From: a virus | Reading direction: 5' to 3' (one strand) | Length of the DNA: 64,000 nt | IMG/VR virus record: IMGVR_UViG_3300048597_000118 | Location: 37,170 to 101,169 of that record | Shown: piece after piece, positions 1-64,000 of the stretch | How the letters are laid out: every line of letters begins with the position of its first letter | Position numbering within the stretch: position 1 is the stretch's first letter | Notes under the pieces: generated by a model | Databases searched by the model: none | What the model saw: the letters and a program-made list of their open reading frames with translations, nothing else | What the model was told of the DNA's origin: nothing | Translations under genes and position numbers: made by a program

Positions 1-1058
1 CGGTCTCTACACTGTACAGTCCATACTATGCCAGCTGATGCCCCACCACTTTTAGTTACAGTGTCAACTACCCAAACCCCGCGCCGTAATAATCTATTCT
101 CAGCTATATCCTTCTGAGTAACAGGACGCATGGTGTCTAAATAACCGAAGAAGATACATACCTCGTCTAATATGTCTAAAGGGGGAGCCTCTATTTCATC
201 TTGGGTGGCTACTTTTTGTACTTCGGCCTGCTCCGCACTTTGTTCTACTTCGCTAGCTGCGCTGAAGAATTGCGACAAGCTAGAATTTTTGTCACCTAAA
301 ACCGTCTGTATATTCTCTTTAGAGACGACTTTACTAACCTCTCCATTAACAGATGTTCCCAACTCCTGTAATTCTTTTACCAGGTCTCGTATTACCGGCG
401 TATATTGTTTCTTTCCTTCCTCGTCCAATCCATCTTGAGAAGTACCTTCTTCTATCCCAGGCAGTCTGTTTATAAACAAGTCTTGGATACGGCTTATAGG
501 AATACCTACTATCTTCCCGCCTTGGTTTCCAGGTTCGGTGTATTCCCTGTAAAGGCTGTCATTTAATAGTTCTAACTTGAGCTCTTCCGCTCTTTTCGGG
601 CCATACCTTTTAGCTAACGTCTCTCCTGCTTGACTAGCGTCTGAGAATTTAACACCACCACTAAAATTCTGTCTATTCAGCATATGTCTAGCTATGCCAC
701 CAGGACTAGGAGGGATATCAGTGGTTGTATCTGTGGCAGACAGCGTACATTGAAAGAAGGCGGTTGATGCGTCCCAATAATTGTTGATATTCGTTCTAGC
801 CTTAAGCACAACCCATTCACCAGCTTTATTGGTGTTGCTCATTATAATCTTGTTCTCTAAGTCTGTAATGGCACAGACTGGTACCGCCGCAGGCCTTTGT
901 TGATGACAAAGCGCCCCAAAAGACGGAGCAGAATTACCTTTGTCGTCAGTAGTATACCCATAAAAATACGGCGCAAGTTTATTAGGTTTAGCTACTTGTT
1001 CCGTCTTCTTTTCTGTAGATGGCGGCGCTGGAGGAGTAGTATTAGGTTGAGTAGCCAT
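1..1058 (-). CDS. Baseplate hub-like / tail protein, partial (runs off the window start; not in the ORF track)
   Basis: Minus-strand frame from ATG at 1058 (MATQPNTTPPAPP...); both ends translated by hand in the same frame. Near the window edge it reads VCIFFGYLD...RGVWVVDTVTKSG...WTVQCRDR, a pattern typical of gp27/GpD/XkdQ-like hub proteins. Lies directly downstream of the tail tube gene. Confidence 0.6.
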   Translation of the reverse strand, partial: MATQPNTTPPAPPSTEKKTEQVAKPNKLAPYFYGYTTDDKGNSAPSFGALCHQQRPAAVPVCAITDLENKIIMSNTNKAGEWVVLKARTNINNYWDASTAFFQCTLSATDTTTDIPPSPGGIARHMLNRQNFSGGVKFSDASQAGETLAKRYGPKRAEELKLELLNDSLYREYTEPGNQGGKIVGIPISRIQDLFINRLPGIEEGTSQDGLDEEGKKQYTPVIRDLVKELQELGTSVNGEVSKVVSKENIQTVLGDKNSSLSQFFSAASEVEQSAEQAEVQKVATQDEIEAPPLDILDEVCIFFGYLDTMRPVTQKDIAENRLLRRGVWVVDTVTKSGGASAGIVWTVQCRD

Positions 1059-1079
1059 AGGTTATGTTTATACGGCAAA

Positions 1080-1105
1080 ACGCTGAGCTATTACTAGTCA
1101 GCGTC
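1080..1105 (-). terminator. Hairpin after tail tube gene
   Basis: ACGCTGA...TCAGCGT inverted repeat followed by TTT on the minus strand. Confidence 0.45.
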
Positions 1106-1129
1106 TTACATTACATATTAGCTTATAAG

Positions 1130-1885
1130 CTATTGCCCTACAGTGGGCACAATTAGGTCTTGATATTCGTTTAACCAAGAAGGAGCTGTATTCTCAAAAT
1201 CACCGGTGGCGCGAATGACGTTATCAGCTTCAATTTGATTACGGTCATAAGCGTAATTAGTGTCACGATCACCAAGGTCAGTTTGACCTGTTTGGATACC
1301 AGCCCAACCACTGACTTCGTCAGACCGGTAAATACCTTCACATAATCCTTCCCAACGGTTAGCTACGACAGAACCACCAGCCATAGCACCGAATGTTAAC
1401 GCGTCAGTCTTAGCATAAACTAAGCGGATACGACCCTTGGCCATCCGAGTAGAACCACTAGCACCTGCGTCATTATCAGTGCCAGCTTTTACATACGCCA
1501 CGCTTCCATCAATGGGGTTACCATCCAGTTCCGGCGCATTCATTTCCAAAGTGATTTGGAAACGAGGGCTTCGGTTAACACGAAGTTCCCTACCAATAGA
1601 ACGGAACCCAAAGGTTTGTTCAACAAACCGAACATCTAAGCAACCACGTTCTAATACCCAACCAAATTGGAATACACCGTCTAATAGGCGGGGCACACGT
1701 TGATTTAATTCTAGATAGGGTTCAGTGGCATTCCGCATGGTGAATTGGAACGAGGTAAAGGAGCCTGCCAGAACCTGAACACCAGTAGCTTGGTCTTGTA
1801 CAAATACGTCAATGTCAAACCCTTGAAAAGGGTCTAGGATGGCGTTGTTAATTGCCGCCCGAGAAATAATATTGCCAGTAGCCAT
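1130..1885 (-). CDS. Tail tube protein
   Basis: 251 aa directly downstream of the sheath; beta-rich tube-like pattern (DPFQGF...YLELNQRVPRLLDG...WVLERG). Confidence 0.75.
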   Translation of the reverse strand: MATGNIISRAAINNAILDPFQGFDIDVFVQDQATGVQVLAGSFTSFQFTMRNATEPYLELNQRVPRLLDGVFQFGWVLERGCLDVRFVEQTFGFRSIGRELRVNRSPRFQITLEMNAPELDGNPIDGSVAYVKAGTDNDAGASGSTRMAKGRIRLVYAKTDALTFGAMAGGSVVANRWEGLCEGIYRSDEVSGWAGIQTGQTDLGDRDTNYAYDRNQIEADNVIRATGDFENTAPSWLNEYQDLIVPTVGQ

Positions 1886-1910
1886 ATAATTTTAATCCGA
1901 AAAAGTAAAT

Positions 1911-1938
1911 GGGGCAGGCACCGCAAGATACCTACCCC
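1911..1938 (-). terminator. Hairpin between sheath and tube genes
   Basis: GGGGCAGG...CCTACCCC stem followed by T-rich sequence on the minus strand. Confidence 0.45.
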
Positions 1939-1963
1939 ATAACTAGAACAACAGATACTCTAT

Positions 1964-4900
1964 TTAGAACTGGTCGACACGAGGTCCAGGCAGTGCATTA
2001 ATAGTTAGGGAAGAACGGAAGTCTAAAATGTCCGTAACCTTCAGATAATCTCCAGGGAAGATAGGACGAGCTTGAATCAAAATGTTGATGATACCCCGGC
2101 GGGCATCGTCTTCAGAGTTGTTTCGCGCATCACAAATGGTTGGCTGGTAAGCAGACAACATTTCATTCCGTACAAACTCAGCCAGCACAGCGTCACAAGC
2201 ACTTGCAATACGACTTAGTAACTGAGGGCTGATGTTCTGAGAGCGGTAGCTCAACAAAGACTTGTAGATGCGGTCACGTGCTTGGTCCCAAGAGTGGACT
2301 ACAGACACATGACGTAACAAGTTATTGGTGGTAGAGCTAATACCGTTCAAGAACTTAAACACATTCAATCCGGGGTCTAAGTAAAAGACTTCAGTGCCGG
2401 ACTGAGTGTAAGCTTCTAAGTTAGACGGAGTAGGATTGATAGAGCTATAAGTAAAGCCGATTACAGAACGTTCACCGTAGGTAGACGCGGGGCTCAAGTG
2501 AGGTCCACGGCTAGCACCTAGTCCGATGTATGCACCAACTACGGGCTCACTACGATAAGCAATACCGCTCATGCTCCGACCTTGAGCCATCCCTGCAATT
2601 TGGATGAACCGAGGAGAGTTAACTTGGGTACGCATGGTACCGGCAGAACGAGGAGTAACCGTAGGAGATAACTGGACTACCGCCCGACGGAAACCACCAG
2701 TAGAAGGTCCGCTAGAATCTACAATCTCTTTGAGCTTCTCAAAGACTTCTTTGTAGTCATTGTCGCCGTAGTAAATACCTACGACACCAATCCAAGTAAC
2801 GTCAATAGAGCGGACTAATTCTAACGCTTCTAAATAGCCGGCCTTACGGGCTTCAATAGCAGACGTTGCATCTCCAGCTGCCGAGAAGTTAGTTCCTTTA
2901 CGAAGGAACACATCTGAAATAGTAGAAGACCCTTGAGCTCCAAATCGAGTAAACCCAGTGGAGTAGGAATTGTCCTGAGCTTCTAGCGCAGGAGCTAAGC
3001 GTAGAGGTAGCTGAGTGTAAATGTCAGGTGTTAACCGTGCAGCACGCACTATAGGATTACTAGGCTCAATAGCAGGAATCAAGTAAACTCGAACCAAGTT
3101 AGAAGTTTCGGTCTCTACATAAACACCAGTGTCAGTGTTGACAGCTTTGTTATCCAGGTAGAAAGACTCTACTTTGGGTCCGCCTAAGCTTACTTCAGCA
3201 GAGGTATCTTCTACTTGTAAGTAAAACCGAGCACTGCCTTCGCTTACTTCATCTGGGATAATGGTCACGCGGATGTTATTACCATAATCACCAGGGCTTA
3301 AAGCTTGTATACGGACTAAAGGGCGCCCGTCTAAAGCGTAGAAGTCACGGTATGCAAAGGAGCCGCTGTCCCGTCCACCCGTATAAGCATAATACTTATC
3401 AGGACCATAGTTATCCTGAGTGTAAATGCCGTCTTTAGTTAGAGACATCAACACATCACGAGTTTGGTCTTGACTTTCTAAACTAATAAGAGCTCCAACG
3501 TATAACTCGTCAGAGAATGCGCTCTGAACTTCAGAGGGCATGTCAAACTCTACATAATTGGTGCTAGCTGCACTAATGGGGTAGTAAGTACCGTTAAAGG
3601 TTACGCCGTAGTCCTCGTAGTTGTTAATAACAACATTAGACACAGACTCGACCATGAACTTGTCATCGTCCATTGCTGAAAACACTAGCTCAGGTCCAGC
3701 AACATAACGAACTAAATTCCACAAGCACCGGTTAGATTCCAATCCAGTGATGCTGGGTCGCACTTGGAACATGTACGGCGTCATACCAATGACATTTTCT
3801 ACCGCACTAGTCATAGAAGAGAATGCCGGGTCAGCGTAAATGGCATACTCTAAGTCCCGCATAATGTTAGCCAGTGGAGTGCCTTTTGCATACGCTTCTG
3901 GGGTACCGGCTCGACCACCTACAACAACTTGAGTCCGCACAAAAGGTACGGTCCATTGCGTGCCCTGAGTTAAGTTCAGGCGACTATCATTAGGAAGTCC
4001 ATAAAGGATTTTAATGCCGACAGATTCCTGACCTAAGACAGTAGCAGTGGAATAAGATAAAGGCGCTACTAAGTATTTGAACTCGATAGCTTTATTGCCG
4101 TTACCTTCAGTTAACACATAGTAAGCGTCAGCACCGGTCAGGTTAGGCACTTTGAAGTAGTTGTAGCCATCCTGTTGTGCAGACAAGTTGGCGAAAGTAT
4201 CAGTCTGTACATATCCATAGGAAACTAAGATTTTACTCTTAGAAGGAAAATGTACACGGAAAGGTTTAGTTACAGCGGCGGTGTTGGGCGCAGTTAACAC
4301 AATGTAATCATTTACTTTGGTTTTTTCTGCGACGTTGCCTGCTACAGTAACGGTAACCAACCCAGTAGTGGCTACATAAGGAGTAGTAACGGAATCAACT
4401 ACAAAGGTTTCTTTAGAGTGACCAAAGGTTAATTTAGTTCCTACTACAATAGTTGAGCTAGTTAAACCTTTAATAGCAACCGTAGAAGTCGTGGCTCCAG
4501 GAGTAATTGAAGCAACTCGTGGTGCGATAGTAACCCTAGAGTCTTCCTCCACTGTGGAGCTTAAGTTGTTACCAAGTTCCAAAGTTACCGATGCATCGGT
4601 GTTAGCAGCGCTTTCAATTAGATATACAGACTCGTTAATTAACAATGCCGAGTCTTCTAAGATAGTCAGCTGATCAGCAGTAGGTTCCCAATCTGCTCCT
4701 AACGCACCAAAAGTGGCGTCAAAGGTAATCTCACGTAGTCCAGAAATGGAAGTTACAACACCGTTAACAGTGGTACTGGGGCTAAAATGACCAGTTACTA
4801 CGATGCCTTTTAGTCCAGCGTCTTCGTTAATGTAAAAGGGCTGTGAGGCAATAGTCAGTCCTTCTTGCTGCCCATTTTCGCTAGATAGTAGTGAGAAACC

Positions 4901-5563
4901 AGGATTAAGGAAATTCTCAACGTAGGCGTTGTTGCCTTCAGTGTAAGAAACAATCTGGTACTCTTCAGGTGCTGTATTACGAACAGTCATTTGTAGAGCC
5001 TGTACAGAGTCTTCATACACTACAGGCTCAGCAAAGTTACCCTTTTGAATATATTGAGCATTAAAGTTAAATTGACCGCGCCCAAAGAAATTGGGGTGGG
5101 TCACATGACCAGTTTCAGTACGCAACTCTCCGTAATGAGTCACAGCACTTACCGGGCTGCCAATATAATCAAAAGTCAGTCTAAGACCTGTAGTGCGGTT
5201 GAATACGTCTAATACGTTAGTAGTGCTGACGCCAGACTCAAAACCAGTCTTAGGAACTACGTTGGGGTCTTCACCGGCCAAATAAAACCGGAGATAGCCA
5301 GGCTGGGTGCTGGGTACAACACGAATAGCAGTAGCGTTGGCAGCGCCCTGTTGTAAGGCTTGCTGTAACGCAATAGAACCAGAGCTACTATCTTCACCAA
5401 AAAGAGAGGCTAAAACAGAACGTTGTTTAGAAGTTACAGGGCGCAAAGGACCACGGTTAAATTCCCCGATGATAGCGTAACCATCACGCCAGGGAGCAGT
5501 AGAAGGAACGGGGCCTAAGATCCGAGAATCAAAAGAAATATGTGGGAAAGTATAATCAGCCAT
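1964..5563 (-). CDS. Contractile tail sheath protein with large inserted domains
   Basis: N-terminal IIGEFNRGP...LFG sheath motif; C-terminal sheath fold (ICDARNNSEDD...GIINILIQARPIFPGDYL); ALSPGDYGNNIRVTI; 1199 aa. Confidence 0.9.
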   Translation of the reverse strand: MADYTFPHISFDSRILGPVPSTAPWRDGYAIIGEFNRGPLRPVTSKQRSVLASLFGEDSSSGSIALQQALQQGAANATAIRVVPSTQPGYLRFYLAGEDPNVVPKTGFESGVSTTNVLDVFNRTTGLRLTFDYIGSPVSAVTHYGELRTETGHVTHPNFFGRGQFNFNAQYIQKGNFAEPVVYEDSVQALQMTVRNTAPEEYQIVSYTEGNNAYVENFLNPGFSLLSSENGQQEGLTIASQPFYINEDAGLKGIVVTGHFSPSTTVNGVVTSISGLREITFDATFGALGADWEPTADQLTILEDSALLINESVYLIESAANTDASVTLELGNNLSSTVEEDSRVTIAPRVASITPGATTSTVAIKGLTSSTIVVGTKLTFGHSKETFVVDSVTTPYVATTGLVTVTVAGNVAEKTKVNDYIVLTAPNTAAVTKPFRVHFPSKSKILVSYGYVQTDTFANLSAQQDGYNYFKVPNLTGADAYYVLTEGNGNKAIEFKYLVAPLSYSTATVLGQESVGIKILYGLPNDSRLNLTQGTQWTVPFVRTQVVVGGRAGTPEAYAKGTPLANIMRDLEYAIYADPAFSSMTSAVENVIGMTPYMFQVRPSITGLESNRCLWNLVRYVAGPELVFSAMDDDKFMVESVSNVVINNYEDYGVTFNGTYYPISAASTNYVEFDMPSEVQSAFSDELYVGALISLESQDQTRDVLMSLTKDGIYTQDNYGPDKYYAYTGGRDSGSFAYRDFYALDGRPLVRIQALSPGDYGNNIRVTIIPDEVSEGSARFYLQVEDTSAEVSLGGPKVESFYLDNKAVNTDTGVYVETETSNLVRVYLIPAIEPSNPIVRAARLTPDIYTQLPLRLAPALEAQDNSYSTGFTRFGAQGSSTISDVFLRKGTNFSAAGDATSAIEARKAGYLEALELVRSIDVTWIGVVGIYYGDNDYKEVFEKLKEIVDSSGPSTGGFRRAVVQLSPTVTPRSAGTMRTQVNSPRFIQIAGMAQGRSMSGIAYRSEPVVGAYIGLGASRGPHLSPASTYGERSVIGFTYSSINPTPSNLEAYTQSGTEVFYLDPGLNVFKFLNGISSTTNNLLRHVSVVHSWDQARDRIYKSLLSYRSQNISPQLLSRIASACDAVLAEFVRNEMLSAYQPTICDARNNSEDDARRGIINILIQARPIFPGDYLKVTDILDFRSSLTINALPGPRVDQF

Positions 5564-5815
5564 GAGAGTGCTACTAGCGTGATGTTTATTACACTACAAA
5601 GGGTTATTAACCGTTCACAAAACCTGTAGAAATACGAGGTAATGCTTTTAGATTGGATTAACCAATTTAGGGCACAACGGCTGGGCCTCTATCAACTCGG
5701 AGATAATCTCGTCGCTGAATACTTTTAGTGTGATGTTAATGGAATTACGTTGTGTAACCCCTATTCATATAATTAGTTGATTTTCACTGAATATCAGTCC
5801 GTGAGCCTAAAATCC

Positions 5816-6658
5816 TTACGGCACAAAGGATTCCACATTGTCTATTTCTGGGTTACCAGACTGCAATACAAAATTCGGCTTCGGTAAGACATAGTCTTCG
5901 GCGCGGGGCGGCTCGTATAAATCATACGATACCAACATATACGCAGAGTGGAATACTAAGTTCAACTTATCATTACCTTCCCAGTTAGGAGTCTCGTAAT
6001 TCACAGACATAATGTTAGGATTGCGGACTGTAAAAGGTTTTAATACGTTGATGTCTCGTATGACGCCGCGCAATATAGCCATCCAATTCCTTAATATCTC
6101 CTCCCCGGGTAAGATGTTAACCTGTAACATCTTTTGCTCTACAAAATGCGTCTCAGGTAAATGCTCTTGTAATGTATCTCCTGGTAGATCTACAGGAGTG
6201 TCAAACCCTTCTTTATACTGCAGTATCCTACCATGAGGTAAAGCGTTGACTATATCATTGATAGGATTAGACTGTTCAGAATAGATAATACTTGGAGCGT
6301 TGTAGCTAGACTCCCGATAATATAAGTGGACGACTAAGCGCACGGTGGCCTTAACAGACCACTCCTTCATAGATGCATTACCCAGATTATGGTTCTCATA
6401 GGTTATTGCCCGCCCTAATCCTTGGTTAGTTCCAGGCAAATATACAGATAGCGTTAGCCCATCTTCTATATACTCAGTACCTGCAAAAGTACGATATGAG
6501 GCTAACGGTATCTTACGCGCTATATTACGGTCACCTGTGATATACGGGTAATAAACATCAGCGTTGGCTATGTCTCTATGGTTAGCTATGGCGTTAATTA
6601 AGGCTCTTACTATTTGCCCCTCAGTGGGGTATAAAGATTTGATTCTAGGGTATCCCAT
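5816..6658 (-). CDS. Putative tail completion/terminator protein
   Basis: Position between head-tail adaptor and sheath; 280 aa. Confidence 0.45.
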   Translation of the reverse strand: MGYPRIKSLYPTEGQIVRALINAIANHRDIANADVYYPYITGDRNIARKIPLASYRTFAGTEYIEDGLTLSVYLPGTNQGLGRAITYENHNLGNASMKEWSVKATVRLVVHLYYRESSYNAPSIIYSEQSNPINDIVNALPHGRILQYKEGFDTPVDLPGDTLQEHLPETHFVEQKMLQVNILPGEEILRNWMAILRGVIRDINVLKPFTVRNPNIMSVNYETPNWEGNDKLNLVFHSAYMLVSYDLYEPPRAEDYVLPKPNFVLQSGNPEIDNVESFVP

Positions 6659-6663
6659 AATTA

Positions 6664-8382
6664 TTAGAGCCTAAAGTCCTGTACAGATTCGTGTTCGTCC
6701 ACAATGGCCCGCCATAAGTTATTTGGCTTACGACTTACTAATTTAACTGTCTCATTAGCAGCCATAGCACCTAATTCTTGGAAGTAACTGCGGGATTTAA
6801 CAGAAATCACTAAACTCCTGGGTTTACTACTAAACGGCGTTCTAGGTCCAACGTAGTCACCAGTAGCTATTTCTATGTCCGGCGGCACTTTGATAATATC
6901 CATGGTGATGTGAGACATACTTTTGGTCAAAGACCAACCAACTAACTCTACAGCAGACATAGGTTGAGCTACTTCTGTTGGGTCATTCCGTATGATGGCC
7001 CCCGTAGCTTTAGTCTTAAGATTTATGCGCGCTAACCCTTCTAACAATTGCAATGCTATCTGTGAGAACCTAGAGTTGTCTAAGTTTAATTGTTCTGTAG
7101 CGTCTCCACTGCCATCCATAATCCTGTCAAAGGTCTCTTCTAGCAGAACTGGTTCTTCATCTACTTCAGATAGATTAGGCTGCCAAGGTTGCAGTCTATA
7201 AGCAAACTCAGTCATCTGTAAGGGCGGCGCATCTCCTTCTTCGTACACCTTCTTATTACGGAAATACAAGACTATAGGTGTATAGGCTTCATTTAACTGC
7301 TTAGCGTTGAGGGAAGACGCACGGTTAAAGTAAAGGATGATTATAGAGCCATTTACTGGATAGTCCTGTAAAGACTCAGGAGAGGTGCCCCATCTAAAAG
7401 GAGGTTTACCAAAAACAGACCCGCTAGGATCAGTCTTGGTAGCGCCAATTACTAATTGCTCAGTGTCAGGAGTGGTTATAGGTTTAGTCTGTATCCTGAC
7501 ATTAATAGAATGACCCACTACACCATTGATAGGCCTCCGGGGATAGAAAGATAGAGCGTGGCATTTACCTTCATTAACTACGTCCCTACCTCCTAACTCA
7601 GCTATAGCTAATAGCGCGCCATCAACACTCTGAATCGTATATTGGTTTATGCAATCAGCTAAATCAGACACTAAATGCCAAGTAGATACACTACCTCTAT
7701 AAGTTTGGACAACAGACCAAGCAGTGGTAAACGAAGGGCAGTACCACTCAAGGACTAATTCTCTATCGTTAGGCAATTCAAAGTCGGCAGGTACAAAATA
7801 AAACGCTACTGGCGGTTTGTCTTCGTCTTTAGCTGTAGACCCACCGCCTGTAGACGCTTCAGACCTTTGATAGGTGACTACAATACGGTCTATATCCGCA
7901 ATGGCGTCAGCTCTTAGTTCTGATGCATATTCTCGTTGTACTTCCGGTAACTTAGCCAGTAAAGTAGCGGCAGTTAAAGCGGCGCTAGCCCTACGAATAC
8001 CATCAGAAAACAAGGTCATATTCAACTTGTTCTGGTTGATGGCCCCTGCTGCTCTATTTGGGTCGCCAAACATCAGAGTTTGAATTTCATCTAACCCTGA
8101 AAATACATTGTTGTTGGTGTTTTTATCTTTAGCCCCTGCTAACTTCAAAGCAATCTTAGGGTCTGACTGCTTAGTGATTACGTTAAATATTTCTAAGGTA
8201 CGGGTTCTATTAAGCAAGACTGAATAATCCCTGACCATCTGGGCCATGGTGGCCAGTTCTGGAGAGACTGCTTCTAAATCTGCGTCCTCTAGCTCTTGGG
8301 CAGTAGAAAAAGAGATACCAGACCCTACACCGTCTGCCTCGGGGTAGCTAAATCTATTTCCAAAGGAGTAGTTAGTGCTCAT
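6664..8382 (-). CDS. Head-tail adaptor-like protein (Mu gp36-like N-terminal domain) with C-terminal extension
   Basis: IRRASAALTAATLL...YASELRADAIADIDRI resembles gp36-type adaptor helices; synteny after capsid genes. Confidence 0.5.
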   Translation of the reverse strand: MSTNYSFGNRFSYPEADGVGSGISFSTAQELEDADLEAVSPELATMAQMVRDYSVLLNRTRTLEIFNVITKQSDPKIALKLAGAKDKNTNNNVFSGLDEIQTLMFGDPNRAAGAINQNKLNMTLFSDGIRRASAALTAATLLAKLPEVQREYASELRADAIADIDRIVVTYQRSEASTGGGSTAKDEDKPPVAFYFVPADFELPNDRELVLEWYCPSFTTAWSVVQTYRGSVSTWHLVSDLADCINQYTIQSVDGALLAIAELGGRDVVNEGKCHALSFYPRRPINGVVGHSINVRIQTKPITTPDTEQLVIGATKTDPSGSVFGKPPFRWGTSPESLQDYPVNGSIIILYFNRASSLNAKQLNEAYTPIVLYFRNKKVYEEGDAPPLQMTEFAYRLQPWQPNLSEVDEEPVLLEETFDRIMDGSGDATEQLNLDNSRFSQIALQLLEGLARINLKTKATGAIIRNDPTEVAQPMSAVELVGWSLTKSMSHITMDIIKVPPDIEIATGDYVGPRTPFSSKPRSLVISVKSRSYFQELGAMAANETVKLVSRKPNNLWRAIVDEHESVQDFRL

Positions 8383-8413
8383 ACAGGGTCTGGTTATCTA
8401 TGTTGTTGGATTA

Positions 8414-8992
8414 TTATTCTTCAACAGTAGGCTCAACTTCAGCCCCTTCTGTTTTAAGGATGCGGTCACATTCACGCACTACGGCCTGCATGGTATCAAA
8501 CCCTTCTTTGATTTCCCGAATGGCGTCATAGTCAATAGGAGTCTCGTCTTCTAGCTCTAGAACACGAGAGCGAACCTTAGACCAATGAGCTTTAGGATCT
8601 AGACCAGCTATTAACTCTGCTTCTTCTGCTTCAATAACAGGTTCGGGTTCGGGCTGGGGTTCCGGTTCAGCAGGAGCAGAATACTGAGAGTTAGGGTCAG
8701 CTAAAGTCCCAGGAGCGTAAGGAGTAGCCCATTCAGCATGTTTAGTAATCTTAGGTACTTCTACCTTAGGTTTTACTACTGGACTAATATTGCGTTTATG
8801 AATAGTTAAAGGAGTGCCTTGAGCAGAAGAGGATACTAGACGGAAGTTACCGCCAGCTTCTGACCCTAAAATGGCTCGGGCTTCGTTATCTGGTAATAGC
8901 AAGGATTCCCCCACATTTTCGTTGGTAAATTGATAAGTTTTGCCCGCTACAGTGACCTTAGTCGGGGCGGTGATAATAAGTCGATACGCCAT
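8414..8992 (-). CDS. Hypothetical virion-associated protein with Pro/Glu linker
   Basis: 192-aa ORF in the head operon; EPEPQPEPEP linker. Confidence 0.55.
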   Translation of the reverse strand: MAYRLIITAPTKVTVAGKTYQFTNENVGESLLLPDNEARAILGSEAGGNFRLVSSSAQGTPLTIHKRNISPVVKPKVEVPKITKHAEWATPYAPGTLADPNSQYSAPAEPEPQPEPEPVIEAEEAELIAGLDPKAHWSKVRSRVLELEDETPIDYDAIREIKEGFDTMQAVVRECDRILKTEGAEVEPTVEE

Positions 8993-9025
8993 AATACTTT
9001 CTAGTCTAAGTGGTTATAAGAGAAT

Positions 9026-9052
9026 GCCCAGCCCTATTCAATAGAGCTGGGC
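9026..9052. terminator. Hairpin after capsid/decoration genes
   Basis: GCCCAGC...GCTGGGC inverted repeat; related to hairpins at 15591 and 18115. Confidence 0.55.
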
Positions 9053-9082
9053 AAACTCCCAAGGCTATTCTAAGTTATTAGC

Positions 9083-10132
9083 TTATACAGCTAATACTCC
9101 GTGAACATCAAGTAAGTCACTCTTATTCCGGTCGAACAAGTAGAAACGACCAGCAGTTTGAGGCTCGATCACAAACACAGCATCAGTCATATTACCAGTC
9201 AGGTTGGCAGCCACCGTTACGGTGTTGCCAGTAATGCCAGTAACGTTACTAGATACAGTAGCGGGACTACCTGCAAAAGCAGCGGTGGTGTGGGTGAGCT
9301 TAACAGCCAAATTACTTACGTTGCCGGCAGCAGCGACCATATCGGCCAAGATGGCGGCGGTATCATCATCTACCAGCAAGTCATTATCACCAGATACACC
9401 AGTAGCTACAACGCTAAGGGGCAAGGTGTAATAGTAGAGGCTTAACCGACCTAACTCTAAAGAAGCGCCCGCACGGAGCAGTGCTTTAGAAGCAGAGTTG
9501 GTGTAAGGAGGATAGTTGGGCTCGATGTAAACCCGTTTCTCTAAGGCGCCAACAGTAAAGTTAGTAGCAGCCACAGTAGGCAACATGTCATTGCCGAAAC
9601 TACGGTTCTTACCTTTTTGAGCAGGCAGAGAAGGAGCACTGAAAATGGGGTTGAATTGTTCCCAATTAGCCCCGTCATACTCGTAGAATTTGGTGGCACT
9701 GAGGTAGTCACCGAAGTCAATGCACTCAGCGTATTGAGCGCCTTTACCCACAGAAGCACCATTGAGATAAGTAGTGGGAGCAGAGTCGCCCATAGGAACA
9801 GGTTGAAGTACCCGAGTGGGGTTTAGATAGATGTAATAGTCGTTAACACCGTTAACCGGGGGCATAACAGACAGAGGAGCAACAGTGACGTTAGCGCTAG
9901 AGGCTAATACTGCTAGCTCACCGTCTAAATACGCTTTGCCGGCGGCTACGGCAACTGTGTAGCTAGGAGTGGCTACGGGTCCAGCGGCGGCGGGTTTAGA
10001 CCAGCTTAAGCCGAGACCAGAGAGGATCTCAGTGTACTGAGAGTAGTAGCTGAGACCTCCAGTCCGACCAGAGGGCCATAGCTGCCATAGAAAGCGGTAC
10101 CCGGGCGTGCCATTGAGTGGAATAGTAGGCAT
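9083..10132 (-). CDS. Putative capsid decoration/minor structural protein
   Basis: Follows major capsid; beta-rich, Ala/Val/Thr-rich; VAVAAGKAYLDGE motif common in virion proteins. Confidence 0.55.
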   Translation of the reverse strand: MPTIPLNGTPGYRFLWQLWPSGRTGGLSYYSQYTEILSGLGLSWSKPAAAGPVATPSYTVAVAAGKAYLDGELAVLASSANVTVAPLSVMPPVNGVNDYYIYLNPTRVLQPVPMGDSAPTTYLNGASVGKGAQYAECIDFGDYLSATKFYEYDGANWEQFNPIFSAPSLPAQKGKNRSFGNDMLPTVAATNFTVGALEKRVYIEPNYPPYTNSASKALLRAGASLELGRLSLYYYTLPLSVVATGVSGDNDLLVDDDTAAILADMVAAAGNVSNLAVKLTHTTAAFAGSPATVSSNVTGITGNTVTVAANLTGNMTDAVFVIEPQTAGRFYLFDRNKSDLLDVHGVLAV

Positions 10133-10177
10133 GATTAATTATCAGTTAGTCGAAGAATAAGAAACAGGAGAACGAGT

Positions 10178-11473
10178 TTAGAAGGTACCGAAGCTGAGGT
10201 CAGACTGGAGAATCTGATTAGCACGGATATCATCGGGCTCGCACACATCCAAGATGCAAATCCACTCAGGATATACAGCAAACGGTAAGAACGCGTCACC
10301 CATTTGCATAACCCGTCCAGGAGGTGCGGGAGGCTCTTGGGTTCCACTAATCCGAACGTATACGCCGGGGTTACCATCTTCAGCTTCACCCACACAATGT
10401 TGAGTCATACCCAACTTCGCACTGGGGTCATTCATGTGCTGAGCAGCAACTAAAGCAACCTTATGAGCAGGCCACCAATGCTTAATAGTGTTGTCTACAG
10501 GGTCACGATACAGACCGTTAACTACCCGAATCCGGAGACCACCTAAGGAATAAAGGTCGCCGCCAGGACCCAAGGTTACAAAAGAGCTGGGGGGTTGTTG
10601 ATTAGCAGTAGCAAAATCAGCACTGCCATTGTTCATAAACAAAGCAGCCGGAATACCCATGTAAGACTTGACGAGGTTATTCTCTTGGAGAATGGTCAAC
10701 AAGTCAGAGTGCATGATGATCTCAGTCACCATGTTTTTGTTGGTGTTGAGCAACCACTGCTTCAACTGACGGATAGTGTAAGCGAGGTCAGCTCTATCAT
10801 CAGTCCAGGGCACACCAAAGCGCTCATCAGTAGACCGGAATAAAAACGCTTCAGGGCGTCCTTTATCGTTGGTCATAGTTTGGTTAGCAGTGTAACCATG
10901 GAATAGACCACCGGAAGCGATATCACCGCTAAACCCTTTATAGGAGAAAAAGTTGTGCGCGGGAATCTGGGTGCTGACATCAATGGAGTAGTTAGTCCGA
11001 GGGTCAGTGTAGCTTACTCCGCCTAAGAGGATTTTGGCACGGAATAAGTCAACGGTACGACGGTGACGGTTAACAAGTTTTTGAATCCGACGTTCAATAA
11101 TTTGTTGAGGACTCCACTGGCTATTCATGGTGCCAGGTTGACGGAGTTGGTTAATGAAAGACTGTTCGATGAAGTCTTCTTCACGTACAACTACAGGAGT
11201 AATCAACCGACGTTGAATCCGGTCGTCTTCGATGAAGCCGCCGCCGGGCACACCGAAGCGGACGATGGGCATAATACCCAGTCCTTCTACGATTTGCTCG
11301 ATGACGATGGTGCGTTCGTTGATCATCGTAGAAGGGAATAGGTCGTCAAATTGACCCTGCTCTACAATGTCAAAGCCCCGCGCTAGCATAGTCAGCTGGA
11401 GACTACCTAAAGAATGTAGGTCTCCAACGTAACTGTAATCTGTAATCTCAGGATGAAACTCTTGGACTGGCAT
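10178..11473 (-). CDS. Major capsid protein (HK97 fold, lambda gpE-like)
   Basis: 431 aa after the protease/scaffold; LFPS...ERTI, PIVRFG, C-terminal FLPFAVYPEWI typical of the major capsid E family. Confidence 0.85.
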   Translation of the reverse strand: MPVQEFHPEITDYSYVGDLHSLGSLQLTMLARGFDIVEQGQFDDLFPSTMINERTIVIEQIVEGLGIMPIVRFGVPGGGFIEDDRIQRRLITPVVVREEDFIEQSFINQLRQPGTMNSQWSPQQIIERRIQKLVNRHRRTVDLFRAKILLGGVSYTDPRTNYSIDVSTQIPAHNFFSYKGFSGDIASGGLFHGYTANQTMTNDKGRPEAFLFRSTDERFGVPWTDDRADLAYTIRQLKQWLLNTNKNMVTEIIMHSDLLTILQENNLVKSYMGIPAALFMNNGSADFATANQQPPSSFVTLGPGGDLYSLGGLRIRVVNGLYRDPVDNTIKHWWPAHKVALVAAQHMNDPSAKLGMTQHCVGEAEDGNPGVYVRISGTQEPPAPPGRVMQMGDAFLPFAVYPEWICILDVCEPDDIRANQILQSDLSFGTF

Positions 11474-11512
11474 TGCTTTAACTGATTAGGAAGAAAGGAT
11501 AGGATTAAACTA

Positions 11513-12682
11513 CTAAACAGGGAGATTAAACTCTCTACCTAAGTCAGTAGCACGCTGCTTGAGTCGCTCAAGAGTGCTCAAGTAGGGAGTCATTTCTACC
11601 GTGGTAGATTTAGCGGTAGGAGCACCATTTACATTGGTGAACTTGTGGGCTTCAGAGGTAGACAGCTGATTTAACAGTTGCCACATCATTTCTTCAGACT
11701 CAGGGCTCATACCAGCATTTAGCTTATTGGTGTACAGCTCTTTAGTCTCAGCGGAGATGTTCAACTTATTAAGACGTTGCAGCTTAGCGTTGGTCTCTTG
11801 ACGACGGAAGGTTTCCGTATGCTCGTTAAGAGTGGTTTCTAAGTTGGAGAACTTTTCTAACAATTCGGAATACTTACGGTCACGGTCTGCGAGCTCTTGG
11901 CGGAGAACTAAGTTCTCTTCTTTAAGAGTTTCAACATCAGCAGCAGGGTCGGCTACAGCGCCACTAAACGCTTGGACGGAACCTTGCTCGTTGACTTCAG
12001 TATTAGTAATCGGGGCTGTAGAGCTTTGCTCGGCCGCCGGCGTAGTAGTAGGCGTAGTAGACGTCGTAGTCATAATAGAGGGTTGAGAAAATACTTCTTC
12101 TTCTTTAGATATAGTAGATTGTTGAGTAAATACAAAACGCACTGTTTCAGTAGGCTGTGTAAACGCTTCAACTTCAACTACTTCTACCCTAGGTAATTTG
12201 GTAAAAAAAGGCTCATTTGTCAAAGCGTGACGCTCTAGTACAGTGCCTACTTTCTCTCCATTCTCACGATTAACAGCATTACGGGCTAACTCAGGACTGG
12301 CATATCTATACTTCCCAGATTCCACGTCATTTAATGCTTGCTCATCTACAGGGTCATATAACCCAAATAACGCTTCGCCTTCCTGCACAATGTTATCTAA
12401 AAAGGCTACTGCGGGCGTTCCCCCAGAACTAAAAACATTATTAGGGTGACCAAGATACAAAGGCGGTTCATAACCTAAGACCCCAGATTCCCAATTACTG
12501 ATAATCTGGTCAAAGTCTTTCTGGTCTTCTACTACCTGACCGTATTTAGGGTGTTCCCACGAGCCAATACGACTGATAGGCACCTTGATTAATTTCTTGC
12601 CCTTAGACTCAACCACCTCAGCAGCAGGAGCCGGGCTAAGCACTTCTAAATTTTCCATGGGTGATTCCACACTATTAGGCAT
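11513..12682 (-). CDS. Mu-like prohead protease / scaffold
   Basis: GSWEHPKYG, LYLGH, AVAFL, YRYASPE, ALTNEPF motifs of Mu gpI-type proteases; coiled-coil C-terminal scaffold. Confidence 0.88.
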   Translation of the reverse strand: MPNSVESPMENLEVLSPAPAAEVVESKGKKLIKVPISRIGSWEHPKYGQVVEDQKDFDQIISNWESGVLGYEPPLYLGHPNNVFSSGGTPAVAFLDNIVQEGEALFGLYDPVDEQALNDVESGKYRYASPELARNAVNRENGEKVGTVLERHALTNEPFFTKLPRVEVVEVEAFTQPTETVRFVFTQQSTISKEEEVFSQPSIMTTTSTTPTTTPAAEQSSTAPITNTEVNEQGSVQAFSGAVADPAADVETLKEENLVLRQELADRDRKYSELLEKFSNLETTLNEHTETFRRQETNAKLQRLNKLNISAETKELYTNKLNAGMSPESEEMMWQLLNQLSTSEAHKFTNVNGAPTAKSTTVEMTPYLSTLERLKQRATDLGREFNLPV

Positions 12683-12695
12683 AACTGATTACCAC

Positions 12696-13373
12696 CTATT
12701 CCAAAAAGGCGTTGTCTAAATTACCGTGTTTGGACTCATACGCCCGACGGTAACGCAGCTTTAGAAACTCATCGGCATACGCACTCCGAGTACTAAACCT
12801 TTGGACTACTACATCCAAAGCCTCAGAAGCCAAGTCCCCATCACTAAACTTTTCTAAAATAGGCTCGTAAGCCTCCGCTGCCTTAGAAATACTACTGTCT
12901 TTACTGCCGGTTTCTAACGGTTCTAAACTCTGAGCTTCCTTAGGTTTCTCAAAATACTCAGTAGTCTTTACAGGCTTAAGCTCAAAGTCCCCGCAAGAAT
13001 AAAGATGGTGATTGGGAAAAGAATGTAACTTACATCCGCCATAGTCGTCGTAAGCACAATTTCCACAAGCCTGTGCTGGACCGTAACCATTAGGAATAGC
13101 TCCGACCAGGTTATAGCCAAATTTCTCTACCTCTTTAGCAGGTGTAGTGACTGTTACCTTTGGTTGAGATTTTACTTCAGTCGTTGGAGCGGGAGGTTGT
13201 GATTCTGGCTCTACATTACTAAACTTCTGAGTTTGTGCGGGTGCTAGAGTAGTAGCCCTACGAGTATCGTAATTAGTAGAGTTAGCTACTCCTAAGTTAC
13301 TAATCACATCCTTCGGAGGCTTAACGTTTGTCGTAGACAACTCTCGGAGCACATTAAGTTCATTACTGCTCAT
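12696..13373 (-). CDS. Hypothetical head-operon protein with Cys cluster
   Basis: CGNCAYDDYGGCKLH...YSCGDF four-Cys motif; lies between portal and protease. Confidence 0.55.
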   Translation of the reverse strand: MSSNELNVLRELSTTNVKPPKDVISNLGVANSTNYDTRRATTLAPAQTQKFSNVEPESQPPAPTTEVKSQPKVTVTTPAKEVEKFGYNLVGAIPNGYGPAQACGNCAYDDYGGCKLHSFPNHHLYSCGDFELKPVKTTEYFEKPKEAQSLEPLETGSKDSSISKAAEAYEPILEKFSDGDLASEALDVVVQRFSTRSAYADEFLKLRYRRAYESKHGNLDNAFLE

Positions 13374-13439
13374 TTGTTCCTAGCTTGGGGGAGTGGTACA
13401 AAAAGAAATTAGACAAGGCAACCAAAACGATTATCAACC

Positions 13440-14069
13440 ATGGAAAGTAACAATCCTACGTACCTATTAGCCACTTTAGACCAACTACGCTCATATCTAA
13501 CAATTACAGAGTCCTCTTTCAGTGAAGGAGCTTTCAACTGCTCTCTAATAACCCGCAACACTAAAGTAGCACCTCTTAAATTTCAAGCCCTTGAATTAGC
13601 GAAGAAATTAACCTATGAGTGGGACCAACTAAAGACTAGAGTCAACGTATATCAAACATTAACCGACTTACCGGAGTCAAAAGACTTGGCTAGTGCCGCC
13701 TGCTTTTATTACTGCCACAGTCTTATCCTTGACTCTGTGGGTTGGGCTAATTTTGTCTCAGGAAAGCTACGGTACCGCATATATGGTACCCCTTATATGC
13801 GAGAAGAATCAGAATTGTTAGACCGTAAAACCGTAGTAGGTGCAGCAGCAATATTATACGGGCTGTCCATAAATGAATATATAGGCTCCCACTACACAGT
13901 CAAAACACCAGAGGGGAAAGAACACTTCCTTCGTGGGGCAGAAAATCATTGCTCTTGTAGTAGATACTCAATAGGACCCAATGGATTCTGCGAGCATTCT
14001 GCTTTAGGTAAAGTCTATTGTGATAATAGAGCTTTGCTGGTTAATACTGGTTTAGCCTCCTTCTTTTAG
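13440..14069 (+). CDS. SWIM zinc-finger protein
   Basis: YTV...HCSC-x10-CEH SWIM-like signature near the C-terminus. Confidence 0.7.
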   Translation: MESNNPTYLLATLDQLRSYLTITESSFSEGAFNCSLITRNTKVAPLKFQALELAKKLTYEWDQLKTRVNVYQTLTDLPESKDLASAACFYYCHSLILDSVGWANFVSGKLRYRIYGTPYMREESELLDRKTVVGAAAILYGLSINEYIGSHYTVKTPEGKEHFLRGAENHCSCSRYSIGPNGFCEHSALGKVYCDNRALLVNTGLASFF

Positions 14070-15539
14070 GTTCTTTTTGGGGTTGCCGGCGGCCGGCTTA
14101 GCTGGCTGTCGGTCTTGTTGTTGAGGCTTGACATTACCAGTAGGTCTACCAGGCTCTGCTTTCTTAACCGCTTCACCTGTGGGCTTTTGTAGTGGCTCAA
14201 TTAATATCTGTTTAATGAACTTAACGTCAGCAGAAGTTTGTTCACGCTCGCTAAGACCAGCCATTTGACGCACCATGGCCCAGTCCATACTATCCAATGG
14301 GTTAAGATAAGCCTTCTCAGTTAGACCAGTTACTACTTGCATAGTAGCTACCCGGTCTTCAGGTCGGTCACTATATTGATTAGCAAAAGTAGGCGGTATC
14401 TTAGCCGAAGCCCTATTAAAATTCCATTGCTGTACAGTCATTAGACACTTCTGTACAACATGGTTGATTAAAGCCCGCCGCTCATTATAAATGGTCTTAA
14501 AGTAAACCTCCATACGACGCTCACGAGCAGCCTCTAAGGAGTTAGTGTCCATAATCAGAAAGTATGGCACTATATGCCGGATAGACTCAGCATCTACAAA
14601 CCGGAGGGTGTTTAGAAACACATCACCAAAGTTGTCACTAGAAGGAATAGAACCAATTTCCGGCTTAAAGTCGTTACCAGCCTGAAGTTGCGGCAGTAGT
14701 ATATGCCGTAAGTCTTCTTGGTTAATTTCTAGCTGCTCTTGGATATACTCCAGAGTAGTCTTTGGTCTTTCATTACCAGTGGCTGGGTCTAATATCATCT
14801 CATCTCCTAAAGAAGTAGAGGGAGACCTAATCCAGGTAACACGTTTCCCTACGTCATTCATAGCGCTGACCATCATTTCGACCAGCACCTCTTTTAACCG
14901 GAACCACTTATACGAGGGCGCCACTAAAGAATGACCATAGTAATTCCCATACTCAGAGTTAGACGCCAGATAGATATGCTTCCACATCTGTAATTGACGT
15001 TCACCCCTAGGGTCTAAAGTATGATGTTGGAAGATGCCAGACTTATGACCGCTTAACGTCTTAGAGCCTTCAGTTAAGAGCCCATCTTTATCCGGGTAAA
15101 TAGTAATAGTGGTTGGATGATAAGTTAAAACATCTTTTAAGGTGAGCGCCCCAAAGGTTAAGTTATAGCAAACCTCAGATACAGAGAAGCCCGCCCAGTC
15201 CTTAGTAAACTGTATTTCCCGTAAAACTTGTTCCCATGCTTTTCCAGAGTGGTCTTCTAAGGCTAATAGACTATTACGGTGGAACTCTTGAATTTCTTCA
15301 TCTGGATGAACTGGAAGCCCAATAGACCCAACAATAGAGTTAACTCTTGTCTGTTCTGCTGAGTGAATGGTTAAGTCTTGTCGCACCATCTTTTCATAGG
15401 TACGGAGCTTAGCTTGTAGCGGTCGGTTTAATAATAGTTGGTTAAACTGGCCTTGTTGTTGTAGTTTGTACCGTGCGCTGCGTCTATCTGCGTAGCGTAT
15501 ATCACCGGCCGGGAACGGATTAGTAGGTTGAGTAGGCAC
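14052..15539 (-). CDS. Portal protein (Mu gp29/DUF935-like)
   Basis: 495 aa; YEKMVRQD..I, WAGFSVSEV, GNYYGHSL; first gene of the head operon. Confidence 0.88.
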   Translation of the reverse strand: MPTQPTNPFPAGDIRYADRRSARYKLQQQGQFNQLLLNRPLQAKLRTYEKMVRQDLTIHSAEQTRVNSIVGSIGLPVHPDEEIQEFHRNSLLALEDHSGKAWEQVLREIQFTKDWAGFSVSEVCYNLTFGALTLKDVLTYHPTTITIYPDKDGLLTEGSKTLSGHKSGIFQHHTLDPRGERQLQMWKHIYLASNSEYGNYYGHSLVAPSYKWFRLKEVLVEMMVSAMNDVGKRVTWIRSPSTSLGDEMILDPATGNERPKTTLEYIQEQLEINQEDLRHILLPQLQAGNDFKPEIGSIPSSDNFGDVFLNTLRFVDAESIRHIVPYFLIMDTNSLEAARERRMEVYFKTIYNERRALINHVVQKCLMTVQQWNFNRASAKIPPTFANQYSDRPEDRVATMQVVTGLTEKAYLNPLDSMDWAMVRQMAGLSEREQTSADVKFIKQILIEPLQKPTGEAVKKAEPGRPTGNVKPQQQDRQPAKPAAGNPKKNLKEGG

Positions 15540-15590
15540 AAGAATAGGAGTTTGTTTACTAAGCTCTACTGTTAATATTAGTTTATTGGC

Positions 15591-15618
15591 TAGCCCAGAC
15601 TAACGATAAGCTGGGCTA
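15591..15618. terminator. Hairpin upstream of portal
   Basis: TAGCCCAG...CTGGGCTA inverted repeat. Confidence 0.5.
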
Positions 15619-15672
15619 ACCTATAAATAGTAGTACCGAGTCTGTTAAGCTCCTTGCTAAGGACCACTTAAC

Positions 15673-15824
15673 TTGACATCCTCCACTTCCCTAAAGGGAA
15701 GGGATTCCTACGAAGCAAACAGATTTAACTGAATAGCTTTTCGGTGGGTTGACGCTTCACAGGATGCCGCTACCGAAGTAGTCTTACGCTTTCCTCCACG
15801 TCCGTTTTCAGTCTCCGAACGTCC
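15673..15824 (-). ncRNA. TnpB-type omegaRNA (reRNA) scaffold overlapping a residual tnpB C-terminal tail
   Basis: 15824-15708 translates as GRSETENGRGGKRKTTSVAASCEASTHRKAIQLNLFAS*, resembling cyanobacterial TnpB C-termini that overlap the omegaRNA; followed by the RE hairpin and TCAA. Confidence 0.7.
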
Positions 15825-16384
15825 TATGAACTTACAGATACAATATTTGACCCCTGACATCGACTTTTGTGGCGGGACCAACCGTTAATTGTACTCAAAG
15901 GAATATCTAAATTTCTTGATATATCACTTTGCGTAACGCCTTCGTTTAAGAGACTTAACACAGTAGTGATGGTGGAGTCTCTATATTTACATTTACCGTG
16001 TTTTTCCCCCGTTACATATTTAGCTCGACCATTCTTTAACTTATGGTCTGTGTTTGCTTGGGGCGTTACCCATTCCAGGTTAGAGACGCAGTTGTTTAAT
16101 GGGTTTGAGTCTATATGATTCACCTGTAAATTAGAGCTTATCGGTCTGCCGATAAACGTTGTGGCTACTAGCGTATGGACACATATATGCTTTTTGACAG
16201 CATTCTTACTTAAAGCTACGCAAGGATAACCTTTTCTAAGAGTAGGACTTAACTTTTTGCGTGGAGCATGTCTGTAAGAGCCTCCTTTAGCCTTAACCAT
16301 CTTGTCCGTAGCGTAAATTGACCCATCAGACCCGCACTCATAGAGTCCCTCATAACCTGCTATCGGTCTAAATTCTATTTCCAT
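15824..16384 (-). CDS. NUMOD4-HNH homing endonuclease with C-terminal HTH
   Basis: EFRPIAGYEGLYE (NUMOD4); VHTLVATTF...VNHIDSNPLNNCVSNLEWVT..N (HNH_3); GVTQSDISRNLDIPLSTI (HTH). Confidence 0.92.
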   Translation of the reverse strand: MEIEFRPIAGYEGLYECGSDGSIYATDKMVKAKGGSYRHAPRKKLSPTLRKGYPCVALSKNAVKKHICVHTLVATTFIGRPISSNLQVNHIDSNPLNNCVSNLEWVTPQANTDHKLKNGRAKYVTGEKHGKCKYRDSTITTVLSLLNEGVTQSDISRNLDIPLSTINGWSRHKSRCQGSNIVSVSS

Positions 16385-16444
16385 AATTAATAGTTTAAGT
16401 CGTGATTATGTTATTATAACAATCTGTACGTACATTGGCTACCC

Positions 16445-16582
16445 ATGGCAAAAGAAAGATTAAACCTGCGAATAGAAGTAGGGCGTTTAGATAAGTTAAG
16501 GAAGCTTGCGTCTAAGAAGAAAAAGACAATGACACAGATAATAGAAGATTGGCTTGATACTCTTGATATAGATAAAGATTGA
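16445..16582 (+). CDS. CopG/ribbon-helix-helix protein (45 aa, below the ORF track cutoff)
   Basis: MAKERLNLRIEVGRLDKLRKLASKKKKTMTQIIEDWLDTLDIDKD; RHH pattern, inside the IS remnant. Confidence 0.75.
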   Translation: MAKERLNLRIEVGRLDKLRKLASKKKKTMTQIIEDWLDTLDIDKD

Positions 16583-16781
16583 GTTTCCGCCCAAGTTGTC
16601 TGTATCGCAAATAGTAAATGCCCTCAAGGGTGTCTCTAGTCGTCGCTATGGACAAGCTAATTTACCAAAGCCATACGGTAAGGATGCCCTCTGGAGTCCG
16701 TCTTATTTTGCTTCTAGTGTTGGCGGCGCACCCATTAAAACCATTAGACTGTACATAGAAAACCAATTAAAGCCGTCCTAA
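16578..16781 (+). pseudogene. tnpA: IS200 transposase (Y1 HUH) C-terminal remnant
   Basis: IEFPPKLSVSQIVNALKGVSSRR...LWSPSYFASSVGGAP...YIENQ matches the TnpA C-terminus with the catalytic Tyr helix; the N-terminal HUH half is missing. Confidence 0.9.
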
Positions 16782-16829
16782 AGGACGGGGTTTTAAACCC
16801 ATTCTTTTGATAATTAGGATTTCTCCTCA

Positions 16830-17633
16830 ATGAATCGTCTACCAGAAACTATCACTATCAGCCGTGAAGACCTTCCCTCCGGCGAGTATGATGTGATCCT
16901 TAAATGCCCGTACTTTGGAGATTGGCGTAAAGCTCGTAAACTTTACCCCAACGATATGGACTCCCAAGGTCGTCGCAAAAGCCCTGGTTATGCCGCCGAA
17001 GAACTCCTGCTCTGTCAGCAGATTGTTGATGTTGTAGACAAAGATAATCGCTCTGCTATGGGTCGCCGCCCTAAAGATGTTATTGACCGTCTTAAGTTAT
17101 TCACTATCCCAGACCGTCAAGCTCTTCTAACCATCTTTTTGGAATTGTTCTGGGTAGGTGCAGACCAGGCTAAACAAGCCCGCGATTTAGCCAATGAATT
17201 CATGGTGACTGCTGCTCTTACTTACACTATCGAAGCAGATAAAATGCCCATGGCTGGGGTCAGCGTTACCTATAATGCTGTTAACACTGGTACTCAAATG
17301 GCGGCAGACCGCCGTTATATCGGAGTGCAAGAACAAGGTTGCACCCTAGAAGAACTTCTATTTGCTACTTGTGTGGCAGCAGTAGATGGTGACCCAGTAG
17401 AGCAACCTAAAGACAGTATCAGTCTGTTAGATGAATGGACTATCTCTGATGTTCAGTTTGCTAAGTTGGTCTTTGTTAACCAATTTACTTTAGATGAAGC
17501 CGGAGAAGACCGGGCAAAGGAAGCGGGAAAGCGCTACTTGGAAAAACTTGGTTTGAGCAAGCTCGCTTCAACGCCCGCACCCAAACCCAAGCAAACCTCC
17601 AAGCCGCCGGCCAACAATGTTCAAGAATTGTAA
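16830..17633 (+). CDS. Tail assembly chaperone (gpG-like, two repeated domains)
   Basis: Immediately upstream of the giant gene; internal repeat (EELLLCQQI...PKDVIDRL / EELLFATCV...PKDSISLL); contains an in-phase slippery heptamer. Confidence 0.8.
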   Translation: MNRLPETITISREDLPSGEYDVILKCPYFGDWRKARKLYPNDMDSQGRRKSPGYAAEELLLCQQIVDVVDKDNRSAMGRRPKDVIDRLKLFTIPDRQALLTIFLELFWVGADQAKQARDLANEFMVTAALTYTIEADKMPMAGVSVTYNAVNTGTQMAADRRYIGVQEQGCTLEELLFATCVAAVDGDPVEQPKDSISLLDEWTISDVQFAKLVFVNQFTLDEAGEDRAKEAGKRYLEKLGLSKLASTPAPKPKQTSKPPANNVQEL

Positions 17634-18106
17634 ACTCCGCTCTTCTAATTAACCCCGGTTTATTCGAGTGTGGTGTAGCCTCATACGACCCAGAAATACC
17701 TACTGCAGGTAGATTCTGGATTTTACCCACAGGCTACCCACATCGACGCTGGGATATCACCGAAGACCAACTAAAGAATCTATCTATTGTTAGGTCCCGG
17801 GTAAATGAAGACGCAGCTAAAATTCTTAGCCAGAGATACCAAATAGCCAATTGGCTCTCAGTTAGTCAGTTAGCCCCAGTATCGTTAGCAGAATGGTTAG
17901 GCGTTAGTGAAGACCCTTTTATAAGACAATATGGCTATCCCATGTTGATTATAGAAGCAGTCAAAATGGAAGTAGAGAACCTAAGCCGCAAGATTAAGCA
18001 AAAGCAAGCTGAACAAGAACAAAGACTAAAAGAAGCCGTCCATAATCCTACCTTGTCTGCCCTAGGAGGAAAACACGGTGACCCGCTATCTAAAGTCTTC
18101 CGTTAA
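17525..18106 (+). CDS. Frameshift-extended tail chaperone segment (gpT-like), reached by -1 frameshift at G GGA AAG
   Basis: GGGAAAG at 17525-17531 is in XXXYYYZ phase (GCG GGA AAG); the -1 frame is open from 17498 to TAA at 18104-18106 with no ATG near its 5' end. Confidence 0.85.
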   Translation, partial: GKALLGKTWFEQARFNARTQTQANLQAAGQQCSRIVNSALLINPGLFECGVASYDPEIPTAGRFWILPTGYPHRRWDITEDQLKNLSIVRSRVNEDAAKILSQRYQIANWLSVSQLAPVSLAEWLGVSEDPFIRQYGYPMLIIEAVKMEVENLSRKIKQKQAEQEQRLKEAVHNPTLSALGGKHGDPLSKVFR

Positions 18107-18114
18107 GTTTGCCG

Positions 18115-18147
18115 AGCCCGACTCAACTAGAGCCGGGCTTCTTTTTT
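18115..18147 (+). terminator. Rho-independent terminator-like hairpin
   Basis: AGCCCG...CGGGCT followed by TCTTTTTT. Confidence 0.6.
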
Positions 18148-18194
18148 AGAAGTAGAGTAAGACTATAGCCCCCTCTATTTGAAGCGCCCTTACC

Positions 18195-21100
18195 GTGTCA
18201 GATTTTACTTACACTTCAGACCCGGCTCTACAAAAACTTATAGAGCTTCTAAAAAACCAAGAAATAGTCCAGGCAGTTAAGGAGAAGCTTGCTGCTAGTG
18301 GACCGGCTATGACAGCCACTATCTTCTCAAGACAGTTAGCACAAGCCTTAAATGAAGTAGTAAGTGATAAAGGACTTCAAGCTGAATATAGTATCACAGT
18401 AGAGCTGGTAGACGCCTATTTAAAATCGGAGAACAGAGAAAGAGATGTTTTTCCAGAACAACAGGCACAATGGGCGCGGCTTAGATCCAACGTAGCTGGA
18501 CATTCTATAACCGCCGACTTTGTAGAAGATGTACACACTAAGCATTTAGACCCTTACAAAGCCATAAAGGACTTCTCAGATAAGTTCAAAGGCAATGTAG
18601 AGACTAAGGGGTTTGCTTCTAGCATCGGAGCCCGTGGACTAAACGTAGACCAAAGTTCTGAGCGGACGTTTACTTACTATGACGACAATGCCAGATTCCA
18701 GGGTAATAGACTAGCTGAGTCTATAGATAGTGACGGTAGGTTTAGTAGGCAACTAAAACTTACTTCTGATAGTTACGCTACCCCGCAAGGGTATATCAGT
18801 AGACCAGCTACCCAAGATTATTACAACCTATTTGCCGATAAAGAGCGGTCTGGTATGGGCTTTAGAGGCTCTATCTTCCAAGTTCAAGAGGCGGGCTTTA
18901 TGTCGGGTATAACACAGCGCACTGGCAGTACTGAGTTAGTCACCCAAAGATTATCTTCTGTACAAGTCATATCAGCTGCATATGACAAAGAGGAAGAAGC
19001 TTCCAGCCCTATGAACTTATATGGATCTAACGATGTCAGCATATATGCTTCTGAAGTCTTAGCCGAGCGTCACAAAAGACCATTAAAAATGATGGGCATA
19101 GAAATGCCCGGAGGGTCTGTACACGCTAAATTGGGTTACTGGTATAAAGAAGGTACAGCCGGCGATGTAAACGATGTGCAGTCTTTCTTCATCAGCTCTC
19201 AGAACTTAACCCATACTTTATCTCGGTCTAACACAGTAGAAGACATGCTGTTGATTAATAGACCGTCTGACGAAGCAGGGCTGTCTACTTTTAATTCTGT
19301 AGCTAAAGAATTAAAGATAGCCGCCGATGCTCTGATTAGTGTCGCCAGAGACCAAGCTCAGAATAATACTGCTATAACTAGCCTTTCTGATATATCAGCC
19401 TCTAGGAGCTTCTTCAGACGTTTTACAGACAATATAACGGCAGCAGCGGGTACAGAGGTTAACAAAGAAAACCGGACTATCTTCGCTAACCAAGAGATTA
19501 AAGGTCAGTTTAGCCGTATGTTTAAGGAAGCTGCTGAGTCTAAGTCTAACAAGCTTATCATTACACAACAGTACTTTGAGCAGTCCTTAATAGGCAGAGA
19601 AGGAGATTTTGGCTCAACATTACTATCTGACTCTGATGTTGGTTATTTACAAAGTTTGGCGTCTAGAGGCGGCATCAAAATTGGTGTGACCGGCTCTAGT
19701 ATGGGCGGCGACTCCCAAGGTCTTTTTAGTTTGTTAGATAAGTTCGAAGCTGCAAAACCTGGAAAGCTGACTGGGTCTCAGCTAAAGCGGTATAACCTGC
19801 TTAAAACATTAATTAGTGGTCAGCCTGGTCAGGAAAGTGCCTTCACCTTAATGCCGAGCCAATATCTACATAGTAAGTCTATGGCTATGTTTAGTGGCTC
19901 TGGAAGACTATTGGAGTACGCGTTGGGCTCTGCCAACTTCAGTGAAAAAGCTCTGGTGCCAGCGTCGAGGCAAGAGCCATCAGATGAATTTGGGTTAAAG
20001 ACTACAGACAACATAGAAGTAGCTGGTTTCTTTAGGACTAAAAACAATAGTCTGAGTCTGCTATCCAAAGCTGACCAACAGCGTATAAAAGACAATTACT
20101 TCTACGGCATAGGTAGATACCAAGAAGGAAAAGAGTCAGAGGAAGAGATAGACGACCCTAACGGTCGATTAATTAACAGGTATGGTCGTGATTTACGCCA
20201 CCGCTATCAAGGTGCCCAAGTACAGCAAAAAGGCAGCGCTAAATTCGTTAAGTCTGCCATAGAAATGATAGAAGGTATGGGCGGCAAAGAATATTCTGCT
20301 GAAGGGTCTTCAGATGCACTGTTCAGGTATAAAAAAGAATATATCCTCGACTCCCAGTCTGACTCTGGGTACAGATTAGTAGGGCTGAAATTAAACATAG
20401 CCCAGCCAATTTCAAGTGGCAAAGACTACTCTATTAGTCTAACCATAGGTTCAGAGTTCAAATCTATACAAACTGGTCGTGGTGGAGGGTATAAGACTGT
20501 AGAGTCGCCTATGGTCTACATCAATAAGACCCAGCGCTTTATGACTGGTGCAGTCTTTAAAAACGCCACGGATACTACCTTCCATTTCATGCGCTACAAC
20601 GAACTGGATGGAAAAATAGGTTTGGCGGCGCTCAAACCACAAGAAAGTTATGAAGCTAACTCTTTAGATGTGTTGGGTGGCTTCCTAACTACCATGCAAA
20701 CCAGCATGAATTACGAAGCTAAAGTCCGTGGTATTGCTTATACCTATGAAGCATTAGGCGCAGACATAATGAAAAAGTCCGCCGAGAGGGTAATTGCAGA
20801 AAAAGTAACTGCTTTATACCTATACTCTTCTGCTGGTGAAACACCTACAGAAACCCAAATAAGGACTGTACTCGACGCCAGACGACAAGGGCTAGGTGCT
20901 TTGTTGTCGTTGGTCCAAAAGAGTGGACGATTAGGCGACGTACTTCAAAATACACAATACGACTTCTCTGGCAATATCACTAAATCGGACATCATACCTA
21001 ATAACTGGGGTGACTCTTCCGCAGTCAGACGTGAAAGGAGAGTAGGTTTACAAAACATATTTAAAGATGTTATTCGCGACGCCAACTCTGCTAACACTCA

Positions 21101-24100
21101 AGACTTAGCAAAAAAACTAGTCAACAACTTTAATGCCGCCCTACAGAAATCCGTCGGACTTCTACCTGACGACATACGAGACTATACTTCCGGCTTCACT
21201 GGGCAATATAACGACATCATCATGCAGATATTTGCTGCCACTCCAGTAGGCATGCAGATTTATAAGGATGCTGTTAGCGCCGGTTATAGCGAATCTTACT
21301 CCAGACAAGTAGACGCTTATTCTCAACCACACACCGAAAACTATAGCCACGGTCAGTCCTTGCACTCTAAACCAGTGGTAGGTATCACTCCAGAGAATAT
21401 GGACCTATTCCGCTTAGTTTCCCCTATGTTAGGAGCTAACCCTGATGCTGTGGGCGGTAAAGTTGGTGGTTTAATCCTTAATCCTTATCCTTTAAGTCAT
21501 GGAGAACAGTTAGGTAATAGCACCGGCGGACAATATCTACGCACAGTAAGTAAGTCAGTAGGGCGTGCCCAGGTCCAACCATTTACACAACAAATAGGTG
21601 GCCTCACTAAGATTCAAGGCGGCGCCCCAGTCGTCTATAACATGCTTGGCGTGGCCAGCTCTATGCCCACACTCCAAGCTATAGACCGCCAAGGGTATAA
21701 GGAGAGGTCTGCCCAAGTCTTGTCAAAAATGGGACTCAAGGACGCGGAGGCAACTAACATAGTTAAGAGCTTAGAATCTCAAACCTTTGACCCTGTATTT
21801 GGTGGGAAAAGTAAAGAAGAAGACGAAGAAGCTAAAGAGTACGACCTGCTCTACTACTTCCCTTATGCCAAGACAGAGCAAATCATGCAACGGATGAAGA
21901 ACCTACTCTCCACCCGTCCTATGTTTGACGCTTCTAGGGAATTCATAGACTACTCTTATTCTCTAGGGCTTTTAGGTCGTTATTCTAATTACCAAATGGA
22001 AGGGGGTGATAAGAAAGACTTCTTAACCTCTCCATCTGACCTGATCGGTGGTCGGCTCTTAGATAGCATGCCAATCCAACAATTTGAATCCATAGTAGCC
22101 AGAACTGAGGCTAAATACACAGACAAGCAAAGAGAAGCAGCAACTGAATATAAAAAGATACTTAGTGACCCAAAGGCTAGTCGTGAACAAAAGATAGCTG
22201 CCGGTCGAGCATTACAGGAAATAGACCAGCCTATAATGCTCCAACTGGCTAAAGACAATGCTATTGATGTCTATGCAGTTGGCAAAGGGTATATGGGTAG
22301 TGAGCGCCCACGACTTAATATCCTTGTGGCCGGAGCTACTCAATTAGCAGACTACGGGATATATAACACTAGTTACCGTAAAGACACCTATAAATATGGG
22401 ATGAAGTTGTTAAAACCTCACCCAGTTCAAACGAATATCACTTTGAGTGGGGGGCAGATAGGTCCGGCGTCTTTACAGAGCGCAGTTCAGAAATATCTAC
22501 AACCTGGTACTGTCTTCATCGCTAGAGATACCACCATACAACACACGCAAGTAATTCAAGCCTTTAATGAGCAACTTAAGGATGCTTTAGAGGTTTCAGT
22601 TAAAGAAGTAGGTGTCACTAAAGGTCTGGAGGCAGTGAAGTTTAGTGTAGACACCAGTAGTAGTCTTACTAGACAAAGCATTAGGCAGAGTATAGTAACG
22701 GCTTTAGGGAGCGCAAATATAGACAACACTGAGATAGATGCTATATACAAAGGTGCCGTAGCTAAACTAAGGGGCGAAAACCAAGGTATTCGTGTAATAA
22801 CTGACTACAAGACCGGGCAAGTTGGGTATGTTTTGGGTCGTGGGGCTTACCAAAGCGGACGCCAAGTAGGGGAAGTATCTTCACTAAATACCACTAACGT
22901 CAAAATAGGGGATTTAGACCCTGGGGACGCCGCATTTAAGATGTGGGGTTTTATGTCTTATGACGGCGGACATGCTCAACCTCTACAAATTAGAGTGCCT
23001 GCTATTACTGGGGATGAACTTAACTCCATAAGTGTTTTAGGTGAGACTACCGTTATAGCTATGACAGGTAATACTGCCACTATAGATACCCAGTTCTACA
23101 ACGTAGAAGATTTTATGAGTGGTATGCGGGCCGGCTCTATCATTCCTAAAGGACCTATGAAGGGCGGTAAGAGAGAGTTATTCGAAGCCGCTGTTGGTCT
23201 AATAGGTCAAGAGTCTATTAACTTACTTCCGTCTACGGTAAAAGGACCTGGCGAGACTAGTATCAAAGCCGAAGATGTTTACTCTATGATCAGCCCTTCT
23301 CAAGTCAAAGCCTTTAACTTTGAGATTGGTTTGATGATGCTTGCCGATAAACAAGAGAGTGGCATCTATAAACGTCTGACTGACGCTGATACGGGCGGCG
23401 TTAACGTGGCCATGGCGCTGTCTATGCTATTCCTTAACTCCAAAGCAGATGATATTGGAGGTAAAGATAATCTGGCTATGTTATATGACCGTCTCAGTAA
23501 CACTTTATCTAGTGAGCAAAGAGATGGTAAAAGTGCTTATGGTAAGCAATATGCCGCCGCCCTACGGGCTAAAAAGTCTCTATTAAAGTTAGGGCAGACA
23601 GACTCAACTACAGCCTTTACTTCTTTTAGTAGTGCGCCAGGCTCTGCATCTTTAGCTATGTTCAGTGCTTTGGCGGGCTTTGGTAAATGGACTAGTGACT
23701 CTGAAAGTATAGAATCAGCACTTCTAAATCAAATCATTACAGCCTTAGGTACTGATAAGAAAGAGGCTGAAGCTGCTCAAAAGAGACTATCTGACGCAGC
23801 TAAAGGTCTGATGGACTATGCCTTTGCTGAAAAGTCTCGGGGTGGTGTCATTATAGAAGACTTTGAGACTAAGCCTTTAGGGCTATTGTCGTTCTTAACT
23901 AAAGCTAGTGCTGATATTTATAGAGACTTAGATAAAGAACAGTTGAGGAAAACCCGCGCCTTGGGCGAAGTTATTCTCAGCAGCAAAAGCCTATTTACCT
24001 CGCCAGAGAGTCTAATAGTTGATGTTGATGGTTTAGATGAGACTTATAAAAAATCCAGGGATTCCGTTCTGGTAGCCCTGAGTAATCTATTCTCTGTAGG

Positions 24101-27100
24101 AGAATCTACTTCTCGTAGGAAGCAAATACAAGTAGAGATGCAGCGCCGTAAGGCTTACTTGTTAGCAGGAGAAATCCATAAGATATCAGGGGGTGATATA
24201 GATGCGGCACAGCGAATACTTAATCCGACCCTAAGCGTAGACGAATTCTTAACTAGAGCAGGTATAGCACAGCAACGTAGGATTCTACCTGAAGGTATGA
24301 AGCCCCGCACAGGGTTAGAATCCCGCTTTGCTACTGTAGACCTCTGGAGCTCCATGCAGAGTATGTATGCTAAATCAGGGTCGGAACCAAGTCTAAAACA
24401 GCTGGGTGTCAGAGAGTTTAATCCTTACTTAGAAGCCATCAATCAATTAGTAGGCAAAGGTCAAACTCAAAGGTCTGTCTTAGATGACCTTATTGCTTCT
24501 ACAGGAAGTACCGCTACAGATTCTCAAAAGACGTTGCGGTCTAATTTCGAAGACACCCTCCGCAAATTAGTTGTTCGACGTAGTGCTATGGGTCCACAAC
24601 TCCTTGAAGTGCAGGAAAGATTGGAGAAACTGGGTATTACCGACTTTTCTGCTAATTCTGAATTTGGCAAGCTACTAGGTTCTTATCAAGAAGGAATAGT
24701 GGAGTCTATAGACACCTATGAGGTATCTAAGGTATCTACAGTAGACGCATTGATGGGCTTTTATAGTTCTACAGAAGCCTACGCCGGTTTAGCTGATGAG
24801 ACTATACAGAAGGCTATGCTGACACAAGCTCAACGTATGGGATACTCTTTGCCTAGTCAAAAACTAATCAGAAGCATACTAGATAAAATCAGTAAGAGCA
24901 CCCAAGATTCTGACATTACAGAAGGTGAGTACCGGGCGTTAAAAGAAGTGGAGTTGGTGTTTGAAGGTATTACGGCGGCTATTCAGCAGGCCCGCACCAT
25001 TACTCTACCAATGGAGACTAACTTCAGCAAAATTAGCACGCCGGCGGGTAGTAAAGACTCTACGGCCCTAGAAGGTCATCTTAGTCGTTCTATGACTGAG
25101 CGGCAGCTAAAACAGTATACTTATGCGCTGGAAGAGTTTGCTGATTTAACCTCCGTACAAAACGCTCTGATGAGTCTTACTAAGGCTTACTACGGCTCTA
25201 TACCAAACGCTAAACAGCGACAGTCTTTAATCAGTATGGACTTGTCTAACATCAATTCTTGGCGTTGGAATGACTTAGAACGTAATAAACAGGGCAAATT
25301 GGTTAGGTCTCAAGGTGAGGCTAAAGGTCAAACACAGGACGCTCACTCTAAACAGTTCCTATGGGATTACTTGGCTAATTACAACAGTCTTTATCGTAAT
25401 GCACTACCTGGAGAAGACAGTGAAGTCGGCTTCTCTCGCATAAGCATAGACAATTTTATTAATACGGGTAGGGCTCAAACAGATGTTATGAGCACAATGG
25501 AGCGTATTAATATCATCGCCTACGGTCCAGCTGGTAAGTCTGATGACCCTGCTGAAGAATTACAACGCCGTGCCACTAATTCAGCCACGTTTACTTTTGA
25601 TGAGCTCAGTGAAGGTATTTCACGTAAACGCACTACGGATAAACTCGTTAAATTGGCTTCTTCTGGTTTAGACCAGTATCTAGCATATATAGACAGTACC
25701 GATTTACCTGAATCAGATAAAAAGGCAGTAAGTGAGATACTAGCTAAAGAAAGAGGGCTATATAAGTCTCAAATAAACTACTTTGTCGCAGAGAGTATTA
25801 AAGGGAAAAGGTCTAAAGATGAAATTCTTGGCGATGATATATTCAGACAAGGTATAGATGACGCAGAAGTGCAGCGTATTAAACCATTTATTCCTGGAGA
25901 TAGAGGGATATTAGGTTACTTCAACTTCTTAGAAGAGTCACTAACGCCATTGAAGGAAAGCGAATCTAAGACTTGGCTGTCTACTGTTTTAAGTGGTGAT
26001 TCTGCAAGAGCTAACGCCAAACTGCGTCAAGACGAGATAGAACGACTGGCGGCGCCTGGTGGTAACATACACCAGAAAATACAACACGCCCAGGCACAAG
26101 ACCAAGGCGCTGCGTATTTAGAAGGAATGAAAAGTATATATAAGACCCTTCAAGGTATGCCTACAGGCAGGAAGTCTGTTAGCACACGAGGCAGACGTAT
26201 AAATGCACTAAAACGAAGCATTGAAAAAACACAGTTTATATCGCTCTACTCCTATGAAATAGCTTCTACTGAAGGTGGGCTACTAAGACTACAGCACCGC
26301 ACTAACATGCGCGGCGAGAAGTACAGTGAGACCGGTTTAATCTTAGGGTTAGATGTCTTAGAGAAGATGTCTCTACTATTCCAAAACAGCAGTCACGAGG
26401 CCTTGGTAGCTCAACAGGATTTGGTGACTAAGTTAGCTGCTGCTAAAAACATCATTGACCGCGTAGAAACTGGTTTAGTTAAAGGTTATCTAGGCGAAGA
26501 GGTAGATGTTAAGGCCACTGGTGTCACTCAAGAAGAATGGCAGCAGTTACGCGACCTTCAACAGGCCATGATGGCGTCCAAAATAACCGCTGTCAGTATT
26601 TTGCAGAATGAGAACAGTATTAGACAAGCCACTGGCAACCGTCTTAATATGATGGGCTCTTCTTTCATTGCCATGAATAGCTTCTTAGTAGGCGCTACTG
26701 AAGTGGCATTAGGGGCACGGTTTGATTCCGCTGCTGGTGTAACTACAGCCGGTGGGTATATGCGGTTTATGGCTAACGTAGCGCCGCGCACCAGAGATAT
26801 GGATAAATACCTTTTGGTAGACCCAGACCAACGTAAATTCCTCATTGGGCATTACAAAGAAGAGCATGACCTACAAAAACAAATAGCTGCAGCTGAAGAA
26901 ATAGGCGCTGCAGATAAAGTCCAAGCGTTGACTAATGAACTTCGTAGGTGGCAAGACTTACTCAGTATGGACCCTGAAAATCAGGTTACATCTCTAAACG
27001 AGAAGTTATTATCTATAGATGAGCAGATTGCACGGCAGAAAAATACAGTCGAATTTAAAAGCTTAGTTGACCCTGCTTCAAAGCGTGATGCAGAAGAGCG

Positions 27101-30100
27101 CCTAAATGCATTACAGAAAAAAAGAGGCATGATTAGTGATACTGCGTCAGCTATTACTAAGAGAGTGGGGAGTTATGTAGCACCTATACAAAAGACTAAA
27201 ATAAGCGAATCCCAGCTTAGCACTTTCGAAGAACTATATGGTCATCTAAAAACTATAGAGGCTCACGGTGAAAGTCAGGCTACCTTTGGTGGGTCTGAAG
27301 ATGAGAGTAAAGATAAGTTATTATCTATGCTTTCTAGACTAGAAAGCCTTATTGCTGGAGCAGAGTCTGATGAAGGTATGGATATAGCTTCTTATAGACT
27401 ATTTAAGTCAGAAGATATATTTTCGTATGTAGGCAGAGGGCAAAACGCACTTAAGAGTATTGTTTCCTCTGTTGTAGATATAACCAGCTATGAAGGCTCT
27501 AATAGTGACCAGCCTCTAGTAACGACAAAACAGAGAAGTGATGCGGTTAAGCAAACCACCGACAACATAATAAAAGAATTTTCTGATATAGACCTAAGCA
27601 TCAAACAACAATCTATGGGTCAAGACGCTACTAAGACAGCTAGAGTGTCTCAGGTCAATAAGGTAGCTGAAGCCGCCAAGATGAAAGACCTTTACTCTGA
27701 CCTATCTAAAGTCAAGGAGTCTAAACAGTATGACCGTAAAACCCTCAGTAAAGTGCTTCAAGTTCTTCGTTATAGCGGCGACCAAATCACAGATGGTGGG
27801 CTTACTGTTACAGACAGTGTTATCTCAACTATATTCTCCAGTTTTGACAGGCTAAACAAAGGCGAGTCATTAGATATCGACACTTACAGACTTTTTAATT
27901 TAGATGGTGGAGACCATAGGAAAGCCTTTGATGGATTCTTAGGTAAGATACTTACCATGTCCGAACAAGGTACTTTTACGGCTGATGAAGCTAACCAGTT
28001 ACTAGATTCAGAAGATAAAAACCACAAAAAGGCATTCAAAGACTTTTTAGATAAAGTACTAACTAAAACGAAAAAAGACCCGTCTCTAGCCGGCGATGTT
28101 TATAAGTTATTTGAAGTAGAAGGGGAAAAATATAGGAATATCTATGACCAAGGAGTTTATAACAGTTTTCTAAGTAAACTCTTAACAAAGGCTAAAAAGG
28201 AGTCCTTTGCCGCAGACCGTGCTTATCAAAAACTAGGTAAATGGCATGACTTACTCTCTGATTACGCTTTGGCCTACGCAGAAGGTGAAGGAGACTCAGG
28301 TAAGGCCCGCACTTTTACCCAAGCTGAACTCTTAGAAGCTTATGAGTCTAGCGGTAAGTCCCGCACTCTTATCGAACTAGAACTTATAACAGGTCAGACG
28401 GTAACTAGCCAAAATCGTAACGAAGTGATGGCTAAAGTGGACTCCCACTTCCTACGTTCTGATATCCTGGCTAACCGTCAAGGTATGCCTTCTTATGCCG
28501 CAGCTGGTCCAAGAGGTGTCGCCGCTGCCATTAGCTCCCTACAAGGCGTCACTATGGAAGAAATGCGTAAACGAGGTCAACTCGTTAATAGTCTTTTCAC
28601 ACCAGATGAAAGCGCCGACAATACTTTAATGATGATAAGCGCCTTCGGGTTCCAATTCATGGGATTAGGTGACTACGACGGTGACTCTTATCAAGCTGCT
28701 TTAAGCAGCGTAACTAAAGCACAAAGTACCATAGCGCGAACTAATGAAGAGTTAACTACCTTAGAAGAAAGGCTTAATCGTCTTAAAAAAGATAGGAAAC
28801 AGCAAGAAGAACGCAGAGCAATAGTAAAAACTAGCGCCGACACTGAAGAGCGTAGCAGAGTAAATAAAAGAATAGAGGAGTTAAACCAGCAGATTAGGAT
28901 TACTGAAGCCAAGCGCAGACAAGTTAAAGACTCTAATTACAGGGCTACTAGAGACCTACGGGATATTAACCGTGAGGCACGCGAGACTCAGTCTGTTAAA
29001 TCAGGGAAGGCTTATAAAGGATTGCGTTCTTATGTGTCTTCCTATCTAGCTTTACCTTCTTACCTATTTGGGGATTCAGTAACTGGTTCTGATGACACGT
29101 CTATCTATGAGTTTGGCCTTCAAGACGACGAGTTGGCGGGCACAGTTAAGCAATACAGAGACACAATTAGTGGGTATAGTGACCGGTCTACGGACTCTAC
29201 TAACTCTGTTGGTGCTTTTGCTTGGTTGAAGACAGCAAAAGGCGGTGCTGTAGCCATTGATAAGTCTGGAAAACTAGACTTTGACGTTGATGGTATACGT
29301 AAAAGCCGTGGTTCTACTGCTAGCACTATGACCATTAATAAGATGGTCGCTGCCGCCGAACAGTGGAATCAAGCCCTTATCAAAGAAAAAATACACGAGA
29401 AGATAGCGAAGAATAGCGCTTTAGATGAGGCCAAAGCTCGGCAGTCAGTAATAGAAGATATACAAAAGATGTCAGTAGATAGTTATATGAAGGAGGTTAC
29501 TGAGTTTCAGAACAGGTCTGAGGCTATATTCATGTCTATGTCTACATCAGGCAAGATATTTACTAATGTAGCTGGGAGCCAGATTAGTCCTGCGGACCTT
29601 AACTCTATCCAGTCAATTATGGGAACGACTGGTGGCGGGCTACTAGGTAAAGTCTATAACACTGTAGTGCCCAGCGCCGCCACTCAATTAACAGACTCGC
29701 TGATGAACCGTATGATGAGCAATGACTCCGTGCGGGCAGATTTCTTACGGTCAGTTAGTAACCTACAAGAGTCAGCAAGTGGATATACCTCTGTTTCTGT
29801 CTTGGGTAATACTTTAGGAAAAATAGCTGAAAGCTTAGGATCTATGACCAATGTTGGCGGCGTGCCTTGGGAACTCAGCATGGCAGATAAGGAAGCCAAG
29901 GCTTCTACTGCTTATAGGTTTATGCTGACGACTCAACAGTACCTCCGAGATGCTGCTTTGAAACCTAAAGGTAAAGTTGGTCTGGTAGAGATGGCGCGTA
30001 AATTCCGCCTAAGTGCTAGCGCCATTAGTCAAATAACAGACTTAGGTATACAAGGCATAGACGAAGATGTTCTGAGTAAGACTGTAGGCTATGACAGTCT

Positions 30101-33100
30101 GCTAAAACTTCAACCACAAGCAGCAGAAGAGGAAGTATCTAGACAGTTCCTAGATATAATCAGCCAGGACTTTTTAGGTGCCAAAGCAGGTGAAGTACTT
30201 AGTTATAGCTATGACAAGTCAAAGGCTAATACTAGCGCAGATGTGGACGCAGACATGACAGCTTTCGCCATGTTGAAGTTATTGACTGATTACACTGGTA
30301 GCCGCGCTATGACTGCATCAGAGATGATGGAGAAAGGGCATTACAGCGCTTCTCTTAAGGCTTCTAGGGATGAACTGTCTTCTAAACTAACTACTCATAG
30401 TCAGCAGGTTACAGAGTACTTAGAAAGTAAAAAAGGCACCGACAATACTCGCATAGAAGCCGCTAAACAAGAACTGAGAAACGTCGGCGTAAAACCTGAA
30501 ATGGTGGACCGTGTAGTAAAAGGCCAGAGCAATAGTTGGTACATAGACGATGACGCTTTTGTCCAAAATACCATAGCTAACCTCATAGGCAAGTTTCAGT
30601 CTCAGTTCTTAGGCGGCAACTCTGTGGCAGATGACTTTAAGTCTGTAGATCCACTCTCTACTGAGCGCACTCTCTACACCCACGGTTTAGAAGTAGAGGT
30701 TGACGAGTCTGGTGATAGTCCGACCTACAAAATAGTAAGGAGAGAAGACTCTGATAAAACTATCCGTCGGAATGCTGCATATCAAATGCAGGATAAAGTA
30801 GACGCTTATAATCGCAAGTTTAATCTGTCTGGTCAAGATGCTTTACAAGTAACCGACTTAGTAAAGACAGATGATAAAGGCAATTTTATAGACTGGGATT
30901 TAGAAACGGCATCTAGCAAGATTAAAGAAAGGGCTAAACAAGAAGCCCTCCGTAAACTAAATAAAACTTTAGGGCTTGAACACTCAGCAGAATTACAACT
31001 CTCTGCTGAAGAAGCTACTAGACTATCTTCTGGTGATATAGGCATGGCGCAAGCTGACTTACGCACTAGACTTGATGGGGTCAAAGGCGTGTCTAATCTA
31101 GATAGACTTGCCACTGAAACCGAGTCTAATGCTAAGTCTTACCTTGAAATTCTAGGTAATAAACAGTCTGAATCAAAAGCAGGTAAAGCGGCGCTCAAAC
31201 AGATAAATGAGGGTAGAGCTACTGAAGATGCATTTACTTCAGTAGACCAAGCGCGAGCCTGGTCTACTAAAGTCTTAGAAAATGAAAACAGATTACTAGC
31301 CGACTTAAATTCAATAAATGAGGCTAAGTCTGCCACTCAACAAGAGTTACAGACTATAGAGTCTCGCCGTAAAAGAGTTCAACGAGTAGATTCTACAGTT
31401 AATCAGTCCGCAGACGCATTTAAATCTTGGCAGACTACTTCAGATACCATTGATGCTCAAGTAGACTCTTTCGAGGCTACTATGCGGCAGAACATGGAGA
31501 ATAGAGTCTCTGAGTTGACCTCTAACCGTGATGCCATTGAGACGGAGGCCGAAGGTCGCAATATGAGCGTCGATGAAGTCGCTGCCACCACGTTTAGAAC
31601 TCTACAAGAGATAACTACCCGTAATCAGGCTGACGACCTTATGGATGTCTTAGTGAAGACTAAAAAGCTAAACCAAGCGGTCCAAGGAGTAGTTACTGAA
31701 GGTCAATCAGAACAGTTTGCCGCTGTTAAAGACTCTCTTATCTCAGCCAACAACTTAACTTCATTGACCTTATTAGAGTCTATGGAAATATTGGGAGGTG
31801 AGGTTACAGCCCACGCCCAAGGTATAGACTCAGCCAAGCTCAATCAGGCATCTTTAGCCCAAGCGATGTCTACCGGTCTAACTAATGTGTTAGAAGCTGT
31901 CAGGACTTATTCTGACAGTCTTAGTGATGGTAGTCAGTTTGATAACAAATTGGGCGGCGCTATCATGTCTTTCCTGTCTATGGGTGGCGTACTTCCTGAT
32001 GAAATAAGCCAGATAGTAAACCAGAATGTAGCTCAACAGGTAGGCACGACAAAAGACTATGTTGAGCAGATGCAAACAGAACAAGGTAGAACAGCCTTGG
32101 CTAATAAGCTAGCTAAGTACGGCGGTAGTGACCTAGATATCACTACTGCTGAAGGTCAAGTAGAAGCAGCTAACCGTATAGTTAGAGGACAAACAGATGA
32201 GCTTCAAACTGGCGTCCTTAAAAACTTGATGCGGGCCGGCGTTATAGATGCTATTGCTTCTGGTTCTGGCTTTACTGGACATATGTCTAAGTGGTCTGAC
32301 TTGATGCAAGACACTATTGAGTTAGGCAATATGGACCCAGCAAATTTATCAGAGTCACAGCAAAGTATTTTAGACACTGCTCGCCAGATGCCTACACCTG
32401 AATATCAATGGGGTCAGCGCCTAGAGGCCAGTCAAGAAATGGTAGATAGGTTTAACTCTGGCTTAGAAAAGCGCGGTGTAAAACAACGGATCAATGCCAA
32501 CCAACTCTCTCGGTTAGCAAACAGCGATAATACTATGACTGTTCTAGAAGAACTAGGTCTAAATAAAGATACTAAAGTGGCTACACAGTTAGGCGCTCAA
32601 CTAGAAGAGTTTAGGTCTGAGCAGCGGACAGAATCAGTCTTACAAACACCTGACACTGTACGTAATCCAGGAGTAGCGCCCTCGATGTCTACTCCTGCCG
32701 TCGAAGACTTATCTGGCGGTAATACCGGCTTGGGTTCTAGTAGACCCCAAGATATGCAAATGTTATCTATAGATAAAGAGCAGGAAATGGTACGACAAAC
32801 TCTTGCAGATGTACATCGTACAAGACATGTAAGAGAAAAAGAAGCGGAGCAAAGTAAAGCAGAGTCTGCTTTAAGACGTAACTACGGTTTCACTGAAGCG
32901 TTAAGTATCTTAGCTATACCCGCCTTGTTTGCAGCTATGCAAGGTGATATTCCGGTCACAGAACAAGTGGGCGGTTTAGTTCAGGATGTTGTGACCTCTA
33001 CTCTGACCTCAGGTACCTTTGAGCAGTCCGCTACGTCTTTAATGTTGGCTGATGGTAAGTCAGAAGAAGAGCGGGCGGCCAGACTGGCTCAAGTACGTAG

Positions 33101-33716
33101 GGCATCTGATAACCTACAGACTGCTCGTATGCGCGACTACTTCCGTTACTATGATTCTCCTACTGAAGCTTTAGCCCGTGGTGTCCTTAATGAGACCATT
33201 TATCAAGGTATGGGTCGTATAGCTGCTGGTGCAGGCACGGCCATGGATGTAGTCAGAGGTCATGGTCTAGATAAACATGGCAATGCTATTGTTGGCGAAG
33301 CTTTAACTGTAGGAGATTCTAGTTTAAGTAGGATTATTACAGAAGTAGGTGCAGGACTTTTAGGTCGTGTAGTAGGTGGTGTGCTTAGTGGTAGACCAGT
33401 TAACCATGGTTTTTACAGTGCTACCGAAGATGACTTTGCTAACGAGTTAGTGTCAGCCGCCGCATCAGCAGCGGCCCAAGTGGTGAACTACGTTGGTGAC
33501 ACTATGGAAGACCTATGGGAAGGCGACCCGGGTGAAGTTAGTCTAGATGACGGCAACCATGTCAGCATGATAGACACCGATACTGGGGAAGCTCTAACTT
33601 TCACCGTGGCTAATCCAGATAAAATTAACGTCGCTTCTGCTTTGGATGAAGATGAATACCTTCAAATCATCCATGGTGACCAAGGAGCCGTTTCTACCTA
33701 CGAAGAGCTAGCTTAA
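18195..33716 (+). CDS. Giant tape-measure-position protein with two PLD-like domains and a putative two-barrel (virion) RNA polymerase
   Basis: Follows the frameshifting chaperone. HAK...SSQNLT (~19122-19210) and HSK...GSANFS (~19869-19943); NRQGMP (~28473) then GLGDYDGDSY (DYDGD at 28671-28685); long helical/coiled-coil C-terminal third. Confidence 0.7.
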   Translation: MSDFTYTSDPALQKLIELLKNQEIVQAVKEKLAASGPAMTATIFSRQLAQALNEVVSDKGLQAEYSITVELVDAYLKSENRERDVFPEQQAQWARLRSNVAGHSITADFVEDVHTKHLDPYKAIKDFSDKFKGNVETKGFASSIGARGLNVDQSSERTFTYYDDNARFQGNRLAESIDSDGRFSRQLKLTSDSYATPQGYISRPATQDYYNLFADKERSGMGFRGSIFQVQEAGFMSGITQRTGSTELVTQRLSSVQVISAAYDKEEEASSPMNLYGSNDVSIYASEVLAERHKRPLKMMGIEMPGGSVHAKLGYWYKEGTAGDVNDVQSFFISSQNLTHTLSRSNTVEDMLLINRPSDEAGLSTFNSVAKELKIAADALISVARDQAQNNTAITSLSDISASRSFFRRFTDNITAAAGTEVNKENRTIFANQEIKGQFSRMFKEAAESKSNKLIITQQYFEQSLIGREGDFGSTLLSDSDVGYLQSLASRGGIKIGVTGSSMGGDSQGLFSLLDKFEAAKPGKLTGSQLKRYNLLKTLISGQPGQESAFTLMPSQYLHSKSMAMFSGSGRLLEYALGSANFSEKALVPASRQEPSDEFGLKTTDNIEVAGFFRTKNNSLSLLSKADQQRIKDNYFYGIGRYQEGKESEEEIDDPNGRLINRYGRDLRHRYQGAQVQQKGSAKFVKSAIEMIEGMGGKEYSAEGSSDALFRYKKEYILDSQSDSGYRLVGLKLNIAQPISSGKDYSISLTIGSEFKSIQTGRGGGYKTVESPMVYINKTQRFMTGAVFKNATDTTFHFMRYNELDGKIGLAALKPQESYEANSLDVLGGFLTTMQTSMNYEAKVRGIAYTYEALGADIMKKSAERVIAEKVTALYLYSSAGETPTETQIRTVLDARRQGLGALLSLVQKSGRLGDVLQNTQYDFSGNITKSDIIPNNWGDSSAVRRERRVGLQNIFKDVIRDANSANTQDLAKKLVNNFNAALQKSVGLLPDDIRDYTSGFTGQYNDIIMQIFAATPVGMQIYKDAVSAGYSESYSRQVDAYSQPHTENYSHGQSLHSKPVVGITPENMDLFRLVSPMLGANPDAVGGKVGGLILNPYPLSHGEQLGNSTGGQYLRTVSKSVGRAQVQPFTQQIGGLTKIQGGAPVVYNMLGVASSMPTLQAIDRQGYKERSAQVLSKMGLKDAEATNIVKSLESQTFDPVFGGKSKEEDEEAKEYDLLYYFPYAKTEQIMQRMKNLLSTRPMFDASREFIDYSYSLGLLGRYSNYQMEGGDKKDFLTSPSDLIGGRLLDSMPIQQFESIVARTEAKYTDKQREAATEYKKILSDPKASREQKIAAGRALQEIDQPIMLQLAKDNAIDVYAVGKGYMGSERPRLNILVAGATQLADYGIYNTSYRKDTYKYGMKLLKPHPVQTNITLSGGQIGPASLQSAVQKYLQPGTVFIARDTTIQHTQVIQAFNEQLKDALEVSVKEVGVTKGLEAVKFSVDTSSSLTRQSIRQSIVTALGSANIDNTEIDAIYKGAVAKLRGENQGIRVITDYKTGQVGYVLGRGAYQSGRQVGEVSSLNTTNVKIGDLDPGDAAFKMWGFMSYDGGHAQPLQIRVPAITGDELNSISVLGETTVIAMTGNTATIDTQFYNVEDFMSGMRAGSIIPKGPMKGGKRELFEAAVGLIGQESINLLPSTVKGPGETSIKAEDVYSMISPSQVKAFNFEIGLMMLADKQESGIYKRLTDADTGGVNVAMALSMLFLNSKADDIGGKDNLAMLYDRLSNTLSSEQRDGKSAYGKQYAAALRAKKSLLKLGQTDSTTAFTSFSSAPGSASLAMFSALAGFGKWTSDSESIESALLNQIITALGTDKKEAEAAQKRLSDAAKGLMDYAFAEKSRGGVIIEDFETKPLGLLSFLTKASADIYRDLDKEQLRKTRALGEVILSSKSLFTSPESLIVDVDGLDETYKKSRDSVLVALSNLFSVGESTSRRKQIQVEMQRRKAYLLAGEIHKISGGDIDAAQRILNPTLSVDEFLTRAGIAQQRRILPEGMKPRTGLESRFATVDLWSSMQSMYAKSGSEPSLKQLGVREFNPYLEAINQLVGKGQTQRSVLDDLIASTGSTATDSQKTLRSNFEDTLRKLVVRRSAMGPQLLEVQERLEKLGITDFSANSEFGKLLGSYQEGIVESIDTYEVSKVSTVDALMGFYSSTEAYAGLADETIQKAMLTQAQRMGYSLPSQKLIRSILDKISKSTQDSDITEGEYRALKEVELVFEGITAAIQQARTITLPMETNFSKISTPAGSKDSTALEGHLSRSMTERQLKQYTYALEEFADLTSVQNALMSLTKAYYGSIPNAKQRQSLISMDLSNINSWRWNDLERNKQGKLVRSQGEAKGQTQDAHSKQFLWDYLANYNSLYRNALPGEDSEVGFSRISIDNFINTGRAQTDVMSTMERINIIAYGPAGKSDDPAEELQRRATNSATFTFDELSEGISRKRTTDKLVKLASSGLDQYLAYIDSTDLPESDKKAVSEILAKERGLYKSQINYFVAESIKGKRSKDEILGDDIFRQGIDDAEVQRIKPFIPGDRGILGYFNFLEESLTPLKESESKTWLSTVLSGDSARANAKLRQDEIERLAAPGGNIHQKIQHAQAQDQGAAYLEGMKSIYKTLQGMPTGRKSVSTRGRRINALKRSIEKTQFISLYSYEIASTEGGLLRLQHRTNMRGEKYSETGLILGLDVLEKMSLLFQNSSHEALVAQQDLVTKLAAAKNIIDRVETGLVKGYLGEEVDVKATGVTQEEWQQLRDLQQAMMASKITAVSILQNENSIRQATGNRLNMMGSSFIAMNSFLVGATEVALGARFDSAAGVTTAGGYMRFMANVAPRTRDMDKYLLVDPDQRKFLIGHYKEEHDLQKQIAAAEEIGAADKVQALTNELRRWQDLLSMDPENQVTSLNEKLLSIDEQIARQKNTVEFKSLVDPASKRDAEERLNALQKKRGMISDTASAITKRVGSYVAPIQKTKISESQLSTFEELYGHLKTIEAHGESQATFGGSEDESKDKLLSMLSRLESLIAGAESDEGMDIASYRLFKSEDIFSYVGRGQNALKSIVSSVVDITSYEGSNSDQPLVTTKQRSDAVKQTTDNIIKEFSDIDLSIKQQSMGQDATKTARVSQVNKVAEAAKMKDLYSDLSKVKESKQYDRKTLSKVLQVLRYSGDQITDGGLTVTDSVISTIFSSFDRLNKGESLDIDTYRLFNLDGGDHRKAFDGFLGKILTMSEQGTFTADEANQLLDSEDKNHKKAFKDFLDKVLTKTKKDPSLAGDVYKLFEVEGEKYRNIYDQGVYNSFLSKLLTKAKKESFAADRAYQKLGKWHDLLSDYALAYAEGEGDSGKARTFTQAELLEAYESSGKSRTLIELELITGQTVTSQNRNEVMAKVDSHFLRSDILANRQGMPSYAAAGPRGVAAAISSLQGVTMEEMRKRGQLVNSLFTPDESADNTLMMISAFGFQFMGLGDYDGDSYQAALSSVTKAQSTIARTNEELTTLEERLNRLKKDRKQQEERRAIVKTSADTEERSRVNKRIEELNQQIRITEAKRRQVKDSNYRATRDLRDINREARETQSVKSGKAYKGLRSYVSSYLALPSYLFGDSVTGSDDTSIYEFGLQDDELAGTVKQYRDTISGYSDRSTDSTNSVGAFAWLKTAKGGAVAIDKSGKLDFDVDGIRKSRGSTASTMTINKMVAAAEQWNQALIKEKIHEKIAKNSALDEAKARQSVIEDIQKMSVDSYMKEVTEFQNRSEAIFMSMSTSGKIFTNVAGSQISPADLNSIQSIMGTTGGGLLGKVYNTVVPSAATQLTDSLMNRMMSNDSVRADFLRSVSNLQESASGYTSVSVLGNTLGKIAESLGSMTNVGGVPWELSMADKEAKASTAYRFMLTTQQYLRDAALKPKGKVGLVEMARKFRLSASAISQITDLGIQGIDEDVLSKTVGYDSLLKLQPQAAEEEVSRQFLDIISQDFLGAKAGEVLSYSYDKSKANTSADVDADMTAFAMLKLLTDYTGSRAMTASEMMEKGHYSASLKASRDELSSKLTTHSQQVTEYLESKKGTDNTRIEAAKQELRNVGVKPEMVDRVVKGQSNSWYIDDDAFVQNTIANLIGKFQSQFLGGNSVADDFKSVDPLSTERTLYTHGLEVEVDESGDSPTYKIVRREDSDKTIRRNAAYQMQDKVDAYNRKFNLSGQDALQVTDLVKTDDKGNFIDWDLETASSKIKERAKQEALRKLNKTLGLEHSAELQLSAEEATRLSSGDIGMAQADLRTRLDGVKGVSNLDRLATETESNAKSYLEILGNKQSESKAGKAALKQINEGRATEDAFTSVDQARAWSTKVLENENRLLADLNSINEAKSATQQELQTIESRRKRVQRVDSTVNQSADAFKSWQTTSDTIDAQVDSFEATMRQNMENRVSELTSNRDAIETEAEGRNMSVDEVAATTFRTLQEITTRNQADDLMDVLVKTKKLNQAVQGVVTEGQSEQFAAVKDSLISANNLTSLTLLESMEILGGEVTAHAQGIDSAKLNQASLAQAMSTGLTNVLEAVRTYSDSLSDGSQFDNKLGGAIMSFLSMGGVLPDEISQIVNQNVAQQVGTTKDYVEQMQTEQGRTALANKLAKYGGSDLDITTAEGQVEAANRIVRGQTDELQTGVLKNLMRAGVIDAIASGSGFTGHMSKWSDLMQDTIELGNMDPANLSESQQSILDTARQMPTPEYQWGQRLEASQEMVDRFNSGLEKRGVKQRINANQLSRLANSDNTMTVLEELGLNKDTKVATQLGAQLEEFRSEQRTESVLQTPDTVRNPGVAPSMSTPAVEDLSGGNTGLGSSRPQDMQMLSIDKEQEMVRQTLADVHRTRHVREKEAEQSKAESALRRNYGFTEALSILAIPALFAAMQGDIPVTEQVGGLVQDVVTSTLTSGTFEQSATSLMLADGKSEEERAARLAQVRRASDNLQTARMRDYFRYYDSPTEALARGVLNETIYQGMGRIAAGAGTAMDVVRGHGLDKHGNAIVGEALTVGDSSLSRIITEVGAGLLGRVVGGVLSGRPVNHGFYSATEDDFANELVSAAASAAAQVVNYVGDTMEDLWEGDPGEVSLDDGNHVSMIDTDTGEALTFTVANPDKINVASALDEDEYLQIIHGDQGAVSTYEELA

Positions 33717-33739
33717 CTTAGAACCTTAATTATTTAGTC

Positions 33740-34414
33740 ATGGCTAAAATACCCGTCGTAAATTCTCACTTACTTCACAACCAAGACTTACTAGAGGAAG
33801 ATTGGTTACCCAGAAATGACGCGCCCAAACGTTCTTGTTTTTTAAACGACTGGCTTGACCAAACCTGGACTCTACAAGAAGTGTTAGACCTGATGGCTAA
33901 GCCTAACAGCCTGGCCTGGGGTTTTGGGCACACTAGTCCTTGGCCATTAGACATTTGGTCTGAGCCGGTATTACCTTGGACTAAACAACAACAAGAATGT
34001 TTTGGTTATATAAAGGCCCGTGGTTATGTAGTGACTGCCTTAGAAAATGGTGAATATGAGCGAGTGCCGTTGGTACCAGGCACTACGGATTTAGTTGATG
34101 AAGAGTATGATGAGCCCGGCGATTATTGGTTAGTCATGGTAAATGGTAAGCTCAAACATGATGATATTAAAGCGGCTAGTGCTCCTATAGCGTATAGGTC
34201 TATAGGACTTTACGAGAGCGTTAAGTATAAAGTCACTGACCCTGTTAAGTTAGCGGCTGGTTATGATACCAGGACTAACCCTTGGTTTATGACCCATGAG
34301 TTGTCAGGTAATTTGGTATGGTTACAGCACTTAGACCCGCCGAGATATATCACCCCTAGGTTAGAAGTGGATATCAACGTTTTACTAAGGTTTAAGAAGG
34401 CTCCAGTAATATGA
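33740..34414 (+). CDS. Hypothetical tail/baseplate-region protein
   Basis: 224-aa ORF directly after the tape-measure-position gene. Confidence 0.55.
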   Translation: MAKIPVVNSHLLHNQDLLEEDWLPRNDAPKRSCFLNDWLDQTWTLQEVLDLMAKPNSLAWGFGHTSPWPLDIWSEPVLPWTKQQQECFGYIKARGYVVTALENGEYERVPLVPGTTDLVDEEYDEPGDYWLVMVNGKLKHDDIKAASAPIAYRSIGLYESVKYKVTDPVKLAAGYDTRTNPWFMTHELSGNLVWLQHLDPPRYITPRLEVDINVLLRFKKAPVI

Positions 34415-35973
34415 ATCCAGATGAATTAGCCGCCGCCCTAGTTGCCACTCTAAACAGTAGTGGCTCTTTAGACCGTAGGACACTAGAGACCAAGGCGGCT
34501 AATACTCTTGCTGACCTTTTAGACGAGTGGAGTCTAACAGAAAGTAAAGTAGGCAGTATTATTCAAACTGCTCTCGACGAGTATGTGCCTGACACTATTG
34601 CTTTAAACGAAGCTCAACAGTTAGCTGTAATAGATAACGTCGTTGACTATGTAGACATTTGGGCTCAGTCTACTGAACAGCAAATAGCTCAGACAAAAGA
34701 AGTCATACAAAACCTACTGACAGCTTGGGAATTATCTGAAATAACTGACGAAGTAGTTAGTGATATTGCAGGCTCTGTCATATCCCTTATTGATGAACAA
34801 AAACTAGTAAACGACCAAAAAGCTGAGCAAGTAGCTGAACAAGTAGTAAATGAAGTTATAGAGTCCTGGGAATCGGAAAACTTAGAATTAACACCGGCGC
34901 AAGAACAGGCTTTAGTGCAAGCAGTCACGGAGAATCTTACTCCAGTAGAATATGTTGGTCCTGGTCAGGGCGGCGGCAATCAATCCATAGGCTCTTTACT
35001 TATAGCTGGTTCTATTGGCGCGGCTATTTCTGCTGTGGTTCTAAGTTTGACTCGTTCTGGGTCCATATCTACAACAGAGCAGCCACAAGTGGTAGCTGAG
35101 ATAATCGGTCAGATGATGGACTCTGGTGATATAGATGAGGCTCAGCAAGAACAAGGTATGGTCTCGGCTATCATAGCTGCGTTAGTCAGTTCTGGTCAGT
35201 TAAGTGGTGTGGACTCTATAGAGCAAATACAATCTATTATGGTCACCCCAGCGCCGCCGGCCCAACCAATAACTAACACTGATTTTAAATGGGAAGATGT
35301 CAGAGAAGCTCTAACAGTAGAAATAACAGAAGCAGACCGACGTATAGGTACCCAACCTACTAACGAAGACTTCCGCTATAACCCTAAAGACATATTTACA
35401 ATCACTTACCGAGACCATAAAAACGTTCAGAAGACATTTACCTTTGACTTGTTGCCTGCTGTAGAGGCACGAGGTTCTGGTATCCCAGGAGGCTCAGATG
35501 TTCCTGAAGTAAAACCTGGTTTGTTACGGGTTGTAGAAACTCGCCATAAGAATATAATCGTGCCTGGCGCGGCACCAGTTCAACAATCTATAGGTCTGAA
35601 GTCCACCATTATTAACTTGGTAGGTATGTTTAGTGGGCTAGAAACCTCCACTGTAGGAACGTCCCCAGCTATACCTGGTCGATCTCAAGAGAACGATGTA
35701 TTTTTGGCAGAGTCTGGTCCGAACGGCGTTTATAAACCAGAACCACCTAGTAAAGCTCCTGGCACAGCGGACGCCTTCTACCGTGAGGTAGTATCCCCAA
35801 TGACTGAAGTAAAAGTTTATGTACAGGTATCTAACGGGAATGAAGGCGTAACTAAATTAACTTATTACGGCGTTATTATCCGCTTTAAAGACTATTACGC
35901 CAGGGAAAACCGGGTTTACTACGTCATCGACCTACTCTTAACTCGTTATCCCATACAAGGCTCTGGAGGCTAA
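34411..35973 (+). CDS. Putative tail tube initiator/baseplate protein with acidic helical N-terminus
   Basis: C-terminal domain (HKNIIVPGAAPVQQSIG...INLVGMF) resembles GpU-like tube initiators; possible TM segment SIGSLLIAGSIGAAISAVVLSL; ATGA overlap with the upstream gene. Confidence 0.4.
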   Translation: MNPDELAAALVATLNSSGSLDRRTLETKAANTLADLLDEWSLTESKVGSIIQTALDEYVPDTIALNEAQQLAVIDNVVDYVDIWAQSTEQQIAQTKEVIQNLLTAWELSEITDEVVSDIAGSVISLIDEQKLVNDQKAEQVAEQVVNEVIESWESENLELTPAQEQALVQAVTENLTPVEYVGPGQGGGNQSIGSLLIAGSIGAAISAVVLSLTRSGSISTTEQPQVVAEIIGQMMDSGDIDEAQQEQGMVSAIIAALVSSGQLSGVDSIEQIQSIMVTPAPPAQPITNTDFKWEDVREALTVEITEADRRIGTQPTNEDFRYNPKDIFTITYRDHKNVQKTFTFDLLPAVEARGSGIPGGSDVPEVKPGLLRVVETRHKNIIVPGAAPVQQSIGLKSTIINLVGMFSGLETSTVGTSPAIPGRSQENDVFLAESGPNGVYKPEPPSKAPGTADAFYREVVSPMTEVKVYVQVSNGNEGVTKLTYYGVIIRFKDYYARENRVYYVIDLLLTRYPIQGSGG

Positions 35974-35978
35974 CCATA

Positions 35979-36866
35979 ATGGCTCTGAATACTATTGCAG
36001 ACACTATTAGATTAATGACCGCCGAATGGCCCATCCGTAATAACTTCGGTGAGGTCTTGGAAGACCCAGAAACTCTGGCAGACGCCACTATAGGTTGGTA
36101 TGGACCCACTTGGTTTGCTTCTTCCACTTATCTTAAAGGCGGCGTTCCTTATTACTTAGTAGACCTTGGCGACCCCAATTTAGGCGGTTATACTCCCGGC
36201 ACAAAATGTAAGGTATTTGACTACCGTTGGCGTCATGCTCTGACCATTGAGCCGATCAGTAACCGTTCTATAGACAACGTTGAAGGATATTGGTGGGGTT
36301 TTAGCCAAGCAGAGCGGGAATTAGTAGAAAATGCTGTCCACGGTAGTCGTTGGTTTCTCACTTGTAATGATGTTCTTAGTCAGTTCTTTATAGACAAAAG
36401 TATGGGTCCTGGTATGGCTCAAGCCCGTGCCAAATATATCGAAGGTCTACGCGTTAGATTAGGCGGTTCTCTAGTCTTAGCTCATGAAGCATTTATAGAC
36501 GGATATACACAAGGAGACTATTGGACTTACGTCTTGATGGATACAGGGGCCGGCGCTGTTAAAACGGCGGAAGAATTCTTTAAAGCTAAAGGACAACAAC
36601 GTTTCGTCAATAAATATAAGTCCGGCTCTCCTAGTTATGTAAGAGTGCCATTAGGTCAAGATGCCTGGGTAGTTATGACTAACGCCGCCACTGGCGAGGT
36701 CATACCTTTAGAAGTATTACCTGAAGTCCCTGGAGTGGGACCCAATCCTATTTCAGTTAATCACTGGGCTCGGGTAAGTGATTGGGGTGGTGTACATTTG
36801 GGCGGTGACCGACGAGTTAGAAAAGGCGAGCGGTTAAAGGTCTATCTCGCCGCCGCGCCAGTGTAA
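35979..36866 (+). CDS. Hypothetical protein (probably structural)
   Basis: 295-aa ORF ending the + strand tail operon. Confidence 0.55.
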   Translation: MALNTIADTIRLMTAEWPIRNNFGEVLEDPETLADATIGWYGPTWFASSTYLKGGVPYYLVDLGDPNLGGYTPGTKCKVFDYRWRHALTIEPISNRSIDNVEGYWWGFSQAERELVENAVHGSRWFLTCNDVLSQFFIDKSMGPGMAQARAKYIEGLRVRLGGSLVLAHEAFIDGYTQGDYWTYVLMDTGAGAVKTAEEFFKAKGQQRFVNKYKSGSPSYVRVPLGQDAWVVMTNAATGEVIPLEVLPEVPGVGPNPISVNHWARVSDWGGVHLGGDRRVRKGERLKVYLAAAPV

Positions 36867-37160
36867 CCCAATATTGGGTAATGACTCGGCTATCCTTGTC
36901 AATATTGTGTACAACACGGATAGCTGAGCCATTTGCACAAGACTCGGTCCATATACCTCTAGCCGACGTATTTGTTTAGTGACGTCATCTATATGCTTCA
37001 TGTCATGGAAGTCTACGAGGTATTGAATAACGTCGGTTGTTTTCTCTAAGTTTAATTCGGCGGCTATTTCTTTGAGTCTGTTTTGGTAATGAGCCTTGGG
37101 CTTTCTAAAGTCTATGGGGTCTGGGCGCTTTGGCGGCTTCCTTCTATTTACTCTCGGCAT
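36834..37160 (-). CDS. Small basic putative DNA-binding protein
   Basis: RLKEIAAELNL..TTDVIQYLVD is RHH-like; basic N-terminus. Confidence 0.45.
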   Translation of the reverse strand: MPRVNRRKPPKRPDPIDFRKPKAHYQNRLKEIAAELNLEKTTDVIQYLVDFHDMKHIDDVTKQIRRLEVYGPSLVQMAQLSVLYTILTRIAESLPNIGLHWRGGEIDL

Positions 37161-37534
37161 GGATTTCTAAATTGTAGAGACAGCTTTAGGAGATAGTTGG
37201 CGTCAGTAGCTTTAGCCTTATTTAACGTGACAAATACGTCTAAGAAATCTTTGCTTAGTGTTGGTGCAGCCTTAACGTAAGAAATGACGTTATTCAGAGA
37301 ATAAGAATGTTTCCATGGCCGGCGAGCTCTTACAGCTTCGTAAGCGTCGCCTATACGAGTTTCATCTTTAGATAACCATACGTGTGTAGGTGCCAAGCGG
37401 ACATGTCGTAGTACCCAGACGTAGTCCTTCGTAGCCAATTCATAGAGGCCTTGAACTTCCGATATGTTAACCATGGTAAAAGAATAGAATGGGGCTTTGC
37501 TTTCAGTTTGGAATATACATAATATTCCTCCCAC
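37148..37534 (-). CDS. Hypothetical protein
   Basis: 128-aa ORF in a minus-strand operon. Confidence 0.5.
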   Translation of the reverse strand: MGGILCIFQTESKAPFYSFTMVNISEVQGLYELATKDYVWVLRHVRLAPTHVWLSKDETRIGDAYEAVRARRPWKHSYSLNNVISYVKAAPTLSKDFLDVFVTLNKAKATDANYLLKLSLQFRNPCRE

Positions 37535-37541
37535 CGGAGAC

Positions 37542-38429
37542 CTAACAGCTTACACCCTCCGGCAGCGCAGCCCTAGCCCTCAAATGGCGCTGAGAGCACA
37601 GGACATACGCCGGGTAGTAACGGTACGGCAGCATCTTCAAAGGAAGACGACCACACCGCTCACCATCAGGCAACTTAATCTGCTTTGGGGCAAAGAAGCC
37701 TGATTCAAGTGGGCTGCCAAAATTCTCTGACGCTTCAAACACAGCGCGATGCCAATACTTCCAACTAACCCGCTGGGCTACTTGGAGTTTTTCTTTAACA
37801 TTACTCAGTAAACCTTGGGCACAAGACCATGAGATGTTTAAAGATTTGGCCACGCCATTAATCGAAGCACCATAAGTGGCGGGGGTAGAACTCAACAACG
37901 CAACTTTCTGGCCATTAAACTCAAAGTAGCCCTTAATCTTGTTCTTTCTAGCAGCCCGACTCCCTGGGAATATATCAGACAGCGGGTTACCTTCAGAATC
38001 AAAATATAACTCTGGTTTAATAATCAGAGCGTTAGGGTCACTCAGCTCGGCCAAATACATTGACTGCTGTTGAATCTTTATCGCCTCAATATGGGCCGCT
38101 TGCACAGCTAAGTTATCTACTGTGTCAGACCACCCAATCCCTCCTAATCCTCTTACTCTTAATTCAGCACATACCGCAGGCAAACTCCTATACATAATCA
38201 CATAGGACTTTAGCTTACGGTCATACCGATAAGTATGGAAAAGTCTACGGTCGTTTAGGTACCGCCAGGTGGTAGTATTACCACGACGACATAACTCCTT
38301 CACTTCCTTTGCACTCACTACAGCTCGTCCAGACCCATTTAGGTCTAAAGCCCTAGCTAGATACCATAACTTTAAAGCTGGCACCTCTAGAACTTTAATG
38401 GCTAACTTGGCGTGAATGCGGACTTCCAA
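37542..38429 (-). CDS. Hypothetical basic protein with HTH-like segments
   Basis: 295 aa; GASINGVAKSLNISWSCAQ is HTH-like; TATAAT upstream on the minus strand. Confidence 0.55.
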   Translation of the reverse strand: MEVRIHAKLAIKVLEVPALKLWYLARALDLNGSGRAVVSAKEVKELCRRGNTTTWRYLNDRRLFHTYRYDRKLKSYVIMYRSLPAVCAELRVRGLGGIGWSDTVDNLAVQAAHIEAIKIQQQSMYLAELSDPNALIIKPELYFDSEGNPLSDIFPGSRAARKNKIKGYFEFNGQKVALLSSTPATYGASINGVAKSLNISWSCAQGLLSNVKEKLQVAQRVSWKYWHRAVFEASENFGSPLESGFFAPKQIKLPDGERCGRLPLKMLPYRYYPAYVLCSQRHLRARAALPEGVSC

Positions 38430-38481
38430 AGAAGATTAGAAAAAAGACGATAAGCTAATTATATCATAGGTTTTCGAACGG

Positions 38482-38880
38482 TTAGAACTCACCTCCGCCG
38501 GCGACCCACGCCTTAATTACTTCCCTCAACACCGACGCACGTTCACTAGGCTCCGGCAAGACATCCTCTGCATAATACCGGACCACTGCATTTATTACCG
38601 CTGACGGTAAATACTCTACATCCTTATAATTAAACCCCGCTATTTCCCGTAATGACGGCGGTAATTCCTCAGGCTCACACATATATATACGCCAAAATAT
38701 TCCCCGGGGGCGCCGCCCAGCAACTCCCACCAAACGCTTATCCGTAAACGTAGACGTAGATACACCCAACATGCGGGCTAATCCTCGGATAGAGCAACAA
38801 TAATCGCCGGGCGGCTCCATTAAAGGAATCAACTCCATCAACACCGTAAAGCACACCGACTCTAACAAAGCCTCATCCAT
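38482..38880 (-). CDS. Putative DNA-binding protein, paralogue of the N-terminal domain of 44944..45759
   Basis: Shared CSIRG..R.L, LP.SL..IAGF.YK, LP..V....V.YYA.D with the AP2-domain protein. Confidence 0.6.
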   Translation of the reverse strand: MDEALLESVCFTVLMELIPLMEPPGDYCCSIRGLARMLGVSTSTFTDKRLVGVAGRRPRGIFWRIYMCEPEELPPSLREIAGFNYKDVEYLPSAVINAVVRYYAEDVLPEPSERASVLREVIKAWVAGGGEF

Positions 38881-38928
38881 AACCGACTAATATCGTAAGT
38901 AAAGTATTAATCTTACCGCCGCCCTTAG

Positions 38929-39186
38929 ATGAAAGTAATTCATACTGTCCCTGATAATGACCGCGCCGGGCTTCAACATTACCTGACACCACGGTGCCAA
39001 TGCAACCCCTTCTATATACACGACCAACACCTCGTACACAACTCCTATGACCACCGAGAAGTCTTTGAAAAGCATTGGCGCCGGCTTCCACTAGATAAGC
39101 TACTACTAAGACTCTGGCTAATACTCACTAATCAAGTCCCAGACCTAGAAAACACCACTTGGACTAATTGGGAGGTGGAAGATTAA
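38929..39186 (+). CDS. Small His/Cys metal-binding phage protein
   Basis: HTVPDND...H...CQCNP...VHNSYD.RE motif seen in phage hypothetical proteins. Confidence 0.6.
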   Translation: MKVIHTVPDNDRAGLQHYLTPRCQCNPFYIHDQHLVHNSYDHREVFEKHWRRLPLDKLLLRLWLILTNQVPDLENTTWTNWEVED

Positions 39187-39619
39187 CCGTCACCTTGCCG
39201 TCTATATTGATCTGTAAAGACCGCGCGCCGCCGGCTAAATCAAACAAGTAGTCACTAAAGTAGTCTGACTCTTGTTGCGTGATGTCTAAAACTACATTAT
39301 TAATGTCCTTGGTCTTTATACTTACCTGCCCTGAAGTGTAACTAATGTCGAACGCTTTGGCACCAAACATAGCATGGTGGGCTAATCTACCAGTCACAGA
39401 CTCCAAATGCTTAGCTCGTAGCTCTGCCGTAGGAAATAAACAAAGCATATCTTCCTTGGTTAAACGTAATTCACCTGTAAGAGCCTCAGGACAATATACA
39501 ACCATGGTTTTCCTAATAAGCTCTGTGGTGACGGCATACACCTTCGATAATGTATCTCTGTCTAGACAAAGTCCTTCCACAAGTTCGACGTGGTACTTAG
39601 TCAGTTCTGCTGGAGTCAT
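39164..39619 (-). CDS. Hypothetical protein
   Basis: 151-aa ORF with protein-like composition. Confidence 0.55.
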   Translation of the reverse strand: MTPAELTKYHVELVEGLCLDRDTLSKVYAVTTELIRKTMVVYCPEALTGELRLTKEDMLCLFPTAELRAKHLESVTGRLAHHAMFGAKAFDISYTSGQVSIKTKDINNVVLDITQQESDYFSDYLFDLAGGARSLQINIDGKVTVNLPPPN

Positions 39620-39654
39620 GATTACAAACCATAAACAATAACCAAGCTAACATA

Positions 39655-40161
39655 GTGAAATCCTTAACCTTCCGAAAAAGACTAAAAGACGGGCGCCATG
39701 CCCGGTTACGCATATCCCACTATTACCGCAACACCGGCGAGTTCGCCGCCGTTTCCCTGGTAGCTCACCACCATAGACGCTTTGCTAATGACTGGCTTCG
39801 TAAGCCTAATCGTTCTTGGCGCAGTAAGACTATTGATGACACGAATACAGGGCAGGGGATGGAAGTAATGGTTTGGGCGGCGCAATGCGTATCTCAAAGC
39901 ATCCCTACTTTACTCCGCGCCGGCTATAGTTACTTATTAATAGAAGCCACCAACCAACGACGGCTAGAACTGTACAAAGCTATATTGGAGCGCCGCTATG
40001 GAGTAATAACAGAACCACATGAGTATGAGGATAGATTAATGCTTCAAGTGGATTTGCGGCGGTGTATGATTGAAAGCTTCTTACAGAAAATGCAGATGCA
40101 AGAACGTATGCCTAGTGAATATTCGAAGATACTTGATGACAACTTTTGGGACTTAACATGA
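39655..40161 (+). CDS. Hypothetical protein (possible GNAT-like fold)
   Basis: 168 aa; TGQGME...LLIEATNQRRLELY. Confidence 0.5.
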   Translation: MKSLTFRKRLKDGRHARLRISHYYRNTGEFAAVSLVAHHHRRFANDWLRKPNRSWRSKTIDDTNTGQGMEVMVWAAQCVSQSIPTLLRAGYSYLLIEATNQRRLELYKAILERRYGVITEPHEYEDRLMLQVDLRRCMIESFLQKMQMQERMPSEYSKILDDNFWDLT

Positions 40162-40358
40162 CTAAACATTACCAAGACTCACCAGTAAATGAATTAGAGG
40201 ATATTGAAAACGAATTAGAGGATATTGAAAACGAATTAGACCCAAGTATACAGATAGATAACTCCCTGTTATCAACACATATAACGGTTAAATCTACATT
40301 CAAACTGGTTGGCTATTACATACCCCGTCCTTCAGAAGTAGAGACCTTAAGTGAATAA
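40158..40358 (+). CDS. Small acidic hypothetical protein with tandem repeat
   Basis: ATG at 40158 overlaps the upstream TGA; NELEDIE repeat. Confidence 0.45.
   Translation: MTKHYQDSPVNELEDIENELEDIENELDPSIQIDNSLLSTHITVKSTFKLVGYYIPRPSEVETLSE
40188..40240 (+). repeat. 21-bp tandem repeat (about 2.5 copies)
   Basis: GAATTAGAGGATATTGAAAAC x2 plus GAATTAGA. Confidence 0.9.
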
Positions 40359-40387
40359 GACCACTTACTTCGTTTAAGTGGTCTTAT
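40355..40387. terminator. Bidirectional terminator between convergent genes
   Basis: Perfect ATAAGACCACTT / AAGTGGTCTTAT inverted repeat. Confidence 0.7.
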
Positions 40388-40430
40388 ATGGCTTGGGCTT
40401 CCTCATCCACTATTATTTTAGACCACAGGG

Positions 40431-40637
40431 TTAAGCCCGCCCTAAAAACTTCATCACGGCTAAAACCACTGACTCAAATCGGTTGGGCACAGGAATGGTA
40501 AAGGCTGGACCTCCAATAAGTCGCCCATTAGCTTTAATACACCGAAGCCTTCTCTCTGCATCCTCTAAAGACTCAGCTTCTATGATGTGACTATAAGTTT
40601 CACCGTCCATGTTGAAATCTACTAAATACTTGTCCAT
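40431..40637 (-). CDS. Small hypothetical phage protein
   Basis: Y...F..DG..YS..IEAES.EDAE.RL pattern common in small phage proteins. Confidence 0.65.
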   Translation of the reverse strand: MDKYLVDFNMDGETYSHIIEAESLEDAERRLRCIKANGRLIGGPAFTIPVPNRFESVVLAVMKFLGRA

Positions 40638-40641
40638 GCGT

Positions 40642-41394
40642 TTAAAGGTGAATTTCGTTCACACTATAGCCTAATGGGATAGCTGTAAAGCTCTGCACTT
40701 TGCCATATCCAGTCATGTCCGTTGTTCTTCCCATATTAATAGAAGGGAACCTGTCTCGAATCCAAGGTTCCACCCACTTACAAGTCGCCACATAAGCATT
40801 AAACTCAGCCATTGTACAAAGTTTACATGGATGGTCTTTGTTATCGTCTGTCCAACGATAAATTTTGTGGGTATCTCCTAGACTACGTTTCCAAGCATTT
40901 ACCAAGCGGTCTTTGTGACGCGATAAGATTTCTAAGTCTTCTTTAATCAAAGGCAACTCTGCTCCATCACCGTGCCCCGGCGCGTGTACCGACTCGCCAC
41001 CAACAAACTTATACTCAGTTACTACTAAGCCTGTGACTTGATGATGTTCCTGAATGCGGTGTAAGGTACGACCATGTTTATCCTTAATGTCGCGGATTAA
41101 GTCAAAACGCCCTAAGATTTTATCTCGGTCTTCTAAAGTAGGGTACTTAAATCCATTAAAGTCTAACTCTAATTTGATCTTGTCAAATTCTATCTTCGGA
41201 GTTTCTAATCCAAACGCTTCGTTCATAGCTGTCTTTAACCCTAGACGGGCGAAGATAGACATTAAATCTAATAATTGACACCATTCATCGTAATAAAGGG
41301 AGTCTACCTTCTCGTGGGCTGCTATCAGCCGCTTTTTCATATTTAATTGATGCTCAGATTGCTCTACGTAAAAGCTTATATCAATATCCATCAC
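40642..41394 (-). CDS. Hypothetical protein
   Basis: 250-aa ORF; TATAAT upstream on the minus strand. Confidence 0.6.
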   Translation of the reverse strand: MMDIDISFYVEQSEHQLNMKKRLIAAHEKVDSLYYDEWCQLLDLMSIFARLGLKTAMNEAFGLETPKIEFDKIKLELDFNGFKYPTLEDRDKILGRFDLIRDIKDKHGRTLHRIQEHHQVTGLVVTEYKFVGGESVHAPGHGDGAELPLIKEDLEILSRHKDRLVNAWKRSLGDTHKIYRWTDDNKDHPCKLCTMAEFNAYVATCKWVEPWIRDRFPSINMGRTTDMTGYGKVQSFTAIPLGYSVNEIHL

Positions 41395-41454
41395 TTTTGG
41401 GAAGGCATTACTGCCTCTATTATACTAAGCATAGATTCCTTAACTTAACTACTC

Positions 41455-41604
41455 ATGCTATTCATACTCGGATATCTTACCCTTGGCATCTGCGCCCTCC
41501 TCTACATGGACTACCAAAACAGAGTAGTTCACGACATAGGCATAGTCGAATCAATCACAGAGAAAACCGCTGTAACCAGTAACCTAGAGCCAACCTTCGG
41601 CTAG
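41455..41604 (+). CDS. Small membrane protein (49 aa)
   Basis: MLFILGYLTLGICALLYMDYQNRVV...; N-terminal hydrophobic helix. Confidence 0.45.
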   Translation: MLFILGYLTLGICALLYMDYQNRVVHDIGIVESITEKTAVTSNLEPTFG

Positions 41605-42024
41605 CGCCCATTATCCTTACCTTTGTTTCCCCCATTGTCTTATTGCTTACCTTAGACGAGGCACAGAGTTTAGGAAGGAGACTACTAGATAAAGCTGAAG
41701 AGTATAGGAATAAAGGGGACTAACAACGGCTGTAATCATTAATAAGGCAATAGCTGGGAATTTAAGTCGTAATAATACTAGTCGCTGTAGAGTGACGGAA
41801 CAGGCGGGAAATGGTATATAGCCGGAAATTCAATTCGCATATGGGTGCAAAAATATACGCGCCAGAAAATGGAATGGTATATGTCTAGTGTGCCTAAGCC
41901 CCCTACGCCTGAGTGAGAAATTCCTGGCACTAGGGTCACTTAAGCCCGTTACCTTAACCTCCCTTGCTTATGGCTTGGGAGGTTATTTCATGACCTTCCT
42001 AACCGGTTCGACCGGTGTTTAATT

Positions 42025-42177
42025 ATGAAAATCTTACTAAAAGGTTGCTTAGCTTTCATACTTCTCTCCGGCTTGACCGGAGGGGCTGAATCCGCCCTAG
42101 TGGCAGCGAAAAATGTGCCTCGTAGGAGGCACTGCCACTGCTGCCATGGCAGTGGCGGGGGTAATAAGCCCCCGTGA
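42025..42177 (+). CDS. Small secreted Cys/His-rich peptide (50 aa)
   Basis: MKILLKGCLAFILLSGLTGGAESA-LVAAKNVPRRRHCHCCHGSGGGNKPP; first gene after the first promoter cassette. Confidence 0.55.
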   Translation: MKILLKGCLAFILLSGLTGGAESALVAAKNVPRRRHCHCCHGSGGGNKPP

Positions 42178-42267
42178 ATAACTAATCTTTAACCCCCTAT
42201 ATGCCCCCATATAGGGGGGTTATTTCATGATCAACTTTACCGCTAGGACCACTAGCAGGAGATCATT

Positions 42268-42690
42268 ATGTCCGTAGTTAAGCAAGCTGTAAGTATCCTG
42301 CTCCTAGCAGGCTCCCGTGTGGGAGAGGGTGAGAGGGTGACAGCTAGGCTGTTTATCCACTACCTGGGTGGTAGTGGAGATGCAGTGACCCTGCATAACG
42401 ATGCTCTTACTGAGCACTGTACCTCTGCCCCCAGGACATGGGACAAAGGGTACAAGTGGGGTGTTATAGCGCCCGGAGCCTACGTTAATGCTGTAGGAGG
42501 TTATACATGTTATCCAGATGGTACTGGATATGACTTGTATGACTTCGAATCTTGGGAGTTAGACCCTAAGATATGCAGCAGGCTATATAAGGTTAATACC
42601 TTGTATAAGCTAAGAATGCTGCCCCCTAACCTGGGGCGGTGCATAACCAGCACTGGTGTAGGTAAGCCCTACACCATCCAAATCAAGTAA
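42268..42690 (+). CDS. Hypothetical early protein
   Basis: AGGAG RBS; inside a promoter/terminator cassette. Confidence 0.7.
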   Translation: MSVVKQAVSILLLAGSRVGEGERVTARLFIHYLGGSGDAVTLHNDALTEHCTSAPRTWDKGYKWGVIAPGAYVNAVGGYTCYPDGTGYDLYDFESWELDPKICSRLYKVNTLYKLRMLPPNLGRCITSTGVGKPYTIQIK

Positions 42691-42776
42691 AACGTAACCC
42701 CCTCTATATGCCCCCTTGGTGTATAGAGGGGGTTATTTCATGTAAACTATAGCCGGTACTACCGGCAGGAGGCTAT

Positions 42777-43346
42777 ATAGCCAAACGGAGGAAACAGAAA
42801 TTCGATGATGATCCGTCTGGGTATTACCAGACTATGGATTATACAGAAACTTTCTGTGTGCCTATGGCTATAGGCAGTCACGCATCCCCTTTTGGGGAGA
42901 TAGTAATCGGCAAAGATTACTGTCCTGGACACGACATACCTGAAAGGTATGATGTGTCTAGTTTTGTCGTGCTGCTTTCGGGGGTATGGTTCCAGACCCA
43001 GGAACATTCTGACTGGGTTTGGGACTTGTATTGCCGCAAATATTTCTACTCTGGTGAAGACCAAGTAGATTTTGTGGTAATGCAGGATGGGCAGGTTTTA
43101 ATTCTCGTTAATGGGAGTTATGACTATGCTCACTTGCCCCCTGCTAAAGGATTCTCTATTATCCGTAAACTAAAACGGATATTTAAAGAGTTCTTAGGCA
43201 GTAAGCCAACCCATCTACAGCTTTATGCTGTGCCTTATGGCAATGATGGGCTCGAAGACTACAGAGTTAAAGTATTTAGCTCTGTGGGCTTTAACTCCTC
43301 TTCTGAAGATAAACAGAAGATGGTCTTCGAGGGTACTGACTGCTAG
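42777..43346 (+). CDS. Hypothetical early protein (ATA in frame after AGGAGG; first ATG at 42834)
   Basis: Open frame from ATA 42777, 4 nt after AGGAGG; cassette context. Confidence 0.6.
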   Translation: MAKRRKQKFDDDPSGYYQTMDYTETFCVPMAIGSHASPFGEIVIGKDYCPGHDIPERYDVSSFVVLLSGVWFQTQEHSDWVWDLYCRKYFYSGEDQVDFVVMQDGQVLILVNGSYDYAHLPPAKGFSIIRKLKRIFKEFLGSKPTHLQLYAVPYGNDGLEDYRVKVFSSVGFNSSSEDKQKMVFEGTDC

Positions 43347-43558
43347 GAAAGACTAGCGGTGCGTCTTTATCCGCACGCGGAAGCATAGATAAAGCTCTGA
43401 AATAACCCGCCCCACCGCTTCATGGTGGGTTATTTCATGGGTGTAACAACCGGTATGTAAAGCTAGCAGGCGCGCATATCTCTTTAGTAATCCACGCTCC
43501 CTAACAAGGTCTAGTCAACCGAGGTAAAGGAGAAGTCTGCTCCAAGGAGGTGATTTAC

Positions 43559-44149
43559 ATGACCTTCAAGTGCTTTTTAAGGACCGCAAGGGACCTTGAT
43601 TCCAGCTTGTTCATTAGTGATGGGCTGAAACTCAAGTATACCTTGGGTCCTGATAAAGGACGCCCCGCTGAAGAAAAAGCTCTACTACTAGTAGAAACTT
43701 TCTTCGACGGTGTAGAACAGGCTTTTCTCGCAAGGAAAGGCTATGTACTTGACGTCAGCTTCAAAGTTGACCTAGTTGTCAAGTTCTATGAGCAAAAAGT
43801 GAAGGATGAAGAGGGTAAAACCATCAAAGTCCTAAACAAAAGAGCTCTAGGCTTACAAGTCAAGTCTTCTGCGTTCGGGGCGCTAAAGCACGAAGACCTG
43901 CGGTTCTCAAGAGATTGGGAATTCGGGTTTCCAGAATGCTTAACTTTGGCTATGGGTACCAATATGGTTTCCCAATTAGTCAGGTTATTGCGGAGGAAGC
44001 CGAATAAGCGGTTCTTCGATGCTTTGGAACTAGCCCGTAACTTGGGTGGAGAAACTTGGCCAGAAGGCATACCGGGTATGAAAGACCTGGTTGTGCTGGG
44101 ATTGGCTAAGCCTACCAAACAAGGCTACGTGGTGCGTCCCACCCGTTAA
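43559..44149 (+). CDS. PD-(D/E)xK-type nuclease-like protein
   Basis: E..A...DVSFKVDLVV...LGLQVKSS motif; AAGGAGG RBS before ATG 43559. Confidence 0.6.
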   Translation: MTFKCFLRTARDLDSSLFISDGLKLKYTLGPDKGRPAEEKALLLVETFFDGVEQAFLARKGYVLDVSFKVDLVVKFYEQKVKDEEGKTIKVLNKRALGLQVKSSAFGALKHEDLRFSRDWEFGFPECLTLAMGTNMVSQLVRLLRRKPNKRFFDALELARNLGGETWPEGIPGMKDLVVLGLAKPTKQGYVVRPTR

Positions 44150-44281
44150 TGATATGACGAAATCATTAACAAATAAAAGCCCCCGTTTATGTAGATGAAT
44201 GAACGCTACAGACCCCCTCGCATAAGCTTGGGGGCTTTTTTCTCCGTGAAATTACCGGCGGTACAACCGCCAGGAGACAAC

Positions 44282-44572
44282 ATGGAAGGTTGTGTTAAGT
44301 ATTTAGTCTCTGCTTCTAAAAGCGTAAACCTAGAACTAGAGGGTGAAATTCCCCTAGATTTAGGGTATCGCTGGGAAGTGGGCGTGACAGATTGGGAAGT
44401 TCTATCTGAGTTAACCGGAGAGCCGGTTAAAGTTCTCCAAAACATCTTGTCAGAGATGACTGGAGACGATCAAGAGGCCGCATACGCCTGGTTAGACGCC
44501 GGGCAGACCTTTGACTGGTTATTAGGGGGTGATGTCCCCTACTTCGTGGAAAAAGAGCTGTATAAGCTCTAA
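44282..44572 (+). CDS. Small acidic early protein
   Basis: AGGAG RBS then ATG 44282; the track's longer start runs through the terminator/promoter. Confidence 0.65.
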   Translation: MEGCVKYLVSASKSVNLELEGEIPLDLGYRWEVGVTDWEVLSELTGEPVKVLQNILSEMTGDDQEAAYAWLDAGQTFDWLLGGDVPYFVEKELYKL

Positions 44573-44659
44573 TCCACCCCAATTAAGTAAAACAAAAAGC
44601 CCCCAAATTAATGGGGGCTTTTTTCTTGTTCTATCTGACCGGTACGACCGGTGAAGATT

Positions 44660-44830
44660 ATGCAAGTCATCAGCATTCGTATTTCTAAGCTATCTATCAC
44701 CTTGGGCGTAACACCTGAGGTAGTCACTCAGTGGTTATACGCGGAGTTTATTCGAGTAGAAGAACCTGCCCTTCGGGGTGGGGATAAAGAAGACGAATTT
44801 CCCACTAGTGGGAAATCTTCCCGCTGGTAA
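44660..44830 (+). CDS. Small early protein (56 aa)
   Basis: MQVISIRISKLSITLGVTPEVVTQWL..., directly after the promoter hairpin. Confidence 0.5.
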   Translation: MQVISIRISKLSITLGVTPEVVTQWLYAEFIRVEEPALRGGDKEDEFPTSGKSSRW

Positions 44831-44943
44831 TTAACTAAATAACCCTCAACAAGAGGAGGCAAGCTAATCAAACCTGGATTGAAAGCCAGTAAGGAATAGC
44901 GCGCCCCCGAGTTGGGGGTTTTTTACCGATTAGAATACCGCAG

Positions 44944-45759
44944 TTAAAAATTAAGTTTGGCTTTGTCTCCATACACGATTATGGCGTAGGAGTCATACAC
45001 TCTTGCAGCTTCTTCAGGAGTAGGATAAGTACCTATAGGGCGTGAGACTCCATTGACGCTAATCTGTGCTCTCCAACCTGATTTATGCTTAACGACGCCT
45101 CTATAAGTAGTATTGACAGGCTCGTCATCTACACTAAGCAGATTAGTACGTATAAAATTGTTTATCTGCTGAGTAGATAACCGTGCGCTGTCTAATCGTT
45201 GAAATAATCGTAGTGCTTTATCTACTTCTGTTTCAGCATATAAAAGGTTATCTACTGAGGGTATTGGGACAGACCGTACCTCTGAGACAGCTAAACACTC
45301 TGGAGCTTGTTTAATCTTACTAAATACAGAGCGGACTCCTATAGAACTAAATAAGGCATCAAGCCTCTTGGCACGCTCACTTGTCTCTCTTGCATCGTAG
45401 GCGTAGTACTTAACTAAAGAAGAAACTACTACCTCAGGCAGCATATAATTCTGATGGGTTCGTGTAGTGGCGGCCGTCGTAAGTTGTGGTTGGTTCTTAT
45501 AATCAAAGCCAGCTATAGGTTTTAACGAATCAGGTAAATCTTCAGGCCGCCAGTCAGGTAACCGCCGCAGCAAACCTTTTGCTAGCCCGTTTGCTTGTTT
45601 GCGCCCATCTATAAGAGATGAATGGTGCATATTAAGTAGACGGCTGGCTCCGCGTATAGAGCAGAAATAGTTGTTATCTCTTACTTCTAGCTCTGCATTA
45701 AGAAGCTGTCCTAATTCCGCATAGGACACTTCTGGTGGACATGGTGTTATTTGTGCCAT
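44944..45759 (-). CDS. AP2-domain DNA-binding protein
   Basis: C-terminal YRGV...WRAQI...IGTYPTPEEAARVYD..A...YGDKAKLNF is a canonical AP2 domain. Confidence 0.85.
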   Translation of the reverse strand: MAQITPCPPEVSYAELGQLLNAELEVRDNNYFCSIRGASRLLNMHHSSLIDGRKQANGLAKGLLRRLPDWRPEDLPDSLKPIAGFDYKNQPQLTTAATTRTHQNYMLPEVVVSSLVKYYAYDARETSERAKRLDALFSSIGVRSVFSKIKQAPECLAVSEVRSVPIPSVDNLLYAETEVDKALRLFQRLDSARLSTQQINNFIRTNLLSVDDEPVNTTYRGVVKHKSGWRAQISVNGVSRPIGTYPTPEEAARVYDSYAIIVYGDKAKLNF

Positions 45760-45997
45760 GATAGACCTTAGATATACAACAAGCTAATTATAACGTTATA
45801 AGCAGCACCAGCGGGCACTCCTATGTATACAAGGAGTGTTCTTTTTATGGCTATTTGAGCCCTATTTTTATGACCAAGACAACCGCTAGGTACTGAGTGC
45901 AAGACGGCTGGTAAGTATATGGTGCGACTCCATACGCCTTTATCAAATGGACTGTCAAGGTTATAAACATCGTCCCAGTACGACTGGGCAAAACAGA

Positions 45998-46519
45998 ATG
46001 TCTTTCTTAAACGCGATTAAAGAAGCTCTTTCCACCAAAACCGTAAAAGTAGAGGAAAAGGAGACTGCTAAAACCCGGACCCAAAAGTTCGTAGGTGAGT
46101 TCAAGGAGGTGGCTCAAACCCATCCCGCTGAACTACTTGATGCAGCCCAAAAACTGCATGGTATTGAAGTTATTAAAGACAAAGCCACAGAGAAGGCTGC
46201 CCAAATTGCTGAAGCTCGCAAAGCTAAAGAACGTTTGGTGTTTGCGGTAGACTCTGTCATAGAACAAATCGGTGTGGTAGCCGAAGAAATTCTGTGTCTT
46301 GAGGACGCCATTCTGGCTGATCAAGAGGCTATTAAGGTAGCCGAAGACGCATCGAAAGATGTGTTAGACGCTATGTCCAAAATGGACCCTGCTACTGTGT
46401 TAGCTGCTGCCCGTGCAGAACGAGCTAAAAAAGCTAACAAAAAGCAAGAGCCTGTAGTAAAACAAACTACTACCACTAAAGGCAATGGGCAACCAGCGCC
46501 TAAAGTGAACGTCGTCTAA
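45998..46519 (+). CDS. Coiled-coil early protein, paralogue A
   Basis: MSFLNAIK start shared with 46963; Ala/Lys/Glu-rich helices. Confidence 0.75.
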   Translation: MSFLNAIKEALSTKTVKVEEKETAKTRTQKFVGEFKEVAQTHPAELLDAAQKLHGIEVIKDKATEKAAQIAEARKAKERLVFAVDSVIEQIGVVAEEILCLEDAILADQEAIKVAEDASKDVLDAMSKMDPATVLAAARAERAKKANKKQEPVVKQTTTTKGNGQPAPKVNVV

Positions 46520-46596
46520 ATAAACAAGGGGAGTTTCCACCAGGATTCTCCCCTGTTTTATTGACGTTTACAGCCGGTACAACCGGGGAGGTCAAG

Positions 46597-46893
46597 GTGA
46601 GTTTCTCCAACCACCAACAGCGGTTTATCCGCAAAGCTCGGGCTACTGTCAAGTATGCCCAGTCCTTGGGGTGCCCCTCAGCCCCTATTGGACATGTCGA
46701 CTTCAGTAATGGGTCGGCGGGCTATGCAGTATGTAATCAGGTGATTCATTCCCTAACATACTGTCAAAACTACTTGACACGGGAGTTGACCCGTAACCCA
46801 ACCCTGGAGCAAGCTCAGGAGGTGCGTAAGTGCCTGAATGCTATAGCAACAACTATCAGACTCGGGACTAAATCAGTTTTGAGTCGAGATTAA
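46597..46893 (+). CDS. Hypothetical early protein
   Basis: GGAGG then in-frame GTG 46597 after the promoter hairpin. Confidence 0.6.
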   Translation: MSFSNHQQRFIRKARATVKYAQSLGCPSAPIGHVDFSNGSAGYAVCNQVIHSLTYCQNYLTRELTRNPTLEQAQEVRKCLNAIATTIRLGTKSVLSRD

Positions 46894-46962
46894 GAATTCC
46901 CGGGAATATTACTTCCCGGGTTTTTTTCTTGATCTATTTCACCGGTACGACCGGCTAGAATC

Positions 46963-47424
46963 ATGTCTTTTCTAAATGCTATCAAGTCTGTTTTAACAAC
47001 CGAAGCCCCCAAGGCTGAGGTTCAAGACAATGCATTGACTCGTACCCAAACTTTCGTGAAAGAGTTTTCGGACGTGGCTGACCACCACAAACCCGAACTT
47101 TCTGTAGCGGCGCAAAAGTTACACGGTATTGAAGTAATAAAAGACCGTGCATCTGCTAAAGCAAAACAAATCTCTGAGGACCGTAAGGCCAAAGAGCGTC
47201 TCGTGTTTGCTTTAGATAGTGTTGTAAAACAAATTGGTGTGGTTGCCGAAGAAGTTTTAACCCTAGAGGATGCTATTTTGGCAGACCAAGAGGCTGCCGC
47301 TATTGCTAAGGACGCGTCGAAAGACGTATTAGATACGTTAGCTAAACTTGATGCAGCCACCGTGCTTAAAGCTGCTCGCGCAGAACGGGCTAAAAAGGCG
47401 GCTGAAGCCAAAAAAGTCGTATAG
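46963..47424 (+). CDS. Coiled-coil early protein, paralogue B
   Basis: Shares AAQKLHGIEVIKD, RKAKERLVFA, QIGVVAEE, LEDAILADQEA and AARAERAKKA with paralogue A. Confidence 0.8.
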   Translation: MSFLNAIKSVLTTEAPKAEVQDNALTRTQTFVKEFSDVADHHKPELSVAAQKLHGIEVIKDRASAKAKQISEDRKAKERLVFALDSVVKQIGVVAEEVLTLEDAILADQEAAAIAKDASKDVLDTLAKLDAATVLKAARAERAKKAAEAKKVV

Positions 47425-47678
47425 ACTTTAATTAAATAGAGGGGTGTAAGCCCCCTCTTTTTATGTGGGTGACAACCGCTACTTCCTATCTCTGAGACCC
47501 TATGGGCAGACTCGTGTATCGAGCCAGGGTTGGAAGTAGCGCATTACCCACACGACAGTATTCAATACTGTCAGCCCGCCACAGCCGGAGTCAGACAACC
47601 GCACCTCGATACCCTTACCCCTACCTGGGCATATTTTTAACACCCTAACAGCCGATAAGCTCGGCAGGAGTTAAATTT

Positions 47679-47981
47679 ATGTTATTTGAAATGACTGTAG
47701 GCGCACATCAGACATACGAGAGATTCCAGACTAATCCTGGTGTCCCAGTAGTTATGTTGGTATTGGCCGAAGGGAGAGAGGTAAAAGTGCTTCTCTCCCA
47801 CTCTGGGACTTGGATTCGTCCAGGTAGGGAGAAAACAGTAGATTACTATGTCTGCTGCCATCCAGAGCGATTGGAGCCACGACTAAGGGAAAAACACCCC
47901 TTCCCAGACCATATAGGTCCTGTCCGTGGACGGGTATACGCGAAAGATAAAAAACTTTGGTGGGAGGTGACTCCCGCATAG
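47679..47981 (+). CDS. Hypothetical early protein
   Basis: AGGAG RBS; cassette context. Confidence 0.65.
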   Translation: MLFEMTVGAHQTYERFQTNPGVPVVMLVLAEGREVKVLLSHSGTWIRPGREKTVDYYVCCHPERLEPRLREKHPFPDHIGPVRGRVYAKDKKLWWEVTPA

Positions 47982-48228
47982 ATCAACTAACCACTTATGC
48001 CCCTCGGTATAGGTGGTTTTTTACTGTCATCTATTTTGCATAGTTACATAAAAGCAGAGGGCTGCATTCCTGACCCGGCAAGGGTTCTAAGGTTTTGATT
48101 AAGTGCTCACTCGAACAGCATTAAAGAAGCAAACTACATAGAAGGCTCTAATTTGAGCCCTATTTTATTGACTGTCTTTACCGGTAGTCATCACTATATC
48201 CGGCGTCTACAAGGCGTCGTGTTTTCGT

Positions 48229-48459
48229 ATGGACATTTTCGTTGTCTTGACTTTGTGGGTCTACGGACTTTTTGTCGTATTCTGCCTGAACGCTGTGGTA
48301 TCTGCCACAGCCCGGGCAATTTATTCCGTTTATGGGGTGACAGCCCAAGACATTCTCGTATGGGGGATTCAGAACCCCCTGTGGTTTTACAACCTGCTTG
48401 ATCAGGTAGCCCCCCAAGCTACCCAACAACACAATTACTTCGGAGGGTTGAATGACTAA
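48229..48459 (+). CDS. Small membrane protein
   Basis: Hydrophobic N-terminus (IFVVLTLWVYGLFVVFCLNAVV); downstream of the promoter copy at 48180. Confidence 0.55.
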   Translation: MDIFVVLTLWVYGLFVVFCLNAVVSATARAIYSVYGVTAQDILVWGIQNPLWFYNLLDQVAPQATQQHNYFGGLND

Positions 48460-48664
48460 TCCCAACACGGCGCCTAGCGGCGGCGCCTTACAAATAGTCG
48501 CTGGTAGTCCAGCTGGGAGGACTCAAATTAGTCCCAGTGGGTTCCAGGCAGGGTCCCATCAAAACCCTGGTCAAATCGTGTCCGTTGAGGGTGGAGCGCC
48601 TATGGCTCAGCTCTCGACGGGCAAAAGTTCACAGCCGGTCCTTACAAACAAAAACGAGGTAATT

Positions 48665-51600
48665 ATGAAAGTTAATCGACGCTTTGAATTAGGTATGTCT
48701 CTAAATAAAGAATGCCTTGATTATGTTGTCCATTTAAATCAAAAAGGCAATCCAAACTCGGAAAGCCAAAAACTGATCGATAAAGCCCGCGCTTTTCGTC
48801 GGGCAGCTCCCGTCCGGGCTGGTTTAAGTATCACATTCAGTAACACTCCTGTTGCTGGCGTTGTCATTAACCAGGAAGGCCGTGATGCTTCCGTTGCTTA
48901 TTGTGCTGCCCGCACCATTTACAAAGCTACCCGTCGGGTGGCTAATCGTGAGGCTTTCACTTTGATTAATATCCTGGGCTTGGTAACCCGCCGTCACGGC
49001 AAAGTTACTCGTAACTCTACCAAAGGATTTGGTACTGTTACTATCGTATCTTCCGGCACCTCTGCCGGTAAAACCGTGAACAACCGTAAAATCAACCAAC
49101 AGATTGCCCGTGCCCAGCGGGTATCTCGTCAGCGCCGTAATGGTCGGCGCTCCCAAGTTAGTAAAACAAGTCAGCAACGTGGTGCTGACCGTGCAGCCCG
49201 TGCTGCCAAACAGGGGGCAAAATTAGCCCGTCGTCGGGCTGCCCAGGCCTTCCTGGATGCTCAACGCAAGGCGGCAGTTATGGCTCTTGGGGTAACTCCC
49301 AAAGGGCATAAAGCCCCAGCTATGGTCCGTGGTGTACGGGTGAGCACCACCCCAATACCCACCACCCGGTCGGCTAAGTCCAGTGCCCTCCGTGGGGCAC
49401 ATGACGGTGTATATTACGTTAACGGCACTGAGGTGCCGGTGGTTAAAACAGTAGTTGCCCACCGTCAGGCAATTCTGCGTAAAGAGCGTAATGCTCTACC
49501 CTTAGCGGTACGTAACCGCCGTCTAGCGGCGGAAAACGGAACCCGGTTCCACCGGGATGCTGAGTTCGGCGCACGGCGCGCCTTGAGTCGGCACATTGTA
49601 GAAGTCCCTGTTATGCCTGTATGGCGTATGGTGCCCACTGCCCCAGCACCTGAGGTAACAGTGGCAGACTTTGAAGCCAAGGCTAAAGCCATTATGGCTG
49701 AGGCTAAAGTCAAATACGGCGCTGGTGACCTCCAGATGTCGTTAAATAGTAATTCTAGCGACCGCGATATAAAAAGCGGACTAGAAGCTCTACCGGTAGG
49801 AGACTCCATGGATAATATCGTAAAACTCGTCAGTGACCTTATGCCCACGGCTCAACCCGTAGCATCTATCCACGCTGACCACGCCTCTAATGACCGCTCC
49901 CTCGGCTATTACGTCAGCCTCTGCTGCGTATACGTCGACGGTTCCGGTCGTCAGACTATCAAAGGCAATATCAATTTGCCTATCCAAGCTCACTTCAGCA
50001 AGAAGCAATGGCCTGTCATCGGTGAACCTATGACCTCCGAAGACGCTAGCCTTAATGAGTCTTCTCTGCTTAAAGTGAGCGCCGAGCAACCTGTGCTCAA
50101 GTTCCGCACCAGTGCGGCCTACAACACAGGGAATTACACTCCTTGTGGTATGTGGCTATCTAAAGCCTGGGAGCGACCATATCCATTGAGGAAGAAATAC
50201 CCTGAAATCTCCCCCGAGATTTCGGTTATGCTGGATGGCAAAATGACGGTAGCTAACCTAGCCAAACCTGCTGAAGGCAAAGACAATATCACCCTTCAAC
50301 GGGCTATCGTCGACGCCCGTCTAGAGGTATGGAACGCCATCATGGGCGCCACCACTGAGGTCAAAGCCGGTGGCTGTACCGTTAAAGGCGGACTCGGTGC
50401 CAAATTACAACCCGGTCGTAACTGGGTGGTAGTTGTTGCTGATGTCACTGCGATCAACGGTGCCTCTAAAGAGAAAGGCGGCTTTGACATGTTGTTCAAC
50501 GTTACCCGTCCTGATGGTGTGGTATCCGTTGAGGGCTCCCTAGCCAAAGAAGACCTATACGGTCATGGTCGGGACTTTGCCTATGAGCGCATGGCAGCCC
50601 AGTCCATTGAGGTGCTCTATGTGCCTAACCTCAGTGATATTTATGCTGAGAAAGTGTTGGGTCCTTGGCACCCCAGCATCTCTGAAGGCTTAGCCCGTGG
50701 TTTCTACGGTGATTTACCTGAGTTAGCTGTAGACACCAAGAGCGGTAAGTTCAAGTATGCCGCTGCGTCTAAGGGCATAGCAGACCCCAAACGGGTTCGG
50801 CTATGTGACTTACTTGACTGGTCCTATGAGGCTTACGTCATGATTCAGTGCTGTCGGGAGAATCTACTGAATCAACGTGGACTACCCAGTGGTTCACGGG
50901 TAGTTACCAAACCAGCCGCACCGGTGGTCAAAGCAAAAGCAGCGCCCACTGTAACTACTGAGCCCACCAAACCTGTAGATGTAGCCCCTGTTATTGCTAG
51001 CCTCTTGGAAGCAGTGACCGCCGCACCTGCCCCTGCCCCGGCTCAACAAGTAGCCATAGTAGAACCAGAAGTAGAGGTTAAAGAACCTACTTCGCCACCC
51101 AAAGTAGAGGTGGTAGCAACGAAACTCCCTGAGCGCCCTGTAGTGCCTACCGTAGAACCTAACCTACAAGGTTACGCCGGTGCGCTCAGCCAATACCTTA
51201 ACCACATGGAAGGTATGTGGGTTAACCGCGAGTTAGCAAATATCACTGATATCAGTGTGTATTGCCAGGAACACGTCCAAGCGTGGGCTAACCTTGACAA
51301 GACTACAGGATTCAACGCTGAAGGTGTACAAGCCCGCACCAATGGTGTATCTGGTGCTTTTGGCGTTATTCGTTATCTAGCTGATGTCACCAAGACTGAA
51401 GGTGATTGTAAGCCTAACCTCAGTTTCTATGGCTTTGATTGGCAGCCCGAACACGTTATGAACGTGATTGCCATTCTCCGTAGCTATGAGTCTACCAATC
51501 ACCAGGATGATTTGTGCTACTTCAAACCTGAAGCTGGTGGGTATATCTTCAGTTTCCTTGGTAAAGAATTCGCCTGGATTCCTGAACTCAACGGTGTCAT

Positions 51601-54600
51601 CGACCTACCCCGTGGTCGGATGTTCAAGAACGTCGTTATGGCGTGCTACTCAGAAGAGCTCACAGAGAATGACCAACTAGTCAAAATCTACCGTGGGGCT
51701 CAAGCTATGTCCTCTATGGGTAGCTTCATGCGTTACCTATACATGGTGGTATTGCCTGTGATGGCTCATCTACCCGCTTCGGACGACTGGTCTGCCGTGG
51801 GTGCGAACCTTAACCAGTATCTCAATAAAGATGCGGGAGTCATGTTCCCCATGTCCTCTGACAATATCCTGTCAGAGAATGCTAACTTCCGTTGGGCTGA
51901 GTCCAATAGCTGGGCTCCCATGGGTCTAGACGTAGGCTCTACAATGCCTACTCCTGTAGTCAACGTAGATAAGAAATTCGCCTTAATTAACTGCTGGGGT
52001 ATCTACGCTGACAAACTCATCAAGGCATACGCAACTAACTATAAGCAGGCGAAGTTAACCAACGCTGAGTTTGCCGAGAACTTGTTGCCCGAAGCTATGA
52101 GTCAATTGGGTATTACCTGGTCGTTCAACAAGAACGTTGGGTATTCTATGCCTAACTTTGCTATTAACTGTCTTGTATTAGCTGAGCATGCCCCCGCTAT
52201 TTACGAACTAGTTAAAGCCCAGTTCGTCATAGATATGGGCGGTAGTAAAGCGGTAGATGAGTTCCTAGCCGCCTCCAAGTTCGAATCGTTAGATTTGTTC
52301 TTGCGCGGATGCGTAGTGAATAGTAACGGTAAAGTTGCTAAAGGAACTAAGCGTCAGCTATTGCGGGCACCTAACTCAGTGCAGTCTGGTAGCTATATCA
52401 ACTGTGATCGCAAACCTAAATTGGCTAAGATGCTAGCGGCTGGTCGTGGTGTCAAACCAGTTGATACCTTGTGGGCTGGTATGTTACCGGAGAACTTCTA
52501 CGCTGTAGGTGCCGGACACAAATTCAGCACTCAACCTGAGCCTATCACTGGCACAGCTATCCGTGTAGCTCTTGGTCTAACGGCTGTTGGTCCTGCTGGT
52601 GTAGTTGCTTGGATTGGTGGGCCTAATCAAATGCCCCATGGCTTTGGTTCTAATATTGAGCAGTCTAACTTTGAGATTCCCCAACGGGCTATCGAAGTTC
52701 AGCCTGGTGTTGGCTTTGGCGCCGATGATATCCAGCTAGTCCGCCCTGAACTGGCTGTAGACTTCCGTCAGCCTGAATGCGTGTTGGCTGATGTTGAATT
52801 GGTGACTGAAGTTCATCGGGTGCGGGGTATTGAATATTACTACTTCAAACCTCAAACTGCTGTGTATGTACATGGCAATGGTGGGTCTGTGGTGTGTAAT
52901 GTATTCACCAATGATGAACTTGCTCCTAGCAAACCGTTTGCCTATGAGAGTAATAACGGCGACGGCATCTTGGAATGGGTACGTGTCCACGTAGCACCAG
53001 AGATTACCGGTAAGAACCTAGAGGTGGAATTCAAAGTCACCACTATGGAACGGCAGGCTAAGATTCGTAGCTCTGTGGCTAAGGCTAACCTAATGCCCGT
53101 TAAGTCTTCGTTCTTGAAGTTGAACGGTGTGGCTGGGAAACTGGTTGACGCTGTATATCTGCAAGACGCCATGAAAATTGACGTTGATGGGTGTCTTATC
53201 AGTGTTATTGGTGTCACGTTGGTGCTTAACCCTGACTGTAATGACCCTGAGTTCTTAGCCATGGTTGAATTGGCTAAGGATATCAACGAGATGGTTGAAG
53301 GGCGCCGCCACTTGGATTACTTGGTAGAAGACCACGTGTCTATGGTTGCTCAACCTAAGTACACCGAACTGCAAACTCGGTTCTACAACTACTTCAAGCG
53401 TGAAAACGTTTGGACAATGTGGGAAGAACTAGAGCATGGTGACTTTGGCTATGCCATTGACCGCCTATACACCGATATGTCCAATGAAGGGTTGGACTCT
53501 TGGCGTGCTGTTACTGATGCCTTAGAAGCACGTGAGTTGGTAATGAACCTAGCGGCCGATGTAACTGATGAGTATACCTACAAATGCTTCACCAATGATA
53601 AAGACAATGTCTTTGTCTTGTTCATTAATGAAGCCGGGCGTGTAGCTAAAGTAGCTCAACGGTCCACTATGCTGGTTGGTCGCAATAATTGCCCCATCTA
53701 TGATGTGGTGCTCTATGAAGCGGCTACTACTCGCCAGGGTATCAACAATAATACCTCGGGTCAGATGGATGTCTGCATGCGTTCCTTGCGTGCTATGACT
53801 GATGCTTGGGGTATTGGTAATGATGGGTTGGCTAAAGACCTTATCCGTCGCCAAGGTATTTCTGGTAAGACTAACGCTATGTGGCGTGCCAAAATGCTAC
53901 ACCTTAGCGCCCATTGTGGTCTCAGCAAAGCCATTGATGGTCGTCAAGTCATCAAACTAGGCGAATGGAAAGAGGCAGATAAAGGGCAAGCCACCTGGGT
54001 ACCTAACTCTGAAGTAGTGGCTACCATCAAGTCCATCTTGGGCAATGCTGATGTGTCTAACGTGTCTAACTTTGGTGGGCTATGTGAAGCCCTTAAAGGT
54101 TATATCTTCACTGTTGATGCGTCTCGTAAAGAGTATAAAGTAGACGAGGAGAGCGGTGAAGTCTATGCCGTGTCTAAGTCTATTGAGGTATGGACTCCGT
54201 TCTTGTATTACCTCAACGGACGTAGTGCTGAAGATAATAGCCATAGCACCGCCAGTGGTCTATTCCAGGCTTACTTGGCCAAAGCATTATCCATTAACCC
54301 TGACGCCCGTAGTCTTGGCATCATTGCCAATCAACTATGTGGTCGTATGGACTCCTGGGCATCTTCTGAAGGTGTCCGTAAGTTTATCTCTGGTGGTGAG
54401 GTATTCGGCGGTAAGGTTATCGCTATGCCTAATCTACCTACTGGGGTGATGTTACTCTATGAGGGTGATGACCAATGGGCTAATGCCCGCCGCGTGGCTA
54501 AACATTATGGCTTAGACCTACGCAATGTACCCACTTGGGCTGACTATAAAGCCTTTGGTGAGGCGGTATGGGATATGCCTGAGCGTACCGAGGCGTTTAA

Positions 54601-57600
54601 CCATCTCACTCGTAGTCCTATTAAAGACGGTCCGGTTCAACGAGTACTTCGCATGCCCAAGTCCGTTGAAGCCTACAAGGATACGTTCTATTGCTTCAGC
54701 AATCCTTGGGTATATAACCCATTGAGTAGCAAGAACGTCTTGGCTAATCCATATCCCTATACCATTGGCGTATCTGTTATCGCCATGACTGGTGTTACTA
54801 AGGGTGACTCTGACGGTGATGGTGTGAGTGCTACGTTCTTAGTTAGCAATGTACCCGGCCTTCGTGGTTTGGTTACTGCTGAAGATAAAGCGTGGGAAAG
54901 TTGTGATAAATGTGCCGGGTTACCCGGGGCACAAGCTCGCCTGGAAGTATATCTAGGTGACCACTTGAGTGCCCCTAGTTTGGCTAAGAAAGCTAATATC
55001 TTCTTCCGTAAAGGTATGTTAGCTGTGTCCTTCAAAGACGGTGGTGTTAGTGGTAAGCATTTAGTATTAGCCGAGACCTATAACACAACCAACGTTCGCT
55101 CTTTGATTCTGCAAACTATGCAGGTCGGGGTGAGCTATAAAGTTTACCGTTTGACCGAGGCTATCACGGATATTCTCAATGGTCTTGTCAAAGGTGGTGT
55201 GTTTAAAGCAGCTGGTTTAGAAGTACCTGAGATGTTCAAGCCCTTCGTCGGTCCTCAATCCTACTATGCAGTAACTGCCTGTGCAGATATCTATGAGTAT
55301 GTATTGGGTGCTGTTGATGCGTTGGGTTGGCAACTCTGGGGTATGCTTAAATCCGTAATGGAAGCCAAGTTTGCTCCTATGTGGCACGCTCCGTTAATCC
55401 ACATAGACAAGACAGACGGCAATACAGTGGACCATAATGCTGAGGCTGAAGCCAAAGCAGTTCTGTTTCGTCAGAGTAAAGTAGCTGAGCTGACTGGAAT
55501 CCTCGGTAAGGCTGGTGTAAATACCAGTCAAGCCGACGCCATGGCTACTGCTTTCTGGTTGGCATCTTATGCTAACGGAACTGTTAAGCAACAGTCTATG
55601 TTCATGTTTGACGTTCAACGTAGTGACCGTCGGCTTGCACAGTTCATTATTGCTGCCGCCATGTTGGTCACCGAAGCAGGTCGTGCTAAATGGCATGGCT
55701 TCAATCATGGTCCTCTCAATAGCACTGCTTTGGCTAGTGACGAGAAGGTAGCTAACCATAAGAAGATGACTACAGTGACCTTAGACTACCTGACTAAAGG
55801 TGTAGCCGCCCATGATGTATGGGTTAACGCTGTATCTGAAAGCCATTGTTTGCAGTTGCTTATGGATATGGCTGACCCTGAGACTTTAGGTGACTTGGTA
55901 GTTGGTCCCCCGGCTAACACTGCTATTGATTACTTTGTCAATGCAGACTTGGTTGCCCATTATGAGTCTCAGTTGGCTGCTCGTGTTGGTGATGTCAACA
56001 TGGTCGAGATTAAAGAAACCGTGGTTGATGTGGAAGTATGTCTTGATATCTTTGTCACTGACGAAGACGAGGAGTTCGACTTAGTTGACCCTGATGCAGA
56101 TATATATGACGATTATCAACCGACTTATGACGAGGAGGAATATATGGAAATGCTCGCTAACCAGGCGATGTTGGCTCAAATGTTGGCTGCCCCCACTGCC
56201 GTAATTGAACCCACGGATAATACTCCAACTCCTCACTGTGTTGATGAGGATATGTATATCCCCGAGGAACAGACTGAAGAAGACCGGTTGGCTACTCAAC
56301 AAGTTATGGCTCAGCTGATGACTAAACCTCAGGCTGCCCCTGCTCCTGTAGTAATGCCTGCTCCTACTGAAGACCAAATCTTCTTAGCCAAACAGGCTGC
56401 TGTAGAAGCTGAGATTAGTGACCTAGAAACCCGTTTGGTTAAAGCCCAAGAGCTATTAGCTAAACAAGAAGCTCAGGCAAAAGCCCTGCGGAAGCTAGAA
56501 GACAAAAAGGCTAAATTATCGGCTAAACTAGCTGACGTTGTTGCTAAACTCAGCCCTGAGTACCTCGCCATGTTAGAAGATAATACCCAACCAGAAGAAG
56601 ACGAGGATAATGGCGGTGGCAATGTTAAGCCTGAGCCTGATGCCCCCAAACCTCCTTCTGATGACCATGGTCAGAATCTAAGCATCGATGCAGAAGTTCA
56701 GAAGGTACGCCATGATTTAGAACAGTTGGCTGCCCGTGCTCGGGATGGTGAGGTGATTGGTCGTCCTAGCCCTGAGCCTGCGCCTTCTGATGAGGATATG
56801 TATATCCCTGAAGAAGGTAATCCTGCGGAGAATATGGCGGCCTTTGCCGCCGCCGCTGCCACTTCCGTTACTGCCACTACTAACGAAGTAGTAACGGAGC
56901 CCACCTGGGCTGACTTTGTCCAAAGCATCAAATGGGAGCGTGGTGACGTATGTGAAGTCGAATACGAAGACGGCACCATCGGTTGGATGTTAGGCCAAGA
57001 GGTTATCCCTAACATAGTCAGCTCTGATTATGTAGATGGTCGCTTGTGGTTCTACCATGAGAAGCCCAACGTTCTCTTTATTGAAGATGGCTTGACCATC
57101 AATGACGTACCCGACGTTCAAGGATGGGAACTAGACCTATGTGATGACATTCGGTACGTTACTGGGTATGTAGGAGGAACTATTACTACCACCCCAGAAG
57201 CTAAAAAGGAAACTAGTGAAGTAAAATCACCGGATGACATCGTGGCTACACTAATAGAAAGTTACGCAAAAAAGTCTCAGCCCAAAAACCTTATTGAGGC
57301 TAAGACTAAAGCTCGCTCCCTTCCATGTCCACCTATAGACGATGAAGGTGCCACCGACTGCCAGAAACGCTTCTTCGAAGCCGCCTGCACCGGTGATAAC
57401 ATCTTCTTATCTGGGGAAGCTGGCACAGGGAAAACCTACGCCCTAGAGTCAATGATTAACCATTGGTTAGAACTGGGAGATAAAGTCATCGTTACCGCCA
57501 CCACTGGTCGCGCTGCTATGAACATGGGCGCCCGCTTTGATATCGAAGACTTAGCTGGCTACGGTACCTTTAACTCTGTGTTGGGTCTGGGCATCGGTTT

Positions 57601-58810
57601 TGGTGAGAAAGATGCTGAAGCCATGACTCCCTACGCTTGGAGCCAACGCATGATTAGTCGTGGTCAGAGCAACGATGAGCTAGAAGTGATGCTTAAAGGA
57701 AGTAACCAAGACCAACGAGTCCACTTCGTCTTAGACGAGGTATCTATGTTGGATGCCCGCATGCTTTGGGTTATTTGGAATATCCTTTATTACCACAACC
57801 CCTGCATTCAAGTTATCCTAGCTGGCGACGGTGACCAACTCAAGGTAATCGGTAAAGGTGCTCGGGACTTCTGGCAACGTCCTTACCTTGAAGGATGTAA
57901 CGGAACTTTAGAGACTATCATCGACAAGTTTCGCTGCATTAACCTGAAGACCAACGTAAGGCAAGCTGATGACCCTGAGTTGGCTGCTGCGTTGAAACAC
58001 CTTTCTGAAACCAATGAGATTACTGGGGTGTTACTTGAACGATTCCGTTTATGTGCAGAAGAAGGTCTAAAGCCCAGCGACGACTTAAATACGACTTATA
58101 TTCGTTATAACAACGTATCTGTTGAGCGGATTAACCGTCGTATGACCCGCGCCATGGGTACAGAAACCCGTGTATATAAAGCACAAGTAGTGGGCAATAA
58201 TGGTCCCGTCACTGTTAATAATGACCGTTATCCTGGTTGGGTATACGCCTTTAGCCCTATTGCTCCTGTGATGGAGTTTGCGGTAGGTATGCCTGTTAAG
58301 CTCCGCAAGAATCGTAAAAAAGATGGTGTGTTAGAAGCTTCTAATGGTAGCCGTGGGTTCATTACCAAGCTAGGTAAGGAGCATGTATGGGTTGAATTTG
58401 AAGATGGTAAGGAGTTAAAGATTAACTTCGAACGATTCGAAGGACCCCATGTAAACGGTAATAGCGTCGGCGCTTTCTACCAATTACCTATCCATCCTGA
58501 CTTCGCTACCACGGGGCATAGTGTCCAAGGTATGACTATCACTAACGAGGGTGTCATCTCTGTTAGTCAGGAATGGAAGTGCAAAGATAACCATAAGCAA
58601 TTTATCTTTGAAGAAGATGGCGAGCATAAGGTTTATAAGGTTGCTTTGAATGACGCCCAGTGGTTATTGGTTGCGTGTTCACGGTTCACTAAGGCTTCGG
58701 ACATTTACTTCCAGTATGATGGTCCCGAAGATTTGCATTGGCTATTCCAAGCACAAGGTAATAAAGATTTGAGCTACCGTGAGTGGCTTGCTTCTAAAGC
58801 TAAGCAATAG
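48665..58810 (+). CDS. Giant protein: putative single-chain two-barrel RNA polymerase fused to a C-terminal RecD/Pif1-like SF1B helicase
   Basis: AKIRSSVAKANL (~53057), HLTRSP (RSP at 54611), KGDSDGDG (DSDGD at 54806-54820). Helicase motifs GEAGTGKT (57413), ATTGRAA, LDEVSML, GDGDQL, NVRQ, ATTGHSVQGMT, VACSR. Start taken at ATG 48665 after GAGGT; the ORF is open from 48452. Confidence 0.75.
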   Translation: MKVNRRFELGMSLNKECLDYVVHLNQKGNPNSESQKLIDKARAFRRAAPVRAGLSITFSNTPVAGVVINQEGRDASVAYCAARTIYKATRRVANREAFTLINILGLVTRRHGKVTRNSTKGFGTVTIVSSGTSAGKTVNNRKINQQIARAQRVSRQRRNGRRSQVSKTSQQRGADRAARAAKQGAKLARRRAAQAFLDAQRKAAVMALGVTPKGHKAPAMVRGVRVSTTPIPTTRSAKSSALRGAHDGVYYVNGTEVPVVKTVVAHRQAILRKERNALPLAVRNRRLAAENGTRFHRDAEFGARRALSRHIVEVPVMPVWRMVPTAPAPEVTVADFEAKAKAIMAEAKVKYGAGDLQMSLNSNSSDRDIKSGLEALPVGDSMDNIVKLVSDLMPTAQPVASIHADHASNDRSLGYYVSLCCVYVDGSGRQTIKGNINLPIQAHFSKKQWPVIGEPMTSEDASLNESSLLKVSAEQPVLKFRTSAAYNTGNYTPCGMWLSKAWERPYPLRKKYPEISPEISVMLDGKMTVANLAKPAEGKDNITLQRAIVDARLEVWNAIMGATTEVKAGGCTVKGGLGAKLQPGRNWVVVVADVTAINGASKEKGGFDMLFNVTRPDGVVSVEGSLAKEDLYGHGRDFAYERMAAQSIEVLYVPNLSDIYAEKVLGPWHPSISEGLARGFYGDLPELAVDTKSGKFKYAAASKGIADPKRVRLCDLLDWSYEAYVMIQCCRENLLNQRGLPSGSRVVTKPAAPVVKAKAAPTVTTEPTKPVDVAPVIASLLEAVTAAPAPAPAQQVAIVEPEVEVKEPTSPPKVEVVATKLPERPVVPTVEPNLQGYAGALSQYLNHMEGMWVNRELANITDISVYCQEHVQAWANLDKTTGFNAEGVQARTNGVSGAFGVIRYLADVTKTEGDCKPNLSFYGFDWQPEHVMNVIAILRSYESTNHQDDLCYFKPEAGGYIFSFLGKEFAWIPELNGVIDLPRGRMFKNVVMACYSEELTENDQLVKIYRGAQAMSSMGSFMRYLYMVVLPVMAHLPASDDWSAVGANLNQYLNKDAGVMFPMSSDNILSENANFRWAESNSWAPMGLDVGSTMPTPVVNVDKKFALINCWGIYADKLIKAYATNYKQAKLTNAEFAENLLPEAMSQLGITWSFNKNVGYSMPNFAINCLVLAEHAPAIYELVKAQFVIDMGGSKAVDEFLAASKFESLDLFLRGCVVNSNGKVAKGTKRQLLRAPNSVQSGSYINCDRKPKLAKMLAAGRGVKPVDTLWAGMLPENFYAVGAGHKFSTQPEPITGTAIRVALGLTAVGPAGVVAWIGGPNQMPHGFGSNIEQSNFEIPQRAIEVQPGVGFGADDIQLVRPELAVDFRQPECVLADVELVTEVHRVRGIEYYYFKPQTAVYVHGNGGSVVCNVFTNDELAPSKPFAYESNNGDGILEWVRVHVAPEITGKNLEVEFKVTTMERQAKIRSSVAKANLMPVKSSFLKLNGVAGKLVDAVYLQDAMKIDVDGCLISVIGVTLVLNPDCNDPEFLAMVELAKDINEMVEGRRHLDYLVEDHVSMVAQPKYTELQTRFYNYFKRENVWTMWEELEHGDFGYAIDRLYTDMSNEGLDSWRAVTDALEARELVMNLAADVTDEYTYKCFTNDKDNVFVLFINEAGRVAKVAQRSTMLVGRNNCPIYDVVLYEAATTRQGINNNTSGQMDVCMRSLRAMTDAWGIGNDGLAKDLIRRQGISGKTNAMWRAKMLHLSAHCGLSKAIDGRQVIKLGEWKEADKGQATWVPNSEVVATIKSILGNADVSNVSNFGGLCEALKGYIFTVDASRKEYKVDEESGEVYAVSKSIEVWTPFLYYLNGRSAEDNSHSTASGLFQAYLAKALSINPDARSLGIIANQLCGRMDSWASSEGVRKFISGGEVFGGKVIAMPNLPTGVMLLYEGDDQWANARRVAKHYGLDLRNVPTWADYKAFGEAVWDMPERTEAFNHLTRSPIKDGPVQRVLRMPKSVEAYKDTFYCFSNPWVYNPLSSKNVLANPYPYTIGVSVIAMTGVTKGDSDGDGVSATFLVSNVPGLRGLVTAEDKAWESCDKCAGLPGAQARLEVYLGDHLSAPSLAKKANIFFRKGMLAVSFKDGGVSGKHLVLAETYNTTNVRSLILQTMQVGVSYKVYRLTEAITDILNGLVKGGVFKAAGLEVPEMFKPFVGPQSYYAVTACADIYEYVLGAVDALGWQLWGMLKSVMEAKFAPMWHAPLIHIDKTDGNTVDHNAEAEAKAVLFRQSKVAELTGILGKAGVNTSQADAMATAFWLASYANGTVKQQSMFMFDVQRSDRRLAQFIIAAAMLVTEAGRAKWHGFNHGPLNSTALASDEKVANHKKMTTVTLDYLTKGVAAHDVWVNAVSESHCLQLLMDMADPETLGDLVVGPPANTAIDYFVNADLVAHYESQLAARVGDVNMVEIKETVVDVEVCLDIFVTDEDEEFDLVDPDADIYDDYQPTYDEEEYMEMLANQAMLAQMLAAPTAVIEPTDNTPTPHCVDEDMYIPEEQTEEDRLATQQVMAQLMTKPQAAPAPVVMPAPTEDQIFLAKQAAVEAEISDLETRLVKAQELLAKQEAQAKALRKLEDKKAKLSAKLADVVAKLSPEYLAMLEDNTQPEEDEDNGGGNVKPEPDAPKPPSDDHGQNLSIDAEVQKVRHDLEQLAARARDGEVIGRPSPEPAPSDEDMYIPEEGNPAENMAAFAAAAATSVTATTNEVVTEPTWADFVQSIKWERGDVCEVEYEDGTIGWMLGQEVIPNIVSSDYVDGRLWFYHEKPNVLFIEDGLTINDVPDVQGWELDLCDDIRYVTGYVGGTITTTPEAKKETSEVKSPDDIVATLIESYAKKSQPKNLIEAKTKARSLPCPPIDDEGATDCQKRFFEAACTGDNIFLSGEAGTGKTYALESMINHWLELGDKVIVTATTGRAAMNMGARFDIEDLAGYGTFNSVLGLGIGFGEKDAEAMTPYAWSQRMISRGQSNDELEVMLKGSNQDQRVHFVLDEVSMLDARMLWVIWNILYYHNPCIQVILAGDGDQLKVIGKGARDFWQRPYLEGCNGTLETIIDKFRCINLKTNVRQADDPELAAALKHLSETNEITGVLLERFRLCAEEGLKPSDDLNTTYIRYNNVSVERINRRMTRAMGTETRVYKAQVVGNNGPVTVNNDRYPGWVYAFSPIAPVMEFAVGMPVKLRKNRKKDGVLEASNGSRGFITKLGKEHVWVEFEDGKELKINFERFEGPHVNGNSVGAFYQLPIHPDFATTGHSVQGMTITNEGVISVSQEWKCKDNHKQFIFEEDGEHKVYKVALNDAQWLLVACSRFTKASDIYFQYDGPEDLHWLFQAQGNKDLSYREWLASKAKQ

Positions 58811-59056
58811 AATAGTCGTGTAATGATTAGTCAGTAATGAGGCGGCACCGCAATGGGGTGGCACAGTCCCTAAGGCTAGTTACAAGGCAAAGCCAGGGGA
58901 GTAATAGTGGGAACGAGGAGTGTCTGAAAAAGAGGATTATCCGGCGAGCTGTCTGTCATAGCGAGAGTTATGGGGGACAGCTGCTTAGTAGTGTTTGACT
59001 GCGCCGAGAGGTGTATGAAAAAGACTACTAATTGGAAAATTAATGAGGTAATCCCA

Positions 59057-59716
59057 ATGTCTAAAATCTATCTGACCACTCCAGAAGCTATTGCCGCTAA
59101 CCAAGAGGTACTAGCTAAATGCATTGCTGAACAAGGTATCCCCATGGATATCATCAAAATGCTGGGGGGTTTAGTAGTATTACCAACTAAGTTCGTTAAC
59201 AGTAAAGTATTTAGCATCACTCGTCATGCAGATGGCGAATATGGTGTTTTGGTATCCTTAACTGGGACGTGCCGCGAAGGTCAATTGGTGCCCGGAGAGA
59301 AAGGTAACTATAATTTCTCATTGAAAGGCTGGCTCAATATGAGTCTGTCTGCCGATGAGAATAGTGGTGTTATGCCCTTGACCGATAAGGAGGCCACGGT
59401 GTTAGAAACTTGGCTGACTGCGGCTAAAGACGAGAAAGAGAACTTATTCATCAATTTCAATGGGCATCCTATCGTCCTATGTCTTTGTATTGAAGAAGTT
59501 CGTCCCTATGTATTAGATAGTAACGGCAATAAAATCCAAGTCGGTGTAAAAACTGATGGGTCTCCTGTTTACCAACTATCTGAGCCTCAACCTATTCTTA
59601 CTTATTCAGCCGGATTTACTCATGGCAAGTTAGGTGGGAAAGGGACCTCTGGTTCTAGTTTGACCATGGATGCAGTAAATGAAGCTCTAGAACGCTTCGC
59701 TGCCATGACCAAATAA
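59057..59716 (+). CDS. Hypothetical protein
   Basis: GAGGT RBS then ATG 59057 (MSKIYLTT...), in frame with the track ORF. Confidence 0.7.
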   Translation: MSKIYLTTPEAIAANQEVLAKCIAEQGIPMDIIKMLGGLVVLPTKFVNSKVFSITRHADGEYGVLVSLTGTCREGQLVPGEKGNYNFSLKGWLNMSLSADENSGVMPLTDKEATVLETWLTAAKDEKENLFINFNGHPIVLCLCIEEVRPYVLDSNGNKIQVGVKTDGSPVYQLSEPQPILTYSAGFTHGKLGGKGTSGSSLTMDAVNEALERFAAMTK

Positions 59717-59730
59717 TCAATAATATAGTT

Positions 59731-59776
59731 GACTACTAGGTCCCCATCATCGGGGATTTAGTAGTCTTCTTTTTTA
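59731..59776 (+). terminator. Terminator
   Basis: GACTACTA...TAGTAGTC stem followed by TTCTTTTTT. Confidence 0.7.
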
Positions 59777-59853
59777 ATGCCTAGCGGCGGGCTTTTTATT
59801 TATCCACCTACAGGTAAAAAGACAATTAATTGGAATGTATAAGGTAAAAACCT

Positions 59854-60237
59854 ATGGCAATTATTAATTGCACACCCCACCCTATTAATATTTTCGACAG
59901 AAATGACGCAGACAGCTCCAATCCCCGCCGACTGATGTTGGCTGAAGGGGCTGAGTGTATCCGCACCATTGAGCCGTCTGGCACAGTGCTTAATGCACAA
60001 CGTGGGGACTCTGACATTGTGGACATGATTGATGGAGTGCCGGTGAAAAGCCGGGCAAAGTTCATCAGCTTCGATGCATTGCCTGAAGGTGATGACTTCG
60101 TTATCGTCAGCCAACTGTTTAAGTCCGCTGTGGTTGACTGTGGTGGCGACACCAGTCGACTACTCTGTGTGGCTGAAACTGTTTTCCGCGTTGATTGCCC
60201 CACACCTGTGGGCTGCTGTGCCTTAGAAGTAGGTTAA
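59854..60237 (+). CDS. Conserved phage protein of the N(L/C)TPH family
   Basis: IINCTPHPINI...IEPSG...LPE...IVSQ...VGC motif set. Confidence 0.7.
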   Translation: MAIINCTPHPINIFDRNDADSSNPRRLMLAEGAECIRTIEPSGTVLNAQRGDSDIVDMIDGVPVKSRAKFISFDALPEGDDFVIVSQLFKSAVVDCGGDTSRLLCVAETVFRVDCPTPVGCCALEVG

Positions 60238-60251
60238 TCAAGATTGTCATG

Positions 60252-60686
60252 GTCTCCTCCTAGGGGGCTAGACAGTCTTTCTTTTTATTTACCATCTACC
60301 GGTAAAAAGACAATTAGGTGGAAATAATTTGGTAAAAAAATGAACACCGAACAAATCCGTGCCGCGCTTAACGAGAAAGAACAGAGTCTCCGTACAGCCG
60401 TAGGACACACCAAATGGCAGTCTTCCACAGGCATCCTCCCCATTGGGACAATGGATGAGGACCATTTGATTAACTCGGCTATATATGCTCAGCGAAAAGC
60501 TGATGACATTGCCCGACTCAATCTGAAGTTCGTGCCAAAGTACTTCGGGCGAACCTGGGAGGACTGGGTCACGTTATTCAGGGCGGAATTAGAGTACCGT
60601 CACTCTGAAGAAGGATTGGCAGAAGTTCCCTGGTAAAGATTGCCTGCGTCTCCTCCTAGGGGACCAGACAGCCTTTCTTTTTATTT
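60252..60686 (+). terminator. Two near-identical terminators (at ~60252 and ~60648)
   Basis: GTCTCCTCCTAGGGG...AGACAG.CTTTCTTTTTATTT repeated after the 59854 and 60340 ORFs. Confidence 0.65.
60340..60636 (+). CDS. Hypothetical phage protein
   Basis: W...G..PI..M...HL.N pattern seen in small phage proteins. Confidence 0.7.
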   Translation: MNTEQIRAALNEKEQSLRTAVGHTKWQSSTGILPIGTMDEDHLINSAIYAQRKADDIARLNLKFVPKYFGRTWEDWVTLFRAELEYRHSEEGLAEVPW

Positions 60687-60967
60687 GTCTATCTATATCA
60701 GTTTAGCTAAATAAGAAAGCTTCTCGTCTGGGGACAAAGACGACTCGTTTAACCAAGATACTACGCCCCCCACCCTAAAACCACCGCGCTACAACAGTTT
60801 GAGGTATGAACGAAGATGAACTCCCCCCAGAGGCCGGTCATTCGTCCACCATAAGGTAAAAAGATAATTAAATGGAGTCTTAAAGCTCCTTACCCTGGCT
60901 CGCTGCTCGAGGGGTTATAAAAACTAAGGAAAGGCAAAACAGCTCAGGTTCTCTATGACCTGACTGT

Positions 60968-61310
60968 GGATGGATAATATAGAGCCCTGCACGATTCGCA
61001 GTAAGTCTGCGGCTATACCTAGTGGGTAAAACTAGGTTTTCTATAAACTACGGAGTAATCCCATGCGAATATGAAGCCTAACCACAGCCTAAATTGAATA
61101 ATACCCCGGTGCTTAGGCACCCAACCTAACAGAGCTTAAATCGGCTCGACCTCTGTTAACACTTGTAGCAAACACTGCACGATGTTAAGGTCCAAGTATA
61201 AACATGAGGACTTCTACCGCCTTAAAGGGTAGATAATGCCATGATTAAGCTACTGGGCATGAAAAACAGTTAGTAGTAGCGGGGAGGCATCGATCCTTCC
61301 CCACCCATCC
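60968..61310 (+). ncRNA. Putative ~340-nt multi-hairpin structured RNA closed by GGATGG/CCATCC
   Basis: No ORF; consecutive stems (CGCAG/CTGCG, ACCTAGT/ACTAGGT, GGTGC/GCACC, TAACAGAG/CTCTGTTA, TTAACA/TGTTAA, GTCC/GGAC, TCTACC/GGTAGA, ATGCC/GGCAT, GGGAGG/CCTTCC). Confidence 0.5.
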
Positions 61311-61503
61311 TAGTGAGTACGCCTAAAGGTAGGGCGGTACATTACTATTATCAAGACGGTGCAGATTGGTAACCTGACGTCAAAGTTATACTCAGCAACG
61401 AGTATAAAGAGAGAAAGTTCACATTGGGTGGACAAGACTCTTTGAATAATAAGACTGTAGCTGGGCCTATAGTCTCTTGCGGGTTCAACTCCCGTCTCAC
61501 TTC
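61311..61503 (+). ncRNA. tRNA-like RNA with expanded central domain (~190 nt)
   Basis: Acceptor AGTGAG/CTCACT, TA linker, D arm CGCC-TAAAGGTAG-GGCG, T arm GCGGG-TTCAACT-CCCGT; ~140-nt branched insert instead of an anticodon arm. Confidence 0.65.
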
Positions 61504-61527
61504 CTTTTTACCCCCTAATAAACTCTT

Positions 61528-61881
61528 ATGAACAAAGCACTAGCCCGCCCCAATGTTGATTTCTACCAAAAGCAAAACAATAAAACTCCACATAAAGTGG
61601 ACCGCTATGAGCAGTGGCTCAAACAGGAAGACGAAAGGTTACTAGGGTTCCTGGAAGCACAAGCTGAGGAAGCCGGGCGCCGTAAAGCTCAGGGGTTACC
61701 GTTTAAGCGCCCTAACCTTAAGGGATTTGAGAAGCGGTATTTCGAGGAGAATTTAACCTCTTATGAGGAGTTACAGCGCCGCTCTGATAAAGAGAATACC
61801 GAGCGCACTGAGTTGATTGAATACTATTTGGCTAATGCCAAAGACCAGGCTGAGTTTGACGGTATCGTTGCTACGCTCTAG
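61528..61881 (+). CDS. Hypothetical charged helical protein
   Basis: 117-aa ORF followed by a terminator-like hairpin at ~61895-61928. Confidence 0.7.
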   Translation: MNKALARPNVDFYQKQNNKTPHKVDRYEQWLKQEDERLLGFLEAQAEEAGRRKAQGLPFKRPNLKGFEKRYFEENLTSYEELQRRSDKENTERTELIEYYLANAKDQAEFDGIVATL

Positions 61882-62137
61882 GTTGTATTGTTAGGGGAGA
61901 GGCTCCATGGGGAGGCTCTTTCTTTTTAATTGTCTGGGAATAAAAAGCTTAGGTATTTAACTAGAGGAGGTGTAGAGATAATTACCTTTAGACCTAAGCT
62001 GGGGATAGGAATACAATCAATACAATCTTAGCCCATGTTCGACTCAGCGCACAGAACAGTATCCGCGAGTATCTACGAAGCGATTATGGCGGAGCTGCCA
62101 ACACCACGCATTTAGACACACGTATCCTGCGAATAGC

Positions 62138-63625
62138 TTAAAAACTAGGACTAAAACCAAAACCAATAAAGCCATCAGGCAGCTTATTGTAGTCATTTAA
62201 TGTATTCTTAGGGGCCTGTCCTTGGTTGTTGGCTGCTTCTTGCTCTGCTATGTGGCGGGTTCCTGCTGCCATGATGATGTCCACCATGTTCTTGGGCCCT
62301 GTTTGGGAGAATGGGATTATCTCTATGGTCTTCCCGCATATCTCCTGGGCGTATCTCTCGTCCGGCTTGGATATGGGTTTGGGGGTTACCTTGATGTACC
62401 CTGTGTTTATCGGGGGGAGCTCTTCTCCTAGCGGTATAAGTGCTCCGTCATGTTGGTCGTTTGTTTGAACCTTCTTGAGGTCTGCCAGCAGGGACACTTC
62501 TGTACTTTGGAGGATATGTGCCGTTAGTTTGATTCTGGTTTCTTTGTTGCTGAATTCTTTGAGCCATTGGCTCATGGCGCACTGGACTTTCTTGAGCGCT
62601 TCATTGAGTATTCTTAGTTGTTGCTTTAGGAATTCTTCTGGGCGTCCTTGGGTGTTAGGGTCTCTTTTCACAATGTTGGGGATTGTTAGGTTGGGGGCCA
62701 AGGAGTTAATGAGCTTAGCACCGTTGATTACTGCTAGCATGGCAATTTTCTGGGCTTGCTGCGTCAGCATGCATCCCGGGATGTTAACTTTTCCTTGCAG
62801 CAAATCCTTGAGGCCCGCGTCTAATCCTCTTTTTGAGGTTTCTATGTGTGCTATTGTTGCGTGGCATTTCTCGGCGTCCACATTGAGGACTGGGGAACTT
62901 ATGAGCAGGTATTCTCTGAAGTTTTGAGATGCACATTGCAGTCCTCCTCCTTTTTCATAGAGCCTTAGCCCCGGGTCGGGCTGGAACAGTTCTTGGGAGT
63001 ACTTGATTTGTAGCTTCTTCCAGTTTGCTTCTGTTTTGCGCTCAAGGATGCCTTTAAAGCAGTTTAGGTTGTGTATGTACTTTCTACGTTCTGCTTCTTT
63101 CTGTCTTGCACTGGGGTACTTATGGTTTTGGAGCCGTTCTTTCTCCCTTTGTAACCATTGTATTCCGTAACCTACGTCGATTTGCGTTGTTCTTGTGTGG
63201 GTTATAGGTTTGATGAATTTCTTACATGGTTGTCCTTGCTCGTCGACGAAGGGCTCTTCTTTAATTCTGTTAACGTTTAGCAGGTATCCTTCTCCGGCTC
63301 TTATGTAGTCGTCTACCCATTGTTCTTGAATTCTGTACCTGAAGCACTTCTTTTGTTCTTTGTCATACGGTGCGCGCCTCATTATGTGACTTACGTCCTG
63401 CCACTTATAGTTTCGGCAGTATACGTGGATAAAGGTCTCTCTCGGTAGAGGAACTCCTTTCCAATCTTCGTAGTCTTTTGTTACTCTTCGTTGGAGCTGA
63501 CATTTAAGGACGTGGATGAATAGCTTGAAACTATCAGGGTTTGCTCCTGCAGTTATTTGCGCCAGCATCTCATGTTGCTCGCGGGTTTGTTTAAGTCCTG
63601 ACTGAATGAATGGTTCCATGCTCAT
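62138..63625 (-). CDS. PolA-superfamily polymerase (TV-Pol-like primase/polymerase)
   Basis: GLRLY...GLQ...FRE, motif A VLNVDAEKCH, motif B K..MLAVING, LQSTE, motif C HDG; no exonuclease domain seen. Confidence 0.7.
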   Translation of the reverse strand: MSMEPFIQSGLKQTREQHEMLAQITAGANPDSFKLFIHVLKCQLQRRVTKDYEDWKGVPLPRETFIHVYCRNYKWQDVSHIMRRAPYDKEQKKCFRYRIQEQWVDDYIRAGEGYLLNVNRIKEEPFVDEQGQPCKKFIKPITHTRTTQIDVGYGIQWLQREKERLQNHKYPSARQKEAERRKYIHNLNCFKGILERKTEANWKKLQIKYSQELFQPDPGLRLYEKGGGLQCASQNFREYLLISSPVLNVDAEKCHATIAHIETSKRGLDAGLKDLLQGKVNIPGCMLTQQAQKIAMLAVINGAKLINSLAPNLTIPNIVKRDPNTQGRPEEFLKQQLRILNEALKKVQCAMSQWLKEFSNKETRIKLTAHILQSTEVSLLADLKKVQTNDQHDGALIPLGEELPPINTGYIKVTPKPISKPDERYAQEICGKTIEIIPFSQTGPKNMVDIIMAAGTRHIAEQEAANNQGQAPKNTLNDYNKLPDGFIGFGFSPSF

Positions 63626-63660
63626 AGCTTAATTATACCAAGGGTTTGAGCCTCCGTCCA
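63626..63660 (-). promoter_or_regulatory. Sigma70-type promoter giving a leaderless transcript
   Basis: Minus strand TGGACG-17 nt-TATAAT (with extended TGn), then 6 nt and ATG. Confidence 0.6.
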
Positions 63661-63910
63661 CCGTGCGGTAAGAAGAAAACTAAATGGATGGTTTAATAAA
63701 AGAGCCCTGCCTAATAAGACAGAGCTGTACGTTGTACGATTAACACAATGAAATACAACCATCGACCTGCCGTCATTCTGCAGGCTTAATACTATGTTAG
63801 CTTAGGCTCAGTACCTGCGATTATAAGTCCCGCTAATATGGTACAGTCTGCTATAATTAAAAGACACTACTCTATTATCAATACTTTATTTTTTTATTGA
63901 GGCAAAACCT

Positions 63911-64000
63911 ATGGACGGCAAAGAAGTAATAAAAGTCCGCGCGCAAATTGGAAACATGGTGTGGGTTGGGTCAGATGGTCAATCTTCTTCCCTACGGCTT
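63911..64000 (+). CDS. Partial CDS running off the window
   Basis: GAGG RBS, ATG 63911 (MDGKEVIKVRAQIG...); TGCTATAAT upstream at ~63849. Confidence 0.5.
   Translation, partial: MDGKEVIKVRAQIGNMVWVGSDGQSSSLRL

Follow-up and report, generated by a model that had tools for sequence, protein, structure and literature searches.

Cyanobacterial transposons of the IS608/ISDra2 type, here the family of L006 (from a Synechocystis MAG) and L028, carry subterminal hairpins at both ends and a right end TCAA preceded by GAAT, and the tail of their tnpB gene is at the same time the omegaRNA, in which the stem-1 loop and the final bases of the scaffold form a pseudoknot. Like other members of the IS200/IS605 family, they insert on the 3' side of a short motif, here TTAT, and do not duplicate their target. 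Here, we describe an element that shares all these traits, located in a window of 64,000 nt (the whole stretch of DNA that was analysed), which corresponds to positions 37,170-101,169 of the IMG/VR record IMGVR_UViG_3300048597_000118, a phage record of 101 kb that is about 68% complete. In contrast to the elements of the L006/L028 type, it has only 67 C-terminal codons of tnpA and 38 of tnpB, contains two unrelated genes instead of the missing parts, and stem 1 of its RNA is broken.

Palindrome-associated transposable elements (PATEs; 10.1101/2023.03.14.532601), which consist of the ends and an omegaRNA alone and of which L200 and L241 are natural cyanophage examples, are likewise non-autonomous with their ends kept, and in both cases an orphan omegaRNA would need a TnpB in trans. 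PATEs, however, are protein-less and possess the full scaffold (model positions 1-133), whereas the element of the window has two intact open reading frames and lacks the first half-stem. IStrons (PMC4227781, 10.1101/2023.11.20.567912) also combine an IS605 shell with a second selfish element, their omegaRNA region overlapping the partner, but this partner is a group I intron, while the window element has lost tnpB and holds a protein-coding homing endonuclease cassette; no Rfam intron family was detected in 15000-17500, even at E values up to 10. Free-standing phage HNH endonucleases (I-HmuI of SPO1, PDB 1U3E; intronless homing of the T4 Seg/Mob type) have in common with the enzyme of the window their make-up of NUMOD4, HNH, and C-terminal HTH, their location in phages, and their presence or absence between close relatives. 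They are found between conserved phage genes or in an intron, whereas the HNH gene of the window lies inside transposon ends.

The insertion, its boundaries, and its lost and retained parts are directly observed. As an explanation, we favor, with somewhat more confidence than doubt, an IS200/IS605 derivative whose interior was recently swapped for an HNH/RHH cassette and whose omegaRNA is a young relic.

A single insertion beside the portal gene

The whole element has a length of 1137 bp (16809 to 15673, minus strand) and lies in the intergenic gap that separates the portal gene of a cyanophage genome from a gene of 267 aa. It is absent from the related phage L005, whose portal protein is 95% identical to that of the window phage and in which both flanks align around the empty site ...GAGGAGAAATCCTAATTAT|GTTAATTGGTACC. 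Since L005 carries this site intact as TTAT|GTTAAT, the window reading TTAT|element|GTTAAG, positions 15673-16809 represent one precise insertion of the IS200/IS605 type, scarless and without target duplication. The TTAT target motif (TAM; 16813-16810, minus strand) is found immediately 5' of the left end, and TTAT|C is also the left junction of the closest intact relatives, recurring at many independent sites. A megablast search against GenBank phages revealed no match. An HNH gene native to the phage, with two IS fragments around it, was considered and rejected, as the empty site reveals a single insertion unit.

Both ends fit the family, the left one with TTAT|C and the right one with the order GAATC-hairpin-GAGGATGTCAA, and both display subterminal imperfect hairpins conserved with family members. 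The left end (16760..16809, minus strand) contains the hairpin CCGTCC-TTTA-GGACGG (CCGTCCTTTAGGACGG) at 16788-16773, with AAAA ahead of it at 16794-16791, and shows 76-87% identity to the closest intact cyanobacterial copies, namely L006, L007, and L032, and 66-79% to the rest. Among 47 relatives, the right-end hairpin (15703-15683, minus strand) shows compensatory changes; the boundary is formed by the terminal TCAA (15676-15673, minus strand). A preliminary description of this DNA had placed the TTAT motif, both hairpins, and TCAA on the minus strand, where all of them are present within a few bases of the positions given there; its assignment to the IS605 family is borne out by the empty site, the family-matching ends, the tnpA remnant, and the tnpB tail. 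Directly 3' of TCAA, at 15672-15653 on the minus strand, lies the would-be guide GTTAAGTGGTCCTTAGCAAG, assigned by analogy with ISDra2 and ISGst, for which a guide position 3' of the right end is known (PMC10097598; 10.1101/2023.03.14.532601). The window contains no second target for this guide. In an Rfam scan of 15000-17500, no family attained its gathering score; over the right-end hairpin, HgcC matched weakly (14.6 bits, E 2.8), which is recorded as a lead only.

The replaced interior and its cassette

Comparison with about 57 intact cyanobacterial relatives, in which tnpA and tnpB are divergent, reveals that tnpA has lost its 5' half and tnpB its codons 1 to about 361, together with the divergent promoter region, while both ends, a dead tnpA fragment, and the last 151 nt, comprising the tnpB tail, the omegaRNA scaffold, and the right end, are kept. 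The tnpA 3' remnant (16578-16781, plus strand) consists of 67 codons plus stop and matches positions 63-121 of the 121 of Pfam Y1_Tnp (E 7e-14). It is not among the called proteins. The deletion takes in the HUH motif together with all sequence upstream; a functional TnpA is thus not encoded, and the element is therefore non-autonomous. Coding sequence for TnpB is limited to the last 38 codons, whose translated tail aligns to the TnpB of L006. A tnpB elsewhere in the phage, for which the preliminary description suggested a search, is absent from the 101-kb record, about 68% complete, in which neither PF01385 nor PF07282 has a match anywhere, and the same record holds no second tnpA.

With 92% amino acid identity to the TnpA of L006, the tnpA fragment shows changes that are almost solely synonymous (pS 0.44, pN 0.026, pN/pS 0.06). 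Such a pN/pS of 0.06 in a dead fragment means that no drift has taken place since the cut, and the replacement is therefore recent. This is the course of events in the explanation that we favor: a cyanobacterial IS608-like (IS200/IS605) element would have inserted 3' of TTAT beside the cyanophage portal gene, and its interior, from the 5' half of tnpA through the divergent promoter region to tnpB codon ~361, would recently have been replaced by the RHH and HNH cassette. Of the IS, both ends are left and appear TnpA-recognisable; a TnpA that the host provides in trans could still mobilise the shell.

The cassette is a divergent pair, an RHH gene of 45 aa and a NUMOD4-HNH-HTH gene of 186 aa that is of the I-HmuI type, the latter standing in the place of tnpB, as first described and as the comparison with intact cyanobacterial family members confirms. 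The HNH gene (15824..16384, minus strand) is indeed intact. Its product matches Pfam HNH_3 (7e-10) and NUMOD4 (2e-6), with weak HTH matches that fall below the Pfam cut-offs, shows similarity to I-HmuI (PDB 1U3E; 2e-9) over aligned residues 4-135 and to phrog_59 (5e-39), and contains H90, N102, and N111, which are invariant among 20 homologs. Judged by its sequence, the protein is an ordinary I-HmuI-like enzyme of the homing type with DNA-binding parts of its own, and it would be expected to behave as an ordinary selfish homing endonuclease, cutting by protein recognition. A packaging-associated HNH, considered because the portal gene adjoins, was rejected, given that the related phage lacks it at the site and that the enzyme is of the homing type.

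The second cassette gene (16445..16582, plus strand) probably encodes a ribbon-helix-helix protein of 45 aa, with weak Pfam DUF6364/CopG matches below cut-off and Arc/CopG-like clusters in a protein atlas at 0.90-0.91; a word-indexed search of a library of 5.8 billion proteins returned no homologs. Its terminating TGA shares bases with the first codons of the tnpA remnant, and both the RHH gene and the tnpA remnant are located on the plus strand, divergent from the HNH gene, in agreement with the preliminary description. Upstream of the HNH gene, a candidate promoter reads TAGCCA-17-TATAAT (TG-extended; 16413..16441, minus strand), such promoter-like sites being no more numerous than in shuffled controls. 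A 10-bp palindrome, TGTACGTACA (16434-16425), sits in the spacer of this candidate promoter.

It had been proposed that the HNH enzyme functionally replaces TnpB, cutting the element-free allele at or near TTAT|GTTAAGTGG in co-infection, whereupon repair would copy the whole shell into sibling phages. The intact gene with its plausible candidate promoter is consistent with this, as is the occurrence of the element in one phage and its lack at exactly the same site of a close relative, and free-standing phage HNH genes are known to drive biased inheritance (review PMC13565253). This presence/absence pattern is, however, explained equally well by TnpA transposition into TTAT, and the sole empty allele observed, that of L005, is strongly diverged right after the junction, which makes the proposal rather improbable in our estimation.

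The placement of the two junctions bears on another reading, which we consider unlikely, though deserving of some weight, namely that the cassette is a parasite of a parasite. The HNH would then recognise conserved IS605 sequence, and the cassette would spread by gene conversion into intact IS copies, the tnpA 3' half with the left end and the omegaRNA with the right end being homology arms only. Homing endonucleases typically target the codons of conserved catalytic motifs, and the homology on the tnpA side starts at IEF, directly after the HUH motif H-x-H-A-L, while that on the tnpB side starts 7-8 codons after NAAINI (last RuvC motif, D..NAA.NI). The junctions hence adjoin the most conserved coding motifs, and both cassette genes abut the arms. 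A replacement of ~1.35 kb, not a simple insertion, is nevertheless unusual for homing, and no second copy of the chimera was found in the loci and genomes searched.

The omegaRNA remnant

The tnpB tail (38 codons plus stop, 15823-15708) is at the same time the omegaRNA scaffold without the 5' strand of stem 1 (15673..15823, minus strand). A covariance model, R1, built from intact copies only and with the window sequence excluded, found its sole match in the window from 15848 to 15673, ending exactly at TCAA (80.2 bits, E 4e-20); the closest subgroup of intact copies scores 82-103 bits on this model, compared with 80 for the window copy. At the level of the family, 92% of cells are paired versus 32-44% in slid controls, with compensatory changes in 26 of the 34 pairs. 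For the RNA structure, we relied on this covariation instead of the minimum-free-energy fold, which for the window RNA plus guide is not significant (z = -1.75) and differs from the consensus fold. Stem 1 is 90% paired in intact copies, with compensatory changes, and protein-less minimal elements retain it. In the window copy, all six positions of its 5' strand are gone, no substitute for this strand is available, and the 3' strand, left without its partner, tends to mispair with the helices that follow; the pseudoknot loop is kept, as are all of these helices (2-5). The omegaRNA had been regarded as retained, which holds for the sequence and pairing shared with intact family members, but not for the 5' strand of stem 1.

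The segment homologous to intact tnpB tails begins at GGAC and shares the last G of the HNH stop codon TAG, and the one-base overlap of this stop codon with the tnpB-tail/omegaRNA segment had thus been correctly recognized. The junction had further been said to fall right at the scaffold start, in a manner that looked non-random. It is located approximately there, but inside the stem-1 loop, truncating the scaffold.

Several of these features count against a relic. The tnpB-side junction is found no more than about 10 nt from the 5' border of the minimal scaffold and leaves the pseudoknot loop untouched, a placement that for a random breakpoint would be roughly a 1-in-50 coincidence, noticed post hoc. 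The remnant scores close to intact subgroup members (80 versus 82-103 bits), and both cassette genes stop exactly at the junctions, which is tidier than accident predicts. As the replacement is recent, however, neither selection nor function has to be invoked for the RNA module being preserved just as well. According to the relic explanation, the remnant would have no role in the action of the HNH and would probably be transcribed solely as part of the HNH mRNA, at its untranslated 3' end.

One of the proposed functions was that of a guide working in trans: a host TnpB of the same family would load the orphan omegaRNA and cut TTAT-GTTAAGTGGTCCTTAG in element-free phages, the effect being that the element is retained or spread, or that competitors are harmed. 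There is precedent for this in protein-less IS605 derivatives, which encode omegaRNAs needing TnpB in trans (Meers 2023 preprint, 10.1101/2023.03.14.532601), and protein-less elements of the same RNA family occur in cyanophage contigs (L200 with 134 bits, L241 with 121 bits). Matching TnpBs are abundant in cyanobacteria, the host phylum being full of them, and the window copy retains the pseudoknot, helices 2-5, the right end, and a correct TAM. Stem 1 of ISDra2, on the other hand, forms part of a minimal scaffold of 116 nt and makes contact with the RuvC domain (PMC10097598), natural minimal elements retain it, and here its 5' strand is lost and the 3' strand prone to mispairing, while recency accounts for the conservation of the RNA. 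The site of the related phage L005 is, moreover, predicted to remain uncut because of 5 mismatches in 16, with positions 6 and 11 falling within 1-12. Weakened by the lost strand as well as by the lack of a tnpB in the phage record, this function appears decidedly improbable to us. Its combination with homing, in which the orphan omegaRNA would hijack the host TnpB against sibling or competing phages with a free TTAT-GTTAAGTGGTCC and the HNH would add protein-guided homing, is very improbable; in such a joint drive, the guide would derive from the 3' end of the HNH transcript. If it were true, the phage would provide nothing but the guide and thereby turn a host transposon nuclease into its weapon.

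We give hardly any credence to the suggestion that the HNH itself uses the omegaRNA as guide or cofactor. Physical adjacency alone, the RNA module beginning at the HNH stop codon, could be cited for it. In TnpB, the WED and RuvC domains recognise the fold of the omegaRNA (PMC10097598), and the HNH has neither; it possesses its own DNA-binding modules and aligns along 4-135 to the protein-only I-HmuI. Model R1 detected an adjoining omegaRNA at 0 of 172 HNH-relative loci (80 metagenome, 80 viral, and 12 cyanobacterial); nothing speaks in favor of such a partnership for an ordinary I-HmuI-like HNH.

Recurrence and meaning of the chimera

At the 160 HNH-relative loci from metagenomes and viruses (80 each), neither tnpA nor tnpB was found adjacent; a metagenome scan returned distant relatives only. 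The single close homolog of the HNH, P0002, with 69% identity, was found on a JGI contig of 1818 bp, its locus being outside the 172, and viral contigs revealed no close relatives. Right-end pattern scans of viral contigs yielded at least about 195 loci, most with a TnpB of 350-500 aa, and about 40 of the loci listed are orphan ends. No NUMOD4-HNH gene was seen beside a right end among the about 195 viral matches listed. At the viral locus L443, a weak PF01844 HNH is located 400 nt upstream of a weak orphan end. Other IS605 ends flanking NUMOD4-HNH genes, a search for which the preliminary description had suggested, were thus found neither at the 172 HNH-relative loci nor among the about 195 viral matches listed. 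A second copy of the chimera was likewise absent from 80 IS loci from genomes, 401 cyanobacterial genomes, the 160 HNH-relative loci, and the about 195 viral right-end matches listed. From a single, apparently young copy, a function does not follow.

According to current understanding, TnpB is a homing endonuclease guided by RNA, and its action maintains IS605 elements at their sites. A classical, protein-guided homing endonuclease in the exact slot of TnpB, between intact transposon ends, represents a natural exchange of one solution for another in the service of a single selfish task; alternatively, the chimera may show a homing endonuclease parasitising a transposon. In the literature searched, we found no description of such hybrids. 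The value of the present case lies in its precise mapping, with the empty site and the parent family known and the junctions defined. If recurrent, hybrids of this kind would make up a class of composite mobile elements of phages that is as yet undescribed, and would also supply phage genomes with orphan guide RNAs.

The insertion and its parent family

The source virus record comprises 101,169 bases with an estimated completeness (CheckV) of about 68%, and the window is part of it. The element is flanked by a gene for a 267-aa protein of unknown function (16830-17633, plus strand) and a Mu-type portal gene (15539-14052, minus strand). About 560 bases further downstream from the 267-aa gene begins a single 5173-aa ORF (18195-33716, plus strand; seen in the ORF list only). 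One related phage contig, L005, was found, with a portal protein identity of 95%; both flanks align, and 105 bases in L005 stand where the window has 1228. The left junction, GAGGAGAAATCCTAATTAT, is common to both, after which L005 runs on as GTTAATTGGTACC and the window as CAAAAGAATGGG, rejoining phage sequence GTTAAGTGGTCC only past ...GGAGGATGTCAA. Because the two sequences diverge and rejoin at those junctions, 16809-15673 (minus strand) is a single 1137-bp insertion, located 3' of TTAT and ending in TCAA, with no duplication of the target, which is the signature of IS200/IS605 transposition. The IS605-like element noticed in the preliminary description is therefore real, its boundaries now being set by the L005 alignment. 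That the HNH enzyme encoded within it homes into the empty phage site we consider unlikely.

The plus-strand ORF 16596-16781 corresponds to the C-terminal half of Y1_Tnp (Pfam, positions 63-121 of 121, E 7e-14). Scanning a genome collection with this ORF returned 80 loci, nearly all cyanobacterial and headed by a Synechocystis MAG (L006) with 92% identity; about 57 of them hold an intact element with divergent tnpA and tnpB. Compared with these intact elements, three pieces are retained in the window, namely the left end, part of tnpA (16578-16781, plus strand, starting at codons IEFPPK) and the last 38 codons of tnpB (GRSETENGRGGKRKTTSVAAS...NLFAS* in the window, GHPETLNGRGGKRKSTSVVAP...SLFG* in L006). 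All right ends read GAATC-hairpin-GAG(G/T)ATGTCAA. The closest relatives display the left junction TTAT|C at many independent sites, while a sister subfamily uses TTGAC|C, with corresponding changes immediately 5' of the left-end hairpin. Among the left ends of L006-L085, TTAT accompanies ...TTTAAAA before the hairpin and TTGAC accompanies ...GATACAAG; this covariation is what the DNA-guide rule of IS608 predicts. Microcystis phage Mic1 (MN013189; L284 ~2996-3285, record 23578-23622) matches the left-end hairpin region of the window with 91% identity. The match falls in about 290 nt of unannotated, non-coding sequence that separates two small paralogous genes, and a left end of the same IS family is thus present in an isolated cyanophage.

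The cassette of an HNH gene and a putative RHH gene

In place of the IS core, two genes fill 16577-15824. The minus-strand gene encodes a 186-aa protein in which Pfam recognizes NUMOD4, HNH_3 and, at the C terminus, a weak helix-turn-helix. Its residues 4-135 align with I-HmuI, a homing endonuclease of solved structure (1U3E, E 2e-9), it matches PHROG 59 "HNH endonuclease" (5e-39), and H90, N102 and N111 do not vary among 20 homologs. The plus-strand ORF of 45 aa looks like a ribbon-helix-helix (RHH) protein, judging from Pfam matches below cut-off and Arc/CopG-like clusters in a protein atlas (0.90-0.91); a word-indexed search of a 5.8-billion-protein library revealed no detectable relative. 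A promoter-like site, TAGCCA-17-TATAAT (TG-extended), lies upstream of the HNH gene and is a lead only, since such sites were not more frequent than in shuffled controls. Its spacer, located between the divergently oriented RHH and HNH genes, contains a perfect 10-bp palindrome, TGTACGTACA (16425-16434, minus strand), to which the RHH protein might bind as its operator.

Both genes terminate precisely at an IS junction: on the RHH side the stop TGA extends into the first of the tnpA codons that are kept, and on the HNH side the tnpB tail alignment already includes the final G of the stop TAG, the one-base overlap that had been described beforehand. The junctions adjoin the codons of the tnpA HUH motif and of the last RuvC motif of tnpB, which would fit an HNH enzyme that targets IS605 genes themselves, a reading we regard as unlikely, though slightly less so than homing into the empty phage site.

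The retained omegaRNA module

The RNA was analyzed in an alignment of tnpB tails and right ends from 47 intact, cyanobacterial relatives. With the window included, the RNAalifold consensus has 24 pairs, and compensatory changes occur in 21. On the alignment without the window, the fold was extended by hand with a 5' stem and a pseudoknot; in this extended fold 92% of cells are paired, compared with 32-44% in slid controls, and double changes occur in 26 of 34 pairs. The pseudoknot joins the first-stem loop with the bases just before TCAA (alignment A4, columns 28-31 with 211-214), and one of its pairs covaries, being C-G in 35, A-U in 9 and U-A in 2 sequences, with one exception. G-C to C-G swaps in stem 1 (A4) alter the encoded amino acid (Arg/Cys), so RNA pairing takes precedence over protein sequence there. 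The layout of the RNA matches that of the ISDra2 omegaRNA, whose pseudoknot forms between the stem-1 loop and nucleotides -5 to -3 and whose minimal scaffold measures 116 nt (PMC10097598).

R1, a covariance model built without the window, matches 15848-15673 with 80.2 bits (E 4e-20), its sole match within the window; intact copies belonging to the same long subgroup reach 82-103 bits. The claim that the omegaRNA is retained holds for the module, not for its full length, as the 5' strand of stem 1 is gone. What remains is the pseudoknot loop (GACG, 15823-15820) together with all subsequent helices, in which a single A·C mismatch occurs (alignment A3, columns 67/103); all six positions of the stem-1 5' strand are HNH coding sequence and unpaired. 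There is no substitute strand upstream, and ensemble folding shows the 3' strand, now without its partner, to be prone to pair wrongly with later helices. By contrast, natural protein-less derivatives of the same family on two cyanophage contigs of IMG/VR, L200 and L241, keep the full model length. Both are minimal elements: in L200 (6551-6743) the left end TTTTTGAC|TAAAAATCTGGGATACAAGCCCCGTC is joined directly to a full scaffold (134.5 bits), and in L241 (4703-4834) the neighbour of an orphan scaffold (121 bits) is a terminase gene that contains an intein.

Use of such an RNA by a host TnpB in trans is a concept known for PATEs, protein-less IS200/IS605 derivatives (10.1101/2023.03.14.532601). 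Here it is unlikely, slightly more so than homing into the empty site, and is weakened by the broken stem 1. The L005 site differs from the guide at five positions; two of these, 6 and 11, fall within the critical first 12, so that this site would not be cut. A partnership between HNH and RNA, also proposed earlier, is extremely improbable.

Recurrence, age and origin

The preliminary description had called for a search for tnpB elsewhere in the phage and for other IS605 ends flanking NUMOD4-HNH genes; neither was encountered in the phage record and the loci compared here. The whole phage record holds no tnpB (PF01385, PF07282), and its only tnpA is the one fragment. R1 detected no omegaRNA beside HNH relatives (47% identity or less) at 80 metagenomic, 80 viral and 12 cyanobacterial loci, and neither tnpA nor tnpB adjoined them at the 160 metagenome and viral loci. 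The right-end pattern occurred at at least about 195 viral loci, most with full TnpB and about 40 being orphan ends, and no NUMOD4-HNH gene adjoined it among the roughly 195 matches listed. Among all these loci, this exact chimera is therefore unique. The single close HNH homolog, P0002 (69% identity), is located on a 1818-bp JGI contig. Nor did the literature searched contain a description of a homing endonuclease inside IS605 ends.

The same phage carries a second, weak omegaRNA-like match outside the window (R1, 23 bits; G000:C1:28744-28888, minus strand; L286 1501-1645). It occupies an intergenic gap of about 310 nt, with the core AAACGGGACG...GTAAGACC and, about 150 nt upstream, a left-end-like hairpin CCCACGCCG...CGGCGGTGGG, and possibly represents an IS605 derivative without protein genes, from a different subfamily. 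On the IMG/VR viral contig L443 (8345-9523), a weak match to an orphan right end/omegaRNA (19 bits) is preceded, about 400 nt upstream, by a 202-aa ORF that weakly matches the HNH family PF01844.

Although no transposase can be made from the 67 tnpA codons that remain, relative to L006 they show pS 0.44 and pN 0.026, a ratio of 0.06, as between two intact genes. This dead fragment has had no time yet to drift, and function is therefore not required to explain why the RNA is equally well preserved.

The element is a non-autonomous IS200/IS605 derivative with homing-endonuclease cargo. More likely than not, it is a young IS605 shell in which a homing-endonuclease cassette has taken the place of the core. 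The HNH would act through protein recognition, as is usual for such enzymes, and the RNA remnant would be a relic that forms the 3' end of the transcript of the HNH gene. Since both ends are intact, the shell might still be movable by a host TnpA.

Follow-up and report, generated by a model that had tools for sequence, protein, structure and literature searches.

The window is the whole 64,000-nucleotide stretch that was analysed (positions 37,170 to 101,169 of the IMG/VR virus record IMGVR_UViG_3300048597_000118). It contains, at nt 18195-33716 on the + strand, a giant ORF that starts with GTG and encodes a protein of 5173 amino acids (aa) without cysteine; the ORF proposed in the initial annotation is real. 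Some 50 nt ahead of this GTG (nt 18114-18147, + strand), a GC-rich hairpin with a T-run behind it was read by eye from the sequence; it resembles a terminator and suggests a transcription unit of which the giant gene is the first member. Downstream, three co-oriented genes (224, 520 and 295 aa; nt 33740-36866, + strand) keep their adjacency to the giant gene in the relatives.

On its upstream side, the giant gene borders the head module. The portal gene (nt 14052-15539, - strand), assigned by a PHROG match and by synteny in 16 loci, is divergent from it, and a gene for a 267-aa protein (nt 16830-17633, + strand) always stands between the two in relatives. The head module protease (nt 11513-12682), the capsid gene (nt 10178-11473) and the sheath gene (nt 1964-5563) are all on the - strand and were identified through PHROG matches. 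In 16 related loci, the giant gene has the portal gene, the 267-aa gene and the protease and capsid genes as its neighbours, and Ma-LMM01 has the same layout of giant gene and head module. In every relative examined, the giant gene belongs to the head/portal module, a linkage that is strict among relatives with only about 25% identity.

The sheath gene bears out the contractile tail that had been predicted for this phage. The guess of a cyanobacterial host is also supported, with relatives of the capsid protein occurring only in Microcystis and Microcoleus phages. The window phage is a contractile-tailed, Microcystis-phage-like cyanophage of a freshwater myovirus lineage whose cultured members carry Ma-LMM01 gp080 and its orthologues.

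The kinship with Ma-LMM01 surfaced only via the capsid protein and then via block HMMs. Searches with pieces of the window by blastn and tblastn against 50,697 phage records gave no relatives, tblastn with the giant protein of the window did not recover the Ma-LMM01-type orthologues, and no relative was found in GTDB genome contigs. Five independent block HMMs matched Ma-LMM01 gp080 (E 7e-13 to 8e-44), and the gene is present in all eight Fukuivirus records and in the Microcoleus phage My-WqHQDG. Judged by these profile matches, gp080 is a member of the giant-protein family, as are its orthologues in Fukuivirus and in the Microcoleus phage; this membership, established here, gives the family its first link to phages in culture. 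The orthologues of Ma-LMM01 (gp080), MaMV-DC/DH01/DL/CH and My-WqHQDG share the motifs of the window's protein and its position divergent from the portal gene; those of the Ma-LMM01 type measure 3562 aa versus 5173 aa in the window and resemble the window's protein at the profile level only. All of these, gp080 included, are annotated as "hypothetical protein," and no published function was found for them in the literature searched.

The family comprises about 100 clusters at 50% identity, nearly all of 3000-5400 aa (the shortest homologue, at locus L007, has 3055 aa), with conserved blocks along the entire length. Natural fragments of 268-1196 aa, sought to deepen the family alignment, were not found. 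The whole protein, searched in three pieces, had no match in Pfam or PHROGs, and a Pfam search at E <= 10 of the middle-to-motif region of 16 members returned nothing recurrent.

The initial annotation had placed the giant gene at the tape-measure position and read its product as a tape measure with an embedded virion RNA polymerase (RNAP), as in gp96 of phage P23-45. Such a protein would determine how long the tail is from its place inside the tail lumen, and would bring the polymerase with it on entry into the cell. The P23-45 precedent for a tape-measure-fused RNAP is real (Chaban et al. 2024, PMC10770324), and the interval from the tube gene to the hub/spike gene in the window phage yielded no recognisable tape measure. 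The helical, low-complexity spacer character and the C-terminal hydrophobic helices are also compatible with this reading. In the ESM comparison, tape-measure clusters were nearest to residues 3330-4060, with values (0.83-0.86) under the level at which they would be more than a lead. The gene, however, does not occupy the tape slot: it is on the strand opposite the tail genes and stays within the head/portal module in all relatives. The ruler length is not obeyed either. At 0.15 nm per residue, the 3562-aa orthologue of MaMV-DH01 would give 534 nm as a ruler, whereas the tail measures 230-260 nm; hence, on the evidence of this cultured relative, the giant protein is not a simple ruler. In addition, it carries many invariant polar residues over its whole length, unlike ruler proteins, it did not match the tape-measure families in Pfam and PHROGs, and the role of tape measure would better suit a third giant ORF (more than 4659 aa, Ala/Gly/Leu-rich), which follows the terminase gene. 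The giant protein is thus no ordinary tape measure, and we regard the fusion of tape measure and polymerase as very improbable.

Another possibility is an intracellular protein absent from the virion (a replication, transcription or defence-evasion factory) that is merely encoded beside the head genes. The suggested separate transcription unit of the giant gene would suit such a role, as would the finding that no proteomic record of the giant protein or gp080 in virions was found in the literature searched. The strict portal/head linkage among such distant relatives argues against it, and so do the absence of cysteine, the extreme size and the C-terminal hydrophobic helices, features that we infer to be typical of ejected proteins. 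We consider this alternative improbable. Gene position, size and precedent suggest that the giant protein is most likely packaged and ejected; it would enter the cell with the DNA as a 'polyvalent' cargo, like N4 gp50 or the crAss-like gp66. This cargo would combine a PLD-type module, Lys/Arg/Asn-rich invariant blocks, an Asp-triad module and hydrophobic C-terminal helices.

The alignments delimit an N-terminal PLD-superfamily-like module with two HxK...[GS][ST]xN half-sites (nt 19062-20054, + strand), in which H310, K312, Q336, N337, E349, H559, K561 and N581 are invariant. PLD-superfamily nucleases (Nuc/NucT and NgoFVII-type) likewise have two HxK...GSxN half-sites per chain. Compared with these nucleases, the window's protein lacks the Asp of HxKxxxxD, which is kept in gp080 as part of a canonical HxKxxxxD(x6)GTxN. 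PLDc_2 matched gp080 (E 3e-4) and the homologue at locus L008 (E 4.7e-4), both under the gathering threshold, and gave no match in the window's own protein. The match of the module to NucT was weak (E 0.025), and PLDc_2 and RE_NgoFVII came out as the ESM lead. The N-terminus can be regarded as a putative PLD-type (HKD-like) phosphodiesterase module.

Further conserved blocks, all on the + strand, were defined by alignment along the chain. One of them (nt 21762-22574) contains the basic motif FPYxKTEQxxQRxKNLLSxRP (K1226, Q1229, R1233, K1235, N1236, R1241) together with D1386/N1391, and its HMM matches gp080 with an E value of 6e-37. A middle block (nt 26112-26774), delimited by alignment and model, has a beta-hairpin and a G-L-D (D2720) followed by RxxxGxR...G...S (R2810, R2816, G2821, S2829, G2840). 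The block at nt 29622-29969 holds the invariant motifs GxxGxxLLGKxYNxxxP (residues 3810-3826) and QQxLRDAxLKPK (residues 3914-3925); its HMM matches gp080 with an E value of 8e-44. In the conserved C-terminal block (nt 32862-33713), residues 4903-4921 and 5047-5065 make up two helices of moderate hydrophobicity.

We then turn to the motifs on which the polymerase proposal was built, each of which was found where it had been claimed. GLGDYDGDSY is located at residue 3490 (nt 28662). NRQGMP, at residue 3427, precedes the first Asp by 65 residues, and GMRAG...PKG spans residues 1643-1653 (nt 23121-23153). In a single sequence the Asp motif is weak evidence, since D.DGD arises in 9% of the shuffles of the 5173-aa sequence; D.DGD with R.{1,3}P 30-80 residues upstream arises in 1.3% of them. 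It is the conservation across homologues that lifts the motif above chance: all 97 of the 97 homologues that span the region have G-D-x-D-G-D, which is kept down to 15-20% identity, so that DYDGD withstood the conservation check named in the initial annotation. The residue after the first Asp is aromatic in 89 of these 97 sequences (F in 43, Y in 40, W in 6).

In the window's protein this invariant Asp triad lies in G-D-Y-D-G-D at residues 3492-3497 (nt 28668-28685, + strand). The family has an invariant Arg 58-65 residues upstream of it, within R-x-G-x-P (R-S-P in gp080); the corresponding R-Q-G-M-P of the window (nt 28476-28490, + strand) has R3428 and G3430 invariant and P3432 nearly so. 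The candidate beta-like barrel of the initial annotation corresponds to a beta-rich block (nt 22872-23369, + strand) that ends in GxR(x5-10)KGP, with R1645, K1652, G1653, P1654 and K1705 invariant in the alignment. The distance from this basic-pair block to the Asp triad ranges from 826 to 2226 residues among homologues. In known two-barrel RNAPs, the barrels are generally only a few hundred residues apart, and the longer gap counts against the polymerase reading.

We have used AlphaFold to model two regions. The first model covered 1200 residues of the shortest homologue (L007) with both candidate barrels (30 sequences, mean pLDDT 62), and the second covered residues 3327-4060 of the window's protein (45 sequences, mean pLDDT 64.6). 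The L007 model has seven strands ahead of the GxR...KGP motif (pLDDT 54-67) and only two short strands around the Asp triad. The second model is all-alpha, with the Asp motif in coil at pLDDT below 50. Directly after the Asp triad, a long antiparallel coiled-coil hairpin (nt 28683-29048, + strand) was predicted with pLDDT above 90, in agreement with the long helical regions that had been noted after the motif; for this hairpin, VIA-align gave only generic coiled-coil matches. The double-psi beta-barrels that the polymerase proposal implied were not seen at the motif in either model, but the motif region has pLDDT below 50, and thus the absent barrel is no refutation.

The searches for a polymerase fold gave no tie to a known RNAP beyond the motif. 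With these low-confidence models, Foldseek returned no match in the PDB at E <= 1e-3 for either, and Foldseek and VIA-align gave no match to 6VR4, 2J7N or any RNAP, the VIA-align matches being to coiled coils only. HMMER profiles of the motif region, of the basic-pair block and of the whole 3380-4060 region matched only coiled coils or chance sequences among the PDB sequences. When five family blocks were compared by hhalign with P23-45 gp96 (residues 1-1200), P23-45 gp64, the N4 mini-vRNAP and a second giant ORF of the window (3452 aa), all probabilities were below 5%, and the alignments to gp96 and gp64 covered only 13-41 columns around the motif. PF00623 had no match in five related genomes; PF00940 had none there either, and its controls likewise gave none.

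The assignment to a polymerase is purely motif-based. The Asp-triad module has the invariant signature R-x-(G)-x-P...G-D-[F/Y/W]-D-G-D; behind it come the long coiled-coil hairpin and the pair of invariant motifs, both basic. Most plausibly, the Asp triad would bind Mg2+ in a nucleotidyl-transfer centre. In the two-barrel class, two basic residues come from the second barrel (PMC7824862), and the invariant R/K pair after the beta-rich domain of the window's protein would correspond to them. The leading specific candidate, which we put forward tentatively and at less than an even chance, is a very divergent single-chain two-barrel RNAP that would transcribe the first phage genes.

Acidic loops like D.DGD also bind Ca2+. 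A packaged and ejected giant protein could accordingly carry a GDxDGD module that is not a polymerase, its acidic loop binding Ca2+ or Mg2+ for a structural purpose or for another activity, such as that of a nuclease, a phosphatase or a glycosyl- or nucleotidyl-transferring enzyme of a different fold. Such a protein would serve to take over the host, to protect the DNA or to form a channel, and its main enzyme would be the PLD-like module. The all-alpha AlphaFold models around the motif are compatible with this alternative, and so are the lack of any structural or profile tie to a polymerase in our searches and the sigma70-like appearance of the Ma-LMM01 promoters; the PLD-type module is also the only domain with any database support. 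On the other hand, the exact form G-D-aromatic-D-G-D with an invariant Arg about 60 residues upstream fits the two-barrel signature better than generic Ca2+ loops, no other fold or family was detected either, and the low pLDDT of the models leaves room for a barrel. We judge the non-polymerase alternative rather unlikely. On inspection alone, Toprim, HAD and metallophosphoesterase folds were rejected as primary readings of the acidic motif, since the invariant residues do not include the motifs that accompany it in those folds.

We also considered a right-hand (T7/N4-like) single-subunit polymerase that would be embedded, like that of N4 gp50, in a giant virion protein. The G-L-D at residue 2720, the R2810...R2816 helix and the GDYDGD would then represent motifs A, B and C, respectively. 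The size and the predicted virion role resemble those of the N4 vRNAP (3500 aa), and the model shows a beta-hairpin ahead of the GLD and places the R...R motif within a helix. In the shortest homologue, the D of GLD is about 300 residues from the Asp triad, a spacing similar to that between motifs A and C of T7 RNAP. Against this, hhalign gave a probability of 0.2% or less for the five family blocks versus the N4 mini-vRNAP, the fold searches returned no match to T7-like polymerases, and PF00940 had no match in the five related genomes, nor in any of its controls. We hold a right-hand polymerase to be highly improbable.

The reading that we prefer, to which we give an even chance, is that of a multi-domain giant protein of the head/portal module, probably packaged and ejected, with the Asp triad in a nucleotidyl-transfer centre, and not a usual tape measure.

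Other features of the window would be compatible with a transcription system of the phage's own. The second giant ORF has TRSP...GDSDGDG and a Pif1/RecD-like helicase, with homologues in the giant ORFs of three of five related genomes; no mutual similarity was found when the 5173-aa and 3452-aa ORFs were compared. The non-sigma70 motif TG-N9-RCCGST is enriched (18 sites vs. 5.5 expected), with 11 of the 18 sites on the + strand in 41991-48185. A broader and more speculative proposal, which we think unlikely to hold in full, is that the family including gp080 would form a new lineage, very divergent in structure, of virion-delivered two-barrel RNAPs within polyvalent proteins (3-5 kaa) of contractile-tailed cyanophages, paired with a helicase-fused polymerase (the 3452-aa ORF) that would read TG-N9-RCCGST promoters.

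The viruses in culture that infect toxic, bloom-forming Microcystis are mainly phages of the Ma-LMM01 type. In the literature these phages are described as having neither an RNA polymerase nor a sigma factor, and as expressing their genes in three temporal classes for which no switch is known (PMC5780444, PMC9927357). The temporal transcription control of Ma-LMM01 is unexplained (PMC5780444). The authors of the MaMV-DH01 genome reported it to be without RNAP, a point against the polymerase reading. As a candidate explanation for the temporal switch, we offer the giant protein, which is conserved, bears an Asp triad of polymerase type and is encoded in the virion gene module. If the broader proposal is true, Microcystis phages, now described as lacking an RNAP, would run their own two-stage transcription programme. 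Confirmation of the polymerase reading would extend injected two-barrel RNAPs to contractile-tailed cyanophages, beyond the podovirus-like crAss phages and a Thermus siphovirus, and would reveal an RNAP lineage too divergent for present structure prediction to recognise. If it is refuted, the family would still be a large multi-enzyme cargo protein with a PLD-type module.

Among the known systems, N4 gp50 (3500 aa) is a giant protein with its enzymatic core between long non-catalytic regions, and the window's protein is presumed likewise to be packaged in the capsid and ejected; gp50 is, however, a T7-like right-hand polymerase of a podovirus, and no profile similarity to the window's family was found. 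With crAss-like phi14:2 gp66 (PDB 6VR4), QDE-1 and YonO, the likeness consists of a large protein, presumed in the window's case to be virion-delivered, a DbDGD-type Asp triad and conserved basic residues upstream. The gap between the candidate basic pair and the Asp triad in the window's family is far longer than in these three proteins, and the window's protein is twice the size of gp66 or more.

A further parallel is with phage P23-45. Its gp96 (5002 aa) is a giant phage protein with D-[F/Y]-D-G-D after R-x-P, as is the window's protein, and G-D-aromatic-D-G-D is the form found in both gp96 (DFDGD) and gp64 (DYDGD). Where gp080 has R-S-P, gp96 has R-N-P and gp64 has R-R-P, in these two at a distance of about 45-50 residues ahead of the Asp motif. 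Outside the motif, neither these two proteins nor the window's protein has detectable similarity to other RNAPs. The P23-45 gp96 occupies the tape-measure slot of a siphovirus and has a metallopeptidase domain, and its RNAP is confined to the N-terminal ~1100 residues, whereas the window's protein belongs to a myovirus head module, has the motif two thirds along and a PLD-like N-terminus, and, unlike gp96 and gp64, has no predicted barrel in the low-confidence models. P23-45 gp64 is a second, non-virion RNAP, and its counterpart in the window would be the 3452-aa ORF, an RNAP candidate that looks unrelated.

The giant protein is encoded on the plus strand (18195-33716) as a single uninterrupted frame of 5173 residues with a GTG start, which matches the start in the JGI call of its nearest homologue. 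A GC-rich hairpin with a T-run after it, ~50 nt 5' of the gene, suggests that the gene heads a transcription unit of its own. Cysteine is absent from the protein (0 of 5173 residues), which carries two moderately hydrophobic helices in its C-terminal region. The motifs quoted in the initial annotation were all found, with NRQGMP at residue 3427 and GLGDYDGDSY at residue 3490; the sequence GMRAGSIIPKGP lies at residue 1643. At such a length D.DGD is not rare, being present in 9% of shuffles of the protein (1.3% when R.{1,3}P was required 30-80 residues upstream).

A word-based search retrieved two giant homologues (5312 and 4195 aa), and pattern scans gave 14 IMG/VR contigs (27-217 kb) and five metagenome contigs. 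A full HMMER scan of 1.84 billion representative proteins, using residues 3380-4060 as the profile, yielded 100 hits (92 at E <= 1e-10), with lengths nearly all of 3000-5400 aa. The Asp-triad motif was present in 97/97 homologues spanning the region, and in 89 its second residue was aromatic (F, Y or W). Thus, the giant ORF and its motif, as first reported, are real, and the motif is conserved well beyond chance. Conserved blocks cover the full length (residues 100-850, 1000-1950, 2200-2450, 2600-2850, 3400-4050 and 4900-5173), with weakly conserved helical spacers of variable length between them. Among family sequences sharing only 15-30% identity, the invariant elements were the basic motif FPYxKTEQxxQRxKN, D1386, N1391, R1645, K1652, G1653, P1654, K1705, D2720, R3428, G3430, G-D-x-D-G-D at 3492-3497, and the motifs GxxGxxLLGKxYN and QQxxRDxxxKxK.

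Of the new results, the most useful places Ma-LMM01 gp080 and its orthologues in this family, which is therefore open to experiment in cultured phages. The gp080 product (3562 aa, "hypothetical protein") is encoded divergently from the gp083-gp086-gp091 module (capsid and sheath) and was matched by five separate family-block HMMs (E = 6e-37, 3e-21, 7e-13, 1.5e-20 and 8e-44). Its sequence contains RSPPPG...NLGDFDGDTF and a canonical HKD motif; it has one cysteine. The gene is present in 8/8 Fukuivirus records and in Microcoleus phage My-WqHQDG. Relatives of the capsid protein were found only in Microcystis phages (Ma-LMM01, MaMV-DC, -DH01, -DL01/02 and -CH01/02) and My-WqHQDG, at ~30% identity. 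Together, these data supported the initial guess of a contractile-tailed cyanophage.

The gene had also been placed in tape-measure position, and here the gene order disagreed. The window is the final 64 kb of a 101,169-bp IMG/VR contig with an estimated completeness of 68%. Its minus strand encodes the portal (14052-15539), prohead protease (11513-12682), major capsid protein (10178-11473) and a 1199-aa tail sheath (1964-5563), followed past the window by a probable tube gene, a VgrG-like hub/spike (748 aa, weak DUF2345 match), a gp6-like baseplate wedge and fibre-like proteins. The giant gene is divergent from the portal, on the opposite strand to the tail genes, and therefore outside the tape-measure slot. 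Only a conserved 267-aa gene and an HNH endonuclease gene (15824-16384, minus strand) separate it from the portal; the latter is missing from that site in most relatives and looks like a mobile insertion. A second HNH gene lies at 44944-45759 (minus strand). In 16 related loci the neighbourhood is the same: capsid, protease, portal, 267-aa gene and giant gene, next to which come homologues of the 224-, 520- and 295-aa genes. In two loci with giant homologues, L012 and L031 (IMGVR_UViG_2510065010_000001, 195 kb, classed as a provirus in IMG/VR), the giant gene precedes the 267-aa, portal, protease and capsid genes, all on the same strand and not divergent.

If the protein were a true tape measure, tail length should scale with its own. 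The MaMV-DH01 orthologue (ORF102, 3562 aa) would predict a tail of ~534 nm, whereas the observed one is 230-260 nm (PMC9927357); the protein is therefore not a simple tape measure. No obvious tape measure was found between the tube and hub/spike genes of the contig (29309-36764, minus strand; L019:10309-17764 in the part so labelled). A 614-aa protein in that region has a start resembling the gpV/gp5 OB-fold spike protein. A third giant ORF (>4659 aa), with abundant Ala, Gly, Ser and Leu and, again, no cysteine, lies outside the window downstream of the terminase gene and runs off the contig end (contig bases 2-13978, minus strand; L018:2-13978). This ORF makes a better candidate for the tape measure and may be the genuine one, or else a further cargo protein. 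Given the divergent gene in the head/portal neighbourhood, the short MaMV-DH01 tail and this candidate, we consider a tape-measure role for the 5173-aa protein very unlikely. The terminase gene, also on the minus strand beyond the window (L018:14666-19066), is a 1466-aa ORF with large-subunit similarity at residues 562-951, an HNH insertion (matches at ~1128-1270) and another endonuclease match at 198-446; homing-type elements may interrupt it or be fused to it.

At the N-terminus of the giant protein, two HxK...[GS][ST]xN half-sites are invariant across the family. PLDc_2 matches below threshold in gp080 and one other homologue, a weak NucT match and an ESM lead to PLD families gave weak but consistent database support. 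Half-sites and leads together point to a putative PLD-type phosphodiesterase or nuclease module. Overall, the giant protein is probably a packaged or ejected multi-domain protein.

We have examined the putative RNA polymerase (RNAP). The basic-pair block (R1645/K1652) and the Asp triad are 826-2226 residues apart in the family, to our knowledge a spacing far exceeding that of any two-barrel enzyme. A model of 1200 residues of the shortest homologue (L007, 3055 aa), including both candidate barrels, had a mean pLDDT of 62; it showed a seven-strand domain ahead of the R...KGP motif (pLDDT 54-67) and placed the Asp triad in a region of pLDDT < 50 with just two short strands. The model of residues 3327-4060 of the window protein (45 sequences, mean pLDDT 64.6) was wholly helical; RQGMP and GDYDGD fell in coil of low confidence, and directly after GDYDGD came a coiled-coil hairpin of very high confidence. 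Neither model, both of low confidence there, showed a barrel at the Asp triad. Foldseek gave no match at E <= 1e-3 with either, VIA-align retrieved generic helical hairpins only, HMMER found no match among PDB sequences, and Pfam none even up to E 10. In hhalign against P23-45 gp96 and gp64 and against N4 mini-vRNAP, the motif alone was aligned (probability < 5%). The triad might instead have another metal-dependent or structural role, an alternative that we rank just below the polymerase reading.

A second giant ORF (48452-58810, plus strand, 3452 aa) has TRSP and, 65 residues on, KGDSDGDG at ~residue 2119; its residues 2970-3137 hold a Pif1/RecD-type helicase (AAA_19, AAA_30, PIF1). No similarity was seen between this ORF and the 5173-aa protein. 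Homologues of the ORF's central region lie within giant ORFs (4243, 4195 and 2341 aa) of three of five related, nearly complete genomes, and there are none among cultured phages. For the motif TG-N9-RCCGST, the window contains 18 sites (5.5 expected; 0/100 shuffles reached 18), and 11 of these lie on the plus strand at 41991-48185, among short ORFs directly upstream of this ORF. The motif looks like a candidate non-sigma70 promoter. In Ma-LMM01, predicted promoters were sigma70-like in all temporal classes, which its authors noted leaves the temporal switch unexplained (PMC5780444). The second ORF and the motif are compatible with, and no proof of, a transcription system of the phage's own.

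The precedent invoked for the RNAP was correct: the 5002-aa tape measure of P23-45, gp96, has an N-terminal two-barrel RNAP with DFDGD; a second RNAP, gp64, carries DYDGD, and beyond the motif neither resembles other RNAPs (PMC10770324). In this class, one barrel provides the Asp triad and the other two basic residues (PMC7824862). Placed there on motifs only, the giant protein would be a two-barrel RNAP, a tentative assignment that we hold at somewhat under an even chance. Consistent with the signature of these enzymes are an invariant aromatic DbDGD motif, an invariant Arg ~60 residues upstream (R-S-P in gp080) and an invariant R/K pair after a beta-rich domain, the candidate second barrel.

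Follow-up and report, generated by a model that had tools for sequence, protein, structure and literature searches.

The N-terminal domain of a giant protein, encoded in a contractile-tailed phage genome, almost certainly belongs to the phospholipase D (PLD) superfamily and has the PLD fold, and it is predicted with good confidence to be enzymatically active. The domain was found in the window, the 64,000-nucleotide stretch of DNA analyzed here, which belongs to a virus record of 101 kb. The PLD fold and its chemistry are already known, and one distant relative, gp080 of the Microcystis phage Ma-LMM01, has been automatically labeled as a PLD protein by UniProt. The novelty lies in a separate PLD subfamily, isolated in sequence and found only at the head of giant, cysteine-free phage proteins that bear a DxDGD motif.

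Two PLD half-sites in one chain

The earlier note on this sequence had placed tandem PLD half-sites in the N-terminus of the giant protein, at positions 18800-20050. Both motif pairs are present in the frame of the giant ORF and are covered by this interval; the modeled domain is slightly wider (Table 1). A composite half-site pattern, H.K-(8-30)-[GST][ST].N-(8-40)-[NT].E, matches the 5,173 residues at exactly two places, which are the two half-sites. In shuffled proteins (n = 2,000) the mean was 0.0195 sites per protein, and two sites lying 150-350 residues apart occurred in 1 of the 2,000.

Table 1. Positions of the giant ORF, its domains and motifs, and the neighboring genes in the window (for half-site residues, counts are homologues retaining the residue over homologues that reach the site)
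Feature	Position	Strand	Residues and remarks
Tail sheath	1964-5563	-	
Major capsid protein	10178-11473	-	~30% identity to the capsid protein of Ma-LMM01 and its relatives
Prohead protease	11513-12682	-	
Mu-type portal	14052-15539	-	
Upstream 267-aa ORF	16830..18106	+	In-phase G GGA AAG at 17525; -1 frame open for 191 codons
Giant ORF	18195..33716	+	5,173 aa, Cys-free; PLD domain, GDYDGD motif, C-terminal hydrophobic segment
Two-lobed PLD-superfamily domain, as modeled	18783..20117	+	aa ~197-641; AlphaFold model, Foldseek, VIA-align
PLD lobe 1	18783..19268	+	aa ~197-358; includes conserved G-x-x-x-R-P and F-Q-x-Q-E blocks
HxK, half-site 1	19122..19130	+	H310-A-K312; H310 and K312 32/32
SSQN-L-T...E, half-site 1	19194..19241	+	SSQN at 19194-19205, T-V-E349 with E349 codon at 19239-19241; N337, T339 and E349 32/32, Q336 31/32
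Long helical hairpin between lobes	19272..19457	+	aa ~360-421; DSSP helices 180-209 and 217-241 (model numbering)
PLD lobe 2	19479..20117	+	aa ~429-641
HxK, half-site 2	19869..19877	+	H559-S-K561; H559 and K561 28/28 of homologues reaching the region
GSAN...N-I-E, half-site 2	19926..20018	+	GSAN at 19926-19937, N606-I-E608 at 20010-20018, lineage-specific insertion between; S579 27/28, N581 28/28, N606 26/28, E608 27/28
DYDGD	28671..28685	+	aa 3493-3497; a candidate for metal binding in a two-barrel RNA polymerase
Hydrophobic segment	32883..32957	+	aa 4897-4921; the only strongly hydrophobic one in the giant protein, inside the conserved C-terminal block

Conservation was counted over 32 aligned N-termini, including that of Ma-LMM01 gp080, at 20-40% identity, overall falling to ~20%; for the counts at site 2, one further row of the alignment is a fragment that ends before this site. 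The His and Lys residues on which the earlier note had based its assignment are invariant at both sites. The Asp that canonically completes HxK(x)4D, which it had not found evident, is indeed absent from both; five residues after Lys, site 1 has Tyr and site 2 has Phe. At site 2, many homologues have an Asp one residue later, where the protein in the window has Ser. The motif Asp is not universal across the PLD superfamily and Tdp1 also lacks it; its absence was therefore not treated as excluding superfamily membership.

An AF2 model computed from a 16-row homologue alignment (A2) reached a pTM of 0.76, with pLDDT of 83-92 around both sites; single-sequence AF2 was uninformative (pLDDT 33). 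The model has the PLD fold that the earlier note had named beforehand as the point to check, and both Foldseek and VIA-align agree. As modeled, residues ~197-641 are a single-chain tandem PLD domain with two lobes. The top Foldseek matches against PDB are all members of the PLD superfamily (Tdp1, PPK, PLD and PLD4, E~1e-8). The best VIA-align match is vaccinia F13 (9fj0, Z 21.7, rmsd 4.2 Å, 315 residues aligned), and other matches include PLD4 (Z 21.1), the bacterial PLD 7e0m (21.0), PLD3 and PssA (20.9), and PPK1 (20.4). Lower scores were obtained for PLD1/2 (Z 14-18), Streptomyces PLD (~16) and Tdp1 (13.7). The structural alignments cover both lobes (model residues 17-461 or beyond). With the lipid enzymes PssA and PLD 7e0m lying within 1 Z unit of PLD3/4, the structural neighbors do not discriminate between substrates.

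Two groups of known proteins are closest to this domain in different respects. F13, K4, PLD3 and PLD4 (F13 9fj0; human PLD4 8v08; PLD3 8s86) likewise have two lobes and one active site in a single chain, and F13, PLD3 and PLD4 match the model best in structure (Z 21-22, ~305-315 residues, rmsd ~4 Å). Of this group, PLD3 and PLD4 are nucleases of the 5′ exonuclease type, and the poxvirus proteins are encoded by the virus itself. However, identity to this group is 8-11%, and the domain in the window differs in having no Asp in either HxK, a ~60-residue hairpin between the lobes, and a fusion to a ~4,500-residue phage protein. Since the modeled Z scores tie with those of PssA and the bacterial PLD, membership of this subgroup is not established. 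The second group, Nuc/NucT/BfiI/NgoFVII/DrmC, shares GSxN-x-S/T-x-x-A-x-x-x-N-x-E with lobe 2, and comprises the only named families with sequence matches to members (E 0.02 to 2e-5). Proteins of this group carry a single HKD motif and dimerize, whereas here two diverged lobes are found in one chain.

A sequence-isolated family of giant proteins

An exhaustive phmmer search with residues 181-700 against 1.84 billion representatives yielded 30 proteins, nearly all of 3,000-5,300 residues. The short homologues are contig-end fragments and none of the 30 is a stand-alone PLD protein, so that only giants and fragments were recovered, isolated from all named PLD subfamilies. A word-based search gave just 3-5 relatives. 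IMG/VR contributed 11 loci of the family, and the contigs that carry them reach 205 kb. Megablast and tblastn searches of 50,697 phage genomes with the N-terminus and the DxDGD block gave no match. The family consists of giant proteins from uncultured phages with contractile tails and, as a distant member, Ma-LMM01 gp080.

Ma-LMM01-type phages infect bloom-forming Microcystis. The gp080 protein (3,562 aa, "hypothetical protein", UniProt A0A7J4) was reached only via the capsid protein, together with hhalign and BLAST against family members; tblastn found nothing, hhalign gave E 0.009, and gp080 is 1,600 residues shorter than the protein in the window. It contains HPK...GTMNVT...NVE, HVK...GSSNYG, and DFDGD at 2537, and its gene adjoins the portal gene. 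The top structural match in BFVD is the first piece of this protein, there named "PLD phosphodiesterase domain-containing protein". No paper joining Ma-LMM01 with phospholipase D was found in a literature search. Text matches to "PLD" in papers on phage ejection were set aside as probably being "pLDDT". The earlier note had not recognized the combination of PLD with an RNA polymerase motif; it is indeed absent from the papers searched, but is not unique to the window, being family-wide and present in gp080.

Five overlapping pieces of the giant protein gave nothing meaningful in Pfam and PHROGs, residues 201-700 gave chance matches only with phmmer against PDB sequences, and the protein in the window does not match PLDc_2 (Pfam) at E<=1. 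Among 16 members, six match PLDc_2, the best at 4.8e-7 and 30.1 bits (homologue L002, in the lobe 2 half; cut-off 27) and the five others at only 16-25 bits. Named matches of family members also include the DISARM DrmC model (2.2e-5, in 3 of 16 members), the NucT model (NCBIfam), and RE_NgoFVII (E 0.008-0.03, 14-16 bits, under its 23.8-bit cut-off). The best PDB matches of the A2 profile are NucT (6ehi, E 0.023) and BfiI (2c1l, E 0.55), both weak. These nuclease-type matches are weak, below family cut-offs, and lie mainly on the short GSxN...NxE stretch. The cardiolipin synthase model reaches E 0.12 at best, in one member, and no lipid-enzyme family does better. The ESM-feature neighbors of the domain are the PLDc_2 and NgoFVII clusters. 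The whole-domain pI is mostly acidic (range 5.1-9.8), with acidic to neutral values of 5.1-6.6 in 17 of 28 homologues.

By BLAST coverage, the conserved blocks of the giant protein are residues 150-750 (PLD), 1000-1900, 2200-2400, 2600-2900, 3400-4100 and 4900-5100. Its identity to the closest relative is 63%, compared with 95% between their portals. As the catalytic residues are kept, this difference indicates an active site that is fixed within a fast-evolving protein.

Genomic position and the DxDGD motif

The neighbors of the giant gene are genes of a contractile-tailed phage (Table 1). The open -1 frame of the ORF immediately upstream ends just before the giant gene, an arrangement like that of the G/GT chaperone, and the lambda G/GT arrangement normally precedes the tape-measure gene. 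The tail module upstream of the window contains no ORF longer than 940 aa from the sheath to the baseplate wedge. Together, the G/GT-like chaperone and the lack of a long ORF in the tail module put the giant gene in the tape-measure position. The chaperone and giant gene pair is apart from the sheath/tube/baseplate operon and divergent from the portal gene, which the giant gene adjoins in the window and in all five relatives (5/5), including Ma-LMM01 (gp080/gp083). The name "tape-measure" used in the earlier note is thus supported by gene position, after a G/GT-type -1 frameshift chaperone in a genome whose tail module has no long ORF, and by position only.

The giant protein has 0 Cys among its 5,173 residues, and the same is true of essentially all full-length homologues (at least 3,000 aa); the second giant ORF of the window (3,452 aa, SF1 helicase C-terminal) has 45. 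A complete absence of Cys is typical of proteins that cross a secretion or ejection channel unfolded, and it was taken here as supporting ejection. The protein would most likely travel inside the tail lumen or virion, from which it would be ejected into the host. We infer that it is an ejected virion protein, which appears probable because of the absence of Cys, the adjacency to the portal, the G/GT-like chaperone, the lack of a long tail-module ORF, and the precedent of gp96 of the Thermus phage P23-45. A search for virion proteomics found none for any family member.

P23-45 gp96 is a tape measure of 5,002 aa with a fused virion two-barrel RNA polymerase in its N-terminal residues 327-1124, and PLD is mentioned 0 times in the paper that describes it (PMC10770324). 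The two proteins are alike in their giant size (5,002 vs 5,173 aa), tape-measure position and DxDGD, and both are presumably ejected to start transcription. They differ in that here PLD is N-terminal, DxDGD lies at residue 3493, and the tail is of the contractile type. In sequence, no similarity between the two was detected.

Exactly one GDxDGD is found in each of the 22 homologues of at least 3,000 aa, and also in Ma-LMM01 gp080, with an invariant R-x-G-x-P ~60 residues upstream. One homologue (P0023) has an extra, unrelated D-x-D-G-D at the C-terminus, without a preceding Gly. The RNA polymerase part of the giant protein, as proposed in the earlier note, is suggested at the level of this invariant motif; neither the sequence of the block nor its 7-row profile (A3, residues ~3240-3950) matched a polymerase in PDB, and given the result for the A3 profile no RNA polymerase fold is claimed. 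Phages of the Ma-LMM01 type have been published as being without an RNA polymerase and dependent on host transcription (PMC9927357, PMC5780444).

Proposed activity and substrate

In PLD enzymes, one His attacks the phosphodiester to form a phosphohistidine and the other protonates the leaving group, with no metal involved. Each lobe of the domain would contribute one His-x-Lys plus Asn and Glu to one shared active site, and the PLD head may thus act as a single-chain phosphodiesterase with phosphohistidine chemistry and without metal. The best explanation overall, which we put somewhat below an even chance, is a competent two-lobed PLD phosphodiesterase heading an ejected giant, with nucleic acid as the preferred substrate. 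In its preferred form, the enzyme would resemble Nuc/NucT, resist EDTA, act as a nuclease or process ends, and reach the cytoplasm together with the phage DNA. In the established topology of tape measures, the N-terminus is head-proximal and so leaves last, with the DNA, which favors a cytoplasmic target for the PLD domain. Taken by itself, nucleic acid is a tentative choice of substrate, preferred because the named sequence matches are nucleases and the N-terminus enters last with DNA. Counted against the explanation are the absence of Pfam, PHROG and PDB sequence matches for the protein itself, the missing Asp, and the structural neighbors that do not discriminate.

The acidic pI is unlike that of non-specific DNases and counts against a bulk DNase. 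At 6 h of infection by Ma-LMM01, 67% of all transcripts still come from the host, and only 0.17% of the host's genes are changed (PMC5780444). This lack of host shut-off speaks against a general DNase or RNase being injected, and bulk degradation of host DNA was dropped as the leading mechanism on the basis of the same transcriptome (PMC5780444).

Both observations are also compatible with an injected phospholipase, as an acidic pI fits a substrate other than DNA. The PLD head would then hydrolyze or remodel lipids of the host membrane and aid the crossing of the tail-lumen protein and DNA. The fold fits lipid PLDs equally well (PssA, 7e0m, PLD1/2 and Streptomyces PLD, with the Z scores given above), the giant protein appears to be ejected (0 Cys, G/GT-like chaperone), and there is an analogy in type VI secretion, a relative of contractile tails, which delivers the PLD-type effectors Tle5/PldA. 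However, the domain is N-terminal and ~4,300 residues away from the only hydrophobic segment, whereas the membrane-acting parts of a tape measure are at the tip-proximal C-terminus, as with the metallopeptidase and TM regions of P23-45 gp96 (PMC10770324). Together with sequence matches to lipid enzymes that are none better than E 0.12, this makes a phospholipase rather unlikely.

The PLD fold serves many substrates, the C-domains of PPK1 match at Z 20.4, and the isolation of the family from every named PLD subfamily in the phmmer search would suit a phosphodiesterase acting on something else, such as polyphosphate, a nucleotide signal in host defense, or a phosphodiester-linked polymer of the envelope. 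No particular one of these is positively supported, and PPK needs N and H domains that were not detected here; we consider such a substrate quite doubtful.

The poxvirus K4 protein is a virion-packaged nicking-joining enzyme. By comparison with K4 and Tdp1, the PLD head could bind, nick and rejoin, or covalently hold (as a phosphohistidine) the leading end of the genome, and would so couple genome entry or circularization to the ejected protein. The N-terminus of a tape measure is nearest to the DNA end in the virion, a topology that is established for tape measures and would apply here. The nearest structural neighbors belong to the F13/K4/PLD3/PLD4 clade; Tdp1, which heads the Foldseek matches, likewise lacks the motif Asp, and the missing host shut-off is compatible. 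Against this, Tdp1 scores Z 13.7 and F13 21.7, for which reason a Tdp1-like reading was ranked down, and a handler of DNA ends seems improbable. A catalytically dead PLD-fold module that serves only in binding or packing, as thought for vaccinia F13, would agree with F13 as top structural neighbor and with the missing Asp, but is very improbable, as the His, Lys, Asn and Glu of both sites show no or almost no variation at ~20% identity in a protein that diverges fast (63% vs 95% for the portal).

Returning to the nucleic acid enzyme, a fuller scheme can be drawn, although it is quite unlikely to hold as a whole. A single ejected polypeptide would deliver three activities one after another, first a membrane anchor, then a virion RNA polymerase and lastly a metal-independent PLD enzyme, which would act on the leading genome end or on host nucleic acid by K4-like nicking and joining or by phosphohistidine capture. 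If true, the PLD head would pilot or process the DNA in a manner coupled to the onset of phage transcription, and this in a lineage described in the literature as having no polymerase and as not taking over its host. Should the enzyme be a nuclease joined to a virion polymerase, the architecture would be new among ejected phage proteins.

With a conserved and apparently active enzyme heading a Cys-free giant in the tape-measure position, the Ma-LMM01-type phages and their many uncultured relatives probably carry enzymes that they inject. PLD enzymes work without metal or cofactor, a property that would suit a domain that has to refold after passage through the tail. The domain is small and Cys-free and has a cultured relative, which makes the question of its substrate directly testable.

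Divergence and composition of the giant gene

Compared with its closest relative, IMGVR_UViG_3300048597_000634, the portal shows 95% identity, whereas the giant proteins of the two share only 63% identity, ranging from 38 to 80% per 250-aa block. The giant gene is either mosaic or much faster in its evolution. The giant protein has no cysteine among its 5,173 residues, and cysteine is likewise absent from every homologue of at least 3,000 aa, a strong compositional mark, probably that of a protein that is ejected or transits unfolded.

A distant family member in Ma-LMM01

In Ma-LMM01, the model Microcystis phage, gp080 is annotated as "hypothetical protein" but belongs, as a distant member, to the giant-protein family. 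It has DFDGD at 2537 in addition to a pair of HxK sites. RNA polymerase genes are absent from Ma-LMM01-type phages according to published papers (PMC9927357, PMC5780444).

Tail genes and other ORFs

The ORF immediately preceding the giant gene encodes 267 aa and contains G GGA AAG in phase at 17525; its −1 frame is open over 191 codons, a tail chaperone frameshift of the G/GT-like kind. The tail module (L022, record positions 19170-39169) contains no conventional long tape-measure gene. It runs from the sheath through ORFs of 251, 483, 533, 614, 211, 373 and 748 aa, and then another three of 171, 364 and 850 aa, to fibre-like proteins; the 364-aa ORF is a baseplate wedge (phrog_6), and the 251-aa ORF, matching phrog_34837, is the probable tube, judged by position alone. 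In the second giant ORF, the helicase part spans aa 2969-3137 (AAA_19, 6.5e-15), the ~2,900 residues outside it are without any family match, and there are 45 cysteines in total.

Coordinates of the features discussed (window positions unless L021, the Ma-LMM01 locus, is indicated)
Feature	Position	Strand
Portal, Mu-type	14052-15539	-
267-aa ORF, putative tail chaperone	16830-18106	+
Giant gene	18195-33716	+
271-aa ORF, weak AP2 and NUMOD-like matches (homing-endonuclease type)	44944-45759	-
Second giant ORF, 3,452 aa, C-terminal SF1/PIF1-like helicase	48452-58810	+
gp080, 3,562 aa	L021 5150-15838	-

Follow-up and report, generated by a model that had tools for sequence, protein, structure and literature searches.

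Terminator and promoter-like motif cassettes in an orphan-gene array of an uncultivated phage, putatively read by a phage-specified, non-sigma70 system

An uncultivated phage of ~205 kb carries a 6-kb block of small orphan genes, between which stand ten copies of a terminator joined to a promoter-like motif. By a modest balance of judgement, we read these copies as single-gene terminator-promoter cassettes for phage-specified, non-sigma70 transcription, the joints of which would also be recombination points. We propose that a GC-rich hairpin and T-run at each joint would end the upstream unit, and that the same T-run would continue into a lineage-specific block (T-rich tract, Y-R step, aCCtAgACA, RCCGST), a compact non-sigma70 promoter from which transcription of the following orphan gene would restart; the last copy would serve both a 76-aa ORF and a giant gene of 3452 aa. 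The block is presumably read by a phage-specified enzyme. The features are listed below in coordinates of the window, i.e., the whole stretch of 64,000 nucleotides that was analysed.

41958..42007, + strand: cassette 1, with terminator hairpin (41958-41982), T-run/TG (TG 41991) and ACCGGT box
42002..42016, + strand: leader hairpin of cassette 1, ACCGGT-tcg-ACCGGT; the ATG of a 50-aa ORF (42025-42177) lies 8 nt further on
42193..42244, + strand: cassette 2, with terminator hairpin, GTTATTTCATG, N9 and ACCGCT (TG 42228); putatively drives ORF 42268-42690
42710..42766, + strand: cassette 3, with terminator and motif (TG 42741); putatively drives ORF 42834-43346
within 42710..42766, + strand: hairpin of cassette 3, GCCGGT-act-ACCGGC, with AGGAGG immediately after
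43411..43454, + strand: cassette 4, with terminator and motif (TG 43438) and without a simple hairpin; a ~100-nt leader precedes ORF 43550-44149
44215..44271, + strand: degenerate cassette, with terminator, T-run, hairpin ACCGGCGGT-aca-ACCGCC and AGGAG; putatively drives ORF 44273-44572
44594..44652, + strand: cassette 5, with bidirectional terminator, motif (TG 44627) and hairpin ACCGGT-acg-ACCGGT; putatively drives ORF ~44661-44830
44944..45759, - strand: HNH endonuclease gene, on the opposite strand, which breaks up the array and is absent in a close relative
45862..45887, + strand: cassette 6, a weak hairpin and then the motif (TG 45871); putatively drives ORF 45947/45999-46519
45866-45939, + strand: conserved 5' leader of cassette 6 (87% identity to the relative G001)
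46528..46587, + strand: cassette 7, with terminator and motif (TG 46562); putatively drives ORF 46598-46893
within 46528..46587, + strand: hairpin of cassette 7, CCGGT-aca-ACCGG, overlapping the Shine-Dalgarno sequence (SD) GGGGAGG
46899..46955, + strand: cassette 8, with terminator, motif (TG 46930) and hairpin CCGGT-acg-ACCGG; putatively drives ORF 46963-47424
47438..47480, + strand: cassette 9, with terminator and motif (TG 47464); the next ~190 nt hold no convincing gene
47548..47676, + strand: conserved non-coding stretch (82% identity to G001) with two solo ACARCCG boxes
within 47548..47676, + strand: TG-less motif variant, with T-run (47630), GCCGAT-aag-CTCGGC (47651-47665) and AGGAG; putatively drives ORF 47679-47981
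48144..48185, + strand: cassette 10, with small hairpin and motif (TG 48169); putatively drives the 76-aa ORF (48229-48459) and the overlapping giant gene
48452..58810, + strand: giant gene (3452 aa) downstream of the last cassette, with a central RxP...GDxDGD and a C-terminal Dda/Pif1-like SF1B helicase

The ten cassette ORFs that were scanned have no match in Pfam or PHROG. ORF 46963-47424 of cassette 8 is a paralogue of ORF 45947-46519 of cassette 6.

The first-pass annotation of this DNA described ten copies with a fixed TG-N9-RCCGST architecture, and the counts bear this out. The pattern occurs at exactly ten co-oriented sites of the array (41991-48185; TG positions as listed, all on the + strand). 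Both strands of the window together hold 18 matches, against 5.46 ± 2.45 in shuffles (18 was reached in none of 100); these are the ten array sites, one match at 44636 and seven scattered chance matches. The match at 44636 is not a separate site, and arises as an overlap artefact from the second arm of a hairpin. With up to one mismatch allowed, TTTYWTG-N9-RCCGST returns precisely the same ten sites (expected, 0.99 ± 0.98), and a 28-column position weight matrix scores them, leave-one-out, at 17.7-27.5 bits; nothing outside them exceeds 14.0 bits in the whole 101,169-b record (shuffled maxima, 8-16). All ten sites are intergenic, oriented as the genes are and placed right after a GC hairpin with a T-run. 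There are two further, degenerate copies, at 44235-44271 and 47630-47665.

Terminator-like sites are also abundant (32, against 7.0 ± 2.7 in shuffles): one lies directly upstream of nearly every motif, and its T-run is the motif's own 5' part, just as had been noticed at first pass. The N9 spacers, on the other hand, had been called unrelated, and they are not: they follow the consensus ACC.A.ACA, weakly in the array and strongly in relatives (CCCTAGACA), and the family-wide consensus is T-run / Y-R ('TG') / aCCtAgACA / RCCGST. In those sites of the relatives that we read by eye, a purine without exception holds the 'G' position and follows a pyrimidine; two variant sites in the phage itself (G000) and in G001 fit this rule only after a one-base shift. 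ACARCCG is likewise concentrated and strand-specific in G000: 10 of its 16 forward-strand copies, and no reverse-strand copy, are inside the array.

Another feature is that RCCGST usually forms the 5' arm of a hairpin of 5-7 bp that co-varies. A hairpin that begins at the R is present at 12-13 of 22 sites, compared with ~11% of generic RCCGST hexamers, while ~40% of sites keep the motif without such a hairpin. Among sites picked for forming hairpins, 4/5 pairs are altered on both sides, with a covariation score of 0.60 versus 0.167 ± 0.059. The stems include five G.T pairs (C.A mismatches on the other strand), and in ~8 sites AGGAG stands immediately 3' of the hairpin's 3' arm. Furthermore, pairing of the segment from TG onward with downstream sequence has a summed free energy of -77.4 versus -43.7 ± 7.0, a value reached in none of 200 shuffles, several of the sites being mutual paralogues or orthologues rather than independent cases. 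Tolerance of G.U pairs, together with a hairpin that abuts the SD, argues for folding in the mRNA leader and against an N4-type hairpin on the template strand. RCCGST would then be transcribed, as the 5' arm of a short leader hairpin right against the ribosome-binding site, where it probably stabilises the message or tunes translation.

We therefore give very little credence to promoters of the N4 type, in which a DNA hairpin on the template strand (5-7 bp, 3-nt loop) is used by a virion RNAP that starts ~11 nt downstream of the loop. The stem and loop sizes do agree, most triloop sites have C as the middle loop base of the coding strand, which gives G on the template, and the gene for a giant protein of ~3450 aa adjoins the array. 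Set against these points are not only the C.A mismatches that the template strand would carry and the sites that lack the hairpin, but also the position of the predicted start, which at 42228, 42741 and 46562 would lie within the SD or past it, and at the other sites 2-5 nt ahead of the start codon. In addition, the phage's two giant proteins (3452 and 5173 aa) show no match to a T7/N4-like polymerase domain in PHROG or Pfam; a genome search with PF00940, run without a positive control, was also negative.

The motif had been described as something other than a sigma70 consensus, and we agree: there are 6 sigma70-like matches versus 10.8 ± 3.1 in shuffles, none of them on the correct strand at a site, and no motif site has a -35/-10 hexamer pair at 16-18 bp spacing. 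The phage family does encode a complete RpoD-like sigma (335 aa; regions 1.2, 2, 3 and 4), conserved in G001, G002, G003 and G005, which implies a stage that uses host core polymerase; because this sigma is the family's own, an alternative sigma could still be the reader. Even so, we think it unlikely that the motif is a promoter for host core RNAP with a sigma70-family factor (the host's, or the phage's RpoD-like one), whether a -10-only element is seen in the TATTTY tract or a sigma28-like -10 in RCCGSTA. TATTTT or TATTTC does occur in several sites, and RCCGSTA agrees with GCCGATA at 5/7 fixed bases. However, a variable GC hairpin occupies the expected place of the -35, the T-rich block has no A at 44627 and 46930 (two of the best sites), and an RpoD-like sigma itself points to canonical -35/-10 promoters.

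The sigma28 (FliA) promoter is TAAA-N15-GCCGATAA, and the first-pass annotation saw its -10 box in the variant at 47651. That sequence is indeed there, but at one of 12 sites only; its orthologue in the close relative G001 is ACCGATAC, and no TAAA lies 15 nt upstream. The resemblance is a coincidence at one site. A sigma28-type start inside or after the hairpin would also conflict with the G.U-tolerant covariation and with the SDs that overlap the 3' arm.

It is also conceivable, if quite improbable, that there are no promoters here: a long transcript would leak through the hairpins, and the block would be an endonuclease processing site with a protective, translation-setting 5' hairpin. RNase III sites between the T7 early genes are a parallel for such processing, and this idea is favoured by hairpins that form on the mRNA strand right next to the SD, by leader-downstream pairing above that of shuffled versions and by the strand specificity of the conserved block. 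Yet the strong GC hairpins and T-runs before nearly every copy would stop most polymerases; one copy comes after the opposite-strand HNH gene, a place that sense transcription from upstream is not expected to reach; and upstream of the array we found no first promoter of another type. Moreover, the fixed Y-R step that follows the T-rich tract resembles known phage start sites, namely those of sigma-independent two-barrel polymerases (PMC4666361; PMC10770324 supplement). If the block is a phage-specified promoter, as we prefer, the first transcribed base would be the purine of 'TG', by analogy with phiKZ and P23-45, or that of RCCGST.

Our candidate for this enzyme is the giant, helicase-fused RxP...GDxDGD protein, either delivered from the phage or made early by it. 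This 3452-aa protein passes the published signature filter for two-barrel RNA polymerases ([RK]xP-x20-100-DxDxD); GDxDGD and RxP show little or no variation among 15 homologues, and the family is a rare one, with 28 representatives among 1.84 billion. Two phage RNAPs had been claimed at first pass, which we do not corroborate: the 5173-aa protein has DYDGD without [RK]xP 20-100 residues upstream, and so fails the filter. For the 3452-aa protein, no RNA polymerase fold was recovered (the AlphaFold model is poor, pLDDT 60.5), and no polymerase match was obtained with Foldseek, VIA, hhalign against P23-45 gp96, a PDB profile search or ESM Atlas; for the 5173-aa protein, BLASTP against gp96 gave E values >1, and homology to gp96 was detected for neither giant protein. 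It is by its short signature that we name the 3452-aa protein a candidate RNA polymerase. As a tentative extension, well short of our main reading in its likelihood, the motif might be the promoter of an uncharacterised single-chain two-barrel RNAP fused to an SF1B helicase, and the array the pre-early programme of a new jumbo-phage family, possibly cyanophages.

Comparison with relatives shows how the array is kept and rearranged. The 205-kb relative G001 is syntenic and has the same array upstream of the orthologous giant gene (76% amino-acid identity between the G000 and G001 proteins); the orthologous block of 5.5 kb holds ~10 sites, the rest of the 205 kb none. In G002, 7/7 pattern matches are inside the orthologous block (0 in controls). 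Diverged versions occur in five more distant relatives, and in G003, L036 and L037 they occupy the equivalent place. The most distant, G005, shares only hairpin, T-run and G, which counts against our main reading to the extent that a T-run and its following G could be a mere terminator.

Between G000 and G001, cassettes are swapped, gained and lost, paralogues occur, and the junctions are 82-87% identical while the ORFs that flank them are diverged or non-homologous. An earlier suggestion that one-gene modules are shuffled by recombination thus stands with respect to the shuffling (swaps, indels and better-kept junctions); recombination itself is what we infer. Being both repeated and conserved, the joints would double as points of homologous recombination, and exchange at them would therefore lead to gain, loss and reordering of cassettes between relatives. 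Our best reading is that the cassettes may also act as recombination joints in the manner of the PeSLs (promoter-early stem-loops) of T4-type phages.

To our knowledge, very few cultured phages have had promoters of their own sigma-independent RNAPs described. A sharp, family-wide motif in uncultivated phages of ~200 kb offers a handle for assigning a temporal gene class, for testing the polymerase nature of a rare giant RxP...GDxDGD-helicase protein and for building orthogonal expression parts. Our reading would also extend the PeSL idea past T4-like phages and sigma70 promoters, to regulatory joints as recombination points that shuffle orphan genes. Were the motif a two-barrel RNAP promoter, T-rich/Y-R initiation would become a rule common to sigma-independent phage polymerases, P23-45 and phiKZ included, and terminator, promoter and 5'-leader hairpin would be packed into one mobile module of ~60 nt.

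PeSLs are sigma70-consensus promoters read by the host polymerase (PMC2839356, PMC4122927). The array resembles them in its composites of stem-loop terminator and promoter between single orphan genes of a hyperplastic region, in junctions conserved above the genes and in gene gain, loss and reordering between relatives. It differs in that it has no sigma70 -35/-10 pair, in the placement of the stem-loop, which precedes the motif here but sits between or over the hexamers in PeSLs, and in its second, transcribed hairpin after the motif; nor is the phage T4-like. With the N4 virion RNAP system, the array shares a small hairpin with a 3-nt loop adjoining a promoter-like motif, and a giant protein of ~3500 aa, but here the hairpin is on the coding strand/RNA, in the leader, and optional.

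The late promoters of the phiKZ non-virion RNAP consist of TATG, with G as +1, and need downstream sequence for activity (PMC4666361). Both are very short, T/A-rich motifs overlapping the start (a predicted one in our case), whereas the phiKZ promoters have no conserved downstream box or terminator fusion, and their enzyme is a split multisubunit polymerase, none of which was found here with Pfam RNA_pol_Rpb1_2. The pre-early promoters of the Thermus phage P23-45 are read by a tape-measure-fused virion RNAP, gp96 (PMC10770324), and have the sequence TTATTCYTTTA with A as +1 (PMC10770324, supplement). Their transcripts are leaderless, the ATG being the start codon, in contrast to the 20-130-nt leader with RCCGST hairpin and SD here; their promoter is set apart from the terminator T-run; and the 5173-aa protein, as described above, does not qualify as a tape-measure-fused two-barrel polymerase. 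On the other hand, both systems have small genes, each with a GC hairpin, T-run and T-rich promoter upstream, and a polymerase or polymerase-like gene in the set; TTATTCYTTTA before TG in P23-45 compares with TTATTTCA before TG here, where the start purine is predicted; and neither system depends on sigma70 motifs.

The ten terminator-promoter cassettes that the first-pass annotation had reported between 41955 and 48190 stand out clearly from shuffled sequence, and their interpretation as cassettes is supported. The window contains 18 instances of TG-N9-RCCGST where shuffles give 5.46 ± 2.45, and ten of these 18 are the annotated sites; the longer pattern TTTYWTG-N9-RCCGST, with at most one mismatch, matches precisely those ten (0.99 expected). 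In a leave-one-out analysis with a 28-column matrix the ten sites score 17.7–27.5 bits, and the maximum in the rest of the 101-kb record is 14.0 bits, inside the range of shuffled maxima. All ten are intergenic and on the + strand, and at each the 5′ part of the motif is the T-run of the preceding GC hairpin; terminator-like sites are enriched more than 4-fold (32 against 7.0 ± 2.7 in shuffles). The motif is indeed no sigma70 consensus: sigma70-like hexamer pairs number 6, with no enrichment over shuffles (10.8 ± 3.1), and at no site does one lie on the correct strand. Two degenerate motif copies were also recorded:

44235–44271, degenerate motif copy 1
47630–47665, degenerate motif copy 2

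The record carrying the window (G000; 101,169 b, linear, ~68% complete, the window being its final 64 kb) belongs to a myovirus-type phage with genes for tail sheath, major head protein, protease and portal, and with three giant ORFs (at least 4659 aa, 5173 aa and 3452 aa). The array lies in 6.3 kb of sequence that carries small ORFs on the + strand and is flanked by a minus-strand gene group and the 3452-aa gene. The third giant ORF (G000 1–13978, minus strand) lies outside the window and adjoins structural genes; in the related phage G001 it is 6114 aa long (88772–107116). The array had no blastn match among INPHARED phages, Rfam returned nothing above threshold for the array and its relatives (terminator-like matches only), and tRNA scans found no tRNA. 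Only 28 of 1.84 billion cluster representatives are homologous to the central part of the 3452-aa protein, the well-matched ones all being giant proteins; the protein's N-terminus as query found no relatives. The related phages and loci are:

G001: 205,544 b, 91% complete; closest relative, syntenic, core genes at 70–80% nucleotide identity
G002: 216 kb, 96% complete; more distant, MCP 74%
G003, L036, L037: giant-protein core identity 22–31%; diverged motif versions in the same place
G005: MCP 59%; synteny, hairpin, T-run and G kept, downstream box not kept

G001 has ~10 motif sites in the orthologous block and none in its remaining 200 kb, and all seven pattern matches in G002 lie within a 5-kb block 5′ of the giant gene (controls, 0). 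When IMG/VR was scanned with the exact motif, more than one copy was found in G001 only; 14 single matches, a chance-level number, lacked the hairpin context. K-mer enrichment in other G001 intergenic regions, as a search for a second promoter motif, yielded A-rich words only. G001 also carries one intein each in the ribonucleotide reductase small subunit (L007:13703–16165, minus strand) and the ATP-dependent DNA ligase (L009:11496–13766, minus strand), the latter with a LAGLIDADG endonuclease inside.

Across the family, the consensus runs from GC hairpin to T-run, a pyrimidine-purine step (TG, TA, CG or CA), ~9 nt resembling aCCtAgACA, and RCCGST. The spacers had been described as unrelated; this does not hold, since the shared consensus aCCtAgACA makes them non-random, and in G002 the 9-nt spacer is near-invariant (CCCTAGACA). 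The ACARCCG box is strand- and array-specific: 10 of its 16 forward-strand copies in G000 are in the array, where there are no reverse-strand copies, as are 9 of 17 forward-strand copies in G001.

RCCGST forms the 5′ arm of a hairpin (5–8 bp, loop of 3–5 nt) at 6–7 of 12 sites in G000 and 6 of 10 in G001, against a background of ~11% of all RCCGST hexamers in the two genomes. A tandem direct repeat of RCCGST is ruled out, the 3′ arms being reverse complements. The arms co-vary (ACCGGT/ACCGGT, GCCGGT/ACCGGC, GCCGCT/AGCGGT, GGCGG/CCGCC): among twelve sites pre-selected as hairpin-forming, both partners vary at four of the five pairs, and covariation scores 0.60 where shuffles give 0.167 ± 0.059 and slid controls far lower values. 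Five G.T pairs in the G001 hairpins, which would be C.A mismatches on the opposite strand, fit the coding strand, and AGGAG or GGAGG directly follows or overlaps the 3′ arm at ~8 sites; these two features locate the hairpin in the leader of the mRNA. For the same reasons an N4-type promoter hairpin on the template strand is disfavoured: its predicted start would fall within or past the ribosome-binding site.

Where transcription might begin can be approached by analogy. The sigma-independent non-virion polymerase of phiKZ starts at the G of TATG (PMC4666361), and the likewise sigma-independent P23-45 gp96 starts at the A that closes TTATTCYTTTA and opens ATG (PMC10770324 supplement); both contexts resemble the pyrimidine-purine step of the array sites, and the P23-45 pre-early region has the same layout, with a GC hairpin, T-run and T-rich promoter before each small gene. 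At those sites in the relatives that were read by eye, a purine occupies the ‘G’ position of TG and a pyrimidine precedes it; two variants (47651 and G001 24380) fit only when shifted by one base. The start may lie at this purine. Pairing of the nine bases from the W of WTG onward with downstream sequence sums to −77.4 kcal/mol against −43.7 ± 7.0 kcal/mol when shuffled (0 of 200 as low, the sites being partly non-independent), which suggests that these bases are transcribed. The alternative, a start at the purine of RCCGST immediately 3′ of the conserved ACA, would make the hairpin exactly 5′-terminal. Both purines are candidate start positions.

The annotation had ascribed the motif to one of two phage RNAPs or to an alternative sigma factor. 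The 3452-aa protein satisfies a published filter, [RK]xP-x20–100-DxDxD, through RSP...DSDGD, with GDxDGD and RxP invariant or near-invariant among 15 homologues; the protein ends in a C-terminal helicase of the Dda/Pif1 type. Its AlphaFold2 model (pLDDT 60.5) gave no polymerase fold, Foldseek found nothing at E ≤ 0.001, VIA-wide matched a helical hairpin only, hhalign against P23-45 gp96 1–1200 gave a probability of 0.05%, the helicase was the sole match of a PDB profile search, and ESM Atlas had no usable match. Neither a T7-like domain, sought without a positive control, nor a beta-prime-like domain was found. Two phage RNAPs are not established, because the 5173-aa and ≥4659-aa proteins fail the filter; assignment of the cassettes to one particular polymerase is presumptive. 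A sigma-dependent reading is kept alive by a complete RpoD-like sigma70-family factor (~335 aa, regions 1.2, 2, 3 and 4) encoded across the family, but canonical promoters would be the expected targets of such a factor:

G001 L002:1–861, minus strand, sigma gene
G002 L050:401–1408, minus strand, sigma gene
G003 L051:354–1355, plus strand, sigma gene
G005:C1:7750–9294, sigma gene

Among NCBIfam models the factor best fits the cyanobacterial RpoD type, under cut-off; a search of GTDB genomes for a hint of the host gave no close homologue (29% to a Methylobacter MAG). The G005 frame is 649 aa and may contain an insertion, and in G001 an IS605-type OrfB/TnpB gene (L002:2990–4270, minus strand) separates the giant-gene region from the sigma gene. 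Sigma54 and ECF readings are rejected because the spacings do not match, and the link to sigma28, drawn from the variant at 47651, is disfavoured.

Further features lie in the leaders. The non-coding stretch 47548–47676, 82% identical to G001 despite unrelated downstream genes, contains a hairpin (GACAGTATTCAATACTGTC), a pair of solo ACARCCG boxes and a motif variant that lacks the TG; a non-coding RNA of ~190 nt may originate from the putative promoter at 47464. Just 3′ of the last motif copy, a hairpin (CGGCGTCTACAAGGCGTCG) and T-rich tract at 48201–48226, kept in G001, could be an attenuator before a 76-aa ORF and the giant gene. In G002, a tRNA-like mini-structure (L016:612–672, minus strand) stands at a predicted transcript 5′ end directly after a motif copy, with an acceptor-like stem of 7 bp (GCCGGUA/UACCGGC) and, in its T-arm, GGUUCGAGUCC; ARAGORN calls no tRNA there, and the folding z-score is only −1.2. 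Paralogous coiled-coil-like genes share a small leader hairpin with loop TGCGACT (GGGGTGCGACTCCCC), and a pyrimidine-rich loop, cTTcTTTaCC, is conserved in several leader hairpins of the distant relatives G002 and G003:

45947–46519 and 46963–47424, with relatives, paralogous coiled-coil-like genes
45890–45945; G001 25780–25720 and 25040–24990; G002 X2 14850–14870, TGCGACT-loop leaders
L014 980–1020 and 1850–1890; L015 1210–1240 and 3520–3550, cTTcTTTaCC-loop hairpins

The suggestion that the cassettes shuffle is supported by comparison with G001. Two cassette pairs differ in order between the phages; nucleotide matches are short and sit at the junctions (82–87% identity), the ORFs themselves having diverged or being unrelated; two ORFs and an HNH gene of G000 are absent from G001; and each phage has a paralogue pair of its own. 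The HNH gene is probably a homing-type insertion:

44944–45759, minus strand, HNH endonuclease gene, inserted in the array against its orientation

Scans of ten cassette ORFs against Pfam and PHROG gave no match. The same shuffling pattern is known from the PeSL cassettes of T4-type phages (PMC2839356, PMC4122927), from which the array differs in its non-sigma70 motif. Phage-specific promoter arrays and PeSL-like cassettes are kinds already known, and the array described here is a variant of them.
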